64,000 nucleotides of DNA from Methanotrichaceae archaeon (GTDB lineage: Archaea; Halobacteriota; Methanosarcinia; Methanotrichales; Methanotrichaceae), in the NCBI GenBank assembly GCA_963748825.1, contig CAVVKN010000009.1, positions 224,001 through 288,000 on the forward strand, written 5' to 3'. The position numbers and the translations under genes were made by a program. This document shows, piece by piece, positions 1 to 64,000 of the stretch (position 1 is the stretch's first letter; each line of letters starts with the position of its first letter). The notes under the pieces are model-generated. The model worked only from the letters and a program-made list of their open reading frames with translations, was not told the DNA's origin and made no database searches.

Positions 1-140
1 ACGGGCGGCCGATATAAGCAGCAATCCTACTTTGGATCTTGGTTTCTATCTCACTTGAACCTTCTTTTCCTCATTAGCATATTGAAAAAACAATAAATCT
101 TTATAGACATGATCCTTAACTTAAATACGGAACAAATAAG

Positions 141-848
141 GTGCCGCCTGGATATATGCCATTCGAGGTAGAGTTGAGAGGAACCATCATTCTGATATCA
201 ATGCTCATGATTATGTGTCCCTCAGCCTGCCAGGCATCTGAGGAAAATGATCTGTGGCTGCTCCTATCCAGCTATGAGGATATAGGCATCACTATGAAGG
301 ATTTAGCATTCTTTCTTGCAACACATGGTTATGATGCACAACCGGCACCGGATCAATCCTCAGTCGTCGTCAAGCTAAAAGTCGGCAAAGAGGTCTATCT
401 CACACCTAACGGAGCTTCGCCAAGACTTGCAGATCTGTGGATGACTCCCCCCACCACCAAGGCCGGACCGGTGCAGGTGATACCAGGCGATGCCATCCAG
501 ATCAATGCAACTTACGCCCTAACCGACAACGCCGAATTTGTGAAGACGATCAGTAGATACGTCATGTTTCCCGTAACGCCTTTGGGAATGTGCTATGACG
601 GTTCTCAAAAGTTGGATAGCACTTACCGCGATTTTGGATATAAGGTGATATTCCTGTATAATCCCAGCGGCTTTGACTCCCAGGGCCATATCTGGGTGGC
701 TGTGGAGGATAAAGACCACCCCAATGCCTGGCTCGCGGTTGATAGCTATTATGGGGTTATGAAGGATCCAGAGTATTATTCTGCACCCTACAGCTTCGCT
801 GAATTTCAATACCTTGATGCGATCAATCCCAAATGGAGGCTGGCTTAA
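141..848 (+). CDS. Secreted protein with C-terminal transglutaminase-like (Cys-His-Asp) domain; true start probably slightly downstream of 141
   Basis: Hydrophobic leader (IILISMLMIMCPSACQA); GMCYDG...GHIWVAV...WLAVD matches the order and spacing of a transglutaminase/papain-like triad. Confidence 0.6.
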   Translation: MPPGYMPFEVELRGTIILISMLMIMCPSACQASEENDLWLLLSSYEDIGITMKDLAFFLATHGYDAQPAPDQSSVVVKLKVGKEVYLTPNGASPRLADLWMTPPTTKAGPVQVIPGDAIQINATYALTDNAEFVKTISRYVMFPVTPLGMCYDGSQKLDSTYRDFGYKVIFLYNPSGFDSQGHIWVAVEDKDHPNAWLAVDSYYGVMKDPEYYSAPYSFAEFQYLDAINPKWRLA

Positions 849-1076
849 TTGGCTCTTGCGAATTTAAAGGGCGCGATCATGGATAGTGTCACTCTTACCG
901 ATGTCGATCTTACCGGTGCGAATATGAAATCAGTAGATTTAAATGATGCAGACCTGGCTTATGCAGATTTGGCGGAGTCTAATCACTCATTTGTTTCTCT
1001 CAAGGGAGCAAAGATTGCCAACCTCGACCTGACAGGAGCCAGTCTGTCTTGGGCTGATCTGAGGGGGCTTTCATGA
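849..1076 (+). pseudogene. Short pentapeptide-repeat fragment
   Basis: A(D/N)Lxx repeats, only 75 aa, directly upstream of a full-length paralogue. Confidence 0.55.
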
Positions 1077-1166
1077 GTGAAACTCTTCATTCGCAGCTAA
1101 ACAGCTCGCGAGTATCACCAGAAACTTGAAATGTCATTAGAAGAGGGATACTAACATAGGAGATCT

Positions 1167-2345
1167 ATGAAAACTGAATCTTTGATGCCGCTTGCATTTG
1201 GCACATTGATGCTCGGCATATTGATGGCGGCATGCTGCATCGCCGCGGCACAGCCGCAGGATCTCAGAAGCAAGATGGCAGATCGTGCCGACCTGGCAGA
1301 TATGGACCTGAGCAATATGAATCTGAGCGGCGTGCACCTCAACCAATCGAACCTATCTGGCTCAAATCTCTCCGGTTCCAATCTTAGTGGCGCTTTTATG
1401 CGCTCCGCATGGCTTTTAAATTCCCAGCTTCAAAGAACAGAGATGGTAAAGACTGATTTAACAGGAGCTGTTCTTAGTGGTGCGGACCTGAGCGGATCGG
1501 ATCTTTCCCAGGCCATCTTAGCCGATTCTCAAATGCCCAATGCTAATCTCAATAATGCCGTCTTAGAGAAGACAGATCTTACCGAAGCCGATCTTTCCGA
1601 TGCCAATCTTTCCGATGCCGATTTAACCGATGCCAGGCTCTTTCGAACTGACCTCACCGGCGCTAATCTCAAGGGGATTTACCTGATAGGCGCAAATCTG
1701 ATTGGAGCTCACGTGAGCTGGGCGGACCTCAGCGAAAGTTATCTTTCGAGAGGCCAATTTTCCCGGGCTGAGCTATACAATACCAACCTGCATGGCGCTG
1801 ACCTGAGTGGAGCTGATTTTACCAGAGCATATCTCATGGGCGCAAACTTAACCGGGGCCAACCTAAAATCGACCAGCCTCTCTTATGCTGATTTAACAGA
1901 GGCAAGGCTCATGGGGGCGAGCCTGAATTCCGCGAAGATGTCCTATGCCGACCTGACCCATGCTAACCTCACAGGAGCTGATCTTTCTGATGCAGACATG
2001 AACTCGGCAAGACTTGCCGGGGCCGTCCTTCGCAAGGTATTGCTTGATCGTGTCAGGCTATCCGAGATGGATCTGAGGGGCGTAGATTTAACAGACTCTT
2101 CGCTCAGGGGATCGAGCCTGATTCTGGTGTATCTGGCCAAGGCCAAAATGAACAGGGTTGATTTGAGGGATGCAACCTTGGACAGGGTGGAGATGACGGG
2201 AGCTGATCTTACCGGTGCCAACCTGGAGCGCATTAAGTATGACCAGTTCACCCTTTATTCGCTTTCCGATGCCAAGCTGGATGGGGCTAAGATGTCAGAC
2301 AACCTGAAAGCGGATTTGAGGCAAATCAAGGAAGACATGAAATAA
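1167..2345 (+). CDS. Pentapeptide repeat protein with N-terminal signal peptide
   Basis: Long run of ADLxx/ANLxx repeats; hydrophobic leader ending AAAQ; AGGAG upstream. Confidence 0.9.
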   Translation: MKTESLMPLAFGTLMLGILMAACCIAAAQPQDLRSKMADRADLADMDLSNMNLSGVHLNQSNLSGSNLSGSNLSGAFMRSAWLLNSQLQRTEMVKTDLTGAVLSGADLSGSDLSQAILADSQMPNANLNNAVLEKTDLTEADLSDANLSDADLTDARLFRTDLTGANLKGIYLIGANLIGAHVSWADLSESYLSRGQFSRAELYNTNLHGADLSGADFTRAYLMGANLTGANLKSTSLSYADLTEARLMGASLNSAKMSYADLTHANLTGADLSDADMNSARLAGAVLRKVLLDRVRLSEMDLRGVDLTDSSLRGSSLILVYLAKAKMNRVDLRDATLDRVEMTGADLTGANLERIKYDQFTLYSLSDAKLDGAKMSDNLKADLRQIKEDMK

Positions 2346-2399
2346 AATTAGCCTGCCTCTTGATCCTTTTTTATGCGGGGCTCTTGCTACACAGGTATC

Positions 2400-2830
2400 G
2401 ATAATTCCTTTGGGACCCGGCCAAAGAATCCAAAAAGGCAATTGATGCTGCATCACCAGGTGACATCATTGGGATACTGCCCTGAACCTACAATGAGAGC
2501 ATCAATATTACCAAGAGCCTGATCTTGCGGGGCATTTCAGGGAAAGACAGGCCGATCCTGTTTGCCCCCGATAGAGGCAATAGCGTTCGAATTTTCGCAA
2601 ACAGCACACGTTTAGAGGGCTTGAGTCTGACCGGTGCCAAAGACAGGTTCATGGCAGCAGTCCAGATGCAGTTTCAAGATAATATTATCGCAAACAATAC
2701 AATGCAAGGTAACGCAGTCGGCATTTTTATGTCTTCTTGAAATATGACGGTATCCGCGACCTGCATCATAAACACATGCACTGATATCGATGAAAATCCT
2801 CTGATGGAGCTACCAGCTGAATACGAGATA
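2400..2830 (+). pseudogene. Remnant of NosD/right-handed beta-helix (pectin-lyase-like) surface protein
   Basis: Across frames reads IQ/AIDAASPGDIIGILP*TYNESINITKSLILRG...NIIANNTMQGNAVGIF, with an in-frame stop and a frameshift. Confidence 0.6.
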
Positions 2831-2914
2831 ATCTGAGACATTAGTATATTCTGGAAAGGAGGGGTTAACTTTAATATCTCGGCAGTGGCTTTTGAGTGCG
2901 GAGGTATTTGGAGA

Positions 2915-3613
2915 ATGGGATTTAAATGTGTGGTAATAGCGTTGGCCTTTGTGGCATGTCTTTGCATGACTGCCTTCGCTCTGGGTCCAAAGGACGCGGT
3001 CGTTGAGCCGGAGTTTCCAGGAGAGGACATGTCCGGCAGCCAAATTTACCAGGAAGTTCGCGAGGGCGTCTATGAGGACCAGAAAGATGCGGCTCTGTCT
3101 TTTCAAAACGAGAGCCTATTTATCATAAGAAAGGATACTGGTATGAGCCCCCACGTTCCGGGCAAAGATGTAAGGACACCAGTTGTCGTCATCAGAGGAT
3201 TAGGTGTAGCTCCGGCAGCAGGAAGCTGGGCCTTTACCCTGAACGACGTTGATAAAAGCTACCTCAAGATAGACCTTTATCAGACCGCTGATGCTGTGTT
3301 TGGATCTGGAGAGCTGGCACATAATGGGGTCGTCACTGCCGTCACCGCAGGAGGCAGCGTATTGGGCGATCGGTTGGCACTGTTTGTGATCCCGGCCGGC
3401 AGTCAGAACATGTATCGCTTCAGCCTTACAATTAAGCCGGGCTCCATGAATGGAGAGTACATCTTCACAGCACCTGGAATAACCCAGCCGGGTGTGGCCT
3501 TTGGCAGCCTGTTGTCACTGCAAGGCTCTGTAGCTCCTGCCACGCAAACTGCTCAGGCTCAGCAGGTCACTCAAACCCTGCCTGTAACTGCAACTGCGCC
3601 TGTAAATGCATAA
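2915..3613 (+). CDS. Secreted hypothetical protein with Thr/Ala/Gln-rich tail
   Basis: GGAGG before ATG 2915; signal peptide; beta-rich body; followed by hairpin and T-tract. Confidence 0.75.
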   Translation: MGFKCVVIALAFVACLCMTAFALGPKDAVVEPEFPGEDMSGSQIYQEVREGVYEDQKDAALSFQNESLFIIRKDTGMSPHVPGKDVRTPVVVIRGLGVAPAAGSWAFTLNDVDKSYLKIDLYQTADAVFGSGELAHNGVVTAVTAGGSVLGDRLALFVIPAGSQNMYRFSLTIKPGSMNGEYIFTAPGITQPGVAFGSLLSLQGSVAPATQTAQAQQVTQTLPVTATAPVNA

Positions 3614-3731
3614 GATCCGGGCAATTGTCCGGATTGCATTTTTATTTTTTAAAGGATACGATTATTAACATCTACGCGCGTGTTTAGCTGCCTAGGCAAG
3701 TTAGAATAAAAAAATACATGTGCACTAATCT

Positions 3732-4052
3732 GTGAGTCTTTTAGATAATGGAACTTCAATAGAAGCCGCTTTTGCTATGGCCGACGGCAAGTACGATGAA
3801 GCCATCAAGGCTTACGATGAGGATATCAGGCTCGAACCCAGTTATGCCGGGGCCAGGTACAACAAGGGACTTGCTCTCAAGGACAAAGGCAACTACACTG
3901 AGGCCCTCAAATGCTTCGATGAGGCCTTCGAGTTAGATTCCAAAGATGCCATGGCCTATTATGCAAAAGGTGCCGTTCTTAAATTACTTGGGAGGACCAC
4001 CGAAGCCAATGTTGCCTTCGCCAAAGCTAAAGCGCTGGAGAATAAGGGCTAA
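3732..4052 (+). CDS. Short TPR protein, possibly an N-terminally truncated remnant
   Basis: KYDEAIKAYDE...YNKGLAL...EALKCFDEA TPR consensus. Confidence 0.65.
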   Translation: MSLLDNGTSIEAAFAMADGKYDEAIKAYDEDIRLEPSYAGARYNKGLALKDKGNYTEALKCFDEAFELDSKDAMAYYAKGAVLKLLGRTTEANVAFAKAKALENKG

Positions 4053-4451
4053 TTCCAGGTCCAATCAGTATGTGTAACCTGTAATCCCTCCCCCATAGTT
4101 GCGCGGTGGATTGCAGATTTTCTATTTGCTCTTAATGATCTCGATTATCGCTATCTTTAGATTGTAAACCTATTTTTATCATGACTATGAGGATGATTGG
4201 TCAGGCAGAAGTGGCAGCTGGCGTGTCCAAGGGCCTGGAGCATGAGCCAGATCGGCTTTAAGCCATAGGACTTCGCAGTAGTATCGTTTGGTCCGTCTCC
4301 AGTGGCTCCAGGCTCGCCTTCTGCTCGTCAACCAGGCAGATTAAGGATGCGGCTGTATCCGCCAATTCGAATTTGACCCCTCACGCCAATCCGATTTTGA
4401 TCCACTCTTAAGCGGCTAATCATTCTCATCATGTATAAAGTTCACGTCTCG

Positions 4452-5159
4452 CTACCTTCTTCTGAAGCTCTTTCCGTTCATGTTCAATATCAATGCGTGA
4501 TGGGTAATCCTATCGAGAATTGCAGCCGTTAGAGTCCGATCATGAAATACCTTCACCCAATCGGAAAATGACAGGTTCGATGTGATGATAGTACTCATAG
4601 TCTCGTATCGCGTGGCAAGCAACTGAAAGAGCAACTCAGCTGCTGTGAGATCAAAAGTAACATAACCAAGCTCATCGATTATTAGGAGATCAATTTTTCT
4701 AAACTGCTTAATATAAACAGAGAGCCGATTTTCGTTTCTTGCTTCAACCATCTCATTGATCAAACCGGCTGCCGTGCGAAATGCAACTCGATAATTTTCC
4801 TCACAAGCCCGGATTCCTACAGCGATTGCCAAATGAGTCTTGCCTGTTCCAGAATTGCCAATGAGAATGATATTTCTACGCTCCTTGAGGAATTCGAGTG
4901 CTTTCAAAGCAGGGATCGCCTCTCTCCCATCTTGCGGCAGATCATCCAGTATCAGATCCTCAAACCTCTTCTTTGTGGGAAATCCCGCGAGCCTGAGCGA
5001 TCTCATCTGGCGATTCACTCTCCTTTTATCAAGTTCTGCCTGAAGTGCAGACATTAGGAATTCCTGCAGGTCATCATTATCCGGCGAATATTCTTGCACA
5101 TAGCTGTAGACTCCGCTCAGCCTCAATTGCTTGCATAGGTCTTCAAGTGTCAAGTCCAC
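4452..5159 (-). CDS. istB: IS21 helper AAA+ ATPase IstB
   Basis: Walker A GNSGTGKT, Walker B LLIIDELGY, TSNL and AILDRITH motifs. Confidence 0.95.
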   Translation of the reverse strand: MDLTLEDLCKQLRLSGVYSYVQEYSPDNDDLQEFLMSALQAELDKRRVNRQMRSLRLAGFPTKKRFEDLILDDLPQDGREAIPALKALEFLKERRNIILIGNSGTGKTHLAIAVGIRACEENYRVAFRTAAGLINEMVEARNENRLSVYIKQFRKIDLLIIDELGYVTFDLTAAELLFQLLATRYETMSTIITSNLSFSDWVKVFHDRTLTAAILDRITHHALILNMNGKSFRRR

Positions 5160-5162
5160 AGC

Positions 5163-6502
5163 TCACCCCTCCATAAAGTGATCAAAAACAGCAAGATCTG
5201 GCTCCGATACTTCAAAACCTCCGTTGAAAGCAAAAGGCTCAACCATCGGGACATCCGTCTGATGAAGGAAGAAACGGATGCTGTCGCACGTTGGATGGAT
5301 ATTCTGCTTGTTTAGGATGGCAAGAGTCAAGGAGAATGCCTCAGGCGATGTCTCTCTCATCAGATCAAGAATCGGCAGAAATTTTTTAGGATCATCTCGA
5401 TAATAATAGTTGAACATGTTTTGTATGAGTTCATCTGCCTGAGCCAAGACCTTGGAATTTGCAAGTGCGCCGGGTTTGCGATGAAATGTCTTGATGTAAT
5501 GAGTGATATCCAGAGAGTACTTCTGCTTCTCGGTTATCCGTCGATGGGACGCGATGACCGCATTTCCATCAAGAAATTCGATCCGGTCAACGAGTATCTT
5601 CAAAGTAATATATCTTGGACGATATGTATCTGGGATCGAGTAGTAATTCCCGTCATATTTTACCAGCGAATATCGGGATATGGTGGCACGTTTCAGTTCA
5701 TAGTTCTCATAATCCAGTGTTGGCAATGGATGCATCGAGGCTCGCTCTCTTCGTCTGTACCCTTCTCGTTAGGCGAAGCGGGATTGCAGACGCAGGGGTG
5801 AAAACCAAAGTGCATGGATAGCTCTAGAAACTTATCATTGAACTGCCCTTTTTGAGAATCATATACTGTAGCCATTCGGTCATAGAAAATAGATTCTGGA
5901 ACTGAGCCGATCTCATGGAAAAAATCAATGTGAGCCTGAACAACTTCCAGATGTGTCGATCTATGATAAAGGCGAGCAAATCGATAGAGCGAAAAGGGCA
6001 GAACGAAGACTGCGAGATTAAGTTTCTGCCACGTTCCACCAATGCTGAGCGTAACCTCGCCCCAGTCGAATTCAGCACGCTGACCAACACGAGGCTCCTG
6101 CAATATGAATACCTCTCGTGGTGCATTCGTGCGTTTCCAGCGAGCGACTTCATTTTTAATGCTGGAATAGCTGATTTTATGGCCCTCTTCTATGAGAAGT
6201 TCCCAAATTCGTTTGGCAGTGATACGTTGCTTCTTGGGGCGGCTTAAATTTGATTCGAGATGCTCATGAATCTTCTGCCGAATAGGCTCTGTGAGGACTC
6301 GCGACGGCTGAATGATTCCTCGGTTTTTGGGAAGGATCTCCTCGGCCAGGCCATCTTGTACTTCTTTGACCTTAAGCACGTACTTCTTTACAGTATTTCT
6401 GGAGATCTTGAGTTCGCGGGCTACTCGTCTGTAGGATTTATAGAGATCGTAGAGATCGACGATTCTGCTTATATCTGCCATCAATTTCACCCTAATGCCC
6501 AC
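5163..6502 (-). pseudogene. istA: IS21 transposase IstA, split by frameshifting deletion near 5735
   Basis: HTH (SYRRVARELKISRNTVKKY), EFDWG, FYDRM and NEKG DDE motifs in 5693..6502; YSLVKYDGNYYSIP C-terminal part in another frame. Confidence 0.85.
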
Positions 6503-6852
6503 CTCTCGAAATACTTGGAGAGGGAAGGCTTTCCTTCTTAGGGTGGATCAAAAAGGAATTGGCGTTCCCTTAAATAGACGGGTCAAAATTGGATTGGCGA
6601 AAACAATCGCCTTCATGGTTTATAGTCCTAGCAGATATTCGTTCTCCTAATCACAGAAACAACGAACCCCCTTCGATAAGATGATTGCCCAAATCAATAC
6701 TGAGTGTGTTAAGGTTGATTAATTTGAGTTGGCAGCTAGAAACGAGAGGCTAAAAAATAATATTTATATTATAACTAGTATCTAACTAGCAATATCCACG
6801 ACTTTATCTTCTGATACCTTCGCGTTTAGTTGGTTGTGCGGTCCTTCTTGTT

Positions 6853-7179
6853 TTATTTTATCGTTTTCTTGGTGCTTCGCTTGACCACGACTACCTTTAG
6901 TGTATCCGCCCCGAGCTTCTCTATACCGACTTTCTTGACTATTGGCTTCCAGATCTTATCCGGCATCCATGCTGGTGCTCCCTTAGGTTTCTTTACCTGT
7001 TTTCGCTCACCCGTGAATACGTGAACTTTCTTAGTTCCACGCTCTCTCAGCCTGATGTCAGTGATACCACGATTTGCAGCCTTTAAAGCTGCCTGTCTCG
7101 GCTGCTTTCCAGTAAAGACTCCATTCTCGTTGCCATCCTTATCTCGCAAGGCAAAGTTTCTCATCTCTTTCTCAGCCAA
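6853..7179 (-). CDS. Non-histone chromosomal protein MC1
   Basis: RNFALRD...GVFTGKQPRQAALKAANRG...IRLRERGTKKVHVF...PAWMPD signature; GGAGG before TTG start. Confidence 0.95.
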   Translation of the reverse strand: MAEKEMRNFALRDKDGNENGVFTGKQPRQAALKAANRGITDIRLRERGTKKVHVFTGERKQVKKPKGAPAWMPDKIWKPIVKKVGIEKLGADTLKVVVVKRSTKKTIK

Positions 7180-7378
7180 ATTATTCCTCCTACACCAAAG
7201 ATCGATACGCTCTGATGTAACTGCTTGTATTAATTATTATCCATGAGGTAATACTCACACTATCGGATCGGGACTTAGAGAACGGATCGGGTGCGTTGTC
7301 CTGTGAAATCCATTGTATGAAAGTAGGGGATAAAATTTCAGTATAGGAATCCAACTAATAGGTATCTGGTGAGCAATT

Positions 7379-7642
7379 TCATTTTTTCATTAGAAAACTT
7401 CGTCCAAGATCTGTGAGCTGGATTTGATTTAAACCATTTTTGAGAGTTAAATGCCCTTCCTTACGAGAGCCTGATTGGGTATTTATGTAGCCGAATTCTT
7501 TTAAACGGGTAAAACGATCTAACAATACTTTTTTCTCAAGCCTTAAAGCTCTCTTGACATTTACTGAAAAAACCCATCCTGTTAGAGATCTATCGTAAAT
7601 CGCTTTAAGAATTTTTTCATCTATTTCATCTATTATATCCAT
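7379..7642 (-). CDS. Small winged-helix protein
   Basis: IDEKILKAIY...RFTRLKEFGYI...IQLTDLGRSFL wHTH pattern. Confidence 0.6.
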   Translation of the reverse strand: MDIIDEIDEKILKAIYDRSLTGWVFSVNVKRALRLEKKVLLDRFTRLKEFGYINTQSGSRKEGHLTLKNGLNQIQLTDLGRSFLMKK

Positions 7643-8577
7643 CAGTCGCAGCCCCCCAAACAGCCAACAAAACATTCGATTACAATAATGAGGCTGCAAA
7701 GATTTATAATTATTGTTATAACGGCAGCAGCGCGTCCACGCAGCAATTTACTGTATCCCGCATAAAAACCATCCCGTAAAGGGCGATTTTTTTAAGATAG
7801 TTTCCTCGCAATAGTTCATCCTCTACCATACCATGCCCTTTTATTCCTTGATCCCCCGCTCATTCAAGATCCGGGAATAAGGGGCCTGGGAAATATTTGA
7901 GTGGAAATTGGTCCGGGCAATTAAAGAACGCATGGCAGCAGGACGGGACTTGAAAAAGCAAAAAGCGAAAGGAAAAAGCGACCCGCACTTTTGATATGCG
8001 GATATTTGACCGACAGGTATATAGTCTGATGTGCCCCTGGTGAAGAGGCTTCATTTGCATTGATTCAAAAAAATTGTTGAGATGTTTTTGCGAGCACCAA
8101 TCGATTCTTGAAATCGATAAAAGGATACATAGGATAAATGAGATTTGGAAATGGCAGAGACGGCTTGAATATTGATCCAAGAGAGACGACCGACGTGACA
8201 TGTTCCTATTTGGGACTTGATACCGGGGCACCTTTCCTAGAAAACGGATCCAAGCCTGCATATTCCCAGGAATGCTTGCCAAAAGCACAGGCGAACGGCC
8301 TGCTAAGCAATCAAGGCGATATTAAAAGGATTTGATTATAATATTATTTTCATTTCGTTTTAACAAAGTAGCATTCTTCCCCAAGTGCCTCTGCAGCCGG
8401 TTGAAGTATCTATCCACATTAAGAGACAACAGATACGACTCAACCAGTTTTTCAGATGTGAGAAGTATCCGAGCGGGACCTATTGCAAAAGAGATACCTG
8501 AATATGTCTTTTCGGATCCGCATCAAAGGACTTCAACCAAATCAAAGATCAACACTTAAAATTATCTAGAGGCAAGA

Positions 8578-9843
8578 ATGTCATTTGGAAATTTAAATAT
8601 CATAGATCCGCTTTGCCGAGCACTGGCCAAGGAAGGATACACCGCACCGACTCCCATACAGACGCTGGCTATACCCCATCTTTTGAATGGAAAAGACCTG
8701 ATGGGCATCGCTCAGACAGGCACAGGCAAGACCGCAGCATTCGTGCTGCCCATATTGCAAAAGATATCCGAACAACACAAGTCAGCCCTCCCCGGAGTTC
8801 CGCGCGCTCTGATTATCGCACCTACAAGAGAGCTGGCCGCACAGATAGACCAGAGCTTTGCCACATACGGCCAGTTTCTGCGCTTCCGACATACAGTCAT
8901 ATTCGGCGGCGTTCGTCAAGGGCCGCAGGTCAAGATGCTTTCTCAAGGCGTCGATGTCCTGGTTGCCACACCCGGCCGACTGCTCGACCTGATGAATCAG
9001 GGCTACATTATGCTGAAGGGCGTAGAGTTCTTCGTCCTGGACGAGATAGATCGGATGCTTGACATGGGTTTCATCAAGGATATGAAAAGGATTGTCTCGG
9101 CGCTGCCGCAAAAGCATCAATCGCTTTTCTTCTCGGCCACCATGTCCCGGGAGACAGGCGAGTTTGCAGAAAAGCTTCTCACAGATCCAGTACGCATCGA
9201 GGCCACCCCCCAGGCCAGCACTCTCGAGTGCATCACGCAGAGCGTTTTCTTTGTCGATCAGAACAATAAGTATCCGCTATTGCAGGGGCTCATCATAGAG
9301 GAAGATATGGAACGCGTCCTGATTTTCTCTCGCACCAAGCACCGGGCGGATAAGATCGCGGAGGCGCTCAATAAGAACAGGATCAACGCCGATGCCATTC
9401 ACGGCAACAAGTCACAAAACCAGCGCACTAAGGCCATGCACGATTTTAAATCAGGTCGCTTGCGGGTGCTTGTGGCAACGGATATTGCCGCAAGGGGAAT
9501 TGACGTTGATGACATATCCCACGTGATTAACTTTGATCTGCCCAACGAGCCGGAGAGCTATGTCCATCGCATCGGTCGCACGGGGCGTGCCGGAGCCGAT
9601 GGCAAGGCATATTCGTTCTGTGCTGCAGACGAACGCAACATCCTGCGTAGCATTGAGAGGCTGACACGGACGAAAGTAGGGGTCATGGAGCACAAGTACC
9701 ATTCCGAAACGGCAAAGATGGCAGTCGGTGCAGCCGCCGAGTCTGCCAATTCCTATAGATCGAGGGCCACGGCGAGAGGTTCCAGACAGGAGAGCGCGCA
9801 CAAATCTGGTCCCAGAAAGCCGTATCCTGTCAGACGACGCTAG
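8578..9843 (+). CDS. DEAD-box RNA helicase (RhlE-like)
   Basis: Q motif PTPIQ, AQTGTGKT, PTRELA, TPGRLLD, DEID, SAT, ARGID, HRIGRTGRAG. Confidence 0.95.
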   Translation: MSFGNLNIIDPLCRALAKEGYTAPTPIQTLAIPHLLNGKDLMGIAQTGTGKTAAFVLPILQKISEQHKSALPGVPRALIIAPTRELAAQIDQSFATYGQFLRFRHTVIFGGVRQGPQVKMLSQGVDVLVATPGRLLDLMNQGYIMLKGVEFFVLDEIDRMLDMGFIKDMKRIVSALPQKHQSLFFSATMSRETGEFAEKLLTDPVRIEATPQASTLECITQSVFFVDQNNKYPLLQGLIIEEDMERVLIFSRTKHRADKIAEALNKNRINADAIHGNKSQNQRTKAMHDFKSGRLRVLVATDIAARGIDVDDISHVINFDLPNEPESYVHRIGRTGRAGADGKAYSFCAADERNILRSIERLTRTKVGVMEHKYHSETAKMAVGAAAESANSYRSRATARGSRQESAHKSGPRKPYPVRRR

Positions 9844-9870
9844 TTGAAAAAGCTGGAAAAACCCGTGAGA

Positions 9871-9910
9871 GGCTATTTTATGCCCAAAAAATAGCCGATC
9901 ATTTTTTTTT
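9871..9910 (+). terminator. Hairpin plus T-tract after helicase
   Basis: GGCTATTTT...AAAATAGCC followed by T run. Confidence 0.55.
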
Positions 9911-10099
9911 ATAAATTTTTAAATTTAAGAACAAATTTTTATATTTTTGCTCCAAGTCTCGATTTACTTTGATCAAGCTTTGATCAAGCGCAAAAAATTG
10001 CTTAGTATACTCGCGGAAACGCTCGCCTCTTTATACGTTAATATCCATATTACACTATTATGCTCAAAGAGCACTAACATTTTATGGAGTGAGATTGAG

Positions 10100-10438
10100 A
10101 TGAAAATTGTCCAAGTAAAAGATGCACAGAGCAAGCCCAATCCACATGGAGTGGATGCCAGGAGCATCAGCGACACAGAGAACGCTCAGGTGGCGCACAT
10201 CACCTTGCAGCCGGGCGAGGCCCTGAAAAAACATATCACACCCGTAGATGTGGTCTTCTACGTGCTGGAAGGTCGGGGCGTGGTGGAGATTGGCGAGGAG
10301 CGCGCCGAAGTGGTAGCTGATGCGCTAGTCGAAAGCCCGGCCAAAATTGCTCATCGCTGGATAAACGAGAGCCAGGGACCGCTGCGCATATTGGTGATAA
10401 AGACACCCCGGCCCAAAGAGGCCACGAAGATGCTGTGA
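10100..10438 (+). CDS. Cupin domain protein
   Basis: HITLQPGE...HITP...FYVLEGRG...PAKIAH cupin motifs. Confidence 0.9.
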   Translation: MKIVQVKDAQSKPNPHGVDARSISDTENAQVAHITLQPGEALKKHITPVDVVFYVLEGRGVVEIGEERAEVVADALVESPAKIAHRWINESQGPLRILVIKTPRPKEATKML

Positions 10439-10452
10439 GAGGGATGATTGCC

Positions 10453-10881
10453 ATGTCGCCTGATGAGAACAAAGCCCTCGTCCGCCGCTTCTTTGCCCTG
10501 GGTCCCTCCCGAGGTGACCTGAGTGCAGCCGACGAGCTGCTGGCCAATGACTTCACCCTGCATGTGCCGCTTCCCTGCTCGCCAGGCGTCCAGGGAATGA
10601 ACGAGGTGATCTCCGCCTGCCGGGCCGCTTTTGAGCACCTCGATGTTACCGTAGAGGATATGGTCGCAGAAGGGGATCGGGTCGCCGCCCGCTTCACAGC
10701 CCGGGGCATTCACAAAGGGGATTTTATGGGCCTGCCGGCTACTGGCAAGAGCATTACCATGACCGGAATTGAGATCTTCCGCATCGAGAACGGCAAGATT
10801 GCACAGCTGTGGGGCGAGGCAAATCTGCTGGGACTGATGCAGCAACTGGGAATCTTGCCGCCTTTGGGGGAGCAAGGATAA
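10453..10881 (+). CDS. SnoaL-like ester cyclase family protein
   Basis: ENKALVRRF...AEGDRVAARFTARGIHKGDFMGLPATGK...FRIENGKI. Confidence 0.9.
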   Translation: MSPDENKALVRRFFALGPSRGDLSAADELLANDFTLHVPLPCSPGVQGMNEVISACRAAFEHLDVTVEDMVAEGDRVAARFTARGIHKGDFMGLPATGKSITMTGIEIFRIENGKIAQLWGEANLLGLMQQLGILPPLGEQG

Positions 10882-10995
10882 GCGATCCGTGCCTCAAGGG
10901 CAAAATCATTGAAAGCTGTGCTTCCCACTTTGTCCTTCGCAATCCTACAAGTTAAATACCATCAAAAGATCGGTCTTTTGCAAAGGTGACATATT

Positions 10996-11454
10996 TTGAG
11001 CATTCCTGAGCGCTGGAAGAGGCACAAACCCCTGCCCGCCAACATCGAAGAGCGCCTGCAGAGTCTTGCGCCGCTATTGGAAAAAAAGGGCGTGCTTCTC
11101 GCCTATCTCTTCGGCTCCCTGGCGGCAAAGGGTGAAAAAGCTCCGAGAGCGCCCGGCGACGTGGATTTGGCCGTGCTCACCGAAGAGAGGCCGGCCTGGG
11201 AGTTACAAGAGGAGTTGGTTGAGAGTTTGGGCACGGACCGGCTGGACCTGGTGGATCTGCGCAAAGCCTCTCCAGTGCTGCGCTTTGAGATCCTGCGTGG
11301 TGGCAGGCCCATCTACATCTCTGATGAGGAGATCAGGGAACGATACGAGATGGAGACGCTCCACCTCTACCGGGATACTGAACCAATGAGAAGAAGACAG
11401 AGGCAGGCTCTGAAAGAAAGGATGGCGGCATGGCGCTTAAACGAGACGTTGTAG
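10996..11454 (+). CDS. mntA: Minimal nucleotidyltransferase (type VII TA antitoxin, MntA-like)
   Basis: AYLFGS...GDVDLAV, DLVDL motifs; overlaps downstream HEPN gene. Confidence 0.85.
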   Translation: MSIPERWKRHKPLPANIEERLQSLAPLLEKKGVLLAYLFGSLAAKGEKAPRAPGDVDLAVLTEERPAWELQEELVESLGTDRLDLVDLRKASPVLRFEILRGGRPIYISDEEIRERYEMETLHLYRDTEPMRRRQRQALKERMAAWRLNETL

Positions 11455-11853
11455 AGAATCGGTTAAAGGAGCTTGATCTGGTAGTTGCTCAGCTCAATAA
11501 ATACAGGGACTTGCAGCCGGATGCAATGAAACAGGATTTAGAAAAGCGATGGGTGATTGAGAGGGGCCTGGAGGCAGGAGCCCAGCTTATTCTGGAGATT
11601 GCAGACCATATACTCTCCAGCCATTTCGGCAATTTCTGCGAGACTTATGAGGGAACACTGAGAGGACTGTTTGAGAAGAACAATCAAGGGGCTGGGCGGT
11701 ATGCGCAATATCCTGGTCCATCAGTATGTCCAAATAGATCTCGGCATAATCTTCAATGGCTACCATAGAAGCCTGAAGGTCTTCCCCCTCTTTGCAGAGG
11801 AGATAATGGGCTGGATGGATGAACTGATAGATGGGCAGGAAAAAGACGCGTAA
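11430..11853 (+). pseudogene. hepT: HEPN/DUF86 ribonuclease toxin (HepT-like), frameshifted
   Basis: N-terminal helices in 11430..11768; catalytic RNILVH (Rx4H) in another frame (11671..11853). Confidence 0.8.
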
Positions 11854-11883
11854 AGCGAGCTGTTGCGAAGTTCGGGCGTTACC

Positions 11884-12243
11884 TCACAGCACGCACTGGT
11901 TGCAGTCCTGGCAGCCGCATTTGATGTTGGAGATCTTCCATTTCAGCGCCCAGCGCTTCATGTCCTTGACGATGTCGATGATCTCAAGACCACTCTGTGT
12001 GAGGGTGTACTCGCTCTTCACGGGAAAGGATGTGCTGTCCACCCTGTTCTTAACGAGGCCTTCTTTCTCCAGCTCCCGCAGGCGCGCCGAAAGCACCTTT
12101 TGGGTAATGCCAAAAAGGCAGCCCTTCAGCTCGGAAAAGCGCCTGGTGTGCCCTTCTCCCTTGTAGAGCTCCAGGATAATGAGCAGCGTCCATTTTCTGG
12201 CGATGTACTTGACGGTCAGATTTACAGTGCATCCTTCTTGCAT
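11884..12243 (-). CDS. HxlR-family transcriptional regulator with Cys-rich C-tail
   Basis: CTV...KWTLLII...RFSELK...ITQKVLSARLRELEKEGLV...EYTLT; tail CGCQDCNQC. Confidence 0.9.
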   Translation of the reverse strand: MQEGCTVNLTVKYIARKWTLLIILELYKGEGHTRRFSELKGCLFGITQKVLSARLRELEKEGLVKNRVDSTSFPVKSEYTLTQSGLEIIDIVKDMKRWALKWKISNIKCGCQDCNQCVL

Positions 12244-12278
12244 GGTATCCCTGGGGAAACTTTCTAAGCTAAATACCT

Positions 12279-12297
12279 TGGTATCTTTAGTATACCA
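12279..12297. promoter_or_regulatory. Candidate operator TGGTAT-N7-ATACCA between divergent HxlR and hcp
   Basis: Perfect 6-bp inverted repeat just upstream of TTTATAA box of hcp. Confidence 0.5.
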
Positions 12298-12370
12298 TAG
12301 TATGAGAATTTATAAGCGATAGCTGCCTTTAACATTTAAAGAAAAATTTAGATAAATTGAAATAATCGAA

Positions 12371-13696
12371 ATGGAGGATATAGAAATGGCTGCAATTGAG
12401 AAACCGGATATGTTCTGCTACCAGTGCTCCCAGACCGCAGGGGGCACAGGCTGCACCATCAAAGGAGTCTGTGGAAAGGAAGCGATCGTGGCACGTCTGC
12501 AGGACAACCTGCTCTTCGCCATCAAAGGCATCAGCGCCTACCTTTACCATGCACGGGAATTAGGCTACACCGACCCGGATGTGGACGCCTTTATCGAGCG
12601 GGGCTTCTTCTCCACGCTCACCAATGTCAACTTCGATCCCCAGGAGTTTCTAAATCTGGCCGTCAAGGCGGGGGAGATGAACATCAAGACCATGCAACTG
12701 CTCAAGAAGGCGCACATCGAGACCTTCGGCGAGCCCACGCCCACGCAAGTGAAGACCGGCACCGTCGAAGGCTACGGCATTCTGGTCACAGGCCACGACA
12801 TGCATGCTCTTCACAAGCTCCTAAGCCAGGTTGAGGGAACAGACGTCTTCGTATACACCCACTCCGAGATGCTGCCCGCCCACGGTTATCCGGGCCTCAA
12901 GAAGTACAAGAACCTGGCCGGAAACCTGGGAAAGGCCTGGTTCGATCAGCGAAAGCTCTTCGCCCAGTATCCCATGGCCCTGCTGGGCACCTCCAACTGC
13001 TTCCTTATCCCGAAAGATGAGTACAAGGACCGCATGTTCACGGGCGGGCCGGTTCACCTGCCTGGGGTAAAGCACATCGATGGATACGACTACTCTGAGG
13101 TCATTGCCAAGGCCCGCTCACTGCCAGAGTTGCCCGATGCGCCCGGCGAGTATGTGCTCACCACCGGCTTTTCCACCGCGGTCTTACTGGGCCATGCCGC
13201 CAAGATCAAGCAGCTCGTGGAACAGGGCAAGATCAAGAGATTCTTCCTGGTGGGCGGCTGCGACGCGCCCCTGAAAAAGTCGGATTACTACCGCGAGTTC
13301 GTGCAAAAGCTGCCCAAAGATACCGTGGTGCTCACCCTGGCCTGCGGCAAGTTCCGCTTCAACGACCTGGACCTGGGCGACATCGAGGGCATTCCCCGGC
13401 TAATAGATCTCGGCCAGTGCAACGATGCCATCGTGGCACTAGAGGTGGCCCAGGCCCTGGCGGGACTATTTGGCGTAGGCGTGAACGATCTGCCCCTGAC
13501 GCTGGTGGTAAGCTGGATGGAACAGAAGGCGGTGGCCATTCTCTGGTCGCTGCTTGCTTTGGGAATCAAGGGCATTTACCTGGGGCCCATTGTGCCAGGC
13601 TGGATCAATGCAGATATGCTCAAGATCCTGGTGGACAAGTACGATATCAAGCTGATCAGCACCCCGGATGAGGATATCAAGAAGATGATGGGTTGA
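12371..13696 (+). CDS. hcp: Hybrid cluster protein (hydroxylamine/NO reductase), short class III type
   Basis: MFCYQCSQT...[10 protein letters not shown] cubane motif; [33 protein letters not shown]. Confidence 0.95.
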
Positions 13697-14168
13697 AAGT
13701 ACTAGTACAAATTTTATTCTTCTTCTTTTTTAAATCTTGAGTGGCTTGAGTTGTATTCTGTCGCAAAGTGCTCTTTTGCCTGAATTAAGGTTAATGCGGT
13801 CAATCATCCATTAATCTTCAAGTCGGGCAGGTTTCGCCAAAGCTATATTCTTGTCAGTGCGATTGCATATTGCATCTCAACTCACCATTGAAGATGCAAA
13901 GGGCAGGCTCAGGCCTGTCCCTTCTCAATCTCATTTTTTAGTCGCGATGTCGCGAATTCAAGAGCATGGGTTCTTGAAGCAAAGCGCCTTGTTTCAACTT
14001 CCTTGTCTATCCACTCGACTAAATCAACATCCATAGATGCTGTGACTTTCACTTTGTTATCGGACATGTACGGCATAATACTCTTTAATCGTATTTAAAT
14101 TTATTTTATACTCAATTATACGATACGCTTAAATACGATAAATGCGTATTATAGATTGATGAGTTGAG

Positions 14169-14516
14169 ATGAATGAAATAACCAAACAAAAAATTGTAGC
14201 CACTGCATCAAGGCTAATCGCGAAATACCCCGATGGCTATCTATCCGAGCCTGAGCTTATCAGATGGGAAGGATGGGCGGTGGCGATCAGAGGGCCAGAT
14301 GTGGATGGCCTCGATACTCCAAAAGCCATTATCAGAGGCTCTTATATGGAGATTAGGGCTTTTGAGATCGCTTATCGTAGGGCGAAAAAAAAGCTCTCCC
14401 TTGATGGTGGATGGCAGGATCGCTATGGAGGCCTAGAATGGCTTCCATCTACATTCGCGAAGAGTTATTGCTCGATTCGCGGTTTCGTTTCTATTATAAT
14501 AGCATTTGAATATTAG
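14169..14516 (+). CDS. Hypothetical protein in AT-rich accessory segment
   Basis: 115-aa ORF behind a TATA-like AT-rich region; no recognisable motif. Confidence 0.45.
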   Translation: MNEITKQKIVATASRLIAKYPDGYLSEPELIRWEGWAVAIRGPDVDGLDTPKAIIRGSYMEIRAFEIAYRRAKKKLSLDGGWQDRYGGLEWLPSTFAKSYCSIRGFVSIIIAFEY

Positions 14517-14567
14517 TTCTTTAGCTGAATAGATATTCCTGGTAAACCGTTTCCAAATGAAACGATT

Positions 14568-14687
14568 TTATACGGATTTACTCGCCGTTTCTTTACTGAT
14601 CGTCACTTTTTTGTCGGCAGCCTTTTGATCTGCTTGGGCCTTCTTACTTTCTCTTCCCGCCGTTATCTCGTCTGATGATTTTGACAT
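14568..14687 (-). CDS. Small charged protein (39 aa, MSKSSDEITAGRESKKAQADQKAADKKVTISKETASKSV), probably leaderless
   Basis: Not in the ORF track; purine-rich tract plus TTATATC about 25-30 nt upstream of ATG on the minus strand. Confidence 0.4.
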   Translation of the reverse strand: MSKSSDEITAGRESKKAQADQKAADKKVTISKETASKSV

Positions 14688-14932
14688 ACTTCTATAACAT
14701 AGATTAAAACAGATATAACTCTTTCTATTTTTTATACGAATTCAAGTTTTAAATTCTAATTTCCTTGGCCCTAGCCTGCCATTCCACAGCTTTCATAAAC
14801 ACTGCCGCACTATATCAATCGGCCCGGAGTCCCATGCTACTCCCCAAGTTGCTTGGACCTATTTCCGGGCCTTAAAACAAATATTCGTGCTTGTCGTTGT
14901 GATCCTGGGCGAAGGGATACCCATAATTCCAT

Positions 14933-15183
14933 CTGACCTCATACCCCACCCTAACGGATGAGGTATGCTTCGGGCCGCACGCCCTCACGCCCGGTTTTAT
15001 GGAATCCAGAAATCGTCGAGCTTTCGTTGCCCAGATCCCCCTTGATCAGAATTATCGTGACTCTGTTTTCGGTTCCCAGAGAGTCCTTGTTAATCAAATC
15101 CAAGAAAATATGAAAACTGGGAGAGGGTTCACTTCATCCCCGACCTGAAGGTAGGAGTATTCGTGACCCTCCGCGCTCCCGAT
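14933..15183 (-). mobile_element. Non-autonomous IS200/IS605-like element (~250 bp)
   Basis: Minus strand starts right after TTAC; left hairpin ...CCTACCTTCAGGTCGGGGATGAA resembles the tnpB left end at 37573; right hairpin ATACCTCATCCGTTAGGGTGGGGTAT then TCAG; no internal ORF. Confidence 0.65.
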
Positions 15184-15187
15184 GTAA

Positions 15188-15508
15188 TTAATACTGCACA
15201 GCAGTAACTTCTCCGGGTGTGCCATCCATTTTATGAATAGGCTTCATGCTCGTGAAAGTGTCAGTAAGTGCTGTATTGTTAGTAGCCATCTTGGGCAACC
15301 ACATCGCGGACGCATTAGCCCCAAAAGTCTGATTTATTTTGTCATTGAATTGCTGGACGGCGATATTATACTGCTCGACATTATTCATCAATCGTCCCAG
15401 CTTTACGCCATCATTCACGCCATTCACGTATGCCTGCTCAACAGGGGACAAAGCCATACTCGGCAGAACGAGAGACAGAAGCATCGCTAGTGCAATAATC
15501 GATTTCAT
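15188..15508 (-). CDS. Small secreted hypothetical protein
   Basis: MKSIIALAMLLSLVLPSMA signal peptide; TTATA just upstream. Confidence 0.7.
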   Translation of the reverse strand: MKSIIALAMLLSLVLPSMALSPVEQAYVNGVNDGVKLGRLMNNVEQYNIAVQQFNDKINQTFGANASAMWLPKMATNNTALTDTFTSMKPIHKMDGTPGEVTAVQY

Positions 15509-15711
15509 AACATAGCGATTGATTATAGTTGATATAAGGGTATTGAGCCAGCAAGATGCGTTCCTTGCTGAACTCAAATGCCCAAGAGGTGGTGGAGATG
15601 CAGGTCTCACAAAAAGCTGCCGGAGAAAAGAAGGTGGGTTTGGATTTGGATTGGAGCTTAAGAACCGCTGGTTACCGCGAATATACCAGCACCCTCTCGC
15701 TCCATATGGTC

Positions 15712-15993
15712 TTAGGCCTCAGACACAGTATAGAGCTCACCTATTGCGCTATGAAACTGCTCAAATCTCTCTTTCAGATCCATCCCTTTTGGCGTAGTCT
15801 TATAAACAACCCGGGAGCCCTCATGGACTGCTTCAATGCATTCATTTTTTATTAAATTGTTTAAATATGGGTTTACCGTCAAGAAGTTCAGATTGGCCTG
15901 ATACACAACCCTTGTTTTGCTCGCACCAGGCACGCATAGTTCCAGAATTTGCGATACAATTAAGTCGTTAGTTCTTCTTTTTGATGTCATCAT
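15712..15993 (-). CDS. Archaeal winged-helix regulator (ArnR1/HTH_45-like)
   Basis: KRRT...IVSQILELC...ASKTRVVYQANLNF...YL..LI...YKTTPKG. Confidence 0.85.
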   Translation of the reverse strand: MMTSKRRTNDLIVSQILELCVPGASKTRVVYQANLNFLTVNPYLNNLIKNECIEAVHEGSRVVYKTTPKGMDLKERFEQFHSAIGELYTVSEA

Positions 15994-16014
15994 ATATCCC
16001 TCCCAATAACCAGT

Positions 16015-16299
16015 TCAATATTCTATGTCACATAATCCTGGTTTTTCGCTGTTGGGGATGAGTTTGTAGATTATGCCGTTCAGATTCAGCTCCACATAGC
16101 CATCCCTTGGCACAGCGTTGTAATTATGAGTAGCAAGGAAGAAAGCCAGGTCCTGAGAATTCATGCGCGTATCTTCGTTGCCCGAGATAAGGTTCTTCAA
16201 ATCCGAAATATCTTCGCCTATGGCTGAGGCCGTGTTCATGAAGGCCATTAGGATGCAAGCGGCCATGATTGCGAGCAGATATTTCGTAACCCATCTCAT
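16015..16299 (-). CDS. Small secreted protein homologous to N-domain of ORF 141..848
   Basis: Signal peptide; DLAFFLATHNYNAVP vs DLAFFLATHGYDAQP; YKLIPN..KPGLCDI vs YLTPNGASPRLADL. Confidence 0.75.
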   Translation of the reverse strand: MRWVTKYLLAIMAACILMAFMNTASAIGEDISDLKNLISGNEDTRMNSQDLAFFLATHNYNAVPRDGYVELNLNGIIYKLIPNSEKPGLCDIEY

Positions 16300-16459
16300 A
16301 GATCATAGTACACTCTTCAGTAATCATATAGACGATTACGTATAGATCTGACTATAATATTGGTCAGATCCTATCGAAACAATTTTACTTAATATTGATT
16401 AGTAATTGTGTAAGCTGGTCCACGAAGATTCGTCTCTGAGGTGTAATAATATCATTCAA

Positions 16460-16760
16460 GAGGCGGAATCCATCTTTCTGGCGCTCCCGGTGGACGCCCG
16501 TACTGTCGCCCTTGCGCCTGGGGGCTACCCAGCATGTACAGTCTTTGAGCCCTTCGTCGTCACTTTGGCTTTTCCATCCCCACACGGTCAGGGTCCTCGG
16601 GCCCGGCCTGGAGCTTGAGGGCCTCGGCCTCCGCCTGGGGCCGCATCCGCTTCTCCTTACAGCCCCCTGTGCTTCCCTGCGAGCCGAAGGCGCACGGGCA
16701 GCCTTCTGCAGGGCTCTGGCATCTCCGGTTAGCCGCCGGGCTTCCCTCTTCAAGCCAAGA
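16460..16760 (-). pseudogene. Degraded small basic hypothetical gene
   Basis: Coding-like pieces in shifting frames: LKREARRLTGDARALQKAA / ALKLQA / LTVWG-MEK-KVTTKGSKT / CWVA / GSARKMD. Confidence 0.35.
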
Positions 16761-16875
16761 AAACCAGGAAGCGTTTCTCACGAGTACGAGTAGGCAATAG
16801 CAGCAAAAATCAAGTCTCGTCGAGCCCCGGCGGGCTGTCACTCCAGGACCTCGGATCCAAAAACAGCTTTGAAGC

Positions 16876-17997
16876 CTAAAAGACCTTATGAATCCCGTTT
16901 ACCTTTTCCTTCAGCCCCTGCAAAGTGAGCTCAAGCTCCGCCGTGATCCTCTTCTTGGTCTCGCTGCCCACATTTATCTCGATGTCAGGCAGCATAAGCG
17001 GCTCTCTTCCTACCAGGTTCATGAAAAACTCCACCCAGTAGGGCGGCAGATACTCGGGTAGCCTCTCACCCCTCATGAGATGAAGGACGCTGGCCCAGGC
17101 CACGGGAACCACCTCCATGTTGTACCCGCCCCCTCCCAACGCCAGCAGCCTTCCTGCGGCGTGCTGCCCGGTCAGCTCGATAATGCGCTGCACCAGATGG
17201 GTGTACCCGTTAAGAGTCATGTTCAGAGTGGTAAGGGGATCGGAGTAGTGGGTGTCCACGCCCAATTGGGCCACAACGGCCTGCGGCTCAAACCACTCAA
17301 AGAGTCTGGGCACGATCTCCTCAAAGGCGCGCCGGTATTCCTCATCCCCGGCGTACATGGGCATGGGTATGTTCACGCTGTAGCCTAATCCCGGGCCCGC
17401 GCCCAGCTCATCGATAAAACCGGTCCCTGGAAAGAGGTATAATCCCGACTCATGCAGAGAGACTGTGAGCACATCAAGATCTTCATAAAAAATCTGCTGC
17501 ACCCCGTCTCCGTGATGGCCATCGATGTCGATGTAAAGAACTCTTTCAAACCTCTCTTTCAGGACGCTGATGGCCAGTGCCGGATCGTCAAAGACGCAAA
17601 AGCCCGAGGCCTGGGAGGGCATGGCGTGATGCAAGCCTCCGCCGATGTTAAAGGCGCTGCAGTCCTCGGCAATTATGCGCCGCGCTGCATCGATGCTGCT
17701 GCCGGCCAGCAGCCGCGAGGCGGCGTAAATGCCGGGAAATACGGGCGTGTCATCGCTGCCCAGGCCAAAGGCCAAATCCGGCACTTCCGCCTGTACAGAT
17801 GCGATATACTCCAGAGTATGCACGCGCTGCAAATCCGCAACCTCTGCGGGCTTGGGCTCGACCTTGCAGGTGAGGTCGTCGATTAGGCCCTCTTCCTCCA
17901 TGAGCTTGTAAGCCAGCATCAAGCGAGCCGGATTGAAGGGATGCTCCGGGCCGAAGTTATAGGCCTGGAATTTTTCGCTGTAATAAAGATAGATCAT
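16876..17997 (-). CDS. acuC: Zn-dependent deacetylase, AcuC/histone deacetylase family
   Basis: HPFNPARL, GGGLHHA, SGFCVF, YIDIDGHHGDG, FPGTG, QLGVD, GGGGY. Confidence 0.9.
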   Translation of the reverse strand: MIYLYYSEKFQAYNFGPEHPFNPARLMLAYKLMEEEGLIDDLTCKVEPKPAEVADLQRVHTLEYIASVQAEVPDLAFGLGSDDTPVFPGIYAASRLLAGSSIDAARRIIAEDCSAFNIGGGLHHAMPSQASGFCVFDDPALAISVLKERFERVLYIDIDGHHGDGVQQIFYEDLDVLTVSLHESGLYLFPGTGFIDELGAGPGLGYSVNIPMPMYAGDEEYRRAFEEIVPRLFEWFEPQAVVAQLGVDTHYSDPLTTLNMTLNGYTHLVQRIIELTGQHAAGRLLALGGGGYNMEVVPVAWASVLHLMRGERLPEYLPPYWVEFFMNLVGREPLMLPDIEINVGSETKKRITAELELTLQGLKEKVNGIHKVF

Positions 17998-18036
17998 AAT
18001 AATTGAGATAGATCTGGGAGCGGATCTATGAAAGGA

Positions 18037-18234
18037 TCATTTGTAGCCTTTTTCAATCAGGCCATCGCTCCAGTAGTTATCACATTTCTTGCAGTAGAAG
18101 ATGGTCTCAATTACGATCTTCTTCCAGCTATCTGCATCCAGTGCCCGGCGGAGTTCCTTTTGCTCGCATTCATTGCCGCATTTGGGACAATAGGGAACGT
18201 AGTGCTCTAAAACGCCCAGGTCCTCGTCAGCCAT
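18037..18234 (-). CDS. Small zinc-ribbon protein
   Basis: CPKC...CKKC pair; GAGG upstream. Confidence 0.7.
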   Translation of the reverse strand: MADEDLGVLEHYVPYCPKCGNECEQKELRRALDADSWKKIVIETIFYCKKCDNYWSDGLIEKGYK

Positions 18235-18725
18235 TTTCTATTCCTCATCAATTCAGGAAGCCGGGCAGGGCAAAAAAGCTGTCGGTTTCAATGCAAATTG
18301 ACGCTGCAGTCAGCCGTGAGATATCGCGCTAGTCCGTGATCGGAGCTATGAAGCGGCATAAGCCAACGGTGAGAGCGGTGAGAACGGTGAGAGGCGAGCG
18401 AGGCGACCTTAGAACGGCTTGCTGTAAAGGAACGCTGTGCGAGATTCCAACTCAGTGACTGCTTTATAGCCCCGCCTTTGATTCTAGCTTGAGCAAGTAC
18501 GGAACGTCAATCGGAAAAATTTAATGGTGGATGGAGGTTTAATCGATCGCCAATAGATATGTGCGATGACTATAATATGGATAGAAAGAGTAGATTCTTC
18601 GTATTCAAGGGAAATGCTGAAAGCGATAGTGGGGAAATTGAGGGGGGAAAAAACCCGGAATATTTAGATCTTCAAATTTAAACCATATTAGTTTTTGAAG
18701 GGAAGACAAAAAAGAGGGGAGAAGA

Positions 18726-21416
18726 ATGGGAAAAAATGAGGGATTGATGAAAGTCGTGAAAATCGTGGTCGTAGCGATTGTTTTTGTCCTGATGCTTGTA
18801 ACGATGCCTGTTGGCGCTGATTCTGGACTTCCAGGCGGCATTGCGAAGATCAAAGATTGGGATCAGGCACATGAGTCTTTTAATTTTTCATTAGGGGAGG
18901 TTACCTCAGAAGGAGGGGACTTCTTCATTGCAGTAGATAGAATTTACGTTTTTGATTCACCAGGAATAATTGATATGGGGAATATACCTCTTGCGGATAT
19001 AAAAGAGGCACCGGAATCTGGATACAAGGAAACGGCAAAACCAATTGAAGCACACTCTTATGTCATAAGGTCACACGGGAAGTATGGAAAGATTCGCATT
19101 GAAGACATATTCACTCCTGAGGATTATGAATGGATTTCAGTTGCGGAATATGAGTTTGATTGGGTCTATCAGCCCGATGGAATGAGAAGTCTTGGAGTTG
19201 GAGAAGCTCCAGGCGAGCCAGATACCCAGGGGCAAACTGGGACTGGTGGAGAGTATGAATGTCCTCGGGATGCTCAACAGGCATATCAACAGTACATGGC
19301 AGCTTACAACAGGCTGGCCACCTTGATGGCCAAAGGCAAAGGGGATACGCCAGAAGGGCAGGAAGCATATCAAGAGTTTTCGAAGGCCAAGACCTGCTAC
19401 GATAGCCAGGGGCAAACTGGGACTGGGGGAGAGTATGAATGTCCTCAGGATGCTCAACAGGCTTACCAACAGTACATTGCCGCTTACAACAAGCTAACCT
19501 ACCTGACTGCCGAAGGTGGGGGGGATACGCCAGAAGCGAAGGAAGCATACAAAGAATACGCTGCGATGAAGGCCTGCTACGAGAACAAGACCTCGGGAAT
19601 AGGGCCATCACCCACGCTCACACTTACGCCTACATCAACCTCTGCCCCTACGCCAACCCATACACCAACCACGAATCCAACCACAATACCGATGCCCGCA
19701 TCAGCCCCTACATCAACCCTTAATCCAGTCCCGATGCCAACACCTCAGCAGACTGGCTTCTCTCAGTTTGAGGTTCCACCTAAAGGGGAATGGGCCGGAG
19801 AGTCGTGGTTCAATACCCACCTCAACGTGACTATGGGACAGATGATTTCCATTAACGCCTCGGGAACAGTTCAACCGAGCACCAGCAGGGACTTATTTTG
19901 TGGACCCGACGGAACATTTGCGGTTGACTATTGGCTAAATGATTACTCTTTCCGCTCGGATTGGGGGCACGGAGCGCTGATCGCAAGAATCGGTGCGGCA
20001 GGAACTCCGATTTTCATTGGCAACAATACCACGTTCACCACCCCCACTGGAGGCGAGGTTTGGCTCGGCGTTAATGACATCGATCCTGGCAACAATGCCG
20101 GCGAATTTGTGGTTGAGGTGTGTCTGGGACAAGCCTCTACATCCACAGACGGTGAGCTGCAGCGGCTGTATCCTGTGGCTGACGGGGACGTATATGCTTA
20201 CTCGTACCTCAACTGGAACTGGGCTAACTGGGGCATGTACAAAACTATGGCCGCTGGTTGGCACCCGGTGGGTGGAGAAAGGCGCGCATACCTGAGATTT
20301 GACCTGCCGGCCGGTCTTGACATCAGCCGCGCTGTTCTCAAGCTTTACCAGTACCAAAATGCGGGCCCCGTTCACACCCTCGGTGTGTACAGAGTAACAA
20401 GCTCGTGGGACGAGGGCACCGACACTTATCATTCGGGTGAAGTGGAAAAAAAAGCGGCACCTGGCGAATTATGCTGGATGCAACAACCGTCTTTCGACCC
20501 CGTTCCTGTAGCGACATTCACTTCAGCAACTACGGTGCCAACATGGGTAGAAGTGGACATCACGTCGCTGGTGCAGCAATGGCAAGACGACGCTCCCAAC
20601 TATGGCCTGGTGGTCAAGACAACCAATGAGCACCCTACCTCGAGCGATGCTGAGGCTAAGTCCGGGTTCTATACAAAAGAGCATCCAGATCAGGCGAACC
20701 GCCCGGTCCTGGAGTTATCACTTACAACGCAGGCACAGCAATTGAGAATATCGGATTTGCGGGGAACTCTTAACACCGATAATGACTGCAACTTGTACGT
20801 TGCTGACTGGGGAGATAACCAAGTGAAAATGATCAATCCTGATGGAAGCGCTAGCTCCTACACAAGTGGAATTGATCGACCCCGCTACCAAATATTTGAC
20901 CAAGCCGGGAACTTATATATGGGCTCCTTTGACGGAAATATCTACCAGGTCTCGGCTTCTGGGAAAAAGACAGTCGTTGCAAGTGGGATCTGGAGCCCAC
21001 AGGGTATGGGTTTCGACAGTGATGGCAATCTCTACGTGGCTGGGGGCTACGATGGAAAGATACACCGCATAGCTCCCGATGGATCCAAGACCGCCATGGA
21101 TTCCGGTTTCACCTATCCCAAGCATCTGGCAGTAAAAACCGATGGAAACGTATACGTAGTCGGTAACAGTGGGACTATTGTCCTCAGGATTACTCCAGGG
21201 GGAGATAAAGCAAACTTGGTGGATATTAACGAGACCATATTAGGTATGGCAACGGACGGCGAGTATCTTTACGTATCACACTCGGATAAAATCTCCAGGA
21301 TAGATTCCTTCGGACAGGTCACCCAAATCGCAATCGATCTCGATCAACCCAGCAGCCTGACAGTGTGCAGCGGCAACGTTTTTGTCACGGTAAGGGATGG
21401 AATTGTGAAGATGTAG
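18726..21416 (+). CDS. Large secreted multidomain protein: two helical repeats, Pro/Thr linker, LecA/PA-IL-like domain, DNRLRE-like domain, NHL-like beta-propeller
   Basis: Signal peptide; WFNT...GQMISINASGT...GALIARIG...LGVND...NNAGEF; RAYLRFDL...AVLKLY...WVEVDITSLVQQW...NYGL...RPVLEL; PQGMGFDSDGNLYVA repeats. Confidence 0.8.
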   Translation: MGKNEGLMKVVKIVVVAIVFVLMLVTMPVGADSGLPGGIAKIKDWDQAHESFNFSLGEVTSEGGDFFIAVDRIYVFDSPGIIDMGNIPLADIKEAPESGYKETAKPIEAHSYVIRSHGKYGKIRIEDIFTPEDYEWISVAEYEFDWVYQPDGMRSLGVGEAPGEPDTQGQTGTGGEYECPRDAQQAYQQYMAAYNRLATLMAKGKGDTPEGQEAYQEFSKAKTCYDSQGQTGTGGEYECPQDAQQAYQQYIAAYNKLTYLTAEGGGDTPEAKEAYKEYAAMKACYENKTSGIGPSPTLTLTPTSTSAPTPTHTPTTNPTTIPMPASAPTSTLNPVPMPTPQQTGFSQFEVPPKGEWAGESWFNTHLNVTMGQMISINASGTVQPSTSRDLFCGPDGTFAVDYWLNDYSFRSDWGHGALIARIGAAGTPIFIGNNTTFTTPTGGEVWLGVNDIDPGNNAGEFVVEVCLGQASTSTDGELQRLYPVADGDVYAYSYLNWNWANWGMYKTMAAGWHPVGGERRAYLRFDLPAGLDISRAVLKLYQYQNAGPVHTLGVYRVTSSWDEGTDTYHSGEVEKKAAPGELCWMQQPSFDPVPVATFTSATTVPTWVEVDITSLVQQWQDDAPNYGLVVKTTNEHPTSSDAEAKSGFYTKEHPDQANRPVLELSLTTQAQQLRISDLRGTLNTDNDCNLYVADWGDNQVKMINPDGSASSYTSGIDRPRYQIFDQAGNLYMGSFDGNIYQVSASGKKTVVASGIWSPQGMGFDSDGNLYVAGGYDGKIHRIAPDGSKTAMDSGFTYPKHLAVKTDGNVYVVGNSGTIVLRITPGGDKANLVDINETILGMATDGEYLYVSHSDKISRIDSFGQVTQIAIDLDQPSSLTVCSGNVFVTVRDGIVKM
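19221..19581 (+). repeat. Intragenic 180-nt tandem duplication (GQTGTGGEYECPxDAQQAYQQY...GDTPE...CY)
   Basis: CCAGGGGCAAACTGGGACTGG at 19226 and 19406. Confidence 0.9.
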
Positions 21417-21485
21417 ATTTCTGATGAGATAAAAAACCGGGACCTTTGATTTGACCGGTGCCCGGGGGGTGAGAGATAATGGTGG

Positions 21486-21633
21486 ATGGCAACCTACGAG
21501 CGGAGCCATATGTAGTGGCCGAAGATATCTATGCTTTGGCTTCGCATGTAGGGTGCAGCAGATGGACCTGGTACACCGGGGAGCGTCGGGCCGGATGTAT
21601 CGTCTCATATTGGAATCCCTAATTGAGAAATGA
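21486..21633 (+). pseudogene. Remnant of GH94 / cyclic beta-1,2-glucan synthase phosphorylase C-terminal region
   Basis: Across frames MATY/EPYVVAEDIYALASHVGCSRWTWYTG/SGRMYRLILESLI, resembling the GH94 EPYVxAADxY...GGWTWYTGSAGWMYR motif. Confidence 0.6.
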
Positions 21634-21721
21634 ACATTGGGACGACGCAGTTTTAAGCCAAAGATCTGGCCTCATAACTTGCTCATGAGGTGGCGAGGGG
21701 GTTCTGGATATATAAAGGCGG

Positions 21722-21759
21722 AATACCTTGTGCATACAAATTTGTATGCACAAGGTATT
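21722..21759. repeat. Perfect 38-bp palindrome
   Basis: AATACCTTGTGCATACAAA|TTTGTATGCACAAGGTATT with no spacer, abutting a TTTTTAAATA box. Confidence 0.95.
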
Positions 21760-21819
21760 TTTAAATAGCTCCTTCTCGTATGTTAGAATGCCCTGAAAAG
21801 GGGAAGAGGTGAATGTGTT

Positions 21820-22089
21820 ATGCTTTTCATTGCACTGGCTAAGTTCAAGAAAAAGCTGAGCAAGGAAATTATTGCAGAGAACATGAAGGATATAGAGGCC
21901 GACACGAAAGGACAGGTTCGATACCTGGGCATCTACTGGACTCTCGGAAGGTACGATACCGTTGTGCTATTTGAAGCCCCAAATGAAAAAGTAGCGATGA
22001 ATATGGCCTTAAAAAGAGCGGACCGGATGGATATAGAGATTCTCGTGGCCGTACCAGCAGAAGAAGGGAGTCCTGCTGGACCGGCCTAA
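21820..22089 (+). CDS. GYD domain protein
   Basis: YWTLGRYDTVVLFEAPNE signature; GAGGTGA RBS. Confidence 0.9.
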   Translation: MLFIALAKFKKKLSKEIIAENMKDIEADTKGQVRYLGIYWTLGRYDTVVLFEAPNEKVAMNMALKRADRMDIEILVAVPAEEGSPAGPA

Positions 22090-22118
22090 CCCTGGTTTTT
22101 GATGCATTCTAGAATGAC

Positions 22119-23027
22119 TCAAAATGGTGCGATACCAGCGACTGCGCAGCCCACCAGGAATCCAAAAATCACTCCGGAATTGAGGAAGGGCAGTCCCGCC
22201 TGGGGCCGATCCCGCGAGGTGGTCATCAAGAGGAAGAAGCCGAGATAGGTGCCCAGCATGGCTCCTATTGCCGGAAAATTTACGCCGAAAAAGCCGCCGG
22301 CAGGAAGCGAGGTGTAAGCCGATATGACCAGAATAGTGGGTATGATGGCATCTCCCAGGCCCAGGAAGAAAGCTCCCCTCTTGCCGCTCGTCTGGTTGCC
22401 GCCGGCATTCTCCGCCTGATCGCTGCCGTTCGAGGTTGAGACTGGAGCCGGATCCTTCCGGAAGCTGTAGCTGCGGCTCCTCGGCACCACAAAGAGCAGA
22501 GGAGCTTTTATCTTTATCACGCCTTCCGCCAAAGAGACCATATGGCGGGTCTTGTAGACAGAGAGGGCATCGTAGACTGCCAGGATGATTAACAGCAAGA
22601 GAGTAGGAAGAATTGTCATGCTCACTCCGAATAGCGAGCTGATGCCGGCGCAGACGGCAATGCCGAAGGCGTCGATGACATACCACTCCGGATAGTAGCG
22701 AAGCAGAAGAAGCACGGCAGCTGTAGGCAGCAGCGCTAGCCAGGGAGGCAGGAAGGCCACCATCAGATAATAGATGCTTGTGGCAATTGATAATTGTATA
22801 AATCCGGAGACAACCCAGCTCTTCTTCTTTTTTATGGCCAGGAGAAGAAGAGCCGTGAAGACCAGGATGAGAAGCATATAGACGACGGGATTCGAGGCTG
22901 ATGTGGGATCCTCAAAGACCCTGTAGTCGCTGGCGGAGATGGCTGGTGTGACAGCCAGAGCCAAAATCTGAACGGCCACCACGAAGAGCAGCATGATCAG
23001 AACCGGAATCCTTGAACTCTCGGACAT
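22119..23027 (-). CDS. Presenilin-family intramembrane aspartyl protease (PSH, A22)
   Basis: Multiple TM helices; LAVYDA and GLGD catalytic motifs; PQAGLP. Confidence 0.92.
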   Translation of the reverse strand: MSESSRIPVLIMLLFVVAVQILALAVTPAISASDYRVFEDPTSASNPVVYMLLILVFTALLLLAIKKKKSWVVSGFIQLSIATSIYYLMVAFLPPWLALLPTAAVLLLLRYYPEWYVIDAFGIAVCAGISSLFGVSMTILPTLLLLIILAVYDALSVYKTRHMVSLAEGVIKIKAPLLFVVPRSRSYSFRKDPAPVSTSNGSDQAENAGGNQTSGKRGAFFLGLGDAIIPTILVISAYTSLPAGGFFGVNFPAIGAMLGTYLGFFLLMTTSRDRPQAGLPFLNSGVIFGFLVGCAVAGIAPF

Positions 23028-23042
23028 AATCTCTCGCGCCGC

Positions 23043-23591
23043 TCAAAGCTCCCGGCTTTTCTCATTCGCATCATTCTTCTTTTTCTCTTCCAGGAGCTGC
23101 AGGTAGGAGCTTCTAATCGACTCGTGTAGACCCAATCGGCTTAATATGGATAAAACCTTCCGTTTCTGTTCCTCATAGTCGCCATCGCCTTCTGCCTCCA
23201 CTTCCACGAAGCGGCCCAGCCCCTCCACCTCATCTATTGCCAGAACGACTCCATCATAGGAATACTTGCTCCTGCGCTTTCTTACCTGAGCAGATAGCAC
23301 AAATCCTAAGGAAGAGAGAATCTGCTCCATCTGTTGAGGATCGTCGATTTTCACAGTCCTTTCCAGGCGCGACTTGGTGGTTTGGTCAAGCTTGGGCCCC
23401 TTGTAAGTCAGACGTGCTCCCCCTTCCTTGATGCGGATACGCAGGGCCTCATCGCTGACTATAAAGTCACGCAAAGGCGAATTGAAATAAAGGTCCTGGT
23501 GGTTTTCCACCACCAGCAATACGGCCCCCAGAGCAGCGATCTTCTCGGCCATGTCCTCTGGGGCGCGGGCCTTAACCTCGACCTCGATCAT
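23043..23591 (-). CDS. cyaB: CYTH/class IV adenylate cyclase-like protein
   Basis: [29 protein letters not shown]. Confidence 0.9.
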
Positions 23592-26170
23592 CTTCGAACC
23601 AGCACTGTGGCCTTTCCCAGGCGCAGTATATCTACGGCCTCGCCTGCGGAAAGATTCTCCACGACAATCTCTGCTGCCTCTGGTGGGACCTCGATGATCT
23701 CACCGTCCACTGGGACCGCAATTGTTCCCCCTGCCTTCTGGCTGGCAACCAGGGCCGGGTCCATGCCACCCAGGGCTTTTATGATCTTGCCGCTCTTGTC
23801 CTTGAACCTGGGGCCTATTATTTTCATCTGCGGCTTGACGGCTACGGCCTTCATCTCGATCATGGGGCTTCCCGTACGGCTATCGACTTGAGAGTTAGCC
23901 ACGCCAACGAGATCAATGGTCTCCAGGGCCAGATCAGAGTATACTACTATCCCCGGAAGAGGCGAATTGAGGGCCATGCCTTTCTCTGCCTTGTAGCGGC
24001 GCAGCGCTGCGGCAATTTCTTTTATGGCAAGTCCTGCCGGATCGATCTCTATGCCGAAGGGCTCTGGCCAGCTCTGCACATGCACGCTCTTTCCAGTGAG
24101 GGTATGATGAATCTCCTCGGAGATGAAGGGGGTGAAGGGCGCCATGAGCTTGGAGAGCGTCTCCAGAGCCGTGTAAAGAGTATTTTGGGCTGCCCTCTTC
24201 TCCGGCCCGTCCGGCCCGTAGAGACGGGCCTTGACCAGTTCTATGTAATTGTCGGCCAGGACCTCCCAGGCAAAGCCGCGAATGGCCTTCATGGTCTCAT
24301 CAAACTGGAAAGCGTCCATGGCAATGGTGGCCTTCGTGATGAGTGAATCCAGCTCCCCCAGGAGCCAGCGATCCACTTGACCGGGAACGGCATCAACTTT
24401 GGCAATAAGGGGCAACGAGAAGCGATAGATCGACCAGAGCTTCTGCTGGAAGCGACTGGCTGCCGTGATCTCCTTCCACTGGAACATAATGTCATTTCCA
24501 GGGGACCCGCCCATGGCCCCCCACTGGCGGAGCGCATCGGCGCCATTGGTCAGGAAGACCTCCTCGGGGCGTATGAAGTTGTTTAAAGACTTGGACATCT
24601 TGTGCCCGTCCTCACCTAGAGCCATGCCGTTGACGAGAATGGTATCCCAGGGCTTGACGCCCTCCAGGGATTTCGTGCGCAAAATGGTGTAAAAAGCCCA
24701 GGTGCGGATGATGTCATGCCCCTGCGGTCTTAGCTGCGTGGGCATGCGCAGATCCTTTCCCTTTCGATCCGGCCAGCCGGCTACCGCCAGGGCAGAGATG
24801 GAGCTGTCCATCCAGGTGTCCAGGACATCCTGCTCCGGGATGAAATCATCGCTTCCGCACTTGCATTTCTCAGGCGGATGAGTCTGGTTGGGGTCCAATG
24901 GAAGCCACTCTTCCCGGGCAACTTTTACCTCTTGGCAATGGCGGCAATACCAGACGGGTATGGGCGTGGCAAATATCCTCTGCCGGGAGATGCACCAATC
25001 CCATTCCACAGAGTCTGCCCAGTTCTTAAGCCGGACCTGCATGTGGGGAGGTACCCAATCGATCTCCTCGGCCGTCTTCTTGATCTCCTCGGAATTGATT
25101 TTGACAAACCACTGCCGCTCAGATAAAATCTCAATGGGCGCCTTGCACCGCCAGCAGAGGCCCACATTCTGCTCCAGTGGCTCCTGCTTGAAGATTATCC
25201 CCTCATTTATCATATCCTGGGTGATCTTATTCTTGGCCTCGGTCACAGATAGGCCCGCGTAGGGCCCGGCGATGGCCGTCAGCACTCCCTCGCGATCTAT
25301 GGCCTGGCGCAACGGAAGGTGATGCTCCATCCACCATCTCACATCCTGCCGGTCTCCAAAGGTGCAGATCATGACAATTCCCGTTCCAAAGCTCGTGTCC
25401 ACCACAGGATCAGCCAGCACAGGAACTTCGTAATTGAATATGGGAACCAAGACATTCTTGCCGATATATTGGCGGTAGCGCTCATCATTGGGATTCACAG
25501 CTACGGCCACGCAGGCAGGCAGAAGCTCGGGCCGGGAGGTGGCGATCTGCATCTCGCCGTCCTGTGCAGAAAAACGCATGTAATTTAGAGTCGTGGTGCG
25601 AGAATCGTATTCCACTTCAGCAAAGGCTATGGCGGTGCCGCAGCGGGGACACCAGTTGACGGGATGGTTCGCCCGGTAGATCTGGCCGCTCTGGTACATG
25701 CGCACGAAAGAGGTTTGCGTCTTGACATAGTACTCCGGCTTCATGGTTACGTACTCGTTGGACCAGTCAATGGATAGGCCCAGCCGTCCCATGGACAGAT
25801 GAAAACGCTCGATGGCCTCAAAAGTCAGCTTCTCGCACAGCCGCCGAAACTCTTCTCGAGGAACCTGGTTCTTTGTGATATGGTTTAGCTGTTCTACCTT
25901 TACCTCGGTAGGAAGCCCGTGGCAGTCCCAGCCCTGCGGGAACATGACGTTATAGCCTCGCATGCGCTTGTAGCGAGCCACGTAGTCGATGTAACACCAG
26001 TTAAGAGCGTTTCCAATATGGAAGTCTCCCGTGGGGTAGGGTGGAGGTGTGTCAATGATGTATTGCGGTTTTTTCGATTCCCAATCGAAGTGATAAATTG
26101 AACTGTCCCAACTCTGCACCCATTTCTCTTCCACTTGACTAAAGTTGTACTCCTTGGAGACCTCGCTCAT
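23588..26170 (-). CDS. valS: Valyl-tRNA synthetase
   Basis: DTPPPY, HIGN, WDCHGLP, WCISRQR, KMSKS. Confidence 0.97.
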
Positions 26171-26246
26171 CAGAATGCTCCTGCTCTTTGGCTGCATGAG
26201 CAGTTGAACACAATGTTAATAGGATTATCGGTAGACCAATAGCAAT

Positions 26247-26738
26247 ATGCAACTCCTGATCTATCATGCAGATCAATGCGACCCCAAGAAATGCTCGGGC
26301 AAAAAGTTGGCTCGCTTCGATCTGGTTCGCTTAACCCGTCATATAAACCAGCTCCGGCCTTTCCTGGTGTTAAGTCCCTTTTCAGAAAAGGCGCTCTCCC
26401 CAGAGGACAAAGGGGCAAGAGGACTTGCCGCCCTGGACTGCAGCTGGGCCCAGGCCGAGGAGGTCTTCTTGCGCTTTAAGCTAATGGAGAGGGCACTGCC
26501 ATTCCTGGTGGCCGCCAATCCCGTAAACTATGGAAAACCCTTCAAGCTCTCCACAGTGGAGGCACTGGCTGCGGGGCTCATCATCTTAGGAGAGAGAGAG
26601 CAGGCTGAATTGATACTCTCCAAATTCAACTGGGGACATGTCTTTTTAAAACTCAACCAGGAGCCGTTGCAGGAGTACGCCGCAGCAAAAAACTCAGCTG
26701 AGGTGGTGAAAATTCAGGAGGCATATTTATCTGGATAA
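26247..26738 (+). CDS. tsr3: 16S rRNA aminocarboxypropyltransferase Tsr3 (DUF367)
   Basis: [39 protein letters not shown]. Confidence 0.93.
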
Positions 26739-26744
26739 AAAAAT

Positions 26745-26869
26745 TTCGAGCTAGCAGTTTCGCTTCCCGCCTGCATTAAAATGGACGGGGCTATGGGCCC
26801 GTCTTGCAGAAAGGCGTCGTGCAGATCACCATTCCCAAAGAGGTCGCCATAATCAGAAAACGCATATGA
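26745..26869 (+). pseudogene. Possible Hsp20/alpha-crystallin C-terminal remnant
   Basis: FELAVSLPACIKMDGA / LQKGVVQITIPKE across a frameshift. Confidence 0.4.
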
Positions 26870-26878
26870 ATTGGCTGA

Positions 26879-28087
26879 TCAGGGTGCATCATTTTGGAGA
26901 AGTATATGGTGCATTTTGTCCCTCTTCGTCTCCAGATATCTTCTATTGACATTATTGGGCTCAGTCTCAAGAGCAACGCGCTCTACAATCTTCAGGCCGT
27001 AGCCTTCCAGACCAATCACCTTGCGAGGATTGTTGGTCAAGAGACGAATCTCTTTTATGCCCAGATCTACTAAAATCTGGGCGCCAATGCCGTAATCTCG
27101 AAGATCGGCCGGGTAGCCCAGTTCGTTATTGGCCTCAACCGTATCCGAGCCGGCATCCTGCAGGGCATAGGCGCGAAGCTTATTGGCGAGGCCAATGCCC
27201 CTGCCCTCCTGACGCATGTAAAGAAATACTCCATTTCCGTTCTCACTGATGAGATGCAAGGCCTTGCGAAGCTGCTCGCCGCAATCGCAACGCTGGGAGG
27301 AGAAGACATCTCCCGTGAGGCACTCCGAATGCACCCGGACCAAGGCATCTGGGGCTGCGGGATCACCGGACACGAAGGCGACGTGACACTGTCCGTCCAA
27401 AATGGACTCATAGCCTATCGCCCTAAAGTATCCGTACTCTGTGGGCATGCTCACATCCGAGACCTTGCGGATTAGCTTCTCGCGCTGCATGCGGTAGCTG
27501 ATGAGGCTCTCGATGGTCACCATTCTAAGGTTGTTTTGCTCTGCAAAGACCTCCAGCTCGGGCAGTCTGGCCATACTGCCGTCATCATTCATGATCTCAC
27601 AGATGACTCCCGCTGGATTTAGGCCCGCCAGCCGGGCTAGGTCCACGCAGGCCTCGGTATGGCCGGTGCGCCGCAAGACGCCTCCCTCTTTGGCCTGCAA
27701 GGGAAAGAGATGGCCAGGAGTGACAATATCGCTTCGCCTCGTTTTGGGGTCGATAAGCGTTTGCACTGTCGTCGCTCGATCAAAAGCAGAGATACCGGTG
27801 GTAGTGTTGGCCCTGGCATCCACGGATACCGTAAATGCCGTGCCCATGGACTCCGTATTCTGGGCAGTCATGAGGGGAAGGTCCAGCTCCCGCAACCTTT
27901 CCGCCGTCATGGGCATGCAGATCAGGCCGCGAGCAAAGCGAGCCATGAAATTGATGGCATCAGGCGTCACCTTTTCCGCGGCCATCATCAGGTCGCCCTC
28001 GTTCTCTCGGTTCTCATCGTCCAATACTATGATGAAGCGGCCCGACTGGATATCTAAAATCGCATCTTCTACAGAACAAAATGGCAT
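26879..28087 (-). CDS. ribBA: Bifunctional DHBP synthase / GTP cyclohydrolase II
   Basis: [34 protein letters not shown]...[19 protein letters not shown]. Confidence 0.95.
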
Positions 28088-28196
28088 ATAAGACGGTAAG
28101 CAGTACTGCCGAATACTTAAGAGTTTTGTGCCAATCGCAAAATAGTATGAAGCCCGCAAAAAAGGACTTCAGATGATACAGATGAGGAGAGCGCAA

Positions 28197-29213
28197 TCAG
28201 GACCAGACACCCGCCAATGCGCTGCCGCATTTACTGCAATGCCCATCGATCACGGAATTTCTCATGATACTGTATCCCAGCCGTTCAATCTGTTCCTCTT
28301 TGCAGACGGGGCAGATGGTATTCTCACTCTCGCCTGGAATGTTCCCGACGTAGACGTACTTAAGTCCCGCCTTGCGGCCGGCCAGCAGGCCCCTGCGAAG
28401 CGACTCTATCCCTGTCCGGGGAACATCTTTCATCTTGTACATGGGATAGAAGGCAGAGATATGCCAGGGCATATCCGGACTCACACCGGCCAGAAACTCG
28501 GCTAGATCCTTTAGCACCGCATCGGAATCGTTGTAGCCGGGAATGAGGAGGGTTGTAACCTCTACCCAGACGCCTCTCTTCCGGAACAGATCGATGTTGT
28601 GCTCAACAGGCTCGAGCTTTGCTCCGCAGACCTTGCGGTAGAATTGATCATCACCCTTCAGATCGATGTTTATGCCGTCCAAAATGGGCGCGATCTTTTG
28701 CGCGGCCTCTTCGCCCATGTAGCCGTTGCTGACAAAGACATTCTTCAGGCCCTCCTCGTGGGCCAATGCTGCCACATCAAAGGCGTACTCGAAGAAGATG
28801 GTGGGCTCGGAATAGGTGTAGGCTATGGACTGACAGCCGAGAGCATTAGCATTCGCAACTACACTCTTCGGGCTTACGAATTCTCCCGGTATCTGGCCGG
28901 TTTCCCGAGGCAGTTGGGAGATGTCCGCATTCTGGCAGTGCAGGCAGCGGAAGTTGCAGCCCACCGTAGCTATAGAATAGGCGAGGCTTCCCGGCAGAAA
29001 ATGAAAGAAGGGCTTCTTCTCAATGGGGTCGGCATTGGCGGCCACCAGGCTTCCATATACCATGGTCATCAGCTTTCCATTCCGGTTTTCCCGCACGCCG
29101 CAGATACCCCTCTTGCTGGAACGGATACGGCATTGCTGGTGGCATAGACTGCACTCGACGTCGCCATCCAGTTTTTCCCAGAATTGGGCCTCTCTAATCG
29201 TCTCTGAAGCCAT
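28197..29213 (-). CDS. amrS: AmmeMemoRadiSam system radical SAM enzyme
   Basis: DPIEKKPFFHFLPG, GCNFRCLHCQN, AYTYSEP, terminal Cys pairs. Confidence 0.92.
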   Translation of the reverse strand: MASETIREAQFWEKLDGDVECSLCHQQCRIRSSKRGICGVRENRNGKLMTMVYGSLVAANADPIEKKPFFHFLPGSLAYSIATVGCNFRCLHCQNADISQLPRETGQIPGEFVSPKSVVANANALGCQSIAYTYSEPTIFFEYAFDVAALAHEEGLKNVFVSNGYMGEEAAQKIAPILDGINIDLKGDDQFYRKVCGAKLEPVEHNIDLFRKRGVWVEVTTLLIPGYNDSDAVLKDLAEFLAGVSPDMPWHISAFYPMYKMKDVPRTGIESLRRGLLAGRKAGLKYVYVGNIPGESENTICPVCKEEQIERLGYSIMRNSVIDGHCSKCGSALAGVWS

Positions 29214-29322
29214 AAATAAACACCAGAGTATTCAAGGCACTCATAATATGTATAACAATGGTGTACAAAATTTAATATCAATTTTTGGTTGGAAAAAAGT
29301 GGCTTTGGGGGCAAAATGCCCT

Positions 29323-29679
29323 TTACTCTTTTCTGCTCAGAACCAGGCTTGCGACTGCTAAGAGGCCGACTATGGCAAAGACGCCCTCAAATCCGGGTGC
29401 AGCCTTCTCGGCAGCCTTAGTAGCCTCGGTAGCGGACGCGTTAACCTTCTCTTCTGCCTTGGTAGCGGCTTCCGTGACCTTCTCTTTTGCCGCGACAGCG
29501 CTCTCGTTGACCTTCTCTTCAGCAACAGCGGCCGCAGCGGTTACAGCCTCCGCGGCATGCTCTTCAGCAACAGCGACTGCGCCGGTTGCAGCTCCAGCAG
29601 CAGTCTCTTCCGCATTTACAACTACAATAGCTGTGAGCAGCATCATCAGCGCAACAAGCATAATCGAAACGATCTTCAT
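29323..29679 (-). CDS. Small Ala/Glu-rich surface protein with PGF-CTERM anchor
   Basis: Signal peptide; APGFEGVFAIVGLLAVASLVLSRKE. Confidence 0.85.
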   Translation of the reverse strand: MKIVSIMLVALMMLLTAIVVVNAEETAAGAATGAVAVAEEHAAEAVTAAAAVAEEKVNESAVAAKEKVTEAATKAEEKVNASATEATKAAEKAAPGFEGVFAIVGLLAVASLVLSRKE

Positions 29680-29956
29680 TATTGTAAGACCCTCCTATCA
29701 ATTGCATGATCATCGGTAAAAACTTCTCCGAAGCTACAATAGAGTACTTGGCAAAACATTACCCTTGAATGCGGCCTCAAAGCCCTCCGTTTCACGGGGA
29801 TGATCGAGCAGGTTTGCTGTCGCAAAAGATCATATATATATTTTTTGGTGGGAATTTTTCCGGACGCACAAAAGAAAACTCAATGGATATGAACAGAAAT
29901 AACGCTGCAAAAAAAGGGATAGTTCTGGAGAGCCTAGGCCCTCCAGCTATTTGATC

Positions 29957-32081
29957 TTACTCTCTTCTGCCAAGTACCAGGAAGGCAACTGCCAGGAGAC
30001 CGGTTATGGCGAGAATGCTCTCGAATCCGGGTGTAGCCTTCTCGGCAGCCTTAGCCTCGGTTACGTTTTCCTTAGCAGCAGTCTCGACAGCCTTAGCCTC
30101 TGCTACTTTTTCAGTAGCGGCAGTCTCGGCAGCCTTAGCCTCGGTTACGTTTTCCTTAGCAGCCTCGACTACTGTGGTGGCGGCTGGAGCAGCCTCAACA
30201 GCGGGTGCGGCCTCAGCGGCGGGGGCAGCAGCGCCCTCGATGGTTACTGCCTTGTATATGTAGTACCTGAGGGTATCGTTGTCAGCGGTCTTGATGCTTA
30301 TGCCGCTCATCAAGGCGGTATCCTTGTTCTTGCTGAGAGTTATGGCGTTGTCCTTGTTCTCCATGGTGATGGTTCCGGCGTTTGCATCCACGGAGGTGAT
30401 GGTCATCTTATCGTACTGAGGTGTCGGCCTTTACATCAGTTGCCTCACCGGATATCTGCCAGATGCCATCGACTGTGGCCAGATTCTGGTCAGCGCCACG
30501 GAAGGCGTTCTTGAAGTGAGCTGCGATGGTAATCAGCTTCTTCTGATCGCCTACAGCGGGATTCTTGTAGTAGTAAGTCTTGTCGGACATAGTCGCGTCG
30601 GCCTTGGACGGGGATATGACCTTGCTGTCTACTACAGAGCCATCCTTGGAGAGCTCGAGATATACCTTGTTGCCGTCGATATCAATGGATTTGATAGCCA
30701 GCTCGTAGCCTTCTTCCATCTTCATGGGTGTGCCAGAGGTGACAGTCTTCTCGGTATCGTCATCAATAAGGATCTTCTGGAGCTGCTCGCTGGACAGGGA
30801 ATTCTCATCAGTGGACTCTTTGAACAGGAGGTTCTTATCGGCGTTGTCAACGTTCTCGACATAGCCTGCGAAGTACCTGTCTGCTAGGAAGCCCATGACA
30901 TTGAATGCGCCCCAATCCTCGTACTTGAACTCCTTGGCCTGAGCCTTGGTCTCATACTTGACACCATAGGGCGAGTCGCCGCTCAGCTTCTTATCGGTTA
31001 AGGTTGTGCTGAGTGTCTCGGTTCCGATGTCATCCTTAATATCATAGTAGAATCCTGCGAAGTTCTGAGAATTCCATGTGTTGTCTGCGGTAGCGACTGC
31101 GCCACGGATCTCATAGGTTCCGGGCTCAGTTATTTCCTTGTATATGTAGTACCTGAGGGTATCGTTGTCAGCGGTCTTGATGCTTATGCCGCTCATCAAG
31201 GCGGTATCCTTGTTCTTGCTGAGAGTTATGGCGTTGTCCTTGTTCTCCATGGTGATGGTTCCGGCGTTTGCATCCACGGAGGTGATGGTCATCTTATCGT
31301 ACGAGGTGTCGGCCTTGACATCAGTTGCCTCACCGGATATCTGCCAGATGCCGTCGACTGTGGCCAGATTCTGGTCAGCGCCACGGAAGGCGTTCTTGAA
31401 GTGAGCTGCGATTGTTACCAGCTTCTTCTGATCGCCTACAGCGGGATTCTTGTAGTAGTAAGTCTTGTCGGCCATGTTCGCGTTGGCCTTGGACGGGGAT
31501 ATGACCTTGCTGTCTACTACAGAGCCATCCTTGGAGAGCTCGAGATATACCTTGTTGCCGTCGATATCAATGGATTTGATAGCCAGCTCGTAGCCTTCTT
31601 CCATCTTCATGGGTGTGCCAGAGGTGACAGTCTTCTCGGTATCGTCATCAATAAGGATCTTCTGGAGCTGCTCGCTGGACAGGGAATTCTCATCAGTGGA
31701 CTCTTTGAACAGGAGGTTCTTCTCGGCGTTGTCAACGTTCTCGACATAGCCTGCGAAGTACCTGTCTGCTAGGAAGCCCATGACATTGAATGCGCCCCAA
31801 TCCTCGTACTTGAACTCCTTGGACTGAGCAGTGGTCTCATACTTGACACCATAGGGCGAGTCGCCGCTCAGCTTCTTATCGGTTAAGGTTGTGCTGAGGG
31901 TCTCGGTTCCGATGTCATCCTTAATATCATAGTAGAATCCGGCGAAGTTCTGAGAATTCCATGTGGTGTCTCCGGTAGCGACTGCGCCGCGTACCTCCAC
32001 TTTCTCGACCGCGCCGACTACCATCGCTGTTGCTAGTAACAGCATCATCGATGTAAGCGTAATTGCAGCCAATTTCTTCAT
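29957..32081 (-). CDS. Major S-layer protein (two DUF1608-type domains, PGF-CTERM), frameshifted by one extra base at 30417
   Basis: WNSQNFAGFYYDI domains twice; second copy reads TCGTACTGAGG vs TCGTACGAGG in the first; ORF 29957..30406 continues the repeat and ends PGFESILAITGLLAVAFLVLGRRE. Confidence 0.9.
30250..31988 (-). repeat. Near-identical intragenic tandem repeat, period 885 nt
   Basis: Matching blocks at 31093/31978 and 30418/31303 (offset 885; 886 on the other side of the insertion). Confidence 0.92.
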
Positions 32082-32922
32082 CTTTTAACCTCCTATTTTC
32101 CCTTCACGATCACTTTCAGCAGCATACAGTCTGATTATTCTTAAAACTATTGCCTGAATAAAGTCTTCGATCGCCCTGCTACATATTGTGAATCGAGATT
32201 TCCTGCGATGTCACCGCTGCCTGGCGTCTCTCAGACATGTATATAGCTACGTCACCCTCCTCAAATCCCATAAGGGATATAGGGTAGTGATAGAGTATTT
32301 CCCTATTATATCTTTTTTGGTCCTCTACTAGCAGCTTGGTGCTGATCTTCCTCTATCGAGAGTTACAATCGACCAAAGAGCTTTACAAGGCTCAATCACG
32401 CATTTGTCACTACCTATTTAAAGACTATTCTTCGCTGAGACGGCAAGAAGCCTGAAGGAACAAGTAATCGAACCAACTCTATCTGGGAAAGTGTCCATCT
32501 TTATATTCAGACCTGAAAAAATACCCCGGTATGCCCTCTTAGCATGATCGTTTTAAGACAAAAAATGAAACGGCGGCGTACTCCTGCAGCAAGATATGGG
32601 TATTTCACTAAAAAAATAAATCTTTTACAAAAACATATTATAATGATTAATCAGAAGTTCTACATTATGGATTCCCTGATTAAATCTCTTTTATCGAATA
32701 ATTTTAAACAAGATTTAGATGGCGCTAATTAGGTTAATCAAATCAAATTTTTTTCTCGGAGAAAAAGTGATTTGCAATAGCAAACGGCTGTGACACACCT
32801 GCATAGCAGGCTGCGAGGTATGAGAGGCGTTGCCGCATATGGTACAATGCAATCATCAGGTTATTACGATAAAAATAACCGGGGAAAACGGTTTTTGCGA
32901 ATGGCGTCACAATCCATAAAGC

Positions 32923-33939
32923 ATGACAAGAACCTGCCTGATCTATCATCCCATCTATCTACTGCACGGGGCGCTGTGCCATCCGGAGAAAAAGGAGCGC
33001 CTCACCGCAATACTGGATAAAATTCAATCAGAAAAGCTCGATGTAGACTTCATCACGCCAGAGCCCGCGACCATAGCCCAGGTTGCGGCCATACACGGAC
33101 TAAGGTACATCAATCAGGTAAAAGCCATCTGCGAGCACGGTGGCGGCTACCTGGATGTCGATACAATTCTTTCCAAAAACTCCTATGATGCTGCCCTGAT
33201 GGCTGCCGGCGGCGCATTGACCGCGGTCGATGCTGTCCTAGGGGAGTGCGACAGCGCCTTTGCCCTGGTCCGGCCGCCCGGGCACCACGCCAAGCCCAAT
33301 CGCGGCATGGGATTTTGTATCTTCAACAACATCGCAATCGCCGCGAAGCATGCCCAGGCGCGGGAAGCGAAAAAAGTGCTCATAGTAGACTGGGATGTGC
33401 ATCACGGCAACGGCACCAATGACGTATTCTATTCCGATCCGTCTGTACTATATTTCTCTACCCACCAGTATCCCCACTATCCGGGCACGGGAAGAGCAGA
33501 TGAGGTAGGAGAGGACGGCGCACAAGGTTTCACGGTAAACGTGCCCCTGCCATCGGGAACAGGAGACGCGGGTTACCTCATGGCTTACCGGGAGATCTTA
33601 AAGCCCATAGCTTTGGAGTTTAAGCCCGACATAGTTCTCGTCTCGGCTGGCCAGGATCCGCATAAGGACGATCCTCTGGGCGGCATGCGTCTGACCTCGG
33701 CCGGCTTTGGTGCCATTGCCGGCGTAGTGAAAGAGATAGCCAATACTTGCTGCAGGGGAAGACTGGCTGCTGCCTTGGAAGGCGGATACAACCTGCAGGC
33801 ACAGGCAGAAGCGGTTGTAGCCGAGATCAGAGCTTTTGGCGGTGAAGTGCCGCAAGTAGGAGGCACGGACCCAGGCGTTGCCAGGAGAATAGAGGAGGTC
33901 AAAAAGATTCAAAGCAGCTACTGGAGCTGCTTTTCCTAG
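32923..33939 (+). CDS. Histone deacetylase family protein (class II-like)
   Basis: HPE..ERL, RPPGHHA, MGFCIFNN, DWDVHHGNGT, YPGTG, LEGGY. Confidence 0.93.
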   Translation: MTRTCLIYHPIYLLHGALCHPEKKERLTAILDKIQSEKLDVDFITPEPATIAQVAAIHGLRYINQVKAICEHGGGYLDVDTILSKNSYDAALMAAGGALTAVDAVLGECDSAFALVRPPGHHAKPNRGMGFCIFNNIAIAAKHAQAREAKKVLIVDWDVHHGNGTNDVFYSDPSVLYFSTHQYPHYPGTGRADEVGEDGAQGFTVNVPLPSGTGDAGYLMAYREILKPIALEFKPDIVLVSAGQDPHKDDPLGGMRLTSAGFGAIAGVVKEIANTCCRGRLAAALEGGYNLQAQAEAVVAEIRAFGGEVPQVGGTDPGVARRIEEVKKIQSSYWSCFS

Positions 33940-35252
33940 CCGATACGAAATTTGGCCCGGAAATAATGAGCCAGGAAGATGCGAAAGCCCTCATCCTTTA
34001 TGCCCAGCAGCTCCAAGCCCGCATATATATTGTGCCCTTCGCGAACGGACGCGGACAGATGCTTTCCCAGAGAGAGGTTTGCACTCTCCTCTGCCAGAAG
34101 ATCACGAGCAGAAGTATACTGGCGCGTCTCCTCCACTACGACTTTGCCGTTGGCGATGTAGGGTCCGGAGAGGGGCACCGGGTGGGCTGCCAGGAAGCGA
34201 GAGAGGTGATCGGCCTGCCAGACGGGTGGACCTATGCGCGGGCAGGCTTTAGAGAGCTGCCAGACCTGCATCTCAAAGAGCATCACGGCTCTGTCGCGAT
34301 AGGTCGAAACGTCGCTACGCAGCATTGAAAAGCCGTTTCTTTCTAATAGCGCCTTAACAGAGCCTTCCGCTTTGCGAAGCTGAGGATAGAGAACATCTTC
34401 CACCACATCGGGCGCGGCAAACTCAAGGAGGATGGGCATTGTCCCCCGCGCATTTATCAGAGCAATTAGCTCCTCATCGGATAAGGGGTCCTGCAATGGG
34501 GGGAAGAAGAAATCGAGCTTCGGCTCAGCCAGAAAAGAACGCGCGACAGAGGCAAACTGGAGCATCTTGTCCAAAGTTAACGCGCCGGCCACATTTCTTC
34601 CTGGATCAACCGGATCGACCACAATCAAGGGCTCGTCGTGCCTGCCTATGCCGTGCCCTTCCAGGTCCAGGCGCTGGCCGGGGCGCCAGGCGGATGCTGC
34701 CCGGAGTACGGCGGCAAAGGAACCGTAGCATAGCACGAGCAGCTCTGCCAGGTAGCCGGAAAAGCCACCCGTCTTCAGCTCCGAGCCGTAGACATTTACG
34801 CCCTTCATAAACTGCTTTAGGAGAAGGACCTCGTCTTCCCTACCAACGATTCTGCTGCTCACGTATTTTGTATGAAAAGGGGTACGATCCACTGCCGACA
34901 ACAGACGGGCGGCATCCTCCACCAGATAGCAGGGGACCAGGTCTACCTCAAAGCCGTCCATCCGGGCGTGGACGTAGGCGTGCTCCGCATATTTCTCCTC
35001 ATGATCCGGGGCGACGAGCCTGGCGATCTCCAGGGCAGCTCCCAGATCGCCCCCAGGAGGCACCCCTAAAAAGATGTCCAGATCATGATCTCCTGCCAGC
35101 CAGGTGCTTCTGGCCGCAGAGCCGACCAGCATGGCCTTGAGATAGAGGCCTCGCTCTCTTGCCAGATCCTCTATGCGGGCGATAATGGAGGCTGAGGTCA
35201 CCATCATTCGCTTCCTGTCGGATAGACCGGGCTTAACCCGTCCGAGAACCAC
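33936..35252 (-). CDS. cca: Archaeal CCA-adding enzyme (start uncertain; GTG at 35252 assumed)
   Basis: VGSAARSTWL..DHDLDIF, YAEH.Y, DLVPCY, SAVDRTPFH, GFSGYL, DPVDP.RNVA. Confidence 0.92.
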   Translation of the reverse strand: MVLGRVKPGLSDRKRMMVTSASIIARIEDLARERGLYLKAMLVGSAARSTWLAGDHDLDIFLGVPPGGDLGAALEIARLVAPDHEEKYAEHAYVHARMDGFEVDLVPCYLVEDAARLLSAVDRTPFHTKYVSSRIVGREDEVLLLKQFMKGVNVYGSELKTGGFSGYLAELLVLCYGSFAAVLRAASAWRPGQRLDLEGHGIGRHDEPLIVVDPVDPGRNVAGALTLDKMLQFASVARSFLAEPKLDFFFPPLQDPLSDEELIALINARGTMPILLEFAAPDVVEDVLYPQLRKAEGSVKALLERNGFSMLRSDVSTYRDRAVMLFEMQVWQLSKACPRIGPPVWQADHLSRFLAAHPVPLSGPYIANGKVVVEETRQYTSARDLLAEESANLSLGKHLSASVREGHNIYAGLELLGIKDEGFRIFLAHYFRAKFRIG

Positions 35253-35262
35253 TTCTCGGATT

Positions 35263-35808
35263 TCAGAGAGGGAATCCTGCCAGGTCTTCGTAGATAGGCC
35301 CTCCGCTAGTGAGAGTGCTCTTTTTAAGATAAAATCGGTCCACGGTGAAGCTGCCCAGGTCCGAGGAAGTGAAGTTTGCGATTCTTGCGCCAAGCTGGCG
35401 ATTCATCTCTGCACCGGGGCGGGCCACCCGGCCCAGGGTGACATGAGGGGAGAAGCCTCGCGCCTCGGGCGCAAAGCCAAGAGGGCTCAAAGCTTGCTCT
35501 ACCTTCTCGTAAAGCTCCTGGAAATTTCCTTCCAGACCCATCCACACCACGCGCACGGCCCGCCCGGGAAAGGCGCCCATGCCCAAAACCCGGACCGGAA
35601 AAGGCGCGGCCTTAACCCTTCCCAGCGCCTCAGCCACCTGGCCCACATTTTCCTCCGGCACATCTCCCAGGAACTTTATGGTGACATGCACCAATTCCGG
35701 CTTGACGAGCCGCAGGCCATTCGTCGCGATGCTGTTTTGCAGACGTCCAATCTCCTCGCGCATGTGGCTAGGAAGCTCTACGGCCACAAAGCACCTTATC
35801 CCCGTCAT
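35263..35808 (-). CDS. thpR: RNA 2',3'-cyclic phosphodiesterase (2H family)
   Basis: [14 protein letters not shown] and PHVTLGR (two HxT motifs), GPIY. Confidence 0.93.
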
Positions 35809-37451
35809 CGCAGGACACTGCCTTTGCTGGCGGAAGTAACCGAGTTTCTATAGCGGGCCAAAATGCCGCTCTTTATCTTGGGCTCGGGAGGGACCCATGC
35901 CTTCTTTCTTATTTCCATTTTCACGGGATCGACGAGCAGATCGATCCTTCGGGCTGGGATGTCTATCGAGATCATGTCGCCGTTCTTTACAAGGGCAATG
36001 GGCCCACCCACCGCGGCCTCGGGAGAGACGTGCCCGATGCATGGGCCTCGGGTTCCGCCGCTAAAGCGCCCGTCGGTGATTAGAGCCACAGACTCGGAGA
36101 GGCCCGCCCCCGCGATGGCGGATGTGGGTGCCAAGGTCTCCCTCATGCCCGGCCCGCCTTTTGGTCCTTCGTATCTTATTATCACTACATCGCCGGCCTT
36201 TACGCCGCCTTCAATGATGCCTGCCATGGACTCCTCCTCGGAGTCGTAGACTACAGCCGGGCCGGTATGTTTGAGCATGGATGCGGATACCGCCGTCTGC
36301 TTGACCACCGCGCCTTCCGGCGCCAGGTTGCCAAACATTATGGCAATGCCGCCTTGAACGTGCACAGGTGCCTCTAGTGTGGCTATGACGGCCGCATTGG
36401 TCAGGGGATTGACGGGCCTAAAGGCATCCAGGTTCTCGCCCAGTTTTTTGCCCGTGACGGTGAGGGCGTCTAAAGAGAGCCGTGAGGCAAGCCGGCTCAT
36501 GATCGCGGGAATTCCGCCGGCTCGATCCAGGTCGAGAATATGATGAGGCCCGCCCGGTCGCAGGTTGACCAGATGAGGTGTCTCGCGACTTAATTGGTCG
36601 AAGCGATCCAAATTCAGATCCAGGCCGAACTCTGCCGCTATGGCCATTATGTGCAAAACGGTATTGGTAGATCCACCAATGGCCATGTCCACGCGAATGG
36701 CATTGTCCAGCGATTCTCGCGTCACTATCTGCCGGGCAGTAATTCCCCGCTCTACCAGTTCCATGATCTTCATGCCCGAAAGCTTCCCCTGGCGCATCTT
36801 TCGCGCGTCCACTGCATGGGTTGTGGCGCAGCCGGGCAGGCTCAAACCTAGGGCTTCAGTGAGGCAGGCCATGGTATTGGCAGTAAAAAGTCCGGCACAC
36901 GATCCGGCTCCGGGGCATGCCATCTCCTCCAGGACGGCCAGCGTCTCGCCTCCCGCCTGCCAGCCCTCGAAGACGTTGATCAGATCCAGCTCTTTGTCGC
37001 AGGCAAAGCCGGGCATCATGGGCCCGCCCGTGACCACGATGGTGGGCAGGTCCAGTCTTCCTGCCGCCATGATATGACCGGGGACGATCTTGTCGCAGGA
37101 GGGGATCATAACCAATCCGTCCAGCTGATGGGCCTCCGCCATGATCTCGATGGAGTCTTCGATCAGTTCGCGACTGGGCAGCGAGTATCTCATTCCTTTA
37201 TGACCCATGGCTATGCCGTCGCACACGCCAATGGTCTGAAATTCAAAGGGCACGCCTCCCGCGGAGAGGATGCCTGCTTTTACAGCCTCCCCCAGCTTAT
37301 CGAGATGGATATGCCCCGGGATAAAATCATTAAAAGAGTTGACAACTCCAATGAAGGGACGACGGATCTCTTCATCGCATAGGCCGGTGGCCTTTAAGAG
37401 AGCCCTATGAGGCGCTCTTTCTCTGCCTGCTTTGGTGACATCGCTCCTCAT
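35805..37451 (-). CDS. ilvD: Dihydroxy-acid dehydratase
   Basis: [61 protein letters not shown]. Confidence 0.97.
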
Positions 37452-37564
37452 TTAAAAAACCTCATTTCCTGGCTTTTGCCACTTTTCCGTTTTACTTGTA
37501 GGATTGCGAAGGACGAATTTCACTGACCGCGGGTCAGCGAGATTTTCGACGAGAAGTCGAAACA

Positions 37565-38756
37565 TCGGTAAGTCCCCATCCTTCGGGGTGGGGATGAAAG
37601 CGGAGTCCTTTGCCCTTGAATTACTTTCGCTCTGCGTGCATTTGATATAAATATCATCCCTTCATGCAAGCGTTCGTTGATAATTAGCTATAAGTATCCT
37701 ATCTTCCCAGATAAAATTTCTCAGTGGAAGTTAGCGGAGAATTTGGATGCTTGCAGATGGCTCTATAATCAGCTTCTCCAAGACCTGAGTGTTTTGAAAG
37801 AGAAGGGCATCAAGCTCAAAACGTATGACACTCAGAACATGATTCCTTCTCTGAAGCTCATAAATCCGAAGTTGAATTTGGTCTACTCCAAAGTTCTTCA
37901 GATGGTGAATTATACTCTTTGGTCTAACATCAAAGGACTCTCGGCATCAAAGAAGAATGGTAGAAAGATCGGACATATCCGCTTCAAGGGATATGGTTGG
38001 TACAACACCCTGAATTACAACCAATCTGGTTTCAAGGTCGATCAAGATCACGGCCTATTGCATCTATCCAAGATCGGAGATATGCGGATCAAGATCTATC
38101 GAAAGATCGAAGGTTGCATCAAAGCCGTCATAATTAAGAGAGAAGGTAAGAGATGGTTCGCCATAGTCCAGACAGATCAAGAACCCCAAACGTTACCGAA
38201 AACTGGTGAAGCAATAGGTCTGGATGTTGGTCTGACTTCCTTCGTGGTCGACTCCGAGGGCAATGAGATAGAGAATCCAAGATGGGGAGACCACGCGGCG
38301 GATAGACTGGCAAAGCTGCAAAGAAAACTTGCCAGAGCCGCGAAGGGATATCATTTGTGTTGAAGATCTTGATGTCAAAGGCCTGAAAGAGAAAGGCCAT
38401 AATAGTGGTATGCATCGCAGCATTCATGATGCATCCTGGTCTAAGTTCATATTCATGCTTTCGTACAAGGCTCAAAGTGCTGGTCGAAAGCTGATAAAAG
38501 TAGATCCTAGGAACACCACTCAACGGTGTTCCGCTTGTGGATGCATTGTGAAGAAAGACTTGTCTGTTCGAGTGCATGAGTGCCATTATTGCCGATTCTC
38601 ATGCAATCGAGACTACAATGCTTCCAGGAACATACTTATCTTAGGGATGGAACAGCCCGCAGCGCCCATAGAGTCAAAACCACTACACCACATATCTATG
38701 ATGCAAGTTTTGGCAATGAAGTGGGAAGCCATGCCCAACAGGGCGCGGTAGTTCAC
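37565..38756 (+). mobile_element. IS200/IS605-family (IS1341-type, tnpB only) element; left boundary approximate
   Basis: Left hairpin TCCCCATCC-TTCG-GGGTGGGGA (37573-37594); right end GAAGCCATGCCCAACAGGGCGCGGTAGTTCAC. Confidence 0.85.
37677..38751 (+). pseudogene. tnpB: TnpB RNA-guided endonuclease with frameshifting deletion near 38345
   Basis: YKYPIFP, CRWLYN, RuvC-I GLDVG; second frame ICVEDL (RuvC-II), CSACG/CHYC zinc finger, RDYNAS (RuvC-III). Confidence 0.9.
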
Positions 38757-38841
38757 GTAGTTGCTGATATCTCTTCTCAAAAACCGATATGTGCTACATC
38801 TTAAATACCACAAGATACTAGCCGCCAGAGGTGGACAATCC

Positions 38842-40743
38842 TTGGATGCTTATTCGTTATTCCTGATATTTCTCGCCATCTACATTGCGGTCTTGCTGGG
38901 CATCGGTCTATATTTTTCCAGTCGACAAAAGTCTGTAACCGACTTCTGGCTGGCGGGAAGGGAGCTTGGGCCGATCACCATCGGATTTTCCGCGGCATCC
39001 GCGTGGATCACGGCGAGTGCACTGCTCTTGGCCACGGGGCTATTTCTGCTCATAGGCGTAGGCTCGATTTGGATATGGGTCTTCCCCAACATCGCCGGGC
39101 TGATAATAATTGCCGCGATCTCGGGAAGGATCAAGAACATTCCTGCCTTAACCCAGCCCGAGCTCATGGAGATAAGATACGATCCCATGATCAGAGCCCC
39201 GGTTGCCCTGGCCGTCACCATTATGATGATACTCTTCTCGGTGACGGATTTCATCGGATTCAAGCTGGTGCTGGGCACATTTTTTGGCATCGATCCCTTC
39301 TATGCCGTGGCCCTCATGGCCGTCTCCGTAGCTCTTTATGTCACCGTGGGCGGCTTTCGTGCCGTTGTCTGGACGGATATCTTGCAGTATATTCTTCTGG
39401 CAGGCCTGGCTATTTACGTGGCCACATTGGCCCTTGATCTTTCTGCCGGCGAGGGTGTCACTCTACTGGCCGCAGCGTCCGCTCTGGGCACAGACTGGTG
39501 GGATCCGCTCCTCTTGGGCGGCCTGATGGGGGCCCTGGTCTTTTTAGTCGCCCTCTTGCCCGGCTGGGTGGCGGAACAGGACCCCTGGCAGAAGATCTGG
39601 GCGGCGCGCGATGAGCGTTCCGCGAGGCGCGGCCTAATGCTGGGCAGCGCCCTGCTGGCCCTGATCTACCTCTGCTGCTTTCTCACGGCCATTGGCATTT
39701 CCGTGCTCTATCCAAGGCCGACAGGAGAGGTAGAGGCGGAGATGCTCTACCTCAAGCTCATCAGCGATAACGTTCCAGGATGGCTCCTGGCCCTTCTCAC
39801 CATCGGCTTTGCCGCGGCATCCATGTCCTGCACCGACACCTTTGCCACATCGGCAGCTTCCTGCATCTCTCGCGACCTGATCCAGCGGCACCTGCGGCCT
39901 GCCGCCACCATGAAGGAGATGCTGGTTATCAACAGGATATTGGTTATAATCATGATAGGCATCGCGGCGGCAATCGCGCTGAATGCGAACAGCATCGTCG
40001 ATGCAGTGATCATAGCCACGGTGATAGGCACCACATCCTACTTCTTCCCCATCATCGGTGGACTGTACTGGAAGCGCGCCACCAGGTGGGGAGCCATGGC
40101 GGCGCTCATAGCAGGGGGCGGAACGCAGATCCTTCTCATCTCCTACGAACAATTCTGGCTGAAACAGCCGCTGGACAGCATCTCGCCCTATCTAACCGAG
40201 CATGGTGTGCTGGTCGGCCTGGCACTTTCCGCCCTATTTTTTGTCGGCGTCTCATTGGCTACAAGGCCGCAGCCGGACATTCGCTTAGCAGTCTTCTTTG
40301 CCGATATCGCAGAGAAGGTCTTCAGCCGCGATCTTCCCCGAGTCGACAGAAAGAGCGCTCTCTATCGCGAGATCGCTTCACTCATAGAAGAGAAGATCGC
40401 GGGGGAGCGATCTCACCTCAACTTAGCCATCAGACATGGCGCTGCCCGCGATGGTGGGCGAGAGGATGGACAAGAGGAGCTGCCATGGGAGCGTTTTGTG
40501 GTGGTGCTCACGGAGATGTATCCCCTCTGGTTTACACCAACAGGAAGCCACATCGTCTACCGCCTCTCCCAGGCGGATATGCTGGGCTGCGTCAAGATAG
40601 TGCGCGGCGATAAGAGCCATATCTGGCTATCAGCCGAGCCGAGGCTCGAGCAGACACAGAGGCTGAAAGATGAACTCTTTTTGGCGTATGAGGAGATAGA
40701 AGAGGCGCTGGCAGGTCTTGGCATGAAGGGATGGCTCAGATGA
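38842..40743 (+). CDS. Sodium:solute symporter family protein with soluble C-terminal domain
   Basis: DFWLAGR, YVTVGGFRAVVWTD, AASMS, GLYWKRAT; many TM helices; GAGGTGG before TTG 38842. Confidence 0.9.
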   Translation: MDAYSLFLIFLAIYIAVLLGIGLYFSSRQKSVTDFWLAGRELGPITIGFSAASAWITASALLLATGLFLLIGVGSIWIWVFPNIAGLIIIAAISGRIKNIPALTQPELMEIRYDPMIRAPVALAVTIMMILFSVTDFIGFKLVLGTFFGIDPFYAVALMAVSVALYVTVGGFRAVVWTDILQYILLAGLAIYVATLALDLSAGEGVTLLAAASALGTDWWDPLLLGGLMGALVFLVALLPGWVAEQDPWQKIWAARDERSARRGLMLGSALLALIYLCCFLTAIGISVLYPRPTGEVEAEMLYLKLISDNVPGWLLALLTIGFAAASMSCTDTFATSAASCISRDLIQRHLRPAATMKEMLVINRILVIIMIGIAAAIALNANSIVDAVIIATVIGTTSYFFPIIGGLYWKRATRWGAMAALIAGGGTQILLISYEQFWLKQPLDSISPYLTEHGVLVGLALSALFFVGVSLATRPQPDIRLAVFFADIAEKVFSRDLPRVDRKSALYREIASLIEEKIAGERSHLNLAIRHGAARDGGREDGQEELPWERFVVVLTEMYPLWFTPTGSHIVYRLSQADMLGCVKIVRGDKSHIWLSAEPRLEQTQRLKDELFLAYEEIEEALAGLGMKGWLR

Positions 40744-41909
40744 ATGAAGATATAGAAGATATTATGGTGGCCGTGGTAGGTGCTGGGCCAGCGGGCAGTT
40801 CTGCCGCAGAGGCTATCGCCGCTCAGGGCGTGGAGGTGTTGCTAATTGACAAGAAGAGCGAGATTGGCAGCCCCGTGCAATGCGGCGGATTTCTCCCGGA
40901 AGCTGTCGAGCTGGAGAAGCTCATGCCCCGCGCTCACCTGCCAGAGGCGCTAAGGGAGATTCCAGAGCGCATTATTTTGCATCGCACCAAATTGCAGCGC
41001 ATCTATTCACCCTCAGGGAATCACAAGCAATTTGCTGTAGCCGGCCGGGTCTTGGACAGGCGGGCATACGATCGCTACCTCGCCGCCCTGGCGGCAGGCG
41101 CCGGAGCGAGAGTTCTTCCCGCGACCTGCGCCCGCCTTGAGGAAGGCAAAGTGCTACTTTCCGGCCACTTCAACGGGAAAATCAGGCCGCAGATAATAAT
41201 AGGCGCAGACGGCCCGCACTCGATAGTATCCCGGGCCATGGGAAATCCGATACAAGAGACTGGCATCTGCCTGGAATATGAGATGGCAGATGTGAATATA
41301 GATCCAGAGGCCGCTGAGATGTACTTCTCGGCTCACTATGCGCCGGGAGGCTACGCCTGGATAATCCCCCTCGGTCAGGATATGGCCAATGTGGGCGTGG
41401 GAGTGCGGGCATCTTACCTGGCCGGCCAAAAGCTTCCCCTTATACTGGACCGGTTCATTCGCGAGCACAAAATTGCGGCAGAAAAGCTCGCGGGCGGAGA
41501 GGTTCTGGCTGTCATGAGGGGGTTGGTGCCCGCAGGCGGGACCGTTGGTGCTATCCAAAAAGACAACATGCTTTTGGCGGGAGACGCAGCCGGGCACGTC
41601 ATGGCCACCAGCGGGGGAGGCATACCATTGGCCGTGGTGGCGGGAAGGATTGTGGGAGAGGTGGCAATAGGACAGTTGCAGGGCAAAATGCCTCTCACCA
41701 ACTATCCGTCGCGCATTCGCGAAGAGTTCGGAATTGAGCTTTCTCGATCGGTTCAGATCAGGAAGATGGTGGATATGGCCATGAAGAGCGACCGGCTCAT
41801 GAATGCCCTCTTTGCCGCACTCAGCCCAGCACAGATGAAATCAGTAATGCGCGCTCAGATTCCGGTACCGCTCGCATCTCGCGCCTGGGTTCGGGAAGGA
41901 CTAGACTAG
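40740..41909 (+). CDS. Geranylgeranyl reductase family flavoprotein
   Basis: VVGAGPAG, IGSPVQCG, GADG, PGGYAWIIP, AGDAAG, GGGI. Confidence 0.9.
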   Translation: MNEDIEDIMVAVVGAGPAGSSAAEAIAAQGVEVLLIDKKSEIGSPVQCGGFLPEAVELEKLMPRAHLPEALREIPERIILHRTKLQRIYSPSGNHKQFAVAGRVLDRRAYDRYLAALAAGAGARVLPATCARLEEGKVLLSGHFNGKIRPQIIIGADGPHSIVSRAMGNPIQETGICLEYEMADVNIDPEAAEMYFSAHYAPGGYAWIIPLGQDMANVGVGVRASYLAGQKLPLILDRFIREHKIAAEKLAGGEVLAVMRGLVPAGGTVGAIQKDNMLLAGDAAGHVMATSGGGIPLAVVAGRIVGEVAIGQLQGKMPLTNYPSRIREEFGIELSRSVQIRKMVDMAMKSDRLMNALFAALSPAQMKSVMRAQIPVPLASRAWVREGLD

Positions 41910-41984
41910 CATAAAAAATTATTCGCGATAATAAAAGAGATTATAGCGGGAGGATGGACCGGCCACCCTACCGAATGCTACTAA

Positions 41985-42383
41985 TTATGCTTTCTCTTCT
42001 TTGGGTGTCTTGCCAAGCAGCTCTTCTATGGACTTGGCGCCTGCCTCCACGACTTTGACATTTATCTGGCCAATATCGGGAGAAATATCCCTTCCATGAA
42101 TGCTCATTCTCTTCTTCTTTCCATCGGCTACGGGATGATATCCGGTTCCCTTGGAGAGCAGGATTTTTCTGCGCTTTGTGCCGGGTAGATCTGCCCGCAT
42201 GGGAAATCCCTCGCGGTCGCTGCCGCCCGTTACCTGTACCGAGTAGCCGGGCATGCCCAGTGCATCTCCTTCAATCTTGTCGCCGATATGTTTTCCCAGA
42301 AGCTTGCCGGCTCCTGGATCCTTAAGCTCTACCTGATAGGCCTTACCGCTCTTCGGATCTGAGACTACGACTCTAAAATCCAT
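41985..42383 (-). CDS. rps6e: 30S ribosomal protein S6e
   Basis: FRVVVSDPKSG...IGDKI...TGGSD.EGFPM. Confidence 0.95.
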   Translation of the reverse strand: MDFRVVVSDPKSGKAYQVELKDPGAGKLLGKHIGDKIEGDALGMPGYSVQVTGGSDREGFPMRADLPGTKRRKILLSKGTGYHPVADGKKKRMSIHGRDISPDIGQINVKVVEAGAKSIEELLGKTPKEEKA

Positions 42384-42468
42384 CTTTCTTCCTCATCAAA
42401 TGTAAACGTGACTACTGTGTCTTGAGATCTATGCTCTATAAAACCTTATCTTGCCATAGGTGGCTCAA

Positions 42469-43461
42469 TCATTTCAGCTCATGGGTTTTAGAGTAGTCCA
42501 CCAGAATGGATATGGGCGCCGTCTTGATCTTTATCCCCAGCTCCTCGGCGGCCACCACCCCATTGACTCCTGCATAAAAGGCTATGCCGATCTTGCCCGC
42601 GCCCACGGGGCAGCCCAGTACGGGCTCGGACGGCTCACCGATTTTTATGAGCCCACCGAGGCCCGCGTTTCGAGTCTCATCTAAAAGAGCGCGCACAAGC
42701 GTTGCCGCCGCGTCGGGCACCTCTCTCACATTGGCCAGCACTGTTCCCGAACCTTTGAAGACGGCATCGGCAACACTTGTCACCCTGCGGCCCATAAAAA
42801 CCTTAATGGGATCAAGTGACGAGCCGGCATAGGCAATGAGGTCCGTGAAGTCAAAGGTCTGCCTTTCCCTGACTTCTGCCAGCCCCGCGAAGCTGGTGAG
42901 AACAGGAATTCCTCTTTTCATGAGCATGCCGTCCAGAGTGATGCTGCACAGCGTTGCTATGCCCAAAGCTCCTTTTGGAATCTCGATAGTTGAGAAGCTC
43001 TCTCCCTCATCCAGGATGAGCACGCGACGGCTTATGGTGTAGCCTGCGTCGAAAGCGTGCCCAAGTATCTCGAAGACCTCTTCCGCATTTGCTTTGTCGA
43101 TGATGCTGGTATTGGCGATTACATCTCCTTGACCGGACTTAGGATCGAAACTGGTCTTGAACATATATTCTTCAATCCTGGTATTGACAAAGCCTATCCG
43201 GTCGTCGACAAGGGCGTCGCCCAGCTCCCTTGACCCCAGAGGTGTGAGCACCCGGCCGCTGTAGCCTTTCTTCTTGGTGAATCCCAGCTCGTCCAGGATC
43301 TTGAGGTTGTAGCGCACAGCCCTCTCTCCCAGGTCATAGCCGCGACTACTAAGGCAATCAGAGATCGCTCTGGCCCCCACCGGGGTGCCTGTGTTTTCGA
43401 TAACGCGCAGGATCTCAATTAGCCTTCTCTGGCTCACATGCGCCTTGGTGAGAAGCTTCAT
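42469..43461 (-). CDS. nrpR: NrpR-family regulator (wHTH plus one NRD/DUF128 domain)
   Basis: IEILRVI..PVGARAIS..GYDLGERAVRYNL..LDELG; TLCSITLDG; IAYAGSSLDP; LANVREVP. Confidence 0.85.
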   Translation of the reverse strand: MKLLTKAHVSQRRLIEILRVIENTGTPVGARAISDCLSSRGYDLGERAVRYNLKILDELGFTKKKGYSGRVLTPLGSRELGDALVDDRIGFVNTRIEEYMFKTSFDPKSGQGDVIANTSIIDKANAEEVFEILGHAFDAGYTISRRVLILDEGESFSTIEIPKGALGIATLCSITLDGMLMKRGIPVLTSFAGLAEVRERQTFDFTDLIAYAGSSLDPIKVFMGRRVTSVADAVFKGSGTVLANVREVPDAAATLVRALLDETRNAGLGGLIKIGEPSEPVLGCPVGAGKIGIAFYAGVNGVVAAEELGIKIKTAPISILVDYSKTHELK

Positions 43462-43545
43462 CTTCCTTGCTCCTCCGGGAAAGGCCATATATATCTTATG
43501 CGGATAACACTTGCCCGGCTTAAAACCCGGAAAAGATAAAATCAT

Positions 43546-43618
43546 AGTCCCGTGGGGTAGCGGTCAATCCTGAGGGCCTTTGGAGCCCGCGACGGCGGTT
43601 CGAATCCGCCCGGGACTA
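43546..43618 (+). tRNA. tRNA-Gln(TTG)
   Basis: Acceptor AGTCCCG/CGGGACT, anticodon loop CTTTGGA, T-arm GGTTCGAATCC. Confidence 0.93.
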
Positions 43619-43715
43619 CTTCCAACCTTAAAACCATTGGAAACGTAGATATATTCGCTCATATCTATGAGGTGAAGGCCGGTCCATGTTTTGGCCTGGC
43701 ATCAAGACGGCAATT

Positions 43716-43790
43716 GCTCCGGTAGTGTAGCCCGGCCAATCATTTCGGCCTTTCAAGCCGAAGACTCGGGTTCAAATCCCGGCCGGAGCA
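43716..43790 (+). tRNA. tRNA-Glu(TTC)
   Basis: Acceptor GCTCCGG/CCGGAGC, anticodon loop CTTTCAA, T-arm GGTTCAAATCC. Confidence 0.93.
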
Positions 43791-43972
43791 TTTTATTATC
43801 AACTAATTTTTGCCGAATACCTGGATTTTGAGTAATAGCATCTGCCATCCGTCTCGTGTGAAGAAAAGAGGATTTCCGCGCGAAGACTGCCCCCGACGAG
43901 TTATGCATCTTTTCAGCATCCAATAATTAAATGGGTCCATAGGTATTGATTGTATCCAAAACTCCCGACATA

Positions 43973-44209
43973 TTTATATTCCATAAGCCGGAAGATTGGG
44001 ATTGTGCCTGAGCAAAATACTCAAATATGAGCGAAGAAGCATGTGAGTCAGGTACCCCACACGACAAAGCACCAATATGGCGGCTTTTGCGGGTTTATAC
44101 CCAGGCAAGGGCTGGCTAATCTTTGTCGGCGTGGTGCCAGGGATTTAGGCCACGACTGATGGCTTGGATCCTGAAGCGTTGATGTTTAACCTAAGGAGGT
44201 GGGAAAGAA
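43973..44209 (+). promoter_or_regulatory. TATA box plus ~200-nt structured leader of array copy 1
   Basis: TTTATAT at 43973; GTGCCTGA at 44004 pairs with TCAGGTAC at 44048; GGAT...GATCC hairpin before AGGAGG. Confidence 0.6.
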
Positions 44210-44938
44210 ATGAGAAAATTAATAGCTGTTTTGGTTATTATCGCCATGGCCGTAGTAGGCATGGCCGGTGCCGCAAATTACATGTACGAAAAGGCATCGA
44301 TCAAGGGCGTAGGATACAAGAACGTAGAGATGATCATTTCCACCCAGTATGGCTTTATGGGCCAGAAGCTGGTAGAGAAAGAGTCCGGTTCCGGTAACGT
44401 CATCACCGAGAGGACTGAGCTTGAGGCTGAGAGACAGCTCGATAGGCTCGGCAACTCACTTGGTGTCTGCCCGTGGCCAACCGGAAGTGTCCCCATGGAC
44501 TACATCAACTTCACCAAGGAAGCTGAGTTCGAGTACATGCCCGTCTCTTACCAGACCGGCACCTACGACCAGAAGTGGGTAGAGAAGTTGTGCGTGCAGA
44601 ACTACAGAATCGGCGCTGTGCTGACTGAGATGTACACCCATGCTGAGCACCTGCAGAAGACCACCGAGGTCAAGACCCGCGGATACGGCAATACTCTAGT
44701 TACTGCCTGCTGCACCGGTGTTCTCGAGGCTAACCTGAACAGCAACGTCATCGGCGTTGCCCACATCGGCTGGATCTCCAGGGACCCCATGGCTGAAAAC
44801 AACCTCAAGGGCCGCCATGCTGAGTACGGCAGATCTGTCGAGGACCTGACTGGCGTCTTCTCCATCGAGAAGTTCATCCAGCTCTGGGGCAACTCCACAT
44901 GCGGCGCAATCAGCGTTGACTGGCTGCCCTGCGTGTAA
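44210..44938 (+). CDS. Secreted Cys-rich beta protein, copy 1 (putative major sheath protein, MspA-like)
   Basis: Signal peptide ending GMAGA; 6 Cys in mature part; strong C-ending codon bias similar to the S-layer gene; AGGAGG RBS. Confidence 0.7.
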   Translation: MRKLIAVLVIIAMAVVGMAGAANYMYEKASIKGVGYKNVEMIISTQYGFMGQKLVEKESGSGNVITERTELEAERQLDRLGNSLGVCPWPTGSVPMDYINFTKEAEFEYMPVSYQTGTYDQKWVEKLCVQNYRIGAVLTEMYTHAEHLQKTTEVKTRGYGNTLVTACCTGVLEANLNSNVIGVAHIGWISRDPMAENNLKGRHAEYGRSVEDLTGVFSIEKFIQLWGNSTCGAISVDWLPCV

Positions 44939-44964
44939 ATAGAAATCTGTAACAATCGAATCTG

Positions 44965-45004
44965 GCTCCGGGCTCTTAAGCCTGGAGTTAAATTTGTTTT
45001 TTTG
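44965..45004 (+). terminator. Hairpin plus T-tract after copy 1
   Basis: CTCCGGGC...GCCTGGAG then T run; equivalent hairpins follow copies 2 (46191) and 3 (47282). Confidence 0.65.
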
Positions 45005-45158
45005 CTTCTTATTTGGACGGGCTTCCCATCGTATTATGCAGAAATCTCTATGCAAGAGATTCCTAAATCATGGGATGCAGGTCACTTGCAATAGAAGAAA
45101 ACAAGCAATAGAAGCACATATATTGGACGACAAAATTCTCTTTTTCATGCTCGATAGG

Positions 45159-45434
45159 TTTATATGCCATTAACCTAATCAGAAATGTTGTGCCTGAAAA
45201 ACACACTCAATGGAATCATAGGGTCAGGCGTCTCACGCCGAATAGGGTGGCATTTGACGCTTTCGGCCGATGCTTTAGAGCAAAGCCGAACCAAGCGGTT
45301 TCATCTTTTCTGGTGGAACACTCCCGAATCTTCGATGAGGGATTCTGCTATCCAATCGGGGTGATGTACTGAAGGATCATTCGTTGCTGTCAAAGAGCAG
45401 CCTTCGATCCTCATGTAAAGGAGGTGGGAAAGAA
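45159..45434 (+). promoter_or_regulatory. TATA box plus structured leader of copy 2
   Basis: TTTATAT at 45159; GTGCCTGA at 45190; TCAGGCGT at 45224; GGATC..GTTGCT..AGCAGC..GATCC hairpin. Confidence 0.6.
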
Positions 45435-46163
45435 ATGAGAAAGTTAATAGCTGTTTTGGTTATTATCGCCATGGCCGTAGTAGGCATGGCCGGTGCAGCA
45501 AATTACATGTACGAAAAGGCATCGGTCAAGGGCGTTGGATACAAGAACGTAGAGATGATCATTTCCACCCAGTATGGCTTTATGGGCCAGAAGCTGGTAG
45601 AGAAAGAGTCCGGTTCCGGTAACGTCATCACCGAGAGGACTGAGCTTGAGGCTGAGAGGCAGCTCGATAGGCTCGGCAACTCACTTGGTGTCTGCGCGTG
45701 GCCAACCGGAAGTGTCCCAATGGACTACATCAACTTCACCAAGGAAGCTGAGTTCGAGTACATGCCCGTCTCTTACCAGACCGGCACCTACGACCAGAAG
45801 TGGGTTGAGAAGTTGTGCGTGCAGAACTACAGAATCGGCGCTGTGCTGACTGAGATGTACACCCATGCTGAGCACCTGCAGAAGACCACCGAGGTCAAGA
45901 CCCGGGGATACGGCAATACTCTAGTTACTGCTTGCTGCACCGGTGTTCTCGAGGCTAACCTGAACAGCAACGTCATCGGCGTTGCACACATCGGCTGGAT
46001 CTCCAGGGACCCACTCGCTGAAAACAACCTCAAGGGCCGCCATGCTGAGTACGGCAGATCTGTCGAGGACCTGACTGGCGTCTTCTCCATCGAGAAGTTC
46101 ATCCAGCTCTGGGGCAACTCCACATGCGGCGCAATCAGCGTTGACTGGCTGCCCTGCGTGTAA
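45435..46163 (+). CDS. Secreted Cys-rich beta protein, copy 2
   Basis: Differs from copy 1 at three residues (I>V, P>A, M>L). Confidence 0.7.
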   Translation: MRKLIAVLVIIAMAVVGMAGAANYMYEKASVKGVGYKNVEMIISTQYGFMGQKLVEKESGSGNVITERTELEAERQLDRLGNSLGVCAWPTGSVPMDYINFTKEAEFEYMPVSYQTGTYDQKWVEKLCVQNYRIGAVLTEMYTHAEHLQKTTEVKTRGYGNTLVTACCTGVLEANLNSNVIGVAHIGWISRDPLAENNLKGRHAEYGRSVEDLTGVFSIEKFIQLWGNSTCGAISVDWLPCV

Positions 46164-46307
46164 ATAGAAATCTGTAACAATCAAATCTGGCTCCGGGCTC
46201 TAAGCCCGGAGTTCAAAATATATTTTTAATCATCGTTTCTTAAAAACGGTATCAATTATATTTTTGATTTCGTCGCATTGCCAAAAAAGCAGCTCTCGCT
46301 CGATAAA

Positions 46308-46528
46308 TTTATATGCCATTAGCCTGATTAGTAGAATCGTGCCTGAGAGACGTTTTCAATTGCCCGATCAAAAACATGGGGCCAGGCGCCTCACGCCGTG
46401 GAGGATCGCACGCAATTGTTCCTTCAGATGCGATAACGCGGTCCGCAGTCCAATCGGGGTGATACATTAGGGATCATTCGTTGCTTTTAATGCAGCTCTC
46501 GATCCGGATGAAAAGAGGAGGGAAAGAA
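46308..46528 (+). promoter_or_regulatory. TATA box plus structured leader of copy 3
   Basis: TTTATAT at 46308; GTGCCTGA at 46339; CCAGGCGC at 46382; GGATC..GTTGC..GCAGC..GATCC hairpin. Confidence 0.6.
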
Positions 46529-47257
46529 ATGAGAAAACTGATAGCTGTTTTGGTTATTATCGCCATGGCCGTAGTAGGCATGGCCGGTGCAGCAAATTAC
46601 ATGTACGAAAAGGCATCGATCAAGGGCGTTGGATACAAGAACGTAGAGATGATCATTTCCACCCAGTATGGCTTTATGGGCCAGAAGCTGGTAGAGAAAG
46701 AGTCCGGTTCCGGTAACGTCATCACCGAGAGGACTGAGCTTGAGGCTGAGAGGCAGCTCGATAGGCTCGGCAACTCACTTGGTGTCTGCGCGTGGCCAAC
46801 CGGAAGTGTCCCCATGGACTACATCAACTTCACCAAGGAAGCTGAGTTCGAGTACATGCCCGTCTCTTACCAGACCGGCACCTACGATCAGAAGTGGGTT
46901 GAGAAGTTGTGCGTGCAGAACTACAGAATCGGCGCTGTGCTGACTGAGATGTACACCCATGCTGAGCACCTCCAGAAGACCACCGAGGTCAAGACCCGGG
47001 GATACGGCAATACTCTAGTTACTGCTTGCTGTACCGGTGTTCTCGAGGCTAACCTGAACAGCAACGTCATCGGTGTTGCACACATCGGCTGGATCTCCAG
47101 GGACCCACTCGCTGAAAACAACCTCAAGGGCCGCCATGCTGAGTACGGCAGATCTGTCGAGGACCTGACTGGCGTCTTCTCCATCGAGAAGTTCATCCAG
47201 CTCTGGGGCAACTCCACATGCGGCGCAATCAGCGTTGACTGGCTGCCCTGCGTGTAA
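46529..47257 (+). CDS. Secreted Cys-rich beta protein, copy 3
   Basis: Differs from copy 2 at one residue (V>I). Confidence 0.7.
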   Translation: MRKLIAVLVIIAMAVVGMAGAANYMYEKASIKGVGYKNVEMIISTQYGFMGQKLVEKESGSGNVITERTELEAERQLDRLGNSLGVCAWPTGSVPMDYINFTKEAEFEYMPVSYQTGTYDQKWVEKLCVQNYRIGAVLTEMYTHAEHLQKTTEVKTRGYGNTLVTACCTGVLEANLNSNVIGVAHIGWISRDPLAENNLKGRHAEYGRSVEDLTGVFSIEKFIQLWGNSTCGAISVDWLPCV

Positions 47258-47375
47258 ATAGAAATCTGTAACATTAATCAGGCTTCGGGCTGCAAAGCCC
47301 GGAGTTCATATTATTCTTTTTAATTATCTTTCTATATTCTTGATTTCGTCGCGTTGCCAAAAAGCAGCTCTCGCC

Positions 47376-47822
47376 CAAGGGCGTAGGATACTGATCATTT
47401 TCACCCAGACCGGCTTTAACGACCAGACGTGGGTAAGAGAAACTGTGCGCGCAGAACTACAGGATCAACGCTGTGTTGACTGAGGTGTTCACCCATGCCG
47501 CGCTATCTGCAAAAGACCACCGAGGTCAAGACCAGAGGCCATAGCACTGCATGGAACCATGAAATCAGCAGACCGACGCGCAATGGGCGCCTCCGCTGCA
47601 CAGGTGTTCTTGAAGCGATCCGGAACAGCAGCGTCATCGCTTTGCCCACATCGTTTGGATCTCTCGCGACCACAATGCTGACCTATAGCTGAAAGGCCGT
47701 CATACTGAGTGCGGCAGATCTGTCGAGGACCTGACTGCCGTCTTCTCCATCGAGAAGTCATCTGGCTCTGGGGCAACTCCACATGCGGCGCCGTCAGCGT
47801 TGACTGGCTGCCTTGCCTGTAA
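47376..47822 (+). pseudogene. Promoterless, degraded fourth tandem copy with a longer variable loop
   Basis: CAAGGGCGTAGGATAC start; internal deletion joined at CCAG; LQKTTEVKTRG..CTGVLEA retained; indels in the 3' part. Confidence 0.85.
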
Positions 47823-48076
47823 ATGGATCAATTATAAATTTTTTAGGTATATCGCGTCGGATTTTCTTTCCTGGATGCAAAATCCGGCCGAAAGTAAGAT
47901 ACTTATGTGCCGTCGTGAGCGCGGATCGACTTTTTCCCGTGCAAATAACAGATAGATTTATATCAAATAAAAACGCCAGAGTATCACTGTAGTTTAAAGA
48001 TCGCACATAAAGCGATAAAGCATCTACACAAAAGGGATAAGAAATTTGTTGCATTAACATCGGGGGTGAATGTAGC

Positions 48077-48871
48077 ATGAAGGGAGTAGTAGGAATAGTT
48101 GTACTTGCAATTGCCCTTATGGGGCTATGTGGTACTGTGATGGCCAATCCGCCCATAGTTCCACCCGTACAGTATGAGCAATTTTGTGAAAATCATAAGG
48201 TATCCGGAACGGGAATTATCGATGTCAGCACATCGGTAATCGACAAAAAAATAGCACTCGAGTATTTCAACACCATGAATGGCGACGGAGATCTCGAGTT
48301 GGACCAGGAGACCGCATATTCACAGGATGCCGACAAGCTGAAGAGGAATGTATCCTCAGTCAATGGTGGAAATGAATCCGGTCTAAATCTCATCCAGTCC
48401 ACTAAGCTGACCTATGCTGGCGAGACGCCCTTGACCGGCGGCAAGCTCCTCAACTCCAAGGCCTTCTATGGAGGCATGGGTGCCAATGTGCAGGAGCTTT
48501 TCTCAGTAAATGAGATGGAACAGGATCAGACCGCGTTCTTTGCCTCAACCACGCCCTATGAGTCAGACTACGGCGCACCGGAGAATCTGCCCAACTTGCT
48601 CAAGAATGCCGGCAGAGACACCGATACAGTCGAGAAGCTCATGACGGCTAAAAATGGTGTATATGTTCCGTCCCATCTGATTGGTCTCGAGACCAAGAAC
48701 TCCTTCAATGGTACCTGGGGCACGGACGCAACCTGGCATAAGATATTCTACAAGGACATAAAGGCCCACGAGATGTTCACAGGTGTGTTCGAAGCCGAGA
48801 AGACCATTAAGTTCCATGAGAACCCGGTGCCTGATAGAATCCGTGCGCCGTGCGAAGGCATAGACTGCTAG
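48077..48871 (+). CDS. Secreted protein, distant homologue of the array subunit (putative minor subunit)
   Basis: Signal peptide; ENHKVSGTG, GANVQELF, EMFTGVFEAEKTIKF align with subunit motifs; C-terminal CEGIDC. Confidence 0.7.
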   Translation: MKGVVGIVVLAIALMGLCGTVMANPPIVPPVQYEQFCENHKVSGTGIIDVSTSVIDKKIALEYFNTMNGDGDLELDQETAYSQDADKLKRNVSSVNGGNESGLNLIQSTKLTYAGETPLTGGKLLNSKAFYGGMGANVQELFSVNEMEQDQTAFFASTTPYESDYGAPENLPNLLKNAGRDTDTVEKLMTAKNGVYVPSHLIGLETKNSFNGTWGTDATWHKIFYKDIKAHEMFTGVFEAEKTIKFHENPVPDRIRAPCEGIDC

Positions 48872-48931
48872 GCCGAGAAAGCCTGCAGTTTTTTCTATTT
48901 TTTTTTAAAAGCTTTATGTTGGGGGGTTAGC

Positions 48932-50110
48932 ATGAAAAGACAAATGATTTGGATAATGATAATATTCATCCTGACGGCAGCCCCGGTAGCGGCAACGGTT
49001 GAGGACTCGGGCATGGCTCCTGGTGATGTTTCGAGCAGCCTCGGGACTGGTTTCACATCGCCAACTTTGCCTGCATTTCTGCCCAGCCCCTGTTCCGGTG
49101 ATTCCGGTAGCCTCACCGTGAGCGTCGGCCTTACCGGGCCAGAGTCAGAGCCGGATAAATTGTATACAACCCCAGGCAAACCACTGGACTTCATGGTCAC
49201 GGTAAGTAACGATGGTAGAACGGAGGTGGAGGCACAGGTCGGCGTCAAGCCGGAGGGCTGTCCTTTTGTTTGGTTTAGCTGGACGACCACTCCCATGACC
49301 ATTCCGGCAGGAGTCTCTCGCTCGGTGGCCCTGCAAGTTTTTCCGGATACAAACGCAGTAGCCGGAGAGTACAGATTCGCGGTGGAGGCCTCGGCCAAAT
49401 GCCGTAGCTCTGGGCAAAGAGATGCGAAATTCAAGGTGCAAGCATTCGACTACGCCTCAGAGACCACTGTCGCCGGCACGGGCCAGTTTCAGATGAATAA
49501 AGACCTCAGATCCATGAACTCCGGTATCAAATCCACCAAAAACGTGCTGTTTTCCGGCAGCGTGGATGCCCTGGTGAAGAACGAATACCTGGTGGACGCT
49601 GCAAAGGGCAAGAATGCCAACTTCCAGGAACAGGATGCAGTTGACAACTACAATGCCGTCTCTCTTGGGGATGCGCTTGTAGGAACAGAGAGCTTCAAGA
49701 GTTCAGCGATCTTCGGAGGAGTGGGTGCCAAAGTCAAAGAGAGCTACGATGTGCAGCAGATGGAGTTCAAGAACCAGGATTTCACACTGCATCAGACGGG
49801 ATCTCTAAAGAAGACGGCAGAGTTCAAGACGATGGACAACTTCACTGGATATTACCTGATAGATGCTAAGCAGGTAATTCCCGGTCAGAAGAATCTGAAG
49901 GAGTTTGAGGAGTATTTCGGATCATTTGAGATCAATAGGAGAATACTCTTCCGGGATGACACAAAATCCAGGACGCCATGCCAGGAAGGAGACTGTCTGA
50001 AAGCGCCAAGCATTAAGACACCAACACCAATCAGTCCCAGCTTTACCAGCCCCTGCTTAAGCGGCTCATGCAACGACTTCGTGAACCGACTGAATTCATT
50101 CGGCAAGTGA
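48932..50110 (+). CDS. Secreted protein: Ig-like domain plus array-subunit-like domain, Cys-rich tail
   Basis: PGKPLDFMVTVSNDG...IPAGVSRSVALQV...AGEYRFAVEA Ig-like pattern; ETTVAGTG, GAKVKESY, EEYFGSFEINRRILF. Confidence 0.7.
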   Translation: MKRQMIWIMIIFILTAAPVAATVEDSGMAPGDVSSSLGTGFTSPTLPAFLPSPCSGDSGSLTVSVGLTGPESEPDKLYTTPGKPLDFMVTVSNDGRTEVEAQVGVKPEGCPFVWFSWTTTPMTIPAGVSRSVALQVFPDTNAVAGEYRFAVEASAKCRSSGQRDAKFKVQAFDYASETTVAGTGQFQMNKDLRSMNSGIKSTKNVLFSGSVDALVKNEYLVDAAKGKNANFQEQDAVDNYNAVSLGDALVGTESFKSSAIFGGVGAKVKESYDVQQMEFKNQDFTLHQTGSLKKTAEFKTMDNFTGYYLIDAKQVIPGQKNLKEFEEYFGSFEINRRILFRDDTKSRTPCQEGDCLKAPSIKTPTPISPSFTSPCLSGSCNDFVNRLNSFGK

Positions 50111-50278
50111 GCATGGGCGTTCCTTTTTTTTATTTTCCACGGATTTAGGCGGCCAAAACATTAAAATAGCCTCCAGAGAACCTGTACCAGGGTGCTAGGG
50201 TATCAGGAGAGTGAAAGCCTGGGATTTTTTAAATGTGCCCGATTCAGGGACAAACCAGGCTAGAGGAGGTAGTGTGGA

Positions 50279-50992
50279 TTGAAGAGAGAATTGATCGTTT
50301 TAGCGGTTATCGCCATGGCATTAGTTGGCATGGCTGGGGCTGCCAATTACATGTACGAGAAATCGTCTGTAAAAGGAGTGGGGTATCGAAGCCTGGAGAT
50401 TGTCATCTCCACACAAAACGGCTTTAATGGGCAAAAGCTGGTGGAGAAACAGTCCGGCTCAGGAAATGTAATCACTTCCAGAATTGAGCTTGAAGCCGAG
50501 AGGCAACCTACGGACCTGAGTTGTCCCTGGCCGACCGGGACAAATCCCATGGACTACATCAACTTCACCTCGGAGCAGGAGCTGGAGTACATGCCTGTCT
50601 CATATCAGACCGGCACTTATGACCAGAAATGGGTAGACAAGCTCTGCGTGCAGAACTACAAGATAGGCGCTGTGCTCACTGAGATGTATACCCATGCTGA
50701 GCACCTGCAGAAGACCACCGAGGTCAAGACCAGGGGATACAACAACCAATCTGTTACCCCATGTTGCACAGGCGTTCTCGAAGCCAACCTGAACAGCAAC
50801 GTCATCGGCGTTGCACACATCGGCTGGATCTCCCGTGACCCAAAGGCTGATAACAACCTCAAGGGCCGCCATGCTGAGTACGGCAGATCTGTCGAGGACC
50901 TGACTGGCGTCTTCTCCATCGAGAAGTTCATCCAGCTCTGGGGCAACTCCACATGCGGCGCAATCAGCGTTGATTGGCTGCCCTGCGTGTAA
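50279..50992 (+). CDS. Secreted Cys-rich beta protein, divergent paralogue (TTG start)
   Basis: Same scaffold as copies 1-3 with different loops (PTDLSCPW, YNNQSVTPCC); GGAGG RBS. Confidence 0.75.
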   Translation: MKRELIVLAVIAMALVGMAGAANYMYEKSSVKGVGYRSLEIVISTQNGFNGQKLVEKQSGSGNVITSRIELEAERQPTDLSCPWPTGTNPMDYINFTSEQELEYMPVSYQTGTYDQKWVDKLCVQNYKIGAVLTEMYTHAEHLQKTTEVKTRGYNNQSVTPCCTGVLEANLNSNVIGVAHIGWISRDPKADNNLKGRHAEYGRSVEDLTGVFSIEKFIQLWGNSTCGAISVDWLPCV

Positions 50993-51242
50993 GCCTTAAT
51001 TGAAAAAAATAGCGCCGCCGCATAATTCGGCGCTTATTTCCTTTTTTATAGAGCAGTTTAGGATGGCATCTCGAAAACTGCATCAATCGGGTACTTACAG
51101 GACAGCCTGCCGGGAAGCTAGCTAGTATTTAAAGGGAGAGGTAGATATAACAAAGAGACCATTCCTCTTGAGACGGTGTCTGATTAGATCCGGCAGAGAT
51201 GAGACATACATTGGATTAATGATTCAAAGAAGGTGAATTTAA

Positions 51243-51395
51243 ATGAGCAAGAAAAAAGGTGCTAAAGGAATGCCCAACGACGGGCCAGGCAAGCATGATC
51301 CCTCTAAACCACAGAAGAATAAGTCAGACGCGCCACTATTTAATAAAATGAAGGGCGGAATAACGAATGAGCGACCTCGAAAAACTCGGATCTGA
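51243..51395 (+). CDS. Small basic protein, 50 aa (MSKKKGAKGMPNDGPGKHDPSKPQKNKSDAPLFNKMKGGITNERPRKTRI)
   Basis: Below ORF-track cutoff; AGGTGA RBS; TTTAAA box about 115 nt upstream. Confidence 0.55.
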   Translation: MSKKKGAKGMPNDGPGKHDPSKPQKNKSDAPLFNKMKGGITNERPRKTRI

Positions 51396-51599
51396 GGAGC
51401 TGTGTGGATAACCGTCAATGAAATGATTGGGTATAATTCCCATCATTACCTTTTGACCGGTCCTCGCTCTGAGTGCTGCCCGGGCGCGCGGCCCGGCCGG
51501 CGTGCTCGCGTGCGGGGGGGGCGAGAGGCCAGGTGTGACGGTGTTTCGGCTGGATAGGTCAGCAGACGGGGCTTTCAGTCTGCTGATAATGTTATGCAC

Positions 51600-52718
51600 T
51601 TAATCCTGGTGCCCGTTATTCAGCAAGAGCAGGCTTATGAACATCCCGGAAAAGATGGTCTGAATTCCCAGGATGGAAAAGATCATGGCCATCATGGCGC
51701 TGGAAGCTGCGTCTAATGCCCCGAAGCCCGAGGCCCCCCAACTCAGCATGACTTTCAGGCCGAGAAGGACGCCTGCAGCAAGCAAAACCATGCCGATGAA
51801 AAGCTCCTTTTCCAAGGAGTGGTAACTGATCATCCATTTTATTCTGCCCGGGCGAGAGAGGCCATAGGATGCCCCGAAGGCCTCAAAATAGAGTCCCGCC
51901 AAGAACATTTGATAGCCTATGATGAGCAGCAGGCCGCCCAGGATCAGGGAATGCATCCTTGATCCTCCCTGCAGATACACTCCCCCAGATAGAGCCAGCC
52001 CAAAAACAAGGGCTAAAAGTCCGGGAACGAGAAGAAACGGCACAGGCCGATAGAGCATCATGAAACGCACATGTCTCCAGCCATCGGTAAAGGAGTGCAA
52101 CTTGGAGAGTCCTTTGCGAGGGGAGTAGGTGATGGGAACCTCTGCAATTCTCAGATCTTTGCAGACAGCCTCAATGAGCATCTCGGAGGCGAACTCCATT
52201 CCTCCCGACCTGAGATTCAGTTTTTTTAGGGCATCTTTGCTAATGGCACGAAGGCCACAGTGGGCATCAGAAATGCGGCTGGAAAATAGTGTGTTCAAAA
52301 TCCAGGTGAGAACTGGATTTCCAATATAACGATGAAGGGCAGGCATGGCCCCGGGAAGGATCACTCCATTGAGCCGCGACCCCATAACCATGTCATAATT
52401 GCCGCTTTGCAGTATGGCGATCATATCTTGAATGGCTTTGGGATCATAGGTCAGATCACCGTCCATGAGAACAATGTAGTCCCCTTCCGCCTGCTCGAAG
52501 CCGGCCAAGTAGGCATTTCCGTATCCCAGCTTTTGGGGCTTGATAACCTTTGCCCCGCATGAATTAGCAATTGCAGCCGTCTCGTCGCTCGAGCTGTCTG
52601 CCACCAGGATCTCTCCCGCCAGGTCCATTTCTGCGAAGACCTGTTGGGCTCTTTGAATGCATTCGCAGATGGTCTCTGCTTCGTTTCTGGTGGGGATGAT
52701 GAGGCTTACTTTGGGCAC
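51600..52718 (-). CDS. GT2 glycosyltransferase (Dol-P-sugar synthase-like) with C-terminal TM domain
   Basis: IIPTRNE, DSSSDET, GYGNAY, MDGDLTY, GSR, DAHCGLRA. Confidence 0.9.
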   Translation of the reverse strand: MPKVSLIIPTRNEAETICECIQRAQQVFAEMDLAGEILVADSSSDETAAIANSCGAKVIKPQKLGYGNAYLAGFEQAEGDYIVLMDGDLTYDPKAIQDMIAILQSGNYDMVMGSRLNGVILPGAMPALHRYIGNPVLTWILNTLFSSRISDAHCGLRAISKDALKKLNLRSGGMEFASEMLIEAVCKDLRIAEVPITYSPRKGLSKLHSFTDGWRHVRFMMLYRPVPFLLVPGLLALVFGLALSGGVYLQGGSRMHSLILGGLLLIIGYQMFLAGLYFEAFGASYGLSRPGRIKWMISYHSLEKELFIGMVLLAAGVLLGLKVMLSWGASGFGALDAASSAMMAMIFSILGIQTIFSGMFISLLLLNNGHQD

Positions 52719-52762
52719 ATCCCTTAGCGTTGAAGTTCTATCTGTTAAGCCTTTCCTTCAAT

Positions 52763-52999
52763 TCAAAGGGTCTCCGGCTCGACCTCGTGCTTGAAAGACA
52801 GCCTGACCTTGGCCCGGAACTGCACTATCTTGCCCTCGACAAGCTTTGTGTCCATCTCTACAACCTCGGCGATTCTCATGTTTGTCAGCTTCCCGTCTGC
52901 CCTGTCTATGGCATTGCTGACCGCCTCTTCCCAGCCTTTGCTTGAGGTTCCCACCAACTCGATGAAATTATAGACGCTGCTGCCAATTGCGCTGTCCAT
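52763..52999 (-). CDS. Dodecin (flavin-binding)
   Basis: VY..IELVGTS..GWEEAV.NAI.RA...R..EV.E...G.I..FRAKVRLSF. Confidence 0.9.
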   Translation of the reverse strand: MDSAIGSSVYNFIELVGTSSKGWEEAVSNAIDRADGKLTNMRIAEVVEMDTKLVEGKIVQFRAKVRLSFKHEVEPETL

Positions 53000-53100
53000 A
53001 TTTTATAATGGTCGTTTCTCCTTGATATAATTTTTCAGGATCGACCATTTGCTTTAAACAGCATATGGTCATTGATCCGTCGCTAAAGAGGTAGCAACTG

Positions 53101-54099
53101 ATGAACCGTGGCGAAGTCCAGGAGTACATAGAAGAGCGGTATCCAGGTTTCACTATAGAGTGTAAAAAAACAATCCCCTGCCGAAACTCCCATATCTTTA
53201 TGCTGGACCTCTGCAAGGGGCAAATCAGGGACAGGATCGTGGTCAAGATCTCTCGCAACTATCAGCCCCGCGAAGTAGCTCTTGAGTTTGCCAACCTTTC
53301 ACGCTTATACTACGACTGCAAAGATGGGGCGGTCTCCTCTCCCCAGCCCCTATTTGTAGAGGCGGAGAAAGGAATCCTGGCTATGAGCCATGTGCAAGGC
53401 GTAAATCTTGCTCATATGCTGCATGAGATCAGGCCGGTGAGCCTGCAATACCTTAACAGCGCTGTAGATCTTTCTGCAATTGCCCTGGCAAAATTCCATA
53501 CACTCTTTCGTCGGGGGGACAATGAGTCGGTCAAAATCGACACCAACGCGCCCGAGGACGACATCAACCAGTTCCTCGCCGAAAGCCAAGAGCGAATGAG
53601 CGAGTGTAACCTCAAAACCATGGTCACGCCTTTCTTCGATTTCACACCCTGGAACATCATCATCAAAAATGATGGCATCAAAAATGGTCTATCGAAAAGA
53701 AGCATGATGCTTTATCTCATCGACTTTCCCAGGCTTGATTATGTCTGTACTCCCCATCTGGATTTAGCCCGGTTCAGATTCGGTCTGGAGCTAATCAAGC
53801 AGTTTCCCCCGGCCAAATTCTTTGGCCTAAACCGCTGGGATGTAGAATCTCTGTTCGATCGGTTTTTGAGCAGCTATTGTCGCGAGATGCATGTTGCTTT
53901 GAGCCAGGACGACCTCTGGCTCATTGCTCGCGCCAGGAAGGCCAACATAAGAAGGGCCCAGGATCTGACGCGCAAAGGCCGGTGCGGCTTGCAGCCCAAG
54001 CTGGAGCAGGCATATCTTCAAACCTTCAGCCGGCAGTGGCTGGATCAGGGAGATGTCTTTTCGAAGTGGCCGAGAATGGGCCGGGCGGAGAAAGCCTGA
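53101..54099 (+). CDS. Protein kinase-like / aminoglycoside phosphotransferase fold protein
   Basis: IVVK lysine, EFANL helix, DFTPWN catalytic loop, LIDF, DLARF. Confidence 0.6.
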   Translation: MNRGEVQEYIEERYPGFTIECKKTIPCRNSHIFMLDLCKGQIRDRIVVKISRNYQPREVALEFANLSRLYYDCKDGAVSSPQPLFVEAEKGILAMSHVQGVNLAHMLHEIRPVSLQYLNSAVDLSAIALAKFHTLFRRGDNESVKIDTNAPEDDINQFLAESQERMSECNLKTMVTPFFDFTPWNIIIKNDGIKNGLSKRSMMLYLIDFPRLDYVCTPHLDLARFRFGLELIKQFPPAKFFGLNRWDVESLFDRFLSSYCREMHVALSQDDLWLIARARKANIRRAQDLTRKGRCGLQPKLEQAYLQTFSRQWLDQGDVFSKWPRMGRAEKA

Positions 54100-54111
54100 A
54101 AAAATGAGATT

Positions 54112-54723
54112 CTATTCAGTTTTCTCCTCTTTTGGCACCTCAGGCTCTTCCTCTGGCACCTCAGGCTCTTCCTTCTTAGCTTGCTTCTTGGGGCCTTTGC
54201 CCATAGCCACCAGGGACGCCTTGGCCTGAATTCTGGCCAGTGGATAATCGCCCTTGGCTACCTTCTCCAGGGCTTCTATGGCACGGTTGTCTTTTAGCTC
54301 TCCCACGATCCAGGCGGCGCCTGCGCGCACATCTTTATCGGCATCGTCTAGAGCCTGAATCACACGATCGGAGACCTGTTTTCCATAAGCGGAGATGGCC
54401 ACCATGGCATTGCTCTTGACCAGATATTCTTCATCTTTGAGGGCCTCGATGAGAGCCTCCAAAGACTCTGAGGCCTCGCGCTTGGAGAGGAGAATGATGG
54501 CGTTAGAGCGCACCAGCATGTGCTTGTCCTTGGTAGCTGCGATTAGCTTCTCTGTGGACCAGCTGGGATCAGGGAGCACCGCGGGCATGGAAGGCTCCTG
54601 TGCACCACAGGTAGGACAGGCTTCCTCCACCATAGAACGGGTAACTATGGGGGCTGCCTTGTCCTCGGTTATCTTCTCTTCTGTCGAAATTTCATCTTCT
54701 TTCTTTTCTACTTCCATGCGCAT
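54112..54723 (-). CDS. HEAT (PBS lyase-like) repeat protein with CxxC
   Basis: LIEALKDEEYLVKSNA, LDDADKDVRAGAAWIVGEL; CPTCG. Confidence 0.85.
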   Translation of the reverse strand: MRMEVEKKEDEISTEEKITEDKAAPIVTRSMVEEACPTCGAQEPSMPAVLPDPSWSTEKLIAATKDKHMLVRSNAIILLSKREASESLEALIEALKDEEYLVKSNAMVAISAYGKQVSDRVIQALDDADKDVRAGAAWIVGELKDNRAIEALEKVAKGDYPLARIQAKASLVAMGKGPKKQAKKEEPEVPEEEPEVPKEEKTE

Positions 54724-54733
54724 TCTTTCGCTT

Positions 54734-55321
54734 CTATTCTACTTCAGCTTTTCCTAAGGCGAATGCTTTCTTATTCGCTTCCAGGAACCTGGGCGGCACC
54801 ACAAGGGAAAGAGCCTGAATAATCATCTCCTCAGAGAGTGGAATATGCCCGGCAAGGGCGCCCAGCATTACCACATTCATGGCCTGAGCGCTGCCCGCTT
54901 TCTCGGCCAGAGCCGTGGCATCCATGGCTATAACCTTGTCACATCGCGCTTTTATGGGGGCGATGATCTCCGAAAGAGGCGGATAGTCTGCCTTGCCGCA
55001 AGTCACGGTAGAAGGCAAGACAGGCCTGGTATTGATCAGTGCTACTCCTTCTGGCGAGAGGAAGTGGGCGAAGCGCAGGGCTTCCCCCGGCTCTAATGCC
55101 ACCAGCACATCTGCTCCGCCTGAGGCAACCATGGGAGAAAAGCGGCATCCTATGCGAGTGTGATTGATCACGCTGCCGCCTCTCTGAGCCATGCCGTGCG
55201 TCTCAGCTCCGCATACAGGTTTTCCGGCTATTACCGCCGCCCTGCCTATCACATCCGAGATCAGTATGACTCCCTGGCCGCCCACACCTACGATTACTAT
55301 GTCGCATTCTGATGTCCTCAT
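54734..55321 (-). CDS. iorB: Indolepyruvate ferredoxin oxidoreductase beta subunit
   Basis: GVGGQG, ETHGMAQRGGSV, NVVMLGAL. Confidence 0.93.
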   Translation of the reverse strand: MRTSECDIVIVGVGGQGVILISDVIGRAAVIAGKPVCGAETHGMAQRGGSVINHTRIGCRFSPMVASGGADVLVALEPGEALRFAHFLSPEGVALINTRPVLPSTVTCGKADYPPLSEIIAPIKARCDKVIAMDATALAEKAGSAQAMNVVMLGALAGHIPLSEEMIIQALSLVVPPRFLEANKKAFALGKAEVE

Positions 55322-57102
55322 CTTGTTACCTCCTTAATGGCGGATGCCGGGCAGATCGCGGCGCATACACCGCAGCCGGTGCATAGTGCATTGATCCGGG
55401 CCATATCCTTCTCGAATTCTATGGCCGGGCAACCGAAGTCAAGGCAGATCTTGCATCCTTTGCAGTCTGCTCCCACCAGAAAGGGTTTAGGGCGAGCGCC
55501 GCTGCGACGGGCTTTGATGACGCAGGGCTGCCGGGCGATGATCACGGACAGGCCCGGGTATTCCTTAGCCCTCTGGAAGCTGTCTATTGTCTTATCCAGG
55601 TCGTAGGGATCGACCGTCTCCACCAGTCCCGCGCCCAGGGCTTTGGCCAGAGCTTCTATTGAAACCTGGACCGTCGCCTCTCCCGTGGCCGTCATGCCCG
55701 TGCCCGGATGGGGCTGATGGCCGGTCATGGCTGTAGTGGAGTTGTCGAGAATAGTCACGGTGATCCTGGCCTTGTTGTAGGCGGCATTGAGAAGGCCGGT
55801 CATGCCTCCATGCAGAAAGGTTGAGTCGCCGAGACTACAGCATATGCCTTCATTCTCCCCGCCGAAGCGAATGCCGCTGGCCAGAGTGATGCTTGCTCCC
55901 ATGCACAGGCAAGTGTCCACAGTTCCCATGCCAACCGCCATGGTGTAGCAGCCGATGTCGCTGGGGTAAACTGCATTCTTGCCGAAGACCTTTCGCATGG
56001 CATAATAGGTGGCCCGGTGGCTGCATCCGGCGCATAGCGAAGGGGGCCGGGGCGGCAGAATGCTCACGGCTGCATTCTGCAAAGCTAGCTTCTCCGTCTT
56101 GCCAAGCATGCGGGCTATGGCATTTCTCACCAGCAAATAGTCCAGTTCACCCTCGCGAGGGATGAATCCCTCCTTTCCCAGGATCTCCACATTGGGATTG
56201 ACCTTTCGGGCTAACATCTGCACCTGCTCTTCTACCACCGGCTCCAGCTCTTCTATTACCATTACCCTGGAGACGTGCTCCAGCATGCGGCTGATCAATT
56301 TTTTGGGCAGGGGAGAGGCTCCGATGCAAAGCAATGAGAGGTCTTCATCCAGCTCGAAAATAGCTTCCTTCGCGTACATTCCTGCGATTCCTGAGGCGAT
56401 GATTCCTACGTTGCCATGCAGATCGAGCCTGTTCCAGGGCGCGCTTTCCAGCGCCTCCTCGATGGCGGCCTGTTTGGCCAAAAGCTCGCTATGAAGCGGC
56501 CGGGCATGGCTGGGCAGGGCCACTCGTCGCGCAGGATTCTTGACGAACCGGCTCTGTCCGCAGGGGGCCTTTGCCTGGCCGATCTCTACGTCCGCTCTGG
56601 CGTGAGAGACGCGCGTAGTGGGCCTGAGCATGACCGGGATATTGAATTTCTCGGAGAGCTCAAAGGCAAAAACGGTCATCTCCTTTGCCTCTCCGGGATT
56701 CGCTGGATCCAGGCAGGGTATGCCGGCAAACTGGGCATAACGCCTCGAATCCTGCTCATTTTGCGAGGAATGGCAGTAGGGATCATCGGCACAGATCACC
56801 ACCAGTCCCGCGCCCACGCCCAGATAGGCAAGGGTCATGAAGGGATCTGCTGCCACATTCAAGCCCACGTGCTTCATGGTAGCCGCAGCGCGCCGGCCAG
56901 TCCAGGAGGCTCCTGCCGCCACCTCCAGGGCTACTTTCTCGTTCACGGACCATTCCACGTGCGGCGGCCTCTCACTCTTGACATCGACCAGCGTTTCTAT
57001 GATCTCTGAGGAGGGGGTGCCGGGGTAGCCGGCGACAAGCCCCACTCCTGCCTCCAGGAGGCCTCTGGCAATTGCTGCGTTTCCGAGAAGATATTCTCTC
57101 AC
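55318..57102 (-). CDS. iorA: Indolepyruvate ferredoxin oxidoreductase alpha subunit
   Basis: GYPGTPSSEI, NEKVALE, MKHVGLNVAAD, SQNEQD, CAGCSH, GDST, C-terminal ferredoxin. Confidence 0.95.
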   Translation of the reverse strand: MREYLLGNAAIARGLLEAGVGLVAGYPGTPSSEIIETLVDVKSERPPHVEWSVNEKVALEVAAGASWTGRRAAATMKHVGLNVAADPFMTLAYLGVGAGLVVICADDPYCHSSQNEQDSRRYAQFAGIPCLDPANPGEAKEMTVFAFELSEKFNIPVMLRPTTRVSHARADVEIGQAKAPCGQSRFVKNPARRVALPSHARPLHSELLAKQAAIEEALESAPWNRLDLHGNVGIIASGIAGMYAKEAIFELDEDLSLLCIGASPLPKKLISRMLEHVSRVMVIEELEPVVEEQVQMLARKVNPNVEILGKEGFIPREGELDYLLVRNAIARMLGKTEKLALQNAAVSILPPRPPSLCAGCSHRATYYAMRKVFGKNAVYPSDIGCYTMAVGMGTVDTCLCMGASITLASGIRFGGENEGICCSLGDSTFLHGGMTGLLNAAYNKARITVTILDNSTTAMTGHQPHPGTGMTATGEATVQVSIEALAKALGAGLVETVDPYDLDKTIDSFQRAKEYPGLSVIIARQPCVIKARRSGARPKPFLVGADCKGCKICLDFGCPAIEFEKDMARINALCTGCGVCAAICPASAIKEVTR

Positions 57103-57202
57103 AAATAACCATCCCTTTAATATAACTGGATTAATGGCCTCTCCACTCTGATAACCATTTGGATACAAATCTAATTAAGCCAACACCACTCGCATATTTG
57201 CA

Positions 57203-58243
57203 ATGGTAAAGTGGCAAGAAGATTCTGTAGGATCAATTTACAATTACCTGACGCCTGGCTGCCGCATCTGTCGCCAGGGGGCGAGCCTGGTGCTCTTCGT
57301 CACAGGCAAGTGTGAGCGCAGCTGTTTCTACTGTCCGCTGTCCGAGGAGCGGCGGGGTCGCGATCAAGTCTTTGCCGATGAAATGCCGGTGCAAGAAATA
57401 TCTGACATCCTGAAGGAAGCTTCTGCCATCGACGCTCTGGGCACAGGAATCACGGGCGGCGAGCCGCTTTTGAAATTAGACTATGTACTGGAGTGCATAC
57501 GGTCTTTGAAGGATGCATTGGGGCAGTCGCATCACATCCACCTTTATACTGGTCTTCTTCCTGGTCGCGAGGTCTTGGAAAGGCTAAAGCAGGCCGGACT
57601 GGACGAGATCCGCTTTCATCCTCCTATATCCGAATGGTCTAATCCCTTCGGGCTGAAGGAGGCCCTGCAGCAGGCAAAAGCCCTGGGCCTGATAGCAGGC
57701 GTAGAGATACCTTCCATTAAGCCCGCTCCCGCCATCATCGAGGCGGTAAGGGATGCTGATGCTTTTTTGAACGTAAACGAGCTGGAGTTCTCTGAGACCA
57801 ACTATCCTAGCTTGGCCGAAGCGGGCTTTTTGCCGGAGGATCTGGGCTCTGGAGCCATAGGAAGCGAAGAGGTCGCCAGGGAGCATTTCCTGAAAGATGA
57901 CATAAAAGCGCACTTTTGCCCTTCCTGCTTCAAGGATGCAGTGCAGCTTAAAGAGCGACTCTTGCGCCGGGCAAATCGAACGGCGCGGCCCTTTGATCAT
58001 GTGAGCGAGGAAGGCACCATAATCCATGGCATAATTGAGGGAGATTTGCAGGCAGCTCTGCAGATTCTTGGGGACCTGGCGGTTCCGCAAGATATGTACT
58101 CCCGCCTGGAAGAGAGGATAGATATCGCCGCCCCCATACTAGAGGATATAACGAACGAGCTGAAAAGCGCCTCATGTATTCTGAGTATAATTGAGAAGTA
58201 TCCCTTTGAGGATGGACTGGTCGTAGAGAGAATACCTTTATAA
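57203..58243 (+). CDS. Archaeal radical SAM protein
   Basis: GCRIC..G..LVLFVTG.CERSCFYCP, ITGGEP, LDEIRFH. Confidence 0.9.
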   Translation: MVKWQEDSVGSIYNYLTPGCRICRQGASLVLFVTGKCERSCFYCPLSEERRGRDQVFADEMPVQEISDILKEASAIDALGTGITGGEPLLKLDYVLECIRSLKDALGQSHHIHLYTGLLPGREVLERLKQAGLDEIRFHPPISEWSNPFGLKEALQQAKALGLIAGVEIPSIKPAPAIIEAVRDADAFLNVNELEFSETNYPSLAEAGFLPEDLGSGAIGSEEVAREHFLKDDIKAHFCPSCFKDAVQLKERLLRRANRTARPFDHVSEEGTIIHGIIEGDLQAALQILGDLAVPQDMYSRLEERIDIAAPILEDITNELKSASCILSIIEKYPFEDGLVVERIPL

Positions 58244-58281
58244 TCCTTAAATTCATTGCTTGAAGGCGGTGATTTTGCCGG

Positions 58282-58584
58282 ATGGAAAGCGCTGAAGAAC
58301 GAATCCAGGAGAGGCTCAGAAATTATCTTAAACGGGACGGAATAGGAATTAGGAAGGCTGTCTTAAAGTTGTTTTTGAGCGATGGAGCTTACACCACTGA
58401 GGACGTCTTCACCTACCTCGCGAAAGAGGGTTTTGACGTCAGTTATCGCGGAGTTTCGGCCATGGTGGGGCTCATGAACACTCGCCTGGGCATTCTGAGC
58501 ATTGACGTTTCCGGGGACCATAACGTCTATTCCCTCAAGGGGGATCACAAGGGTGTTGTGAGGTCTGTTCTCGAAAATTATTAA
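58282..58584 (+). CDS. Conserved methanogen protein (DUF2551-like, wHTH)
   Basis: RLRNYLKRD..GIRKAVL...SYRGVSAMVGLMNTRLGIL. Confidence 0.75.
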   Translation: MESAEERIQERLRNYLKRDGIGIRKAVLKLFLSDGAYTTEDVFTYLAKEGFDVSYRGVSAMVGLMNTRLGILSIDVSGDHNVYSLKGDHKGVVRSVLENY

Positions 58585-58672
58585 AAGCTGAAATTTATAA
58601 AATGTTGACACCATCGGCATAATCACGATATTACTATCGCTTATGCCGCTTGATGCCGATAACGGCGATGCA

Positions 58673-60175
58673 TCAGTTAGGCGGCTCGCCTCTTTTCATT
58701 CTCTTCATGTACTTGCTGAGTACAAGGTCCGCCATCAGGTTTATGCCCTTCAGGGCGGCGTGAACTGCCGGTCCTGCCGTCATCCTCTCCCGATAGATGC
58801 GGTGCAGTTTCTTGAGATGCCGCAGGTTATACTCCAGGCATAATCCAACCAGATGCCAGTGCTCGGGCAGGGCATCCTCTCTGGCAAAGCCTTTTCTTCC
58901 TCCTAGCTTTGTATCGGCGATTGTGGTGAAAAAGAGTGGCAGCATGAGTCCGGTGTAATCCATGAGGGACTCCACTAGCTCAGTGGTCTTTATGACATCC
59001 TCTGCCGTCTCGTCCGGCAGGCCCAGGACAAGGCTTGCCACAGGCAACCAGGACTCTTCCGCGAAAAGACGGTAGCAATCCCTTACAATTTCGGGCCAAT
59101 TGTCGATCTTCGCGGGCCGCGCTTTATTCGGCATATGCATCTTTAGGATGCGGCAGCTTCCCGTCTCGATGCCGATCCAGGCAGACATATGATTCTGAGA
59201 AGAGCCCACGCCTACGATCTGCGAGACCTTGCGTAAAAGTTGCTGATTTTGATGAACTGAAGCCAGGCTTAGATGGGAGACATCAATGGTCTTCGGACGG
59301 AGCTGCTTTACGCGGGACACCAGCTCCAGGATCTTCTTTTCATCGGGTTTGCCGTCACGGTAACCGTAGGAGAAGAAATCCTCGCTGTGCAGGATGATGT
59401 CCTTCTGGCCGCTGGCCAGGTTCACCCTAACGTCATCCAGAATTTTATCCATTGGCCGGTGGCGCAAGGTGCGCATGGCCGGTGAGCAGAAGGCGCAGCC
59501 TCGCCAGCAGCCTCTGCCGATCTCCACAATGCCGCCGATGGTAGCTTTGCGATTGACAGGAATTGCCTCTCCCAAAACCGCTCTGCCCCGGATAACGGGC
59601 GGGACACTCTCTCCGCCAATAATCTTTCTGCATATCTCAGGAAAATCGCTTTCCCCTTCGCCAAGGTAAATGTGGTCCACGCCCACGTCCTCGCCCATCA
59701 CCTCCCAGGCGCCGTTGCCACCTACTACTACCTTTGGCCTGTGCTCTCTAATGAGGGGGTGCTTGAGAAGTTCCAGAAACTTGGTGCGATTGAAGGGCGG
59801 TCCCCGGCCGATGATATCCTCGACCTCTCGCATGGCGATCTTCCCCATGGGATCGTCATGAGTTATGCCCACGATCTTCGTCTGCGGTCCGATGGCCTTG
59901 TCCAGATGATAGGGATGGGCCACCATTACATCCTCTCGGGAGAAGCCTGCTTCCAGCAATGCCGCTTCTACCTTTCGCATGCCGCAAGGTGCGATCTCTG
60001 CCGAGCCATCCTTTGCGACAGGCACGGGCGGGCAGAAAAATTTATGGAAAATCCAGTCAGGCAAAGTTGCCCTGGGCATGATGGCGGCAAAGCCGAGCAT
60101 CACTCCGCCGTGATAGCTGCTCATCATGGTGGTGTCGCTTGTGAGAACGATTCTCTTGCCAGGCATCTGTGGCAT
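58673..60175 (-). CDS. Radical SAM protein with N-terminal B12-binding-like domain
   Basis: APCGMRKVEAAL, VVGG.G, GEGE, EIGRGCWRGCAFC, IGIETGS. Confidence 0.88.
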   Translation of the reverse strand: MPQMPGKRIVLTSDTTMMSSYHGGVMLGFAAIMPRATLPDWIFHKFFCPPVPVAKDGSAEIAPCGMRKVEAALLEAGFSREDVMVAHPYHLDKAIGPQTKIVGITHDDPMGKIAMREVEDIIGRGPPFNRTKFLELLKHPLIREHRPKVVVGGNGAWEVMGEDVGVDHIYLGEGESDFPEICRKIIGGESVPPVIRGRAVLGEAIPVNRKATIGGIVEIGRGCWRGCAFCSPAMRTLRHRPMDKILDDVRVNLASGQKDIILHSEDFFSYGYRDGKPDEKKILELVSRVKQLRPKTIDVSHLSLASVHQNQQLLRKVSQIVGVGSSQNHMSAWIGIETGSCRILKMHMPNKARPAKIDNWPEIVRDCYRLFAEESWLPVASLVLGLPDETAEDVIKTTELVESLMDYTGLMLPLFFTTIADTKLGGRKGFAREDALPEHWHLVGLCLEYNLRHLKKLHRIYRERMTAGPAVHAALKGINLMADLVLSKYMKRMKRGEPPN

Positions 60176-60246
60176 AGGTTTTTGTCCATCCCAGTTAAGG
60201 CAGATAACGTTGTTGGACAGGAAAAGCCCAACAAGTTTTTATCGGA

Positions 60247-61770
60247 TTGCCGACTTTTGGGAAATTCGTGCAAGAGAAGTCGTTAGCGGATATCAACGAA
60301 CGCATTCGCGACGGGAGCGCCCGCGTCGTAACGGCAGAGGAGATGCCTGACATTGTGGACGAGCTGGGCCTTGCCGGAGCCGTGCGCGAGGTGGATGTAG
60401 TAACCACTGGGACCTTTGGAGCCATGTGCTCCTCAGGAGTATTTCTCAATCTGGGCCATAGCGACCCGCCCATAAAAATTTCTAAAGCTCTACTCAATAA
60501 AGTAGAAGCCTACGGCGGTATAGCCGCTGTCGATCTATTCTTAGGCGCGACGCAGCCCTCCGAGGACAGAGGAATAGAGTACGGCGGAGCGCATGTCATG
60601 GAAGATCTCATTTCTGGAAAGCAGATAGAGGTGGACGCCATTGGTGCAAGCACAGACTGCTATCCTCAGACGGAGCTGGAGACCAGCCTGCGCCTGGAGG
60701 ATTTCAATCAGGCCATCATGGTCAATCCGCGCAACGCTTACCAGCGTTACAACGCTGCCATCAATTCCGCCGACCAGACCATGTATACCTACATGGGCAC
60801 ACTGCTTCCCCGCTTTGGCAATATTCATTACAGCGGATCGGGTATTCTCTCCCCGCTATCCAATGATCCCAACTTCGATTACATTGGAATCGGTACGCGC
60901 ATCTTTCTGGCCGGAGCGCAGGGCTACGTCATGGGAGCGGGCACGCAGCATAATCCCCAGAATAACTTCTCCACGCTCATGGTCACGGGCGACATGAAAA
61001 AGATGAATAACCACTTTCTGAGAGCGGCGACATTTCATAAATACGGCCCCAGCCTCTACCTGGGAATAGGCATTCCCATACCAATCCTCAATGAGAAGCT
61101 GGCCAAGAGCACAGCCGTGCGGGATAGAGACATCACCGTTCCTGTGGTGGACTATGGCATCGCTCGCCGGGATCGGCCCTCGTTGAAGATGGTAAGCTAC
61201 GAGGATCTGAAGTCGGGAATGATCGATATCAATGGAAAAGAGGTCTCTACGTCCTCACTCTCCAGTTTCCATGTGGCCAGGGAAGTGGCCCTCACTTTAA
61301 AGCAGCAGGTGGAGAAGGGCGAGTTTCTGCTAAGCTCTGCCGTGGAGCCACTATCACGCGTTGGCAGTTCCCGGCCCATGAAGCAGACCAAGGAATCGCC
61401 AAACGTGGGAGACGTCATGAGTCGCGACGTGGTCACGGTTCGGGAGGACATCGGGGTAGATGAAGCGGCCAGGCTGATTGTGAGCGGAAGCTTCGATCAC
61501 CTGCCGGTGATCTCCAGGGATGGACGGCTGATGGGCATAATCACTGCCTGGGATATCTCCAAGGCCGTTGCAGGTGGCAAATCCTCTCGCATTGGAGATA
61601 TCATGACCCGGCGAGTTTATTCTGTTAAAGCGGATGAGCCCATCGAACTCGCTGCTCGCACCTTTGATACGCACAGCATCTCAGCAATGCCGGTGGTAGA
61701 CAGAGACAACAAGGTAATTGGAATGATCACCAGCAATCACCTTTCCCGGCTCTTCGCACGGAGGCGATAG
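60247..61770 (+). CDS. L-aspartate semialdehyde sulfurtransferase (DUF39 plus CBS pair; homocysteine synthesis)
   Basis: VDVVTTGTFGAMCSSG, NPRNAYQ, TYMG.LLP; C-terminal CBS tandem. Confidence 0.9.
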   Translation: MPTFGKFVQEKSLADINERIRDGSARVVTAEEMPDIVDELGLAGAVREVDVVTTGTFGAMCSSGVFLNLGHSDPPIKISKALLNKVEAYGGIAAVDLFLGATQPSEDRGIEYGGAHVMEDLISGKQIEVDAIGASTDCYPQTELETSLRLEDFNQAIMVNPRNAYQRYNAAINSADQTMYTYMGTLLPRFGNIHYSGSGILSPLSNDPNFDYIGIGTRIFLAGAQGYVMGAGTQHNPQNNFSTLMVTGDMKKMNNHFLRAATFHKYGPSLYLGIGIPIPILNEKLAKSTAVRDRDITVPVVDYGIARRDRPSLKMVSYEDLKSGMIDINGKEVSTSSLSSFHVAREVALTLKQQVEKGEFLLSSAVEPLSRVGSSRPMKQTKESPNVGDVMSRDVVTVREDIGVDEAARLIVSGSFDHLPVISRDGRLMGIITAWDISKAVAGGKSSRIGDIMTRRVYSVKADEPIELAARTFDTHSISAMPVVDRDNKVIGMITSNHLSRLFARRR

Positions 61771-61773
61771 AAC

Positions 61774-62160
61774 ATGAAACTCATGCTGCATGTAGCTCCC
61801 AGCATTGTACGTTATCCTCTCATAGCCTCAGTCATCCTGGAGACGGGTGCTCTGGTGAACATCGAGAGAGCCAGCATCGATGCTGTGAGCGGAGAGATCG
61901 TCCTGGAAGTGCCTTCCGACAAATGCCTGGAGGTAAGGGAGGCATTCGAGAGGCGCGGGGTAAAAGTCGTGCCCCTGGAGATTCCCGTCATCAGGGATGA
62001 GAATGAGTGCGTGCATTGCGGGGCTTGTGTTTCCATTTGCCCAACGAAGACCTTCCGCTTCGAGGATTGGCGGGTCGTGGCCGACTCCGGCAAGTGCATT
62101 CAATGTGGAGCCTGCATCATGGGCTGCCCTCATCGCGCTTTGAAGCTGGTCTTGAAATAG
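61774..62160 (+). CDS. NIL-domain ferredoxin partner of the sulfurtransferase
   Basis: N-terminal NIL-like domain; CVHCGAC..ICP and CIQCGAC..GCP. Confidence 0.9.
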   Translation: MKLMLHVAPSIVRYPLIASVILETGALVNIERASIDAVSGEIVLEVPSDKCLEVREAFERRGVKVVPLEIPVIRDENECVHCGACVSICPTKTFRFEDWRVVADSGKCIQCGACIMGCPHRALKLVLK

Positions 62161-62664
62161 ACCTCCAACAGGCAGGCAAAGGTCGTGAACGTCAAAGCTC
62201 TCATTGAGCGCGCGGCCATTTTTTTGGCGAGTTGTTCGGTCGGTCGCCCTTGGCCGGGCCAAGCAGGGCTTTTCGTAATCAACTGCTCGATTTTATTATT
62301 TGTATAAATAAATATTTTGCTTTTAATTGATGTTTATAAGGGTGTAGGGGCACCATATATTATGCCAAATTTGTATTATATTAATATTAACTTTTGTGTG
62401 TTATGTTAATTTACTCCCTAAAGAAATCGGAGATTATATAAGTACGGACTGTTAATACTGATGAAATAGTCAGCTGTCATATTTAATGGCTTGTGGGGTA
62501 ATGGATGTTGTCCGATACCGATAGTCTTGCAAAAAGGAACGATCCGGGGCGCATTTCAAGCATAGATCTCCGCCCGAATTTCTTGGACACCTTTATCCTG
62601 ACCGGATTATTGAAATCTCCAGGTTTTCTCTCTTTTGCATCGATTTTCAAGAGGTGCGGATAAA

Positions 62665-64000
62665 ATGTCTGAGGACCGTATCCTCTCCTCTCTTGGGTCT
62701 TTGTCCAAGGTTCTCTCCCAGCCAGGAGGCTACGAGCCAAAGCGACTGCGCGGCCTCTCTTGCCAGGGGCCCGATCTCGTTTCTTCTCTCATTGAGGCCA
62801 TCCTCTGCTCCGATGAGGATCGGATGCAAAGGAATCTGGTCGAGCTGGCTGATTATCTCTCGGATAAGATCAGCTCTACTGCCTGGTTAAACCTGGGCCA
62901 GCTGGCAGCTAGCCTATTCTTTCGCCGCGCCGCCGAGGAGTATTTTGAGAAGAGCGCCCTTCTGGCCCAGGCGCAGGGAGACGGTGAGGGGGAGGCACAG
63001 GCCTGGTTATCTTTGGGCAGCCTCTGCAGTGATGATGAGGACTGGGATCGAGCCAGCCGGTTCTATGAGTTGGCTTTAGAGGCCCTTGATGAGGGCGAGA
63101 GCCCATCTCTTATATGCTCCGTCCTGATAAATTTAGGCAGGGCCAGTTGCCGGCAAGGAGAACTCCTAAAAGCGGAGCAGTGCTATTCCAGGGCTTTGCA
63201 TTTGCTTGATGGCGATGATCATTGCGGCCGGGCCGATGTGCTCTACTGCCTGGGAGAGCTCTGCCAGATAAAGGGCAACTATGCCGGGGCGGAGGAATGC
63301 TATCAAAAGAGCCTCTCCGAGGGGGAGAAGACCCAGGATCGGAAGGGGATGGCGGCATCGCTCGCTGCTCTCGCCTGTGTTTATCAGCTCACCGGGGCGG
63401 CAAGTAGAGTGGAAAGCTGCCTGGAAAAAGCCCGGCATCATCAGCAAGACATTGGCGACGAGTTGGCAGCGGCCAGGATGCGCTTTCAACTGGCTGATTT
63501 CTTTTTCCTGGAAGGCAGGCACAAAGAGGCTGCAGAGCATTACGAAAAGAGCCTGCCGGCCTTAGAAGAAGGCGACCGAACCCTGGCCGCCCGCGCTCAA
63601 AGTCGCATGGGACAATGCTTCCTGGATTTGGGCGACTACGTCCTTGCAGAGGATCATTTAAAGAGGGCCATAGAGATCATGCAGGATCAAGGCGACCTAT
63701 GTAACGTTGCTGATCTGCTCATAATGCTTGCCAGCAATTATCGCAGGCAGAATCGACTTGATGAGGCATTGCAATGCTCCCGGCAATGCCTGGAGATCAG
63801 AGAGCAGCAAAATGACCCCGGTGCAATTGCCGAAGCATATAGTTGCATGGGACTGATTCATGCCGACCGGCGCGAATACCGCCCTGGAAAAAATTGCTTT
63901 CAGAGGGCTGTAGATCTGCTTATGCAGAACGGAAAATGCTTGCCAGCGGCTGAGGCGCTCTCCAATTTGGGAAGCTTATGTCATATGAATGGTGAGCAGG
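62665..64000 (+). CDS. TPR-repeat protein, runs off the window end
   Basis: GAGGTG RBS, ATG 62665, open frame with repeats such as AWLSLG, LYCLGEL...AEECYQKSL; missing from the ORF track because no stop is in the window. Confidence 0.85.
   Translation, partial: MSEDRILSSLGSLSKVLSQPGGYEPKRLRGLSCQGPDLVSSLIEAILCSDEDRMQRNLVELADYLSDKISSTAWLNLGQLAASLFFRRAAEEYFEKSALLAQAQGDGEGEAQAWLSLGSLCSDDEDWDRASRFYELALEALDEGESPSLICSVLINLGRASCRQGELLKAEQCYSRALHLLDGDDHCGRADVLYCLGELCQIKGNYAGAEECYQKSLSEGEKTQDRKGMAASLAALACVYQLTGAASRVESCLEKARHHQQDIGDELAAARMRFQLADFFFLEGRHKEAAEHYEKSLPALEEGDRTLAARAQSRMGQCFLDLGDYVLAEDHLKRAIEIMQDQGDLCNVADLLIMLASNYRRQNRLDEALQCSRQCLEIREQQNDPGAIAEAYSCMGLIHADRREYRPGKNCFQRAVDLLMQNGKCLPAAEALSNLGSLCHMNGEQ

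Follow-up and report, generated by a model that had tools for sequence, protein, structure and literature searches.

Which genes build the sheath of Methanothrix, and is a cluster of secreted proteins in a Methanotrichaceae genome among them? Methanothrix species are among the main acetoclastic methane producers and their sheath is the surface through which they make contact with syntrophic partners, minerals and viruses. The builder of this sheath is disputed: a proteomic answer from 2015 (MspA) stands against a structural-genomic answer from 2024 (the SH proteins). The cluster lies at positions 43973-50992 of the window, by which we mean the whole 64,000-nucleotide stretch of DNA that was analysed. 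A first-pass annotation had read it as the sheath locus, with a dosage-amplified major subunit, a possible identity with MspA and an assembly system analogous to curli csgBA. The sheath reading is supported, in that the locus matches a published SH cluster, while the MspA identity, the curli analogy and a recent dosage duplication do not. The features of the locus are these:

43973..43979, + strand: TATA box (TTTATAT) of major copy 1, 237 nt 5' of the start codon; the motif is conserved before all three copies
44210..44938, + strand: putative major sheath subunit gene, copy 1; 242 aa, predicted signal peptide at about residues 1-21
44963..44990, + strand: hairpin then T-run, terminator-like, after copy 1
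45159..45165, + strand: TATA box of major copy 2
45435..46163, + strand: putative major sheath subunit gene, copy 2; 242 aa, counted from the ATG that is homologous to that of copy 1
46189..46213, + strand: conserved hairpin, then T-rich sequence, after copy 2
46308..46314, + strand: TATA box of major copy 3
46529..47257, + strand: putative major sheath subunit gene, copy 3; 242 aa
47281..47306, + strand: hairpin and T-rich run after copy 3
47405..47822, + strand: decayed remnant of a fourth major-type copy, aligning to codons 114-242 at 84.7% nucleotide identity
48077..48871, + strand: 264-aa secreted SH paralogue, with a TTTATAT box at 47957
48932..50110, + strand: 392-aa secreted SH paralogue
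50279..50992, + strand: 237-aa variant of the major subunit, with a TTG start
51016..51032, + strand: hairpin and T-run after the 237-aa gene

Open reading frame listing and repeat finding gave three 242-aa genes on the + strand of the window that are 97.7-98.8% identical in nucleotide sequence and have start-to-start spacings of 1225 and 1094 nt, exactly as annotated on the first pass. Any two of them differ at 9-17 of 729 nt, with synonymous sites predominating. Upstream of each, at a distance of 221-276 nt, is a TTTATAT box; each also has a GGAGG ribosome-binding site and, past the stop codon, a conserved hairpin with a T-run, in line with the promoter and terminator that had been assigned to every major copy; a conserved GTGCCTGA block lies 24-31 nt 3' of the copy-1 TATA box. 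All of the genes (three for 242 aa and one each for 264, 392 and 237 aa) are on the + strand with a predicted signal peptide, and both the listing and alignment agree with the earlier count of six intact co-oriented genes and one pseudogene. The pseudogene is real: it covers codons 114-242 only, carries at least four frameshifts and several in-frame stops, and is without a start codon, a promoter and its 5' half. As listed, the copy 2 open reading frame runs to 259 aa from an upstream TTG start.

What kind of protein do these genes encode? At the N-terminus of the 242-aa protein (MRKLIAVLVIIAMAVVGMAGA followed by ANY) the n-region is charged and the hydrophobic core spans 14 residues, with AGA preceding the likely point of cleavage; the AF2 model of the protein places a helix at residues 2-17 and then a disordered link, so that residue pattern and model both point to a Sec-type signal peptide. 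The model is all-beta, with ten DSSP strand elements; four of these, at 23-25 residues, are each probably a pair of strands, which would bring the total to about 13 segments, and the published core of the family is two six-stranded antiparallel beta-sheets. The six cysteines annotated earlier are present, at positions 87, 128, 167, 168, 231 and 241, and a search of Pfam and NCBIfam that included anchor-signal models gave no match above threshold, in agreement with the reported lack of a PGF anchor. The 237-aa protein, 83% identical to the 242-aa one in amino acids, is the divergent paralogue that had been described. The 264- and 392-aa proteins, previously called remote homologues, are indeed related to each other (BLASTP E 5e-8; hhalign 96%, E 3e-9), but their match to the 242-aa family is limited to a 24-column C-terminal motif (hhalign probability 10%, E 0.003). 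In the 392-aa protein, residues 80-154 resemble an N-terminal Ig-like/NEW3-like domain (PF10633, E 2.7e-4, below the Pfam cut-off); it also shares homology with the 264-aa protein in its C-terminal region and has a tail rich in cysteine. The structure model of the 264-aa protein (pLDDT 42.4) is not usable.

An SH (sheath-forming) cluster has been catalogued in Methanotrichales by Medvedeva, Borrel and Gribaldo (2024, ISME J; PMC11576556). Table S2 of that paper gives consecutive SH proteins of 236, 393 and 258, then 260, 240 and 240 aa in Methanothrix soehngenii, and of 362, 271 and 243 aa in M. thermoacetophila; the corresponding lengths in the window are 237, 392 and 264, then 258/259 (from upstream TTG starts) or 242 aa. 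The one-contig genome G007 has proteins of 243, 271 and 379 aa in the same order, and these are 85%, 52% and 57% identical to the window proteins, the 52% being the identity of our 264-aa protein to the 271-aa gene at the equivalent position. Because order, lengths and identities of 52-85% match, the locus probably represents the core sheath (SH) gene cluster in a Methanothrix genome, and we infer that its products reside in the sheath. It is not a new kind of system, the cluster having already been described in 2024.

The first-pass annotation had suggested a comparison of Methanotrichaceae with non-sheathed relatives. A family profile matched all 74 genomes of the window's family and none of the 76 from four other families of its class, in a search of 151 genomes of that class, the window's own (G000) included; the named matches are Methanothrix or Methanotrichaceae. 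Within the class as sampled, the 242-aa family is confined to sheathed lineages. The order S6e, NrpR, SH242 (1-4 copies), SH264, SH392 recurs in all 10 other genomes examined and the SH237 type in eight of the 10; the 237-aa variant forms a clade of positional orthologues in nine of 11 tree genomes (G000 and eight others). Around the cluster lie genes for geranylgeranyl reductase (GGR), ribosomal protein S6e, the regulator NrpR, tRNA-Gln, tRNA-Glu, a GT2 glycosyltransferase and dodecin; the only conserved adjoining genes are GGR, S6e and NrpR, with nothing downstream conserved across genera. An S-layer gene (PF07752, E 1.6e-149) is found 12 kb upstream, and M. thermoacetophila likewise has one near its SH cluster, according to PMC11576556. 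In IMG/VR, 32 contigs encode relatives that are 58-85% identical, the majority of them over the full length, and phage polymerase, head, tail or neck genes adjoin the SH relative on the three viral contigs examined; this is consistent with the published idea that viruses of sheathed archaea bear SH mimics.

MspA is Mthe_1069, and it was identified by the only proteomics of purified Methanothrix sheaths, carried out in M. thermophila (Dueholm et al. 2015, as cited in PMC6242892 and PMC10470525). Like the locus proteins it is secreted, beta-rich and highly expressed, in the same organisms. The MspA of Methanosaeta thermophila PT (ABK14853.1) has 575 aa (60.9 kDa) against 237-392 aa for the locus proteins. 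The best BLASTP E between the 242-aa protein and the 575-aa secreted open reading frame of G007, presumed to be MspA by length only and the sole one of its kind in a 115-kb scan, is 0.089; the locus differs from MspA in both size and sequence, and the identity is not supported. MspA might still be the true hoop protein of Methanothrix, the locus proteins being other abundant secreted components of the envelope (granular inner layer, spacer plugs or cell-sheath matrix). Besides the proteomics, its high transcription (PMC11576556 Table S4; PMC10470525 Table 3) favours this, as does the fact that no protein has yet been assigned to the spacer plugs. We consider it unlikely, however: Table S3 of PMC11576556 places MspA homologues in few Methanotrichales only, compared with 74 of 74 genomes for the 242-aa family; the region of G000 similar to the presumed MspA frame, on another contig (C3), is split over three reading frames; and the 242-aa protein models as an open-ended polymer. 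PMC11576556 demotes MspA to a secondary sheath component.

The evidence for that polymer comes from multimer modelling, which the first-pass annotation had put forward. Three mature copies of the 242-aa protein gave an ipSAE of 0.79, against 0.00 for the best of 3 controls. In the calibration set, 20 of 30 proteins solved as one-chain pairs reached that ipSAE mark, as did one of 23 solved as single chains; our model differs from the set in its custom alignment and its three copies. At least 89% of contacts are common to the runs, and the partner pLDDT is at least 79. In the model the C-terminal strand 204-229 pairs head to tail with N-terminal strand 22-45 of the adjacent subunit, and the modelled chain is open-ended because the middle copy contacts both neighbours. 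A complex model is a confidence score and not a measurement, and beta-rich proteins are easily placed edge to edge; in silico, the 242-aa subunits are predicted to form a continuous beta-sheet polymer. Our findings support the view that the locus encodes secreted, all-beta, self-associating structural subunits, the major one amplified, with one variant and two other paralogues beside it.

These observations suggest a mechanism in which the 242-aa protein would be exported by its Sec-type signal peptide and would polymerise head to tail outside the cell. The edge strand 204-229, which includes the most conserved motif of the family (TGVFSIEKFIQL), would lie antiparallel to strand 22-45 of the next subunit, and residues 112-119 may form a second contact against 134-136 and 182-192. 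Through such pairing of strands between subunits the beta-sheets would be continuous, and would therefore run on into rings and hoops that make up the tubular sheath. Five of the six cysteines are in low-confidence loops or in the C-terminal tail and are likely to form inter-ring and inter-hoop disulfides. The bulk subunit would be supplied by the three codon-optimised copies, each with its own promoter, and the 264-aa, 392-aa (Ig-capped) and 237-aa paralogues, whose order is fixed across the family, are probably minor subunits that join the same polymer via similar edge strands.

Proxies for expression set the major copies apart. Their ENC values (41.8-43.9) fall in the 3rd-7th percentile of 1524 long open reading frames, where the genome median is 51.4, and those of the 264-, 392- and 237-aa genes (49.6, 54.2 and 52.3) are unremarkable, so the high-expression codon bias noted earlier belongs to the three major copies and not to the other genes. 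Metatranscriptome contigs from four runs of four studies span the major genes and their leaders, these being assembled contigs of mixed communities whose depth cannot rank genes; starts of RNA-library contigs at 44016 and 44020, near the copy-1 TATA box, are a hint only. In Table S4 of PMC11576556, Mthe_0668 ranks first among genes by transcription and Mthe_0667 third.

How have three copies stayed so alike? Their coding regions are 97.7-98.8% identical, compared with 30-45% upstream and 43-52% downstream, and identity drops from 98% to 30-52% exactly at the ribosome-binding site and a few bases past the stop codon. In a tree of 37 coding sequences the major copies cluster by genome (G000 100/100) and the variant copies form one cross-genome clade (94/100). 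The spacers follow another pattern: the spacer between the first and second copies of G000 matches the equivalent one of G110 (80.8% over 349 nt) and that between the second and third copies of G036 (78.4% over 352 nt), and the spacer between the second and third copies of G000 matches that between the first and second of G036 (73.7% over 354 nt); the two spacers of G000 have only patches of 65-101 nt in common with each other. Coding regions are thus homogenised while promoters and leaders differ within a genome and have orthologues in other species, from which it follows that the array is old and is kept uniform by gene conversion. This concerted evolution is a small new point that goes beyond PMC11576556. 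That paper interprets identities of up to 100% between neighbouring SH genes as very recent tandem duplication, which would make the array a simple dosage amplification, as the first-pass annotation also held; the variable copy number, 0 to 9 matches per genome among 46 genomes, is in keeping with this. We regard recent duplication as very unlikely in view of the sharp fall in identity at the two gene boundaries and the distinct spacers, which are orthologous in three other genomes even though the coding regions group by genome: the array predates the species splits.

Gene conversion within an old array can be combined with the other findings in a joint reading that we offer tentatively, as somewhat less than probable. 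The major array would be older than the species of the genus and uniform via gene conversion confined to the stretch from ribosome-binding site to stop, its promoters and leaders of about 200 nt evolving freely; uniformity would be maintained because a paracrystalline hoop of hundreds of subunits would accept only one subunit sequence. The 264/392/237 trio would be fixed minor subunits, docking by the same edge strands, N- and C-terminal, where hoops have their edges, at plugs or at a membrane tether, and MspA would be dispensable because its homologue looks broken in this genome.

Two of the trio could have another function. In a curli-like system the 264-aa protein, the 392-aa protein or both would be a nucleator, anchor or chaperone resembling CsgB and not co-polymerising subunits. 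The fixed order of major, 264 and 392 in all 10 other genomes and the C-terminal motif common to the families are compatible with this; Table S4 of PMC11576556 gives the label 'Lipoprotein' to the counterpart in G007 of the 264-aa protein, and since all 15 aligned sequences keep Cys18 in the signal region, a membrane-tethered form of the 264-aa protein is conceivable. Against it, we found no nucleator, chaperone, secretion or regulator genes specific to the locus, either among the window neighbours or among the conserved neighbours in other genomes, and the AlphaFold model described in PMC11576556 places the two proteins next to each other within a single ring. The csgBA analogy, as an assembly system, is not supported, the neighbours of the cluster being such genes as GGR, S6e, NrpR and two tRNAs, and we think a curli-like role for the 264- and 392-aa proteins improbable. 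Minor-subunit roles in a shared polymer are what we prefer.

For the dispute over the sheath, the locus offers testable material in a family-wide four-member gene set, a mutable predicted interface and candidate disulfide positions, and the genome adds an intact SH array alongside an apparently disrupted MspA-like gene. The concerted evolution of the array bears on how a highly repetitive extracellular lattice constrains its own genes.

Among known systems the closest is the SH cluster of Methanotrichales (Mthe_0668/Mthe_0667; the six-gene cluster of M. soehngenii), which has the same order and near-identical lengths, signal peptides, clustered near-identical copies, an S-layer gene and tRNAs nearby, viral homologues and restriction to the family. 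There is no essential difference, and the window holds another genome's copy. To the published description we add an array older than the species with homogenised coding regions, the 237-aa protein as a stable orthologue, codon bias in the major copies only and a proposed specific interface of N- and C-terminal strands. The SH protein of Methanospirillum hungatei, also called 'MspA' (WP_011449234.1, Mhun_2271; Christensen 2018, PMC6242892; Wang 2023, PMC10593813), was established as a sheath protein by cryo-ET and MS and is linked to the SH proteins by a published structural search (PMC11576556). It is described as having 377 aa, a helical cap and one to two cysteines, and it has no detectable sequence similarity to the window protein; the PDB has no atomic model of the Methanospirillum sheath protein, only EMDB maps having been deposited. 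It too is secreted, and its beta-sheets extend from one subunit to the next to form rings; on present evidence the window protein works in a similar way, and in both cases cysteines in flexible segments are proposed to join rings and hoops. Curli (CsgA/CsgB, CsgEFG) and Fap are likewise extracellular beta-sheet polymers with major and minor subunits encoded side by side. They have accessory secretion and nucleation genes, whereas the window cluster is without them; they stack short repeats, whereas the window protein is modelled as a folded domain with antiparallel edge-strand pairing; and their product is a fibre, whereas that of the SH proteins is a closed ring and a tube.

The six intact genes between 43973 and 50992 probably encode subunits of the sheath. 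The first-pass annotation had read this stretch as a sheath or functional-amyloid locus, and that reading holds in kind, in that the locus codes for sheath subunits, a major one that has been amplified and its variants; the suggested identity with MspA, the older sheath candidate, did not survive, and the analogy with curli-type assembly was wrong. Our confidence goes no higher because earlier mass spectrometry of the Methanothrix sheath points to MspA (cited in PMC6242892 and PMC10470525). ORF listing bore out six co-oriented genes and one pseudogene on the plus strand, and repeat finding recovered exactly the three near-identical 242-aa copies at start-to-start spacings of 1225 and 1094 nt.

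Genes of the cluster and the decayed copy
44210-44938, plus strand: major copy 1, 242 aa (ORF listing)
45435-46163, plus strand: major copy 2, 242 aa (ORF listing); an upstream TTG gives a 259-aa frame
46529-47257, plus strand: major copy 3, 242 aa (ORF listing); an upstream TTG gives a 258-aa frame
47405-47822, plus strand: decayed piece of a fourth copy, codons 114-242 only, 84.7% nucleotide identity, reading frame changed four or more times, several stop codons
48077-48871, plus strand: 264-aa gene (ORF listing)
48932-50110, plus strand: 392-aa gene (ORF listing)
50279-50992, plus strand: 237-aa variant gene, TTG start, protein 83% identical to the 242-aa protein

The major copies differ from one another at 9-17 of 729 nucleotides, mostly synonymously, and by 1-4 amino acids; the likely start of copies 2 and 3 is the ATG homologous to that of copy 1, with its GGAGG site. 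Each has its own promoter and terminator, as had been proposed: a TTTATAT box lies 221-276 nt upstream, followed after about 25 nt by a conserved block, GTGCCTGA, and a hairpin with a T-run that is conserved across the copies stands behind the stop codon. Genes for tRNA-Gln and tRNA-Glu are found immediately upstream of the cluster, and Rfam returned only these two tRNAs, and no known leader RNA, from positions 43000-52000. A scan for sigma-70 promoters found 4 where 7.8 were expected, using a model that is irrelevant to an archaeon.

The high-expression codon bias claimed for the locus is a property of the three major copies, whose ENC values of 41.8-43.9 place them at the 3rd-7th percentile of the 1524 long ORFs of the genome (median 51.4), and not of the 264-, 392- and 237-aa genes (49.6, 54.2 and 52.3, respectively). 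A single index search found parts of a 9.9-kb stretch in 24 sequencing runs, 13 of them recorded as RNA. Contigs of four metatranscriptomes from four studies fall on both the leaders and the coding sequence of the major genes (44020-44174, 45217-45482 and 45774-46075, among others) and likewise on the 264-aa gene; one contig, 48063-50108, bridges the 264- and 392-aa genes, although a contig across two genes is not equivalent to one transcript. Contig depth ran into the thousands over the major genes, against about 90-115 over the S6e gene and about 12-21 over the NrpR gene in the same two runs, values that cannot be used to rank genes; the RNA contigs are consistent with strong expression of the major genes, and no more. 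The contigs of two RNA runs (X3 and X4) leave the pseudogene and the spacer after copy 1 uncovered, an absence that proves nothing. Two contigs begin at 44016 and 44020, 37-41 nt past the TATA box, a hint that the leader of copy 1 is some 190-200 nt long; its transcription start is predicted near 44003-44016.

A collection of 5.8 billion proteins contains 2462 relatives of the 242-aa protein at E<=0.001, and the best 120 of these are 86-99% identical, unnamed or hypothetical proteins of Methanothrix or Methanotrichaceae, a description that also fits the relatives of the 264- and 392-aa proteins. The family is a narrow one, since just 206 representatives match in a library clustered at 50%. A comparison of synteny between the family and its non-sheathed relatives had been proposed. 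Among the 151 genomes searched, the window's own included, a profile built from 24 members matched in 74 of 74 genomes of the same family and in 0 of 76 from four further families of the class. Each of 46 genomes has between 0 and 9 close full-length copies (E<=1e-90), and 43 of the 46 have one or more. The gene order is also conserved: S6e is followed by NrpR, then by one to four genes of the major type, the 264-type gene and the 392-type gene in all 10 stretches fetched from other genomes, which represent at least five genera; a geranylgeranyl reductase lies past S6e in 9 of the 10, and the 237-type variant comes next after the 392-type gene in 8. The NrpR homologue (42469-43545, minus strand; PF01995, E 1.8e-85, plus a winged helix) is directly upstream of the cluster here and in 10/10 of the other genomes, which is a conservation of position only.

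In one relative (stretch L036) the 264-type gene occurs twice, at 3749-4537 and 6902-7690, one copy ahead of the 392-type gene and one behind the variant gene, so the minor-subunit part of the cluster can duplicate too. Downstream, the cluster is adjoined by a GT2 glycosyltransferase gene with a C-terminal membrane region (51600-52718, minus strand), which is beside the cluster in the stretches from two relatives (G046 and G036) as well and was seen in none of the other fetched stretches. An S-layer gene of 557 aa (30408-32081, minus strand; PF07752, E 1.6e-149, two domain stretches) lies 12 kb upstream, resembling the reported position of the M. thermoacetophila S-layer gene near Mthe_0668; with an ENC of 40.0 it ranks with the genome's most codon-biased ORFs. 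The genome holds 18 profile matches in total. Short paralogues are dispersed on other contigs (C25:5350-5772, C13:25028-25438, C18:116614-117015 and C18:137805-138122), in open frames of 159-192 aa that match only residues ~106-241 of the major subunit at 49-58% identity, and a 647-aa frame bears one module of this type.

The major subunit has the six cysteines attributed to it (87, 128, 167, 168, 231 and 241) and two conserved N-glycosylation sequons, at N100 and N228. Pfam and NCBIfam placed none of the four proteins in a family at threshold, the sub-threshold matches (laccase, NYN RNase) being of the kind expected by chance; a NEW3 match in the 392-aa protein falls under the Pfam cut-off, and some relatives carry NEW3 in precomputed tables. 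The 264- and 392-aa proteins are homologous over their C-terminal 110-150 residues (BLASTP E 5e-8; hhalign 96%, E 3e-9). Their description as remote homologues of the 242-aa protein stands in part: significance is confined to a C-terminal motif of 24 columns, TG.F..EK.I (hhalign between the 242-aa and 264-aa families, probability 10%, E 0.003; BLASTP E 0.025), and the sequences do not establish remote homology of the entire core. Seven mature sequences aligned with MAFFT run collinearly and share 12 invariant positions, among them an N-terminal G.G turn; this is suggestive of kinship among the three families, but it does not test it statistically. The signal region of the 264-aa protein (48077-48130) contains a cysteine, Cys18, that all 15 of 15 aligned relatives keep, and the counterpart of the type found in one relative, G007, is labelled 'Lipoprotein' in a published table (PMC11576556); a lipid-anchored form is possible, but the Cys18 motif is no classical lipobox.

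The AlphaFold2 model of the 242-aa protein, made from a 24-row alignment, begins with a signal helix, behind which come ten beta elements, including four that span 23-25 residues (pLDDT 74.4, pTM 0.71); its low-confidence parts (79-95, 161-168 and 229-242) hold five of the six cysteines. A structure search found no solved structure or BFVD viral model that resembles it, the ESM Atlas gave no usable match and the PDB holds no atomic model of any SH protein. A reading as a pore-forming toxin, prompted by weak Foldseek matches to the pore forms of MACPF and gasdermin, was discarded (TM-scores 0.06-0.15, probabilities <=0.2). The model of the 264-aa protein was too poor (pLDDT 42.4) for its fold to be compared with that of its paralogues.

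Multimer modelling had been suggested for the locus, and in it three copies of the mature 242-aa protein are predicted to associate, with an ipSAE of 0.79 (0.78, 0.81 and 0.79 in separate runs) against 0.00 for the best of three controls. Among proteins solved as pairs of one chain, 20 of 30 attain this ipSAE mark, as does 1 of 23 among those solved as single chains, a calibration from which our use of three copies and of our own alignment departs. The runs share at least 89% of contacts, with a partner pLDDT of at least 79. The modelled contacts run head to tail, residues 204-229 lying antiparallel to 22-45 of the next copy (for example 215/35 and 222/27); a second predicted patch joins 112-119 with 134-136 and 182-192, and the middle copy would be held from both sides. 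Conservation within the family is highest in the C-terminal strand (consensus RSVEDLTGVFSIEKFIQLW). This strand is also the sole part that the family has in common with the 264- and 392-aa families, which suggests that these paralogues could enter the same polymer.

As for MspA, a 115-kb scan of G007 turned up a single ORF of 575 aa that carries a signal peptide (L023:17521-19248), and this was presumed to be the MspA gene by length only. Its product has no Pfam family and BLASTP found no significant similarity between it and the 242-aa protein. The sole region of the window's genome that resembles it lies away from the contig of the sheath cluster, at C3:110070-111816, where, at 36-51% identity, three reading frames correspond to query residues 8-310, 310-477 and 479-553. 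The ORFs called there, of 335 and 197 aa, overlap by 4 nt, and the region may represent an MspA-like gene that has been disrupted, a pair of genes or a mistake in the assembly. In PMC11576556, MspA (ABK14853.1, 575 aa) is considered to have been probably misidentified as the main component and is renamed MspB.

The three major units are 97.7-98.8% identical in their coding regions, but identity is only 30-45% over the 240 nt that precede them and 43-52% over the 200 nt that follow, the repeat starting 18 nt ahead of the ATG and ending 5 nt past the stop. A maximum-likelihood tree was built from 37 coding sequences of 11 genomes; in it the major copies cluster by genome (support 100/100 for the window's genome, 100/100 for G046, 97/99 for G036, 98/98 for G028 and 100/100 for G020), and the 237-type variants of eight genomes form a single clade (94/100). 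Major coding identity is 97-99.5% within genomes, with the exception of copies a and b of G036 (94.8%), and 90.5% between the window's genome and G036, its nearest sampled relative. The spacers behave differently. That between copies a and b matches the a-b spacer of G110 (80.8% over 349 nt), the b-c spacer of G036 (78.4% over 352 nt) and the a-b spacer of G046 (73.8% over 309 nt), and the b-c spacer matches the a-b spacer of G036 (73.7% over 354 nt); the two spacers of the window share with each other only patches of 65, 84 and 101 nt at the terminator, the RBS region and the promoter. The identity of neighbouring genes is attributed in PMC11576556 to 'relatively recent duplications', a reading that would account for the near-identical coding regions and fits less well with spacers that are orthologous across genomes while the coding regions group by genome. 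On this comparison of sequences the array, with a minimum of two to three copies, evidently predates these species, its coding regions having been homogenised later. The variant hints at partial conversion too: its last third is closer to its own major copy than to the G036 orthologue (91.1% versus 85.8%), and its first third shows the reverse (68.8% versus 89.1%).

The system is already known, having been published in 2024 by Medvedeva, Borrel and Gribaldo (ISME J; PMC11576556), who searched archaea for structural homologues of the sheath protein of Methanospirillum hungatei, a protein that forms disulfide-linked rings of continuous beta-sheets according to mass spectrometry and cryo-ET (PMC10593813, PMC6242892). 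Their 'SH proteins' are reported from all Methanotrichales, in clusters whose neighbours are up to 100% identical. Table S2 of that work gives consecutive proteins of 236, 393 and 258 aa and then 260, 240 and 240 aa in an M. soehngenii genome, and of 362, 271 and 243 aa in M. thermoacetophila; these agree in length and order, the basis of the match in place of accessions, with the cluster described here and with that of G007 (243, 271 and 379 aa, each counted from the earliest start codon possible). Of all M. thermoacetophila transcripts in Table S4, that of Mthe_0668 holds first place and that of Mthe_0667 third. The authors also report viral SH-like proteins and propose that they perturb sheath assembly at egress. 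Our search of IMG/VR agrees with that report: 32 contigs code for relatives of the 242-aa protein, 58-85% identical and mostly across residues 1-242. A tblastn search against GenBank phages gave no match. The neighbourhoods of three of the 32 IMG/VR contigs were examined.

Viral relatives of the 242-aa protein
L038:5001-5774: 85% identity, signal peptide present; neighbours DNA polymerase, dCMP deaminase, HNH endonuclease and helicase
L039:5001-5732: 82% identity, signal peptide present; neighbours head-morphogenesis protein and head-tail adaptor
L065:5001-5771: 58% identity; neighbours tail protein and Neck1 protein

The point at which our analysis goes beyond the published account of the SH system is the concerted evolution of the array.
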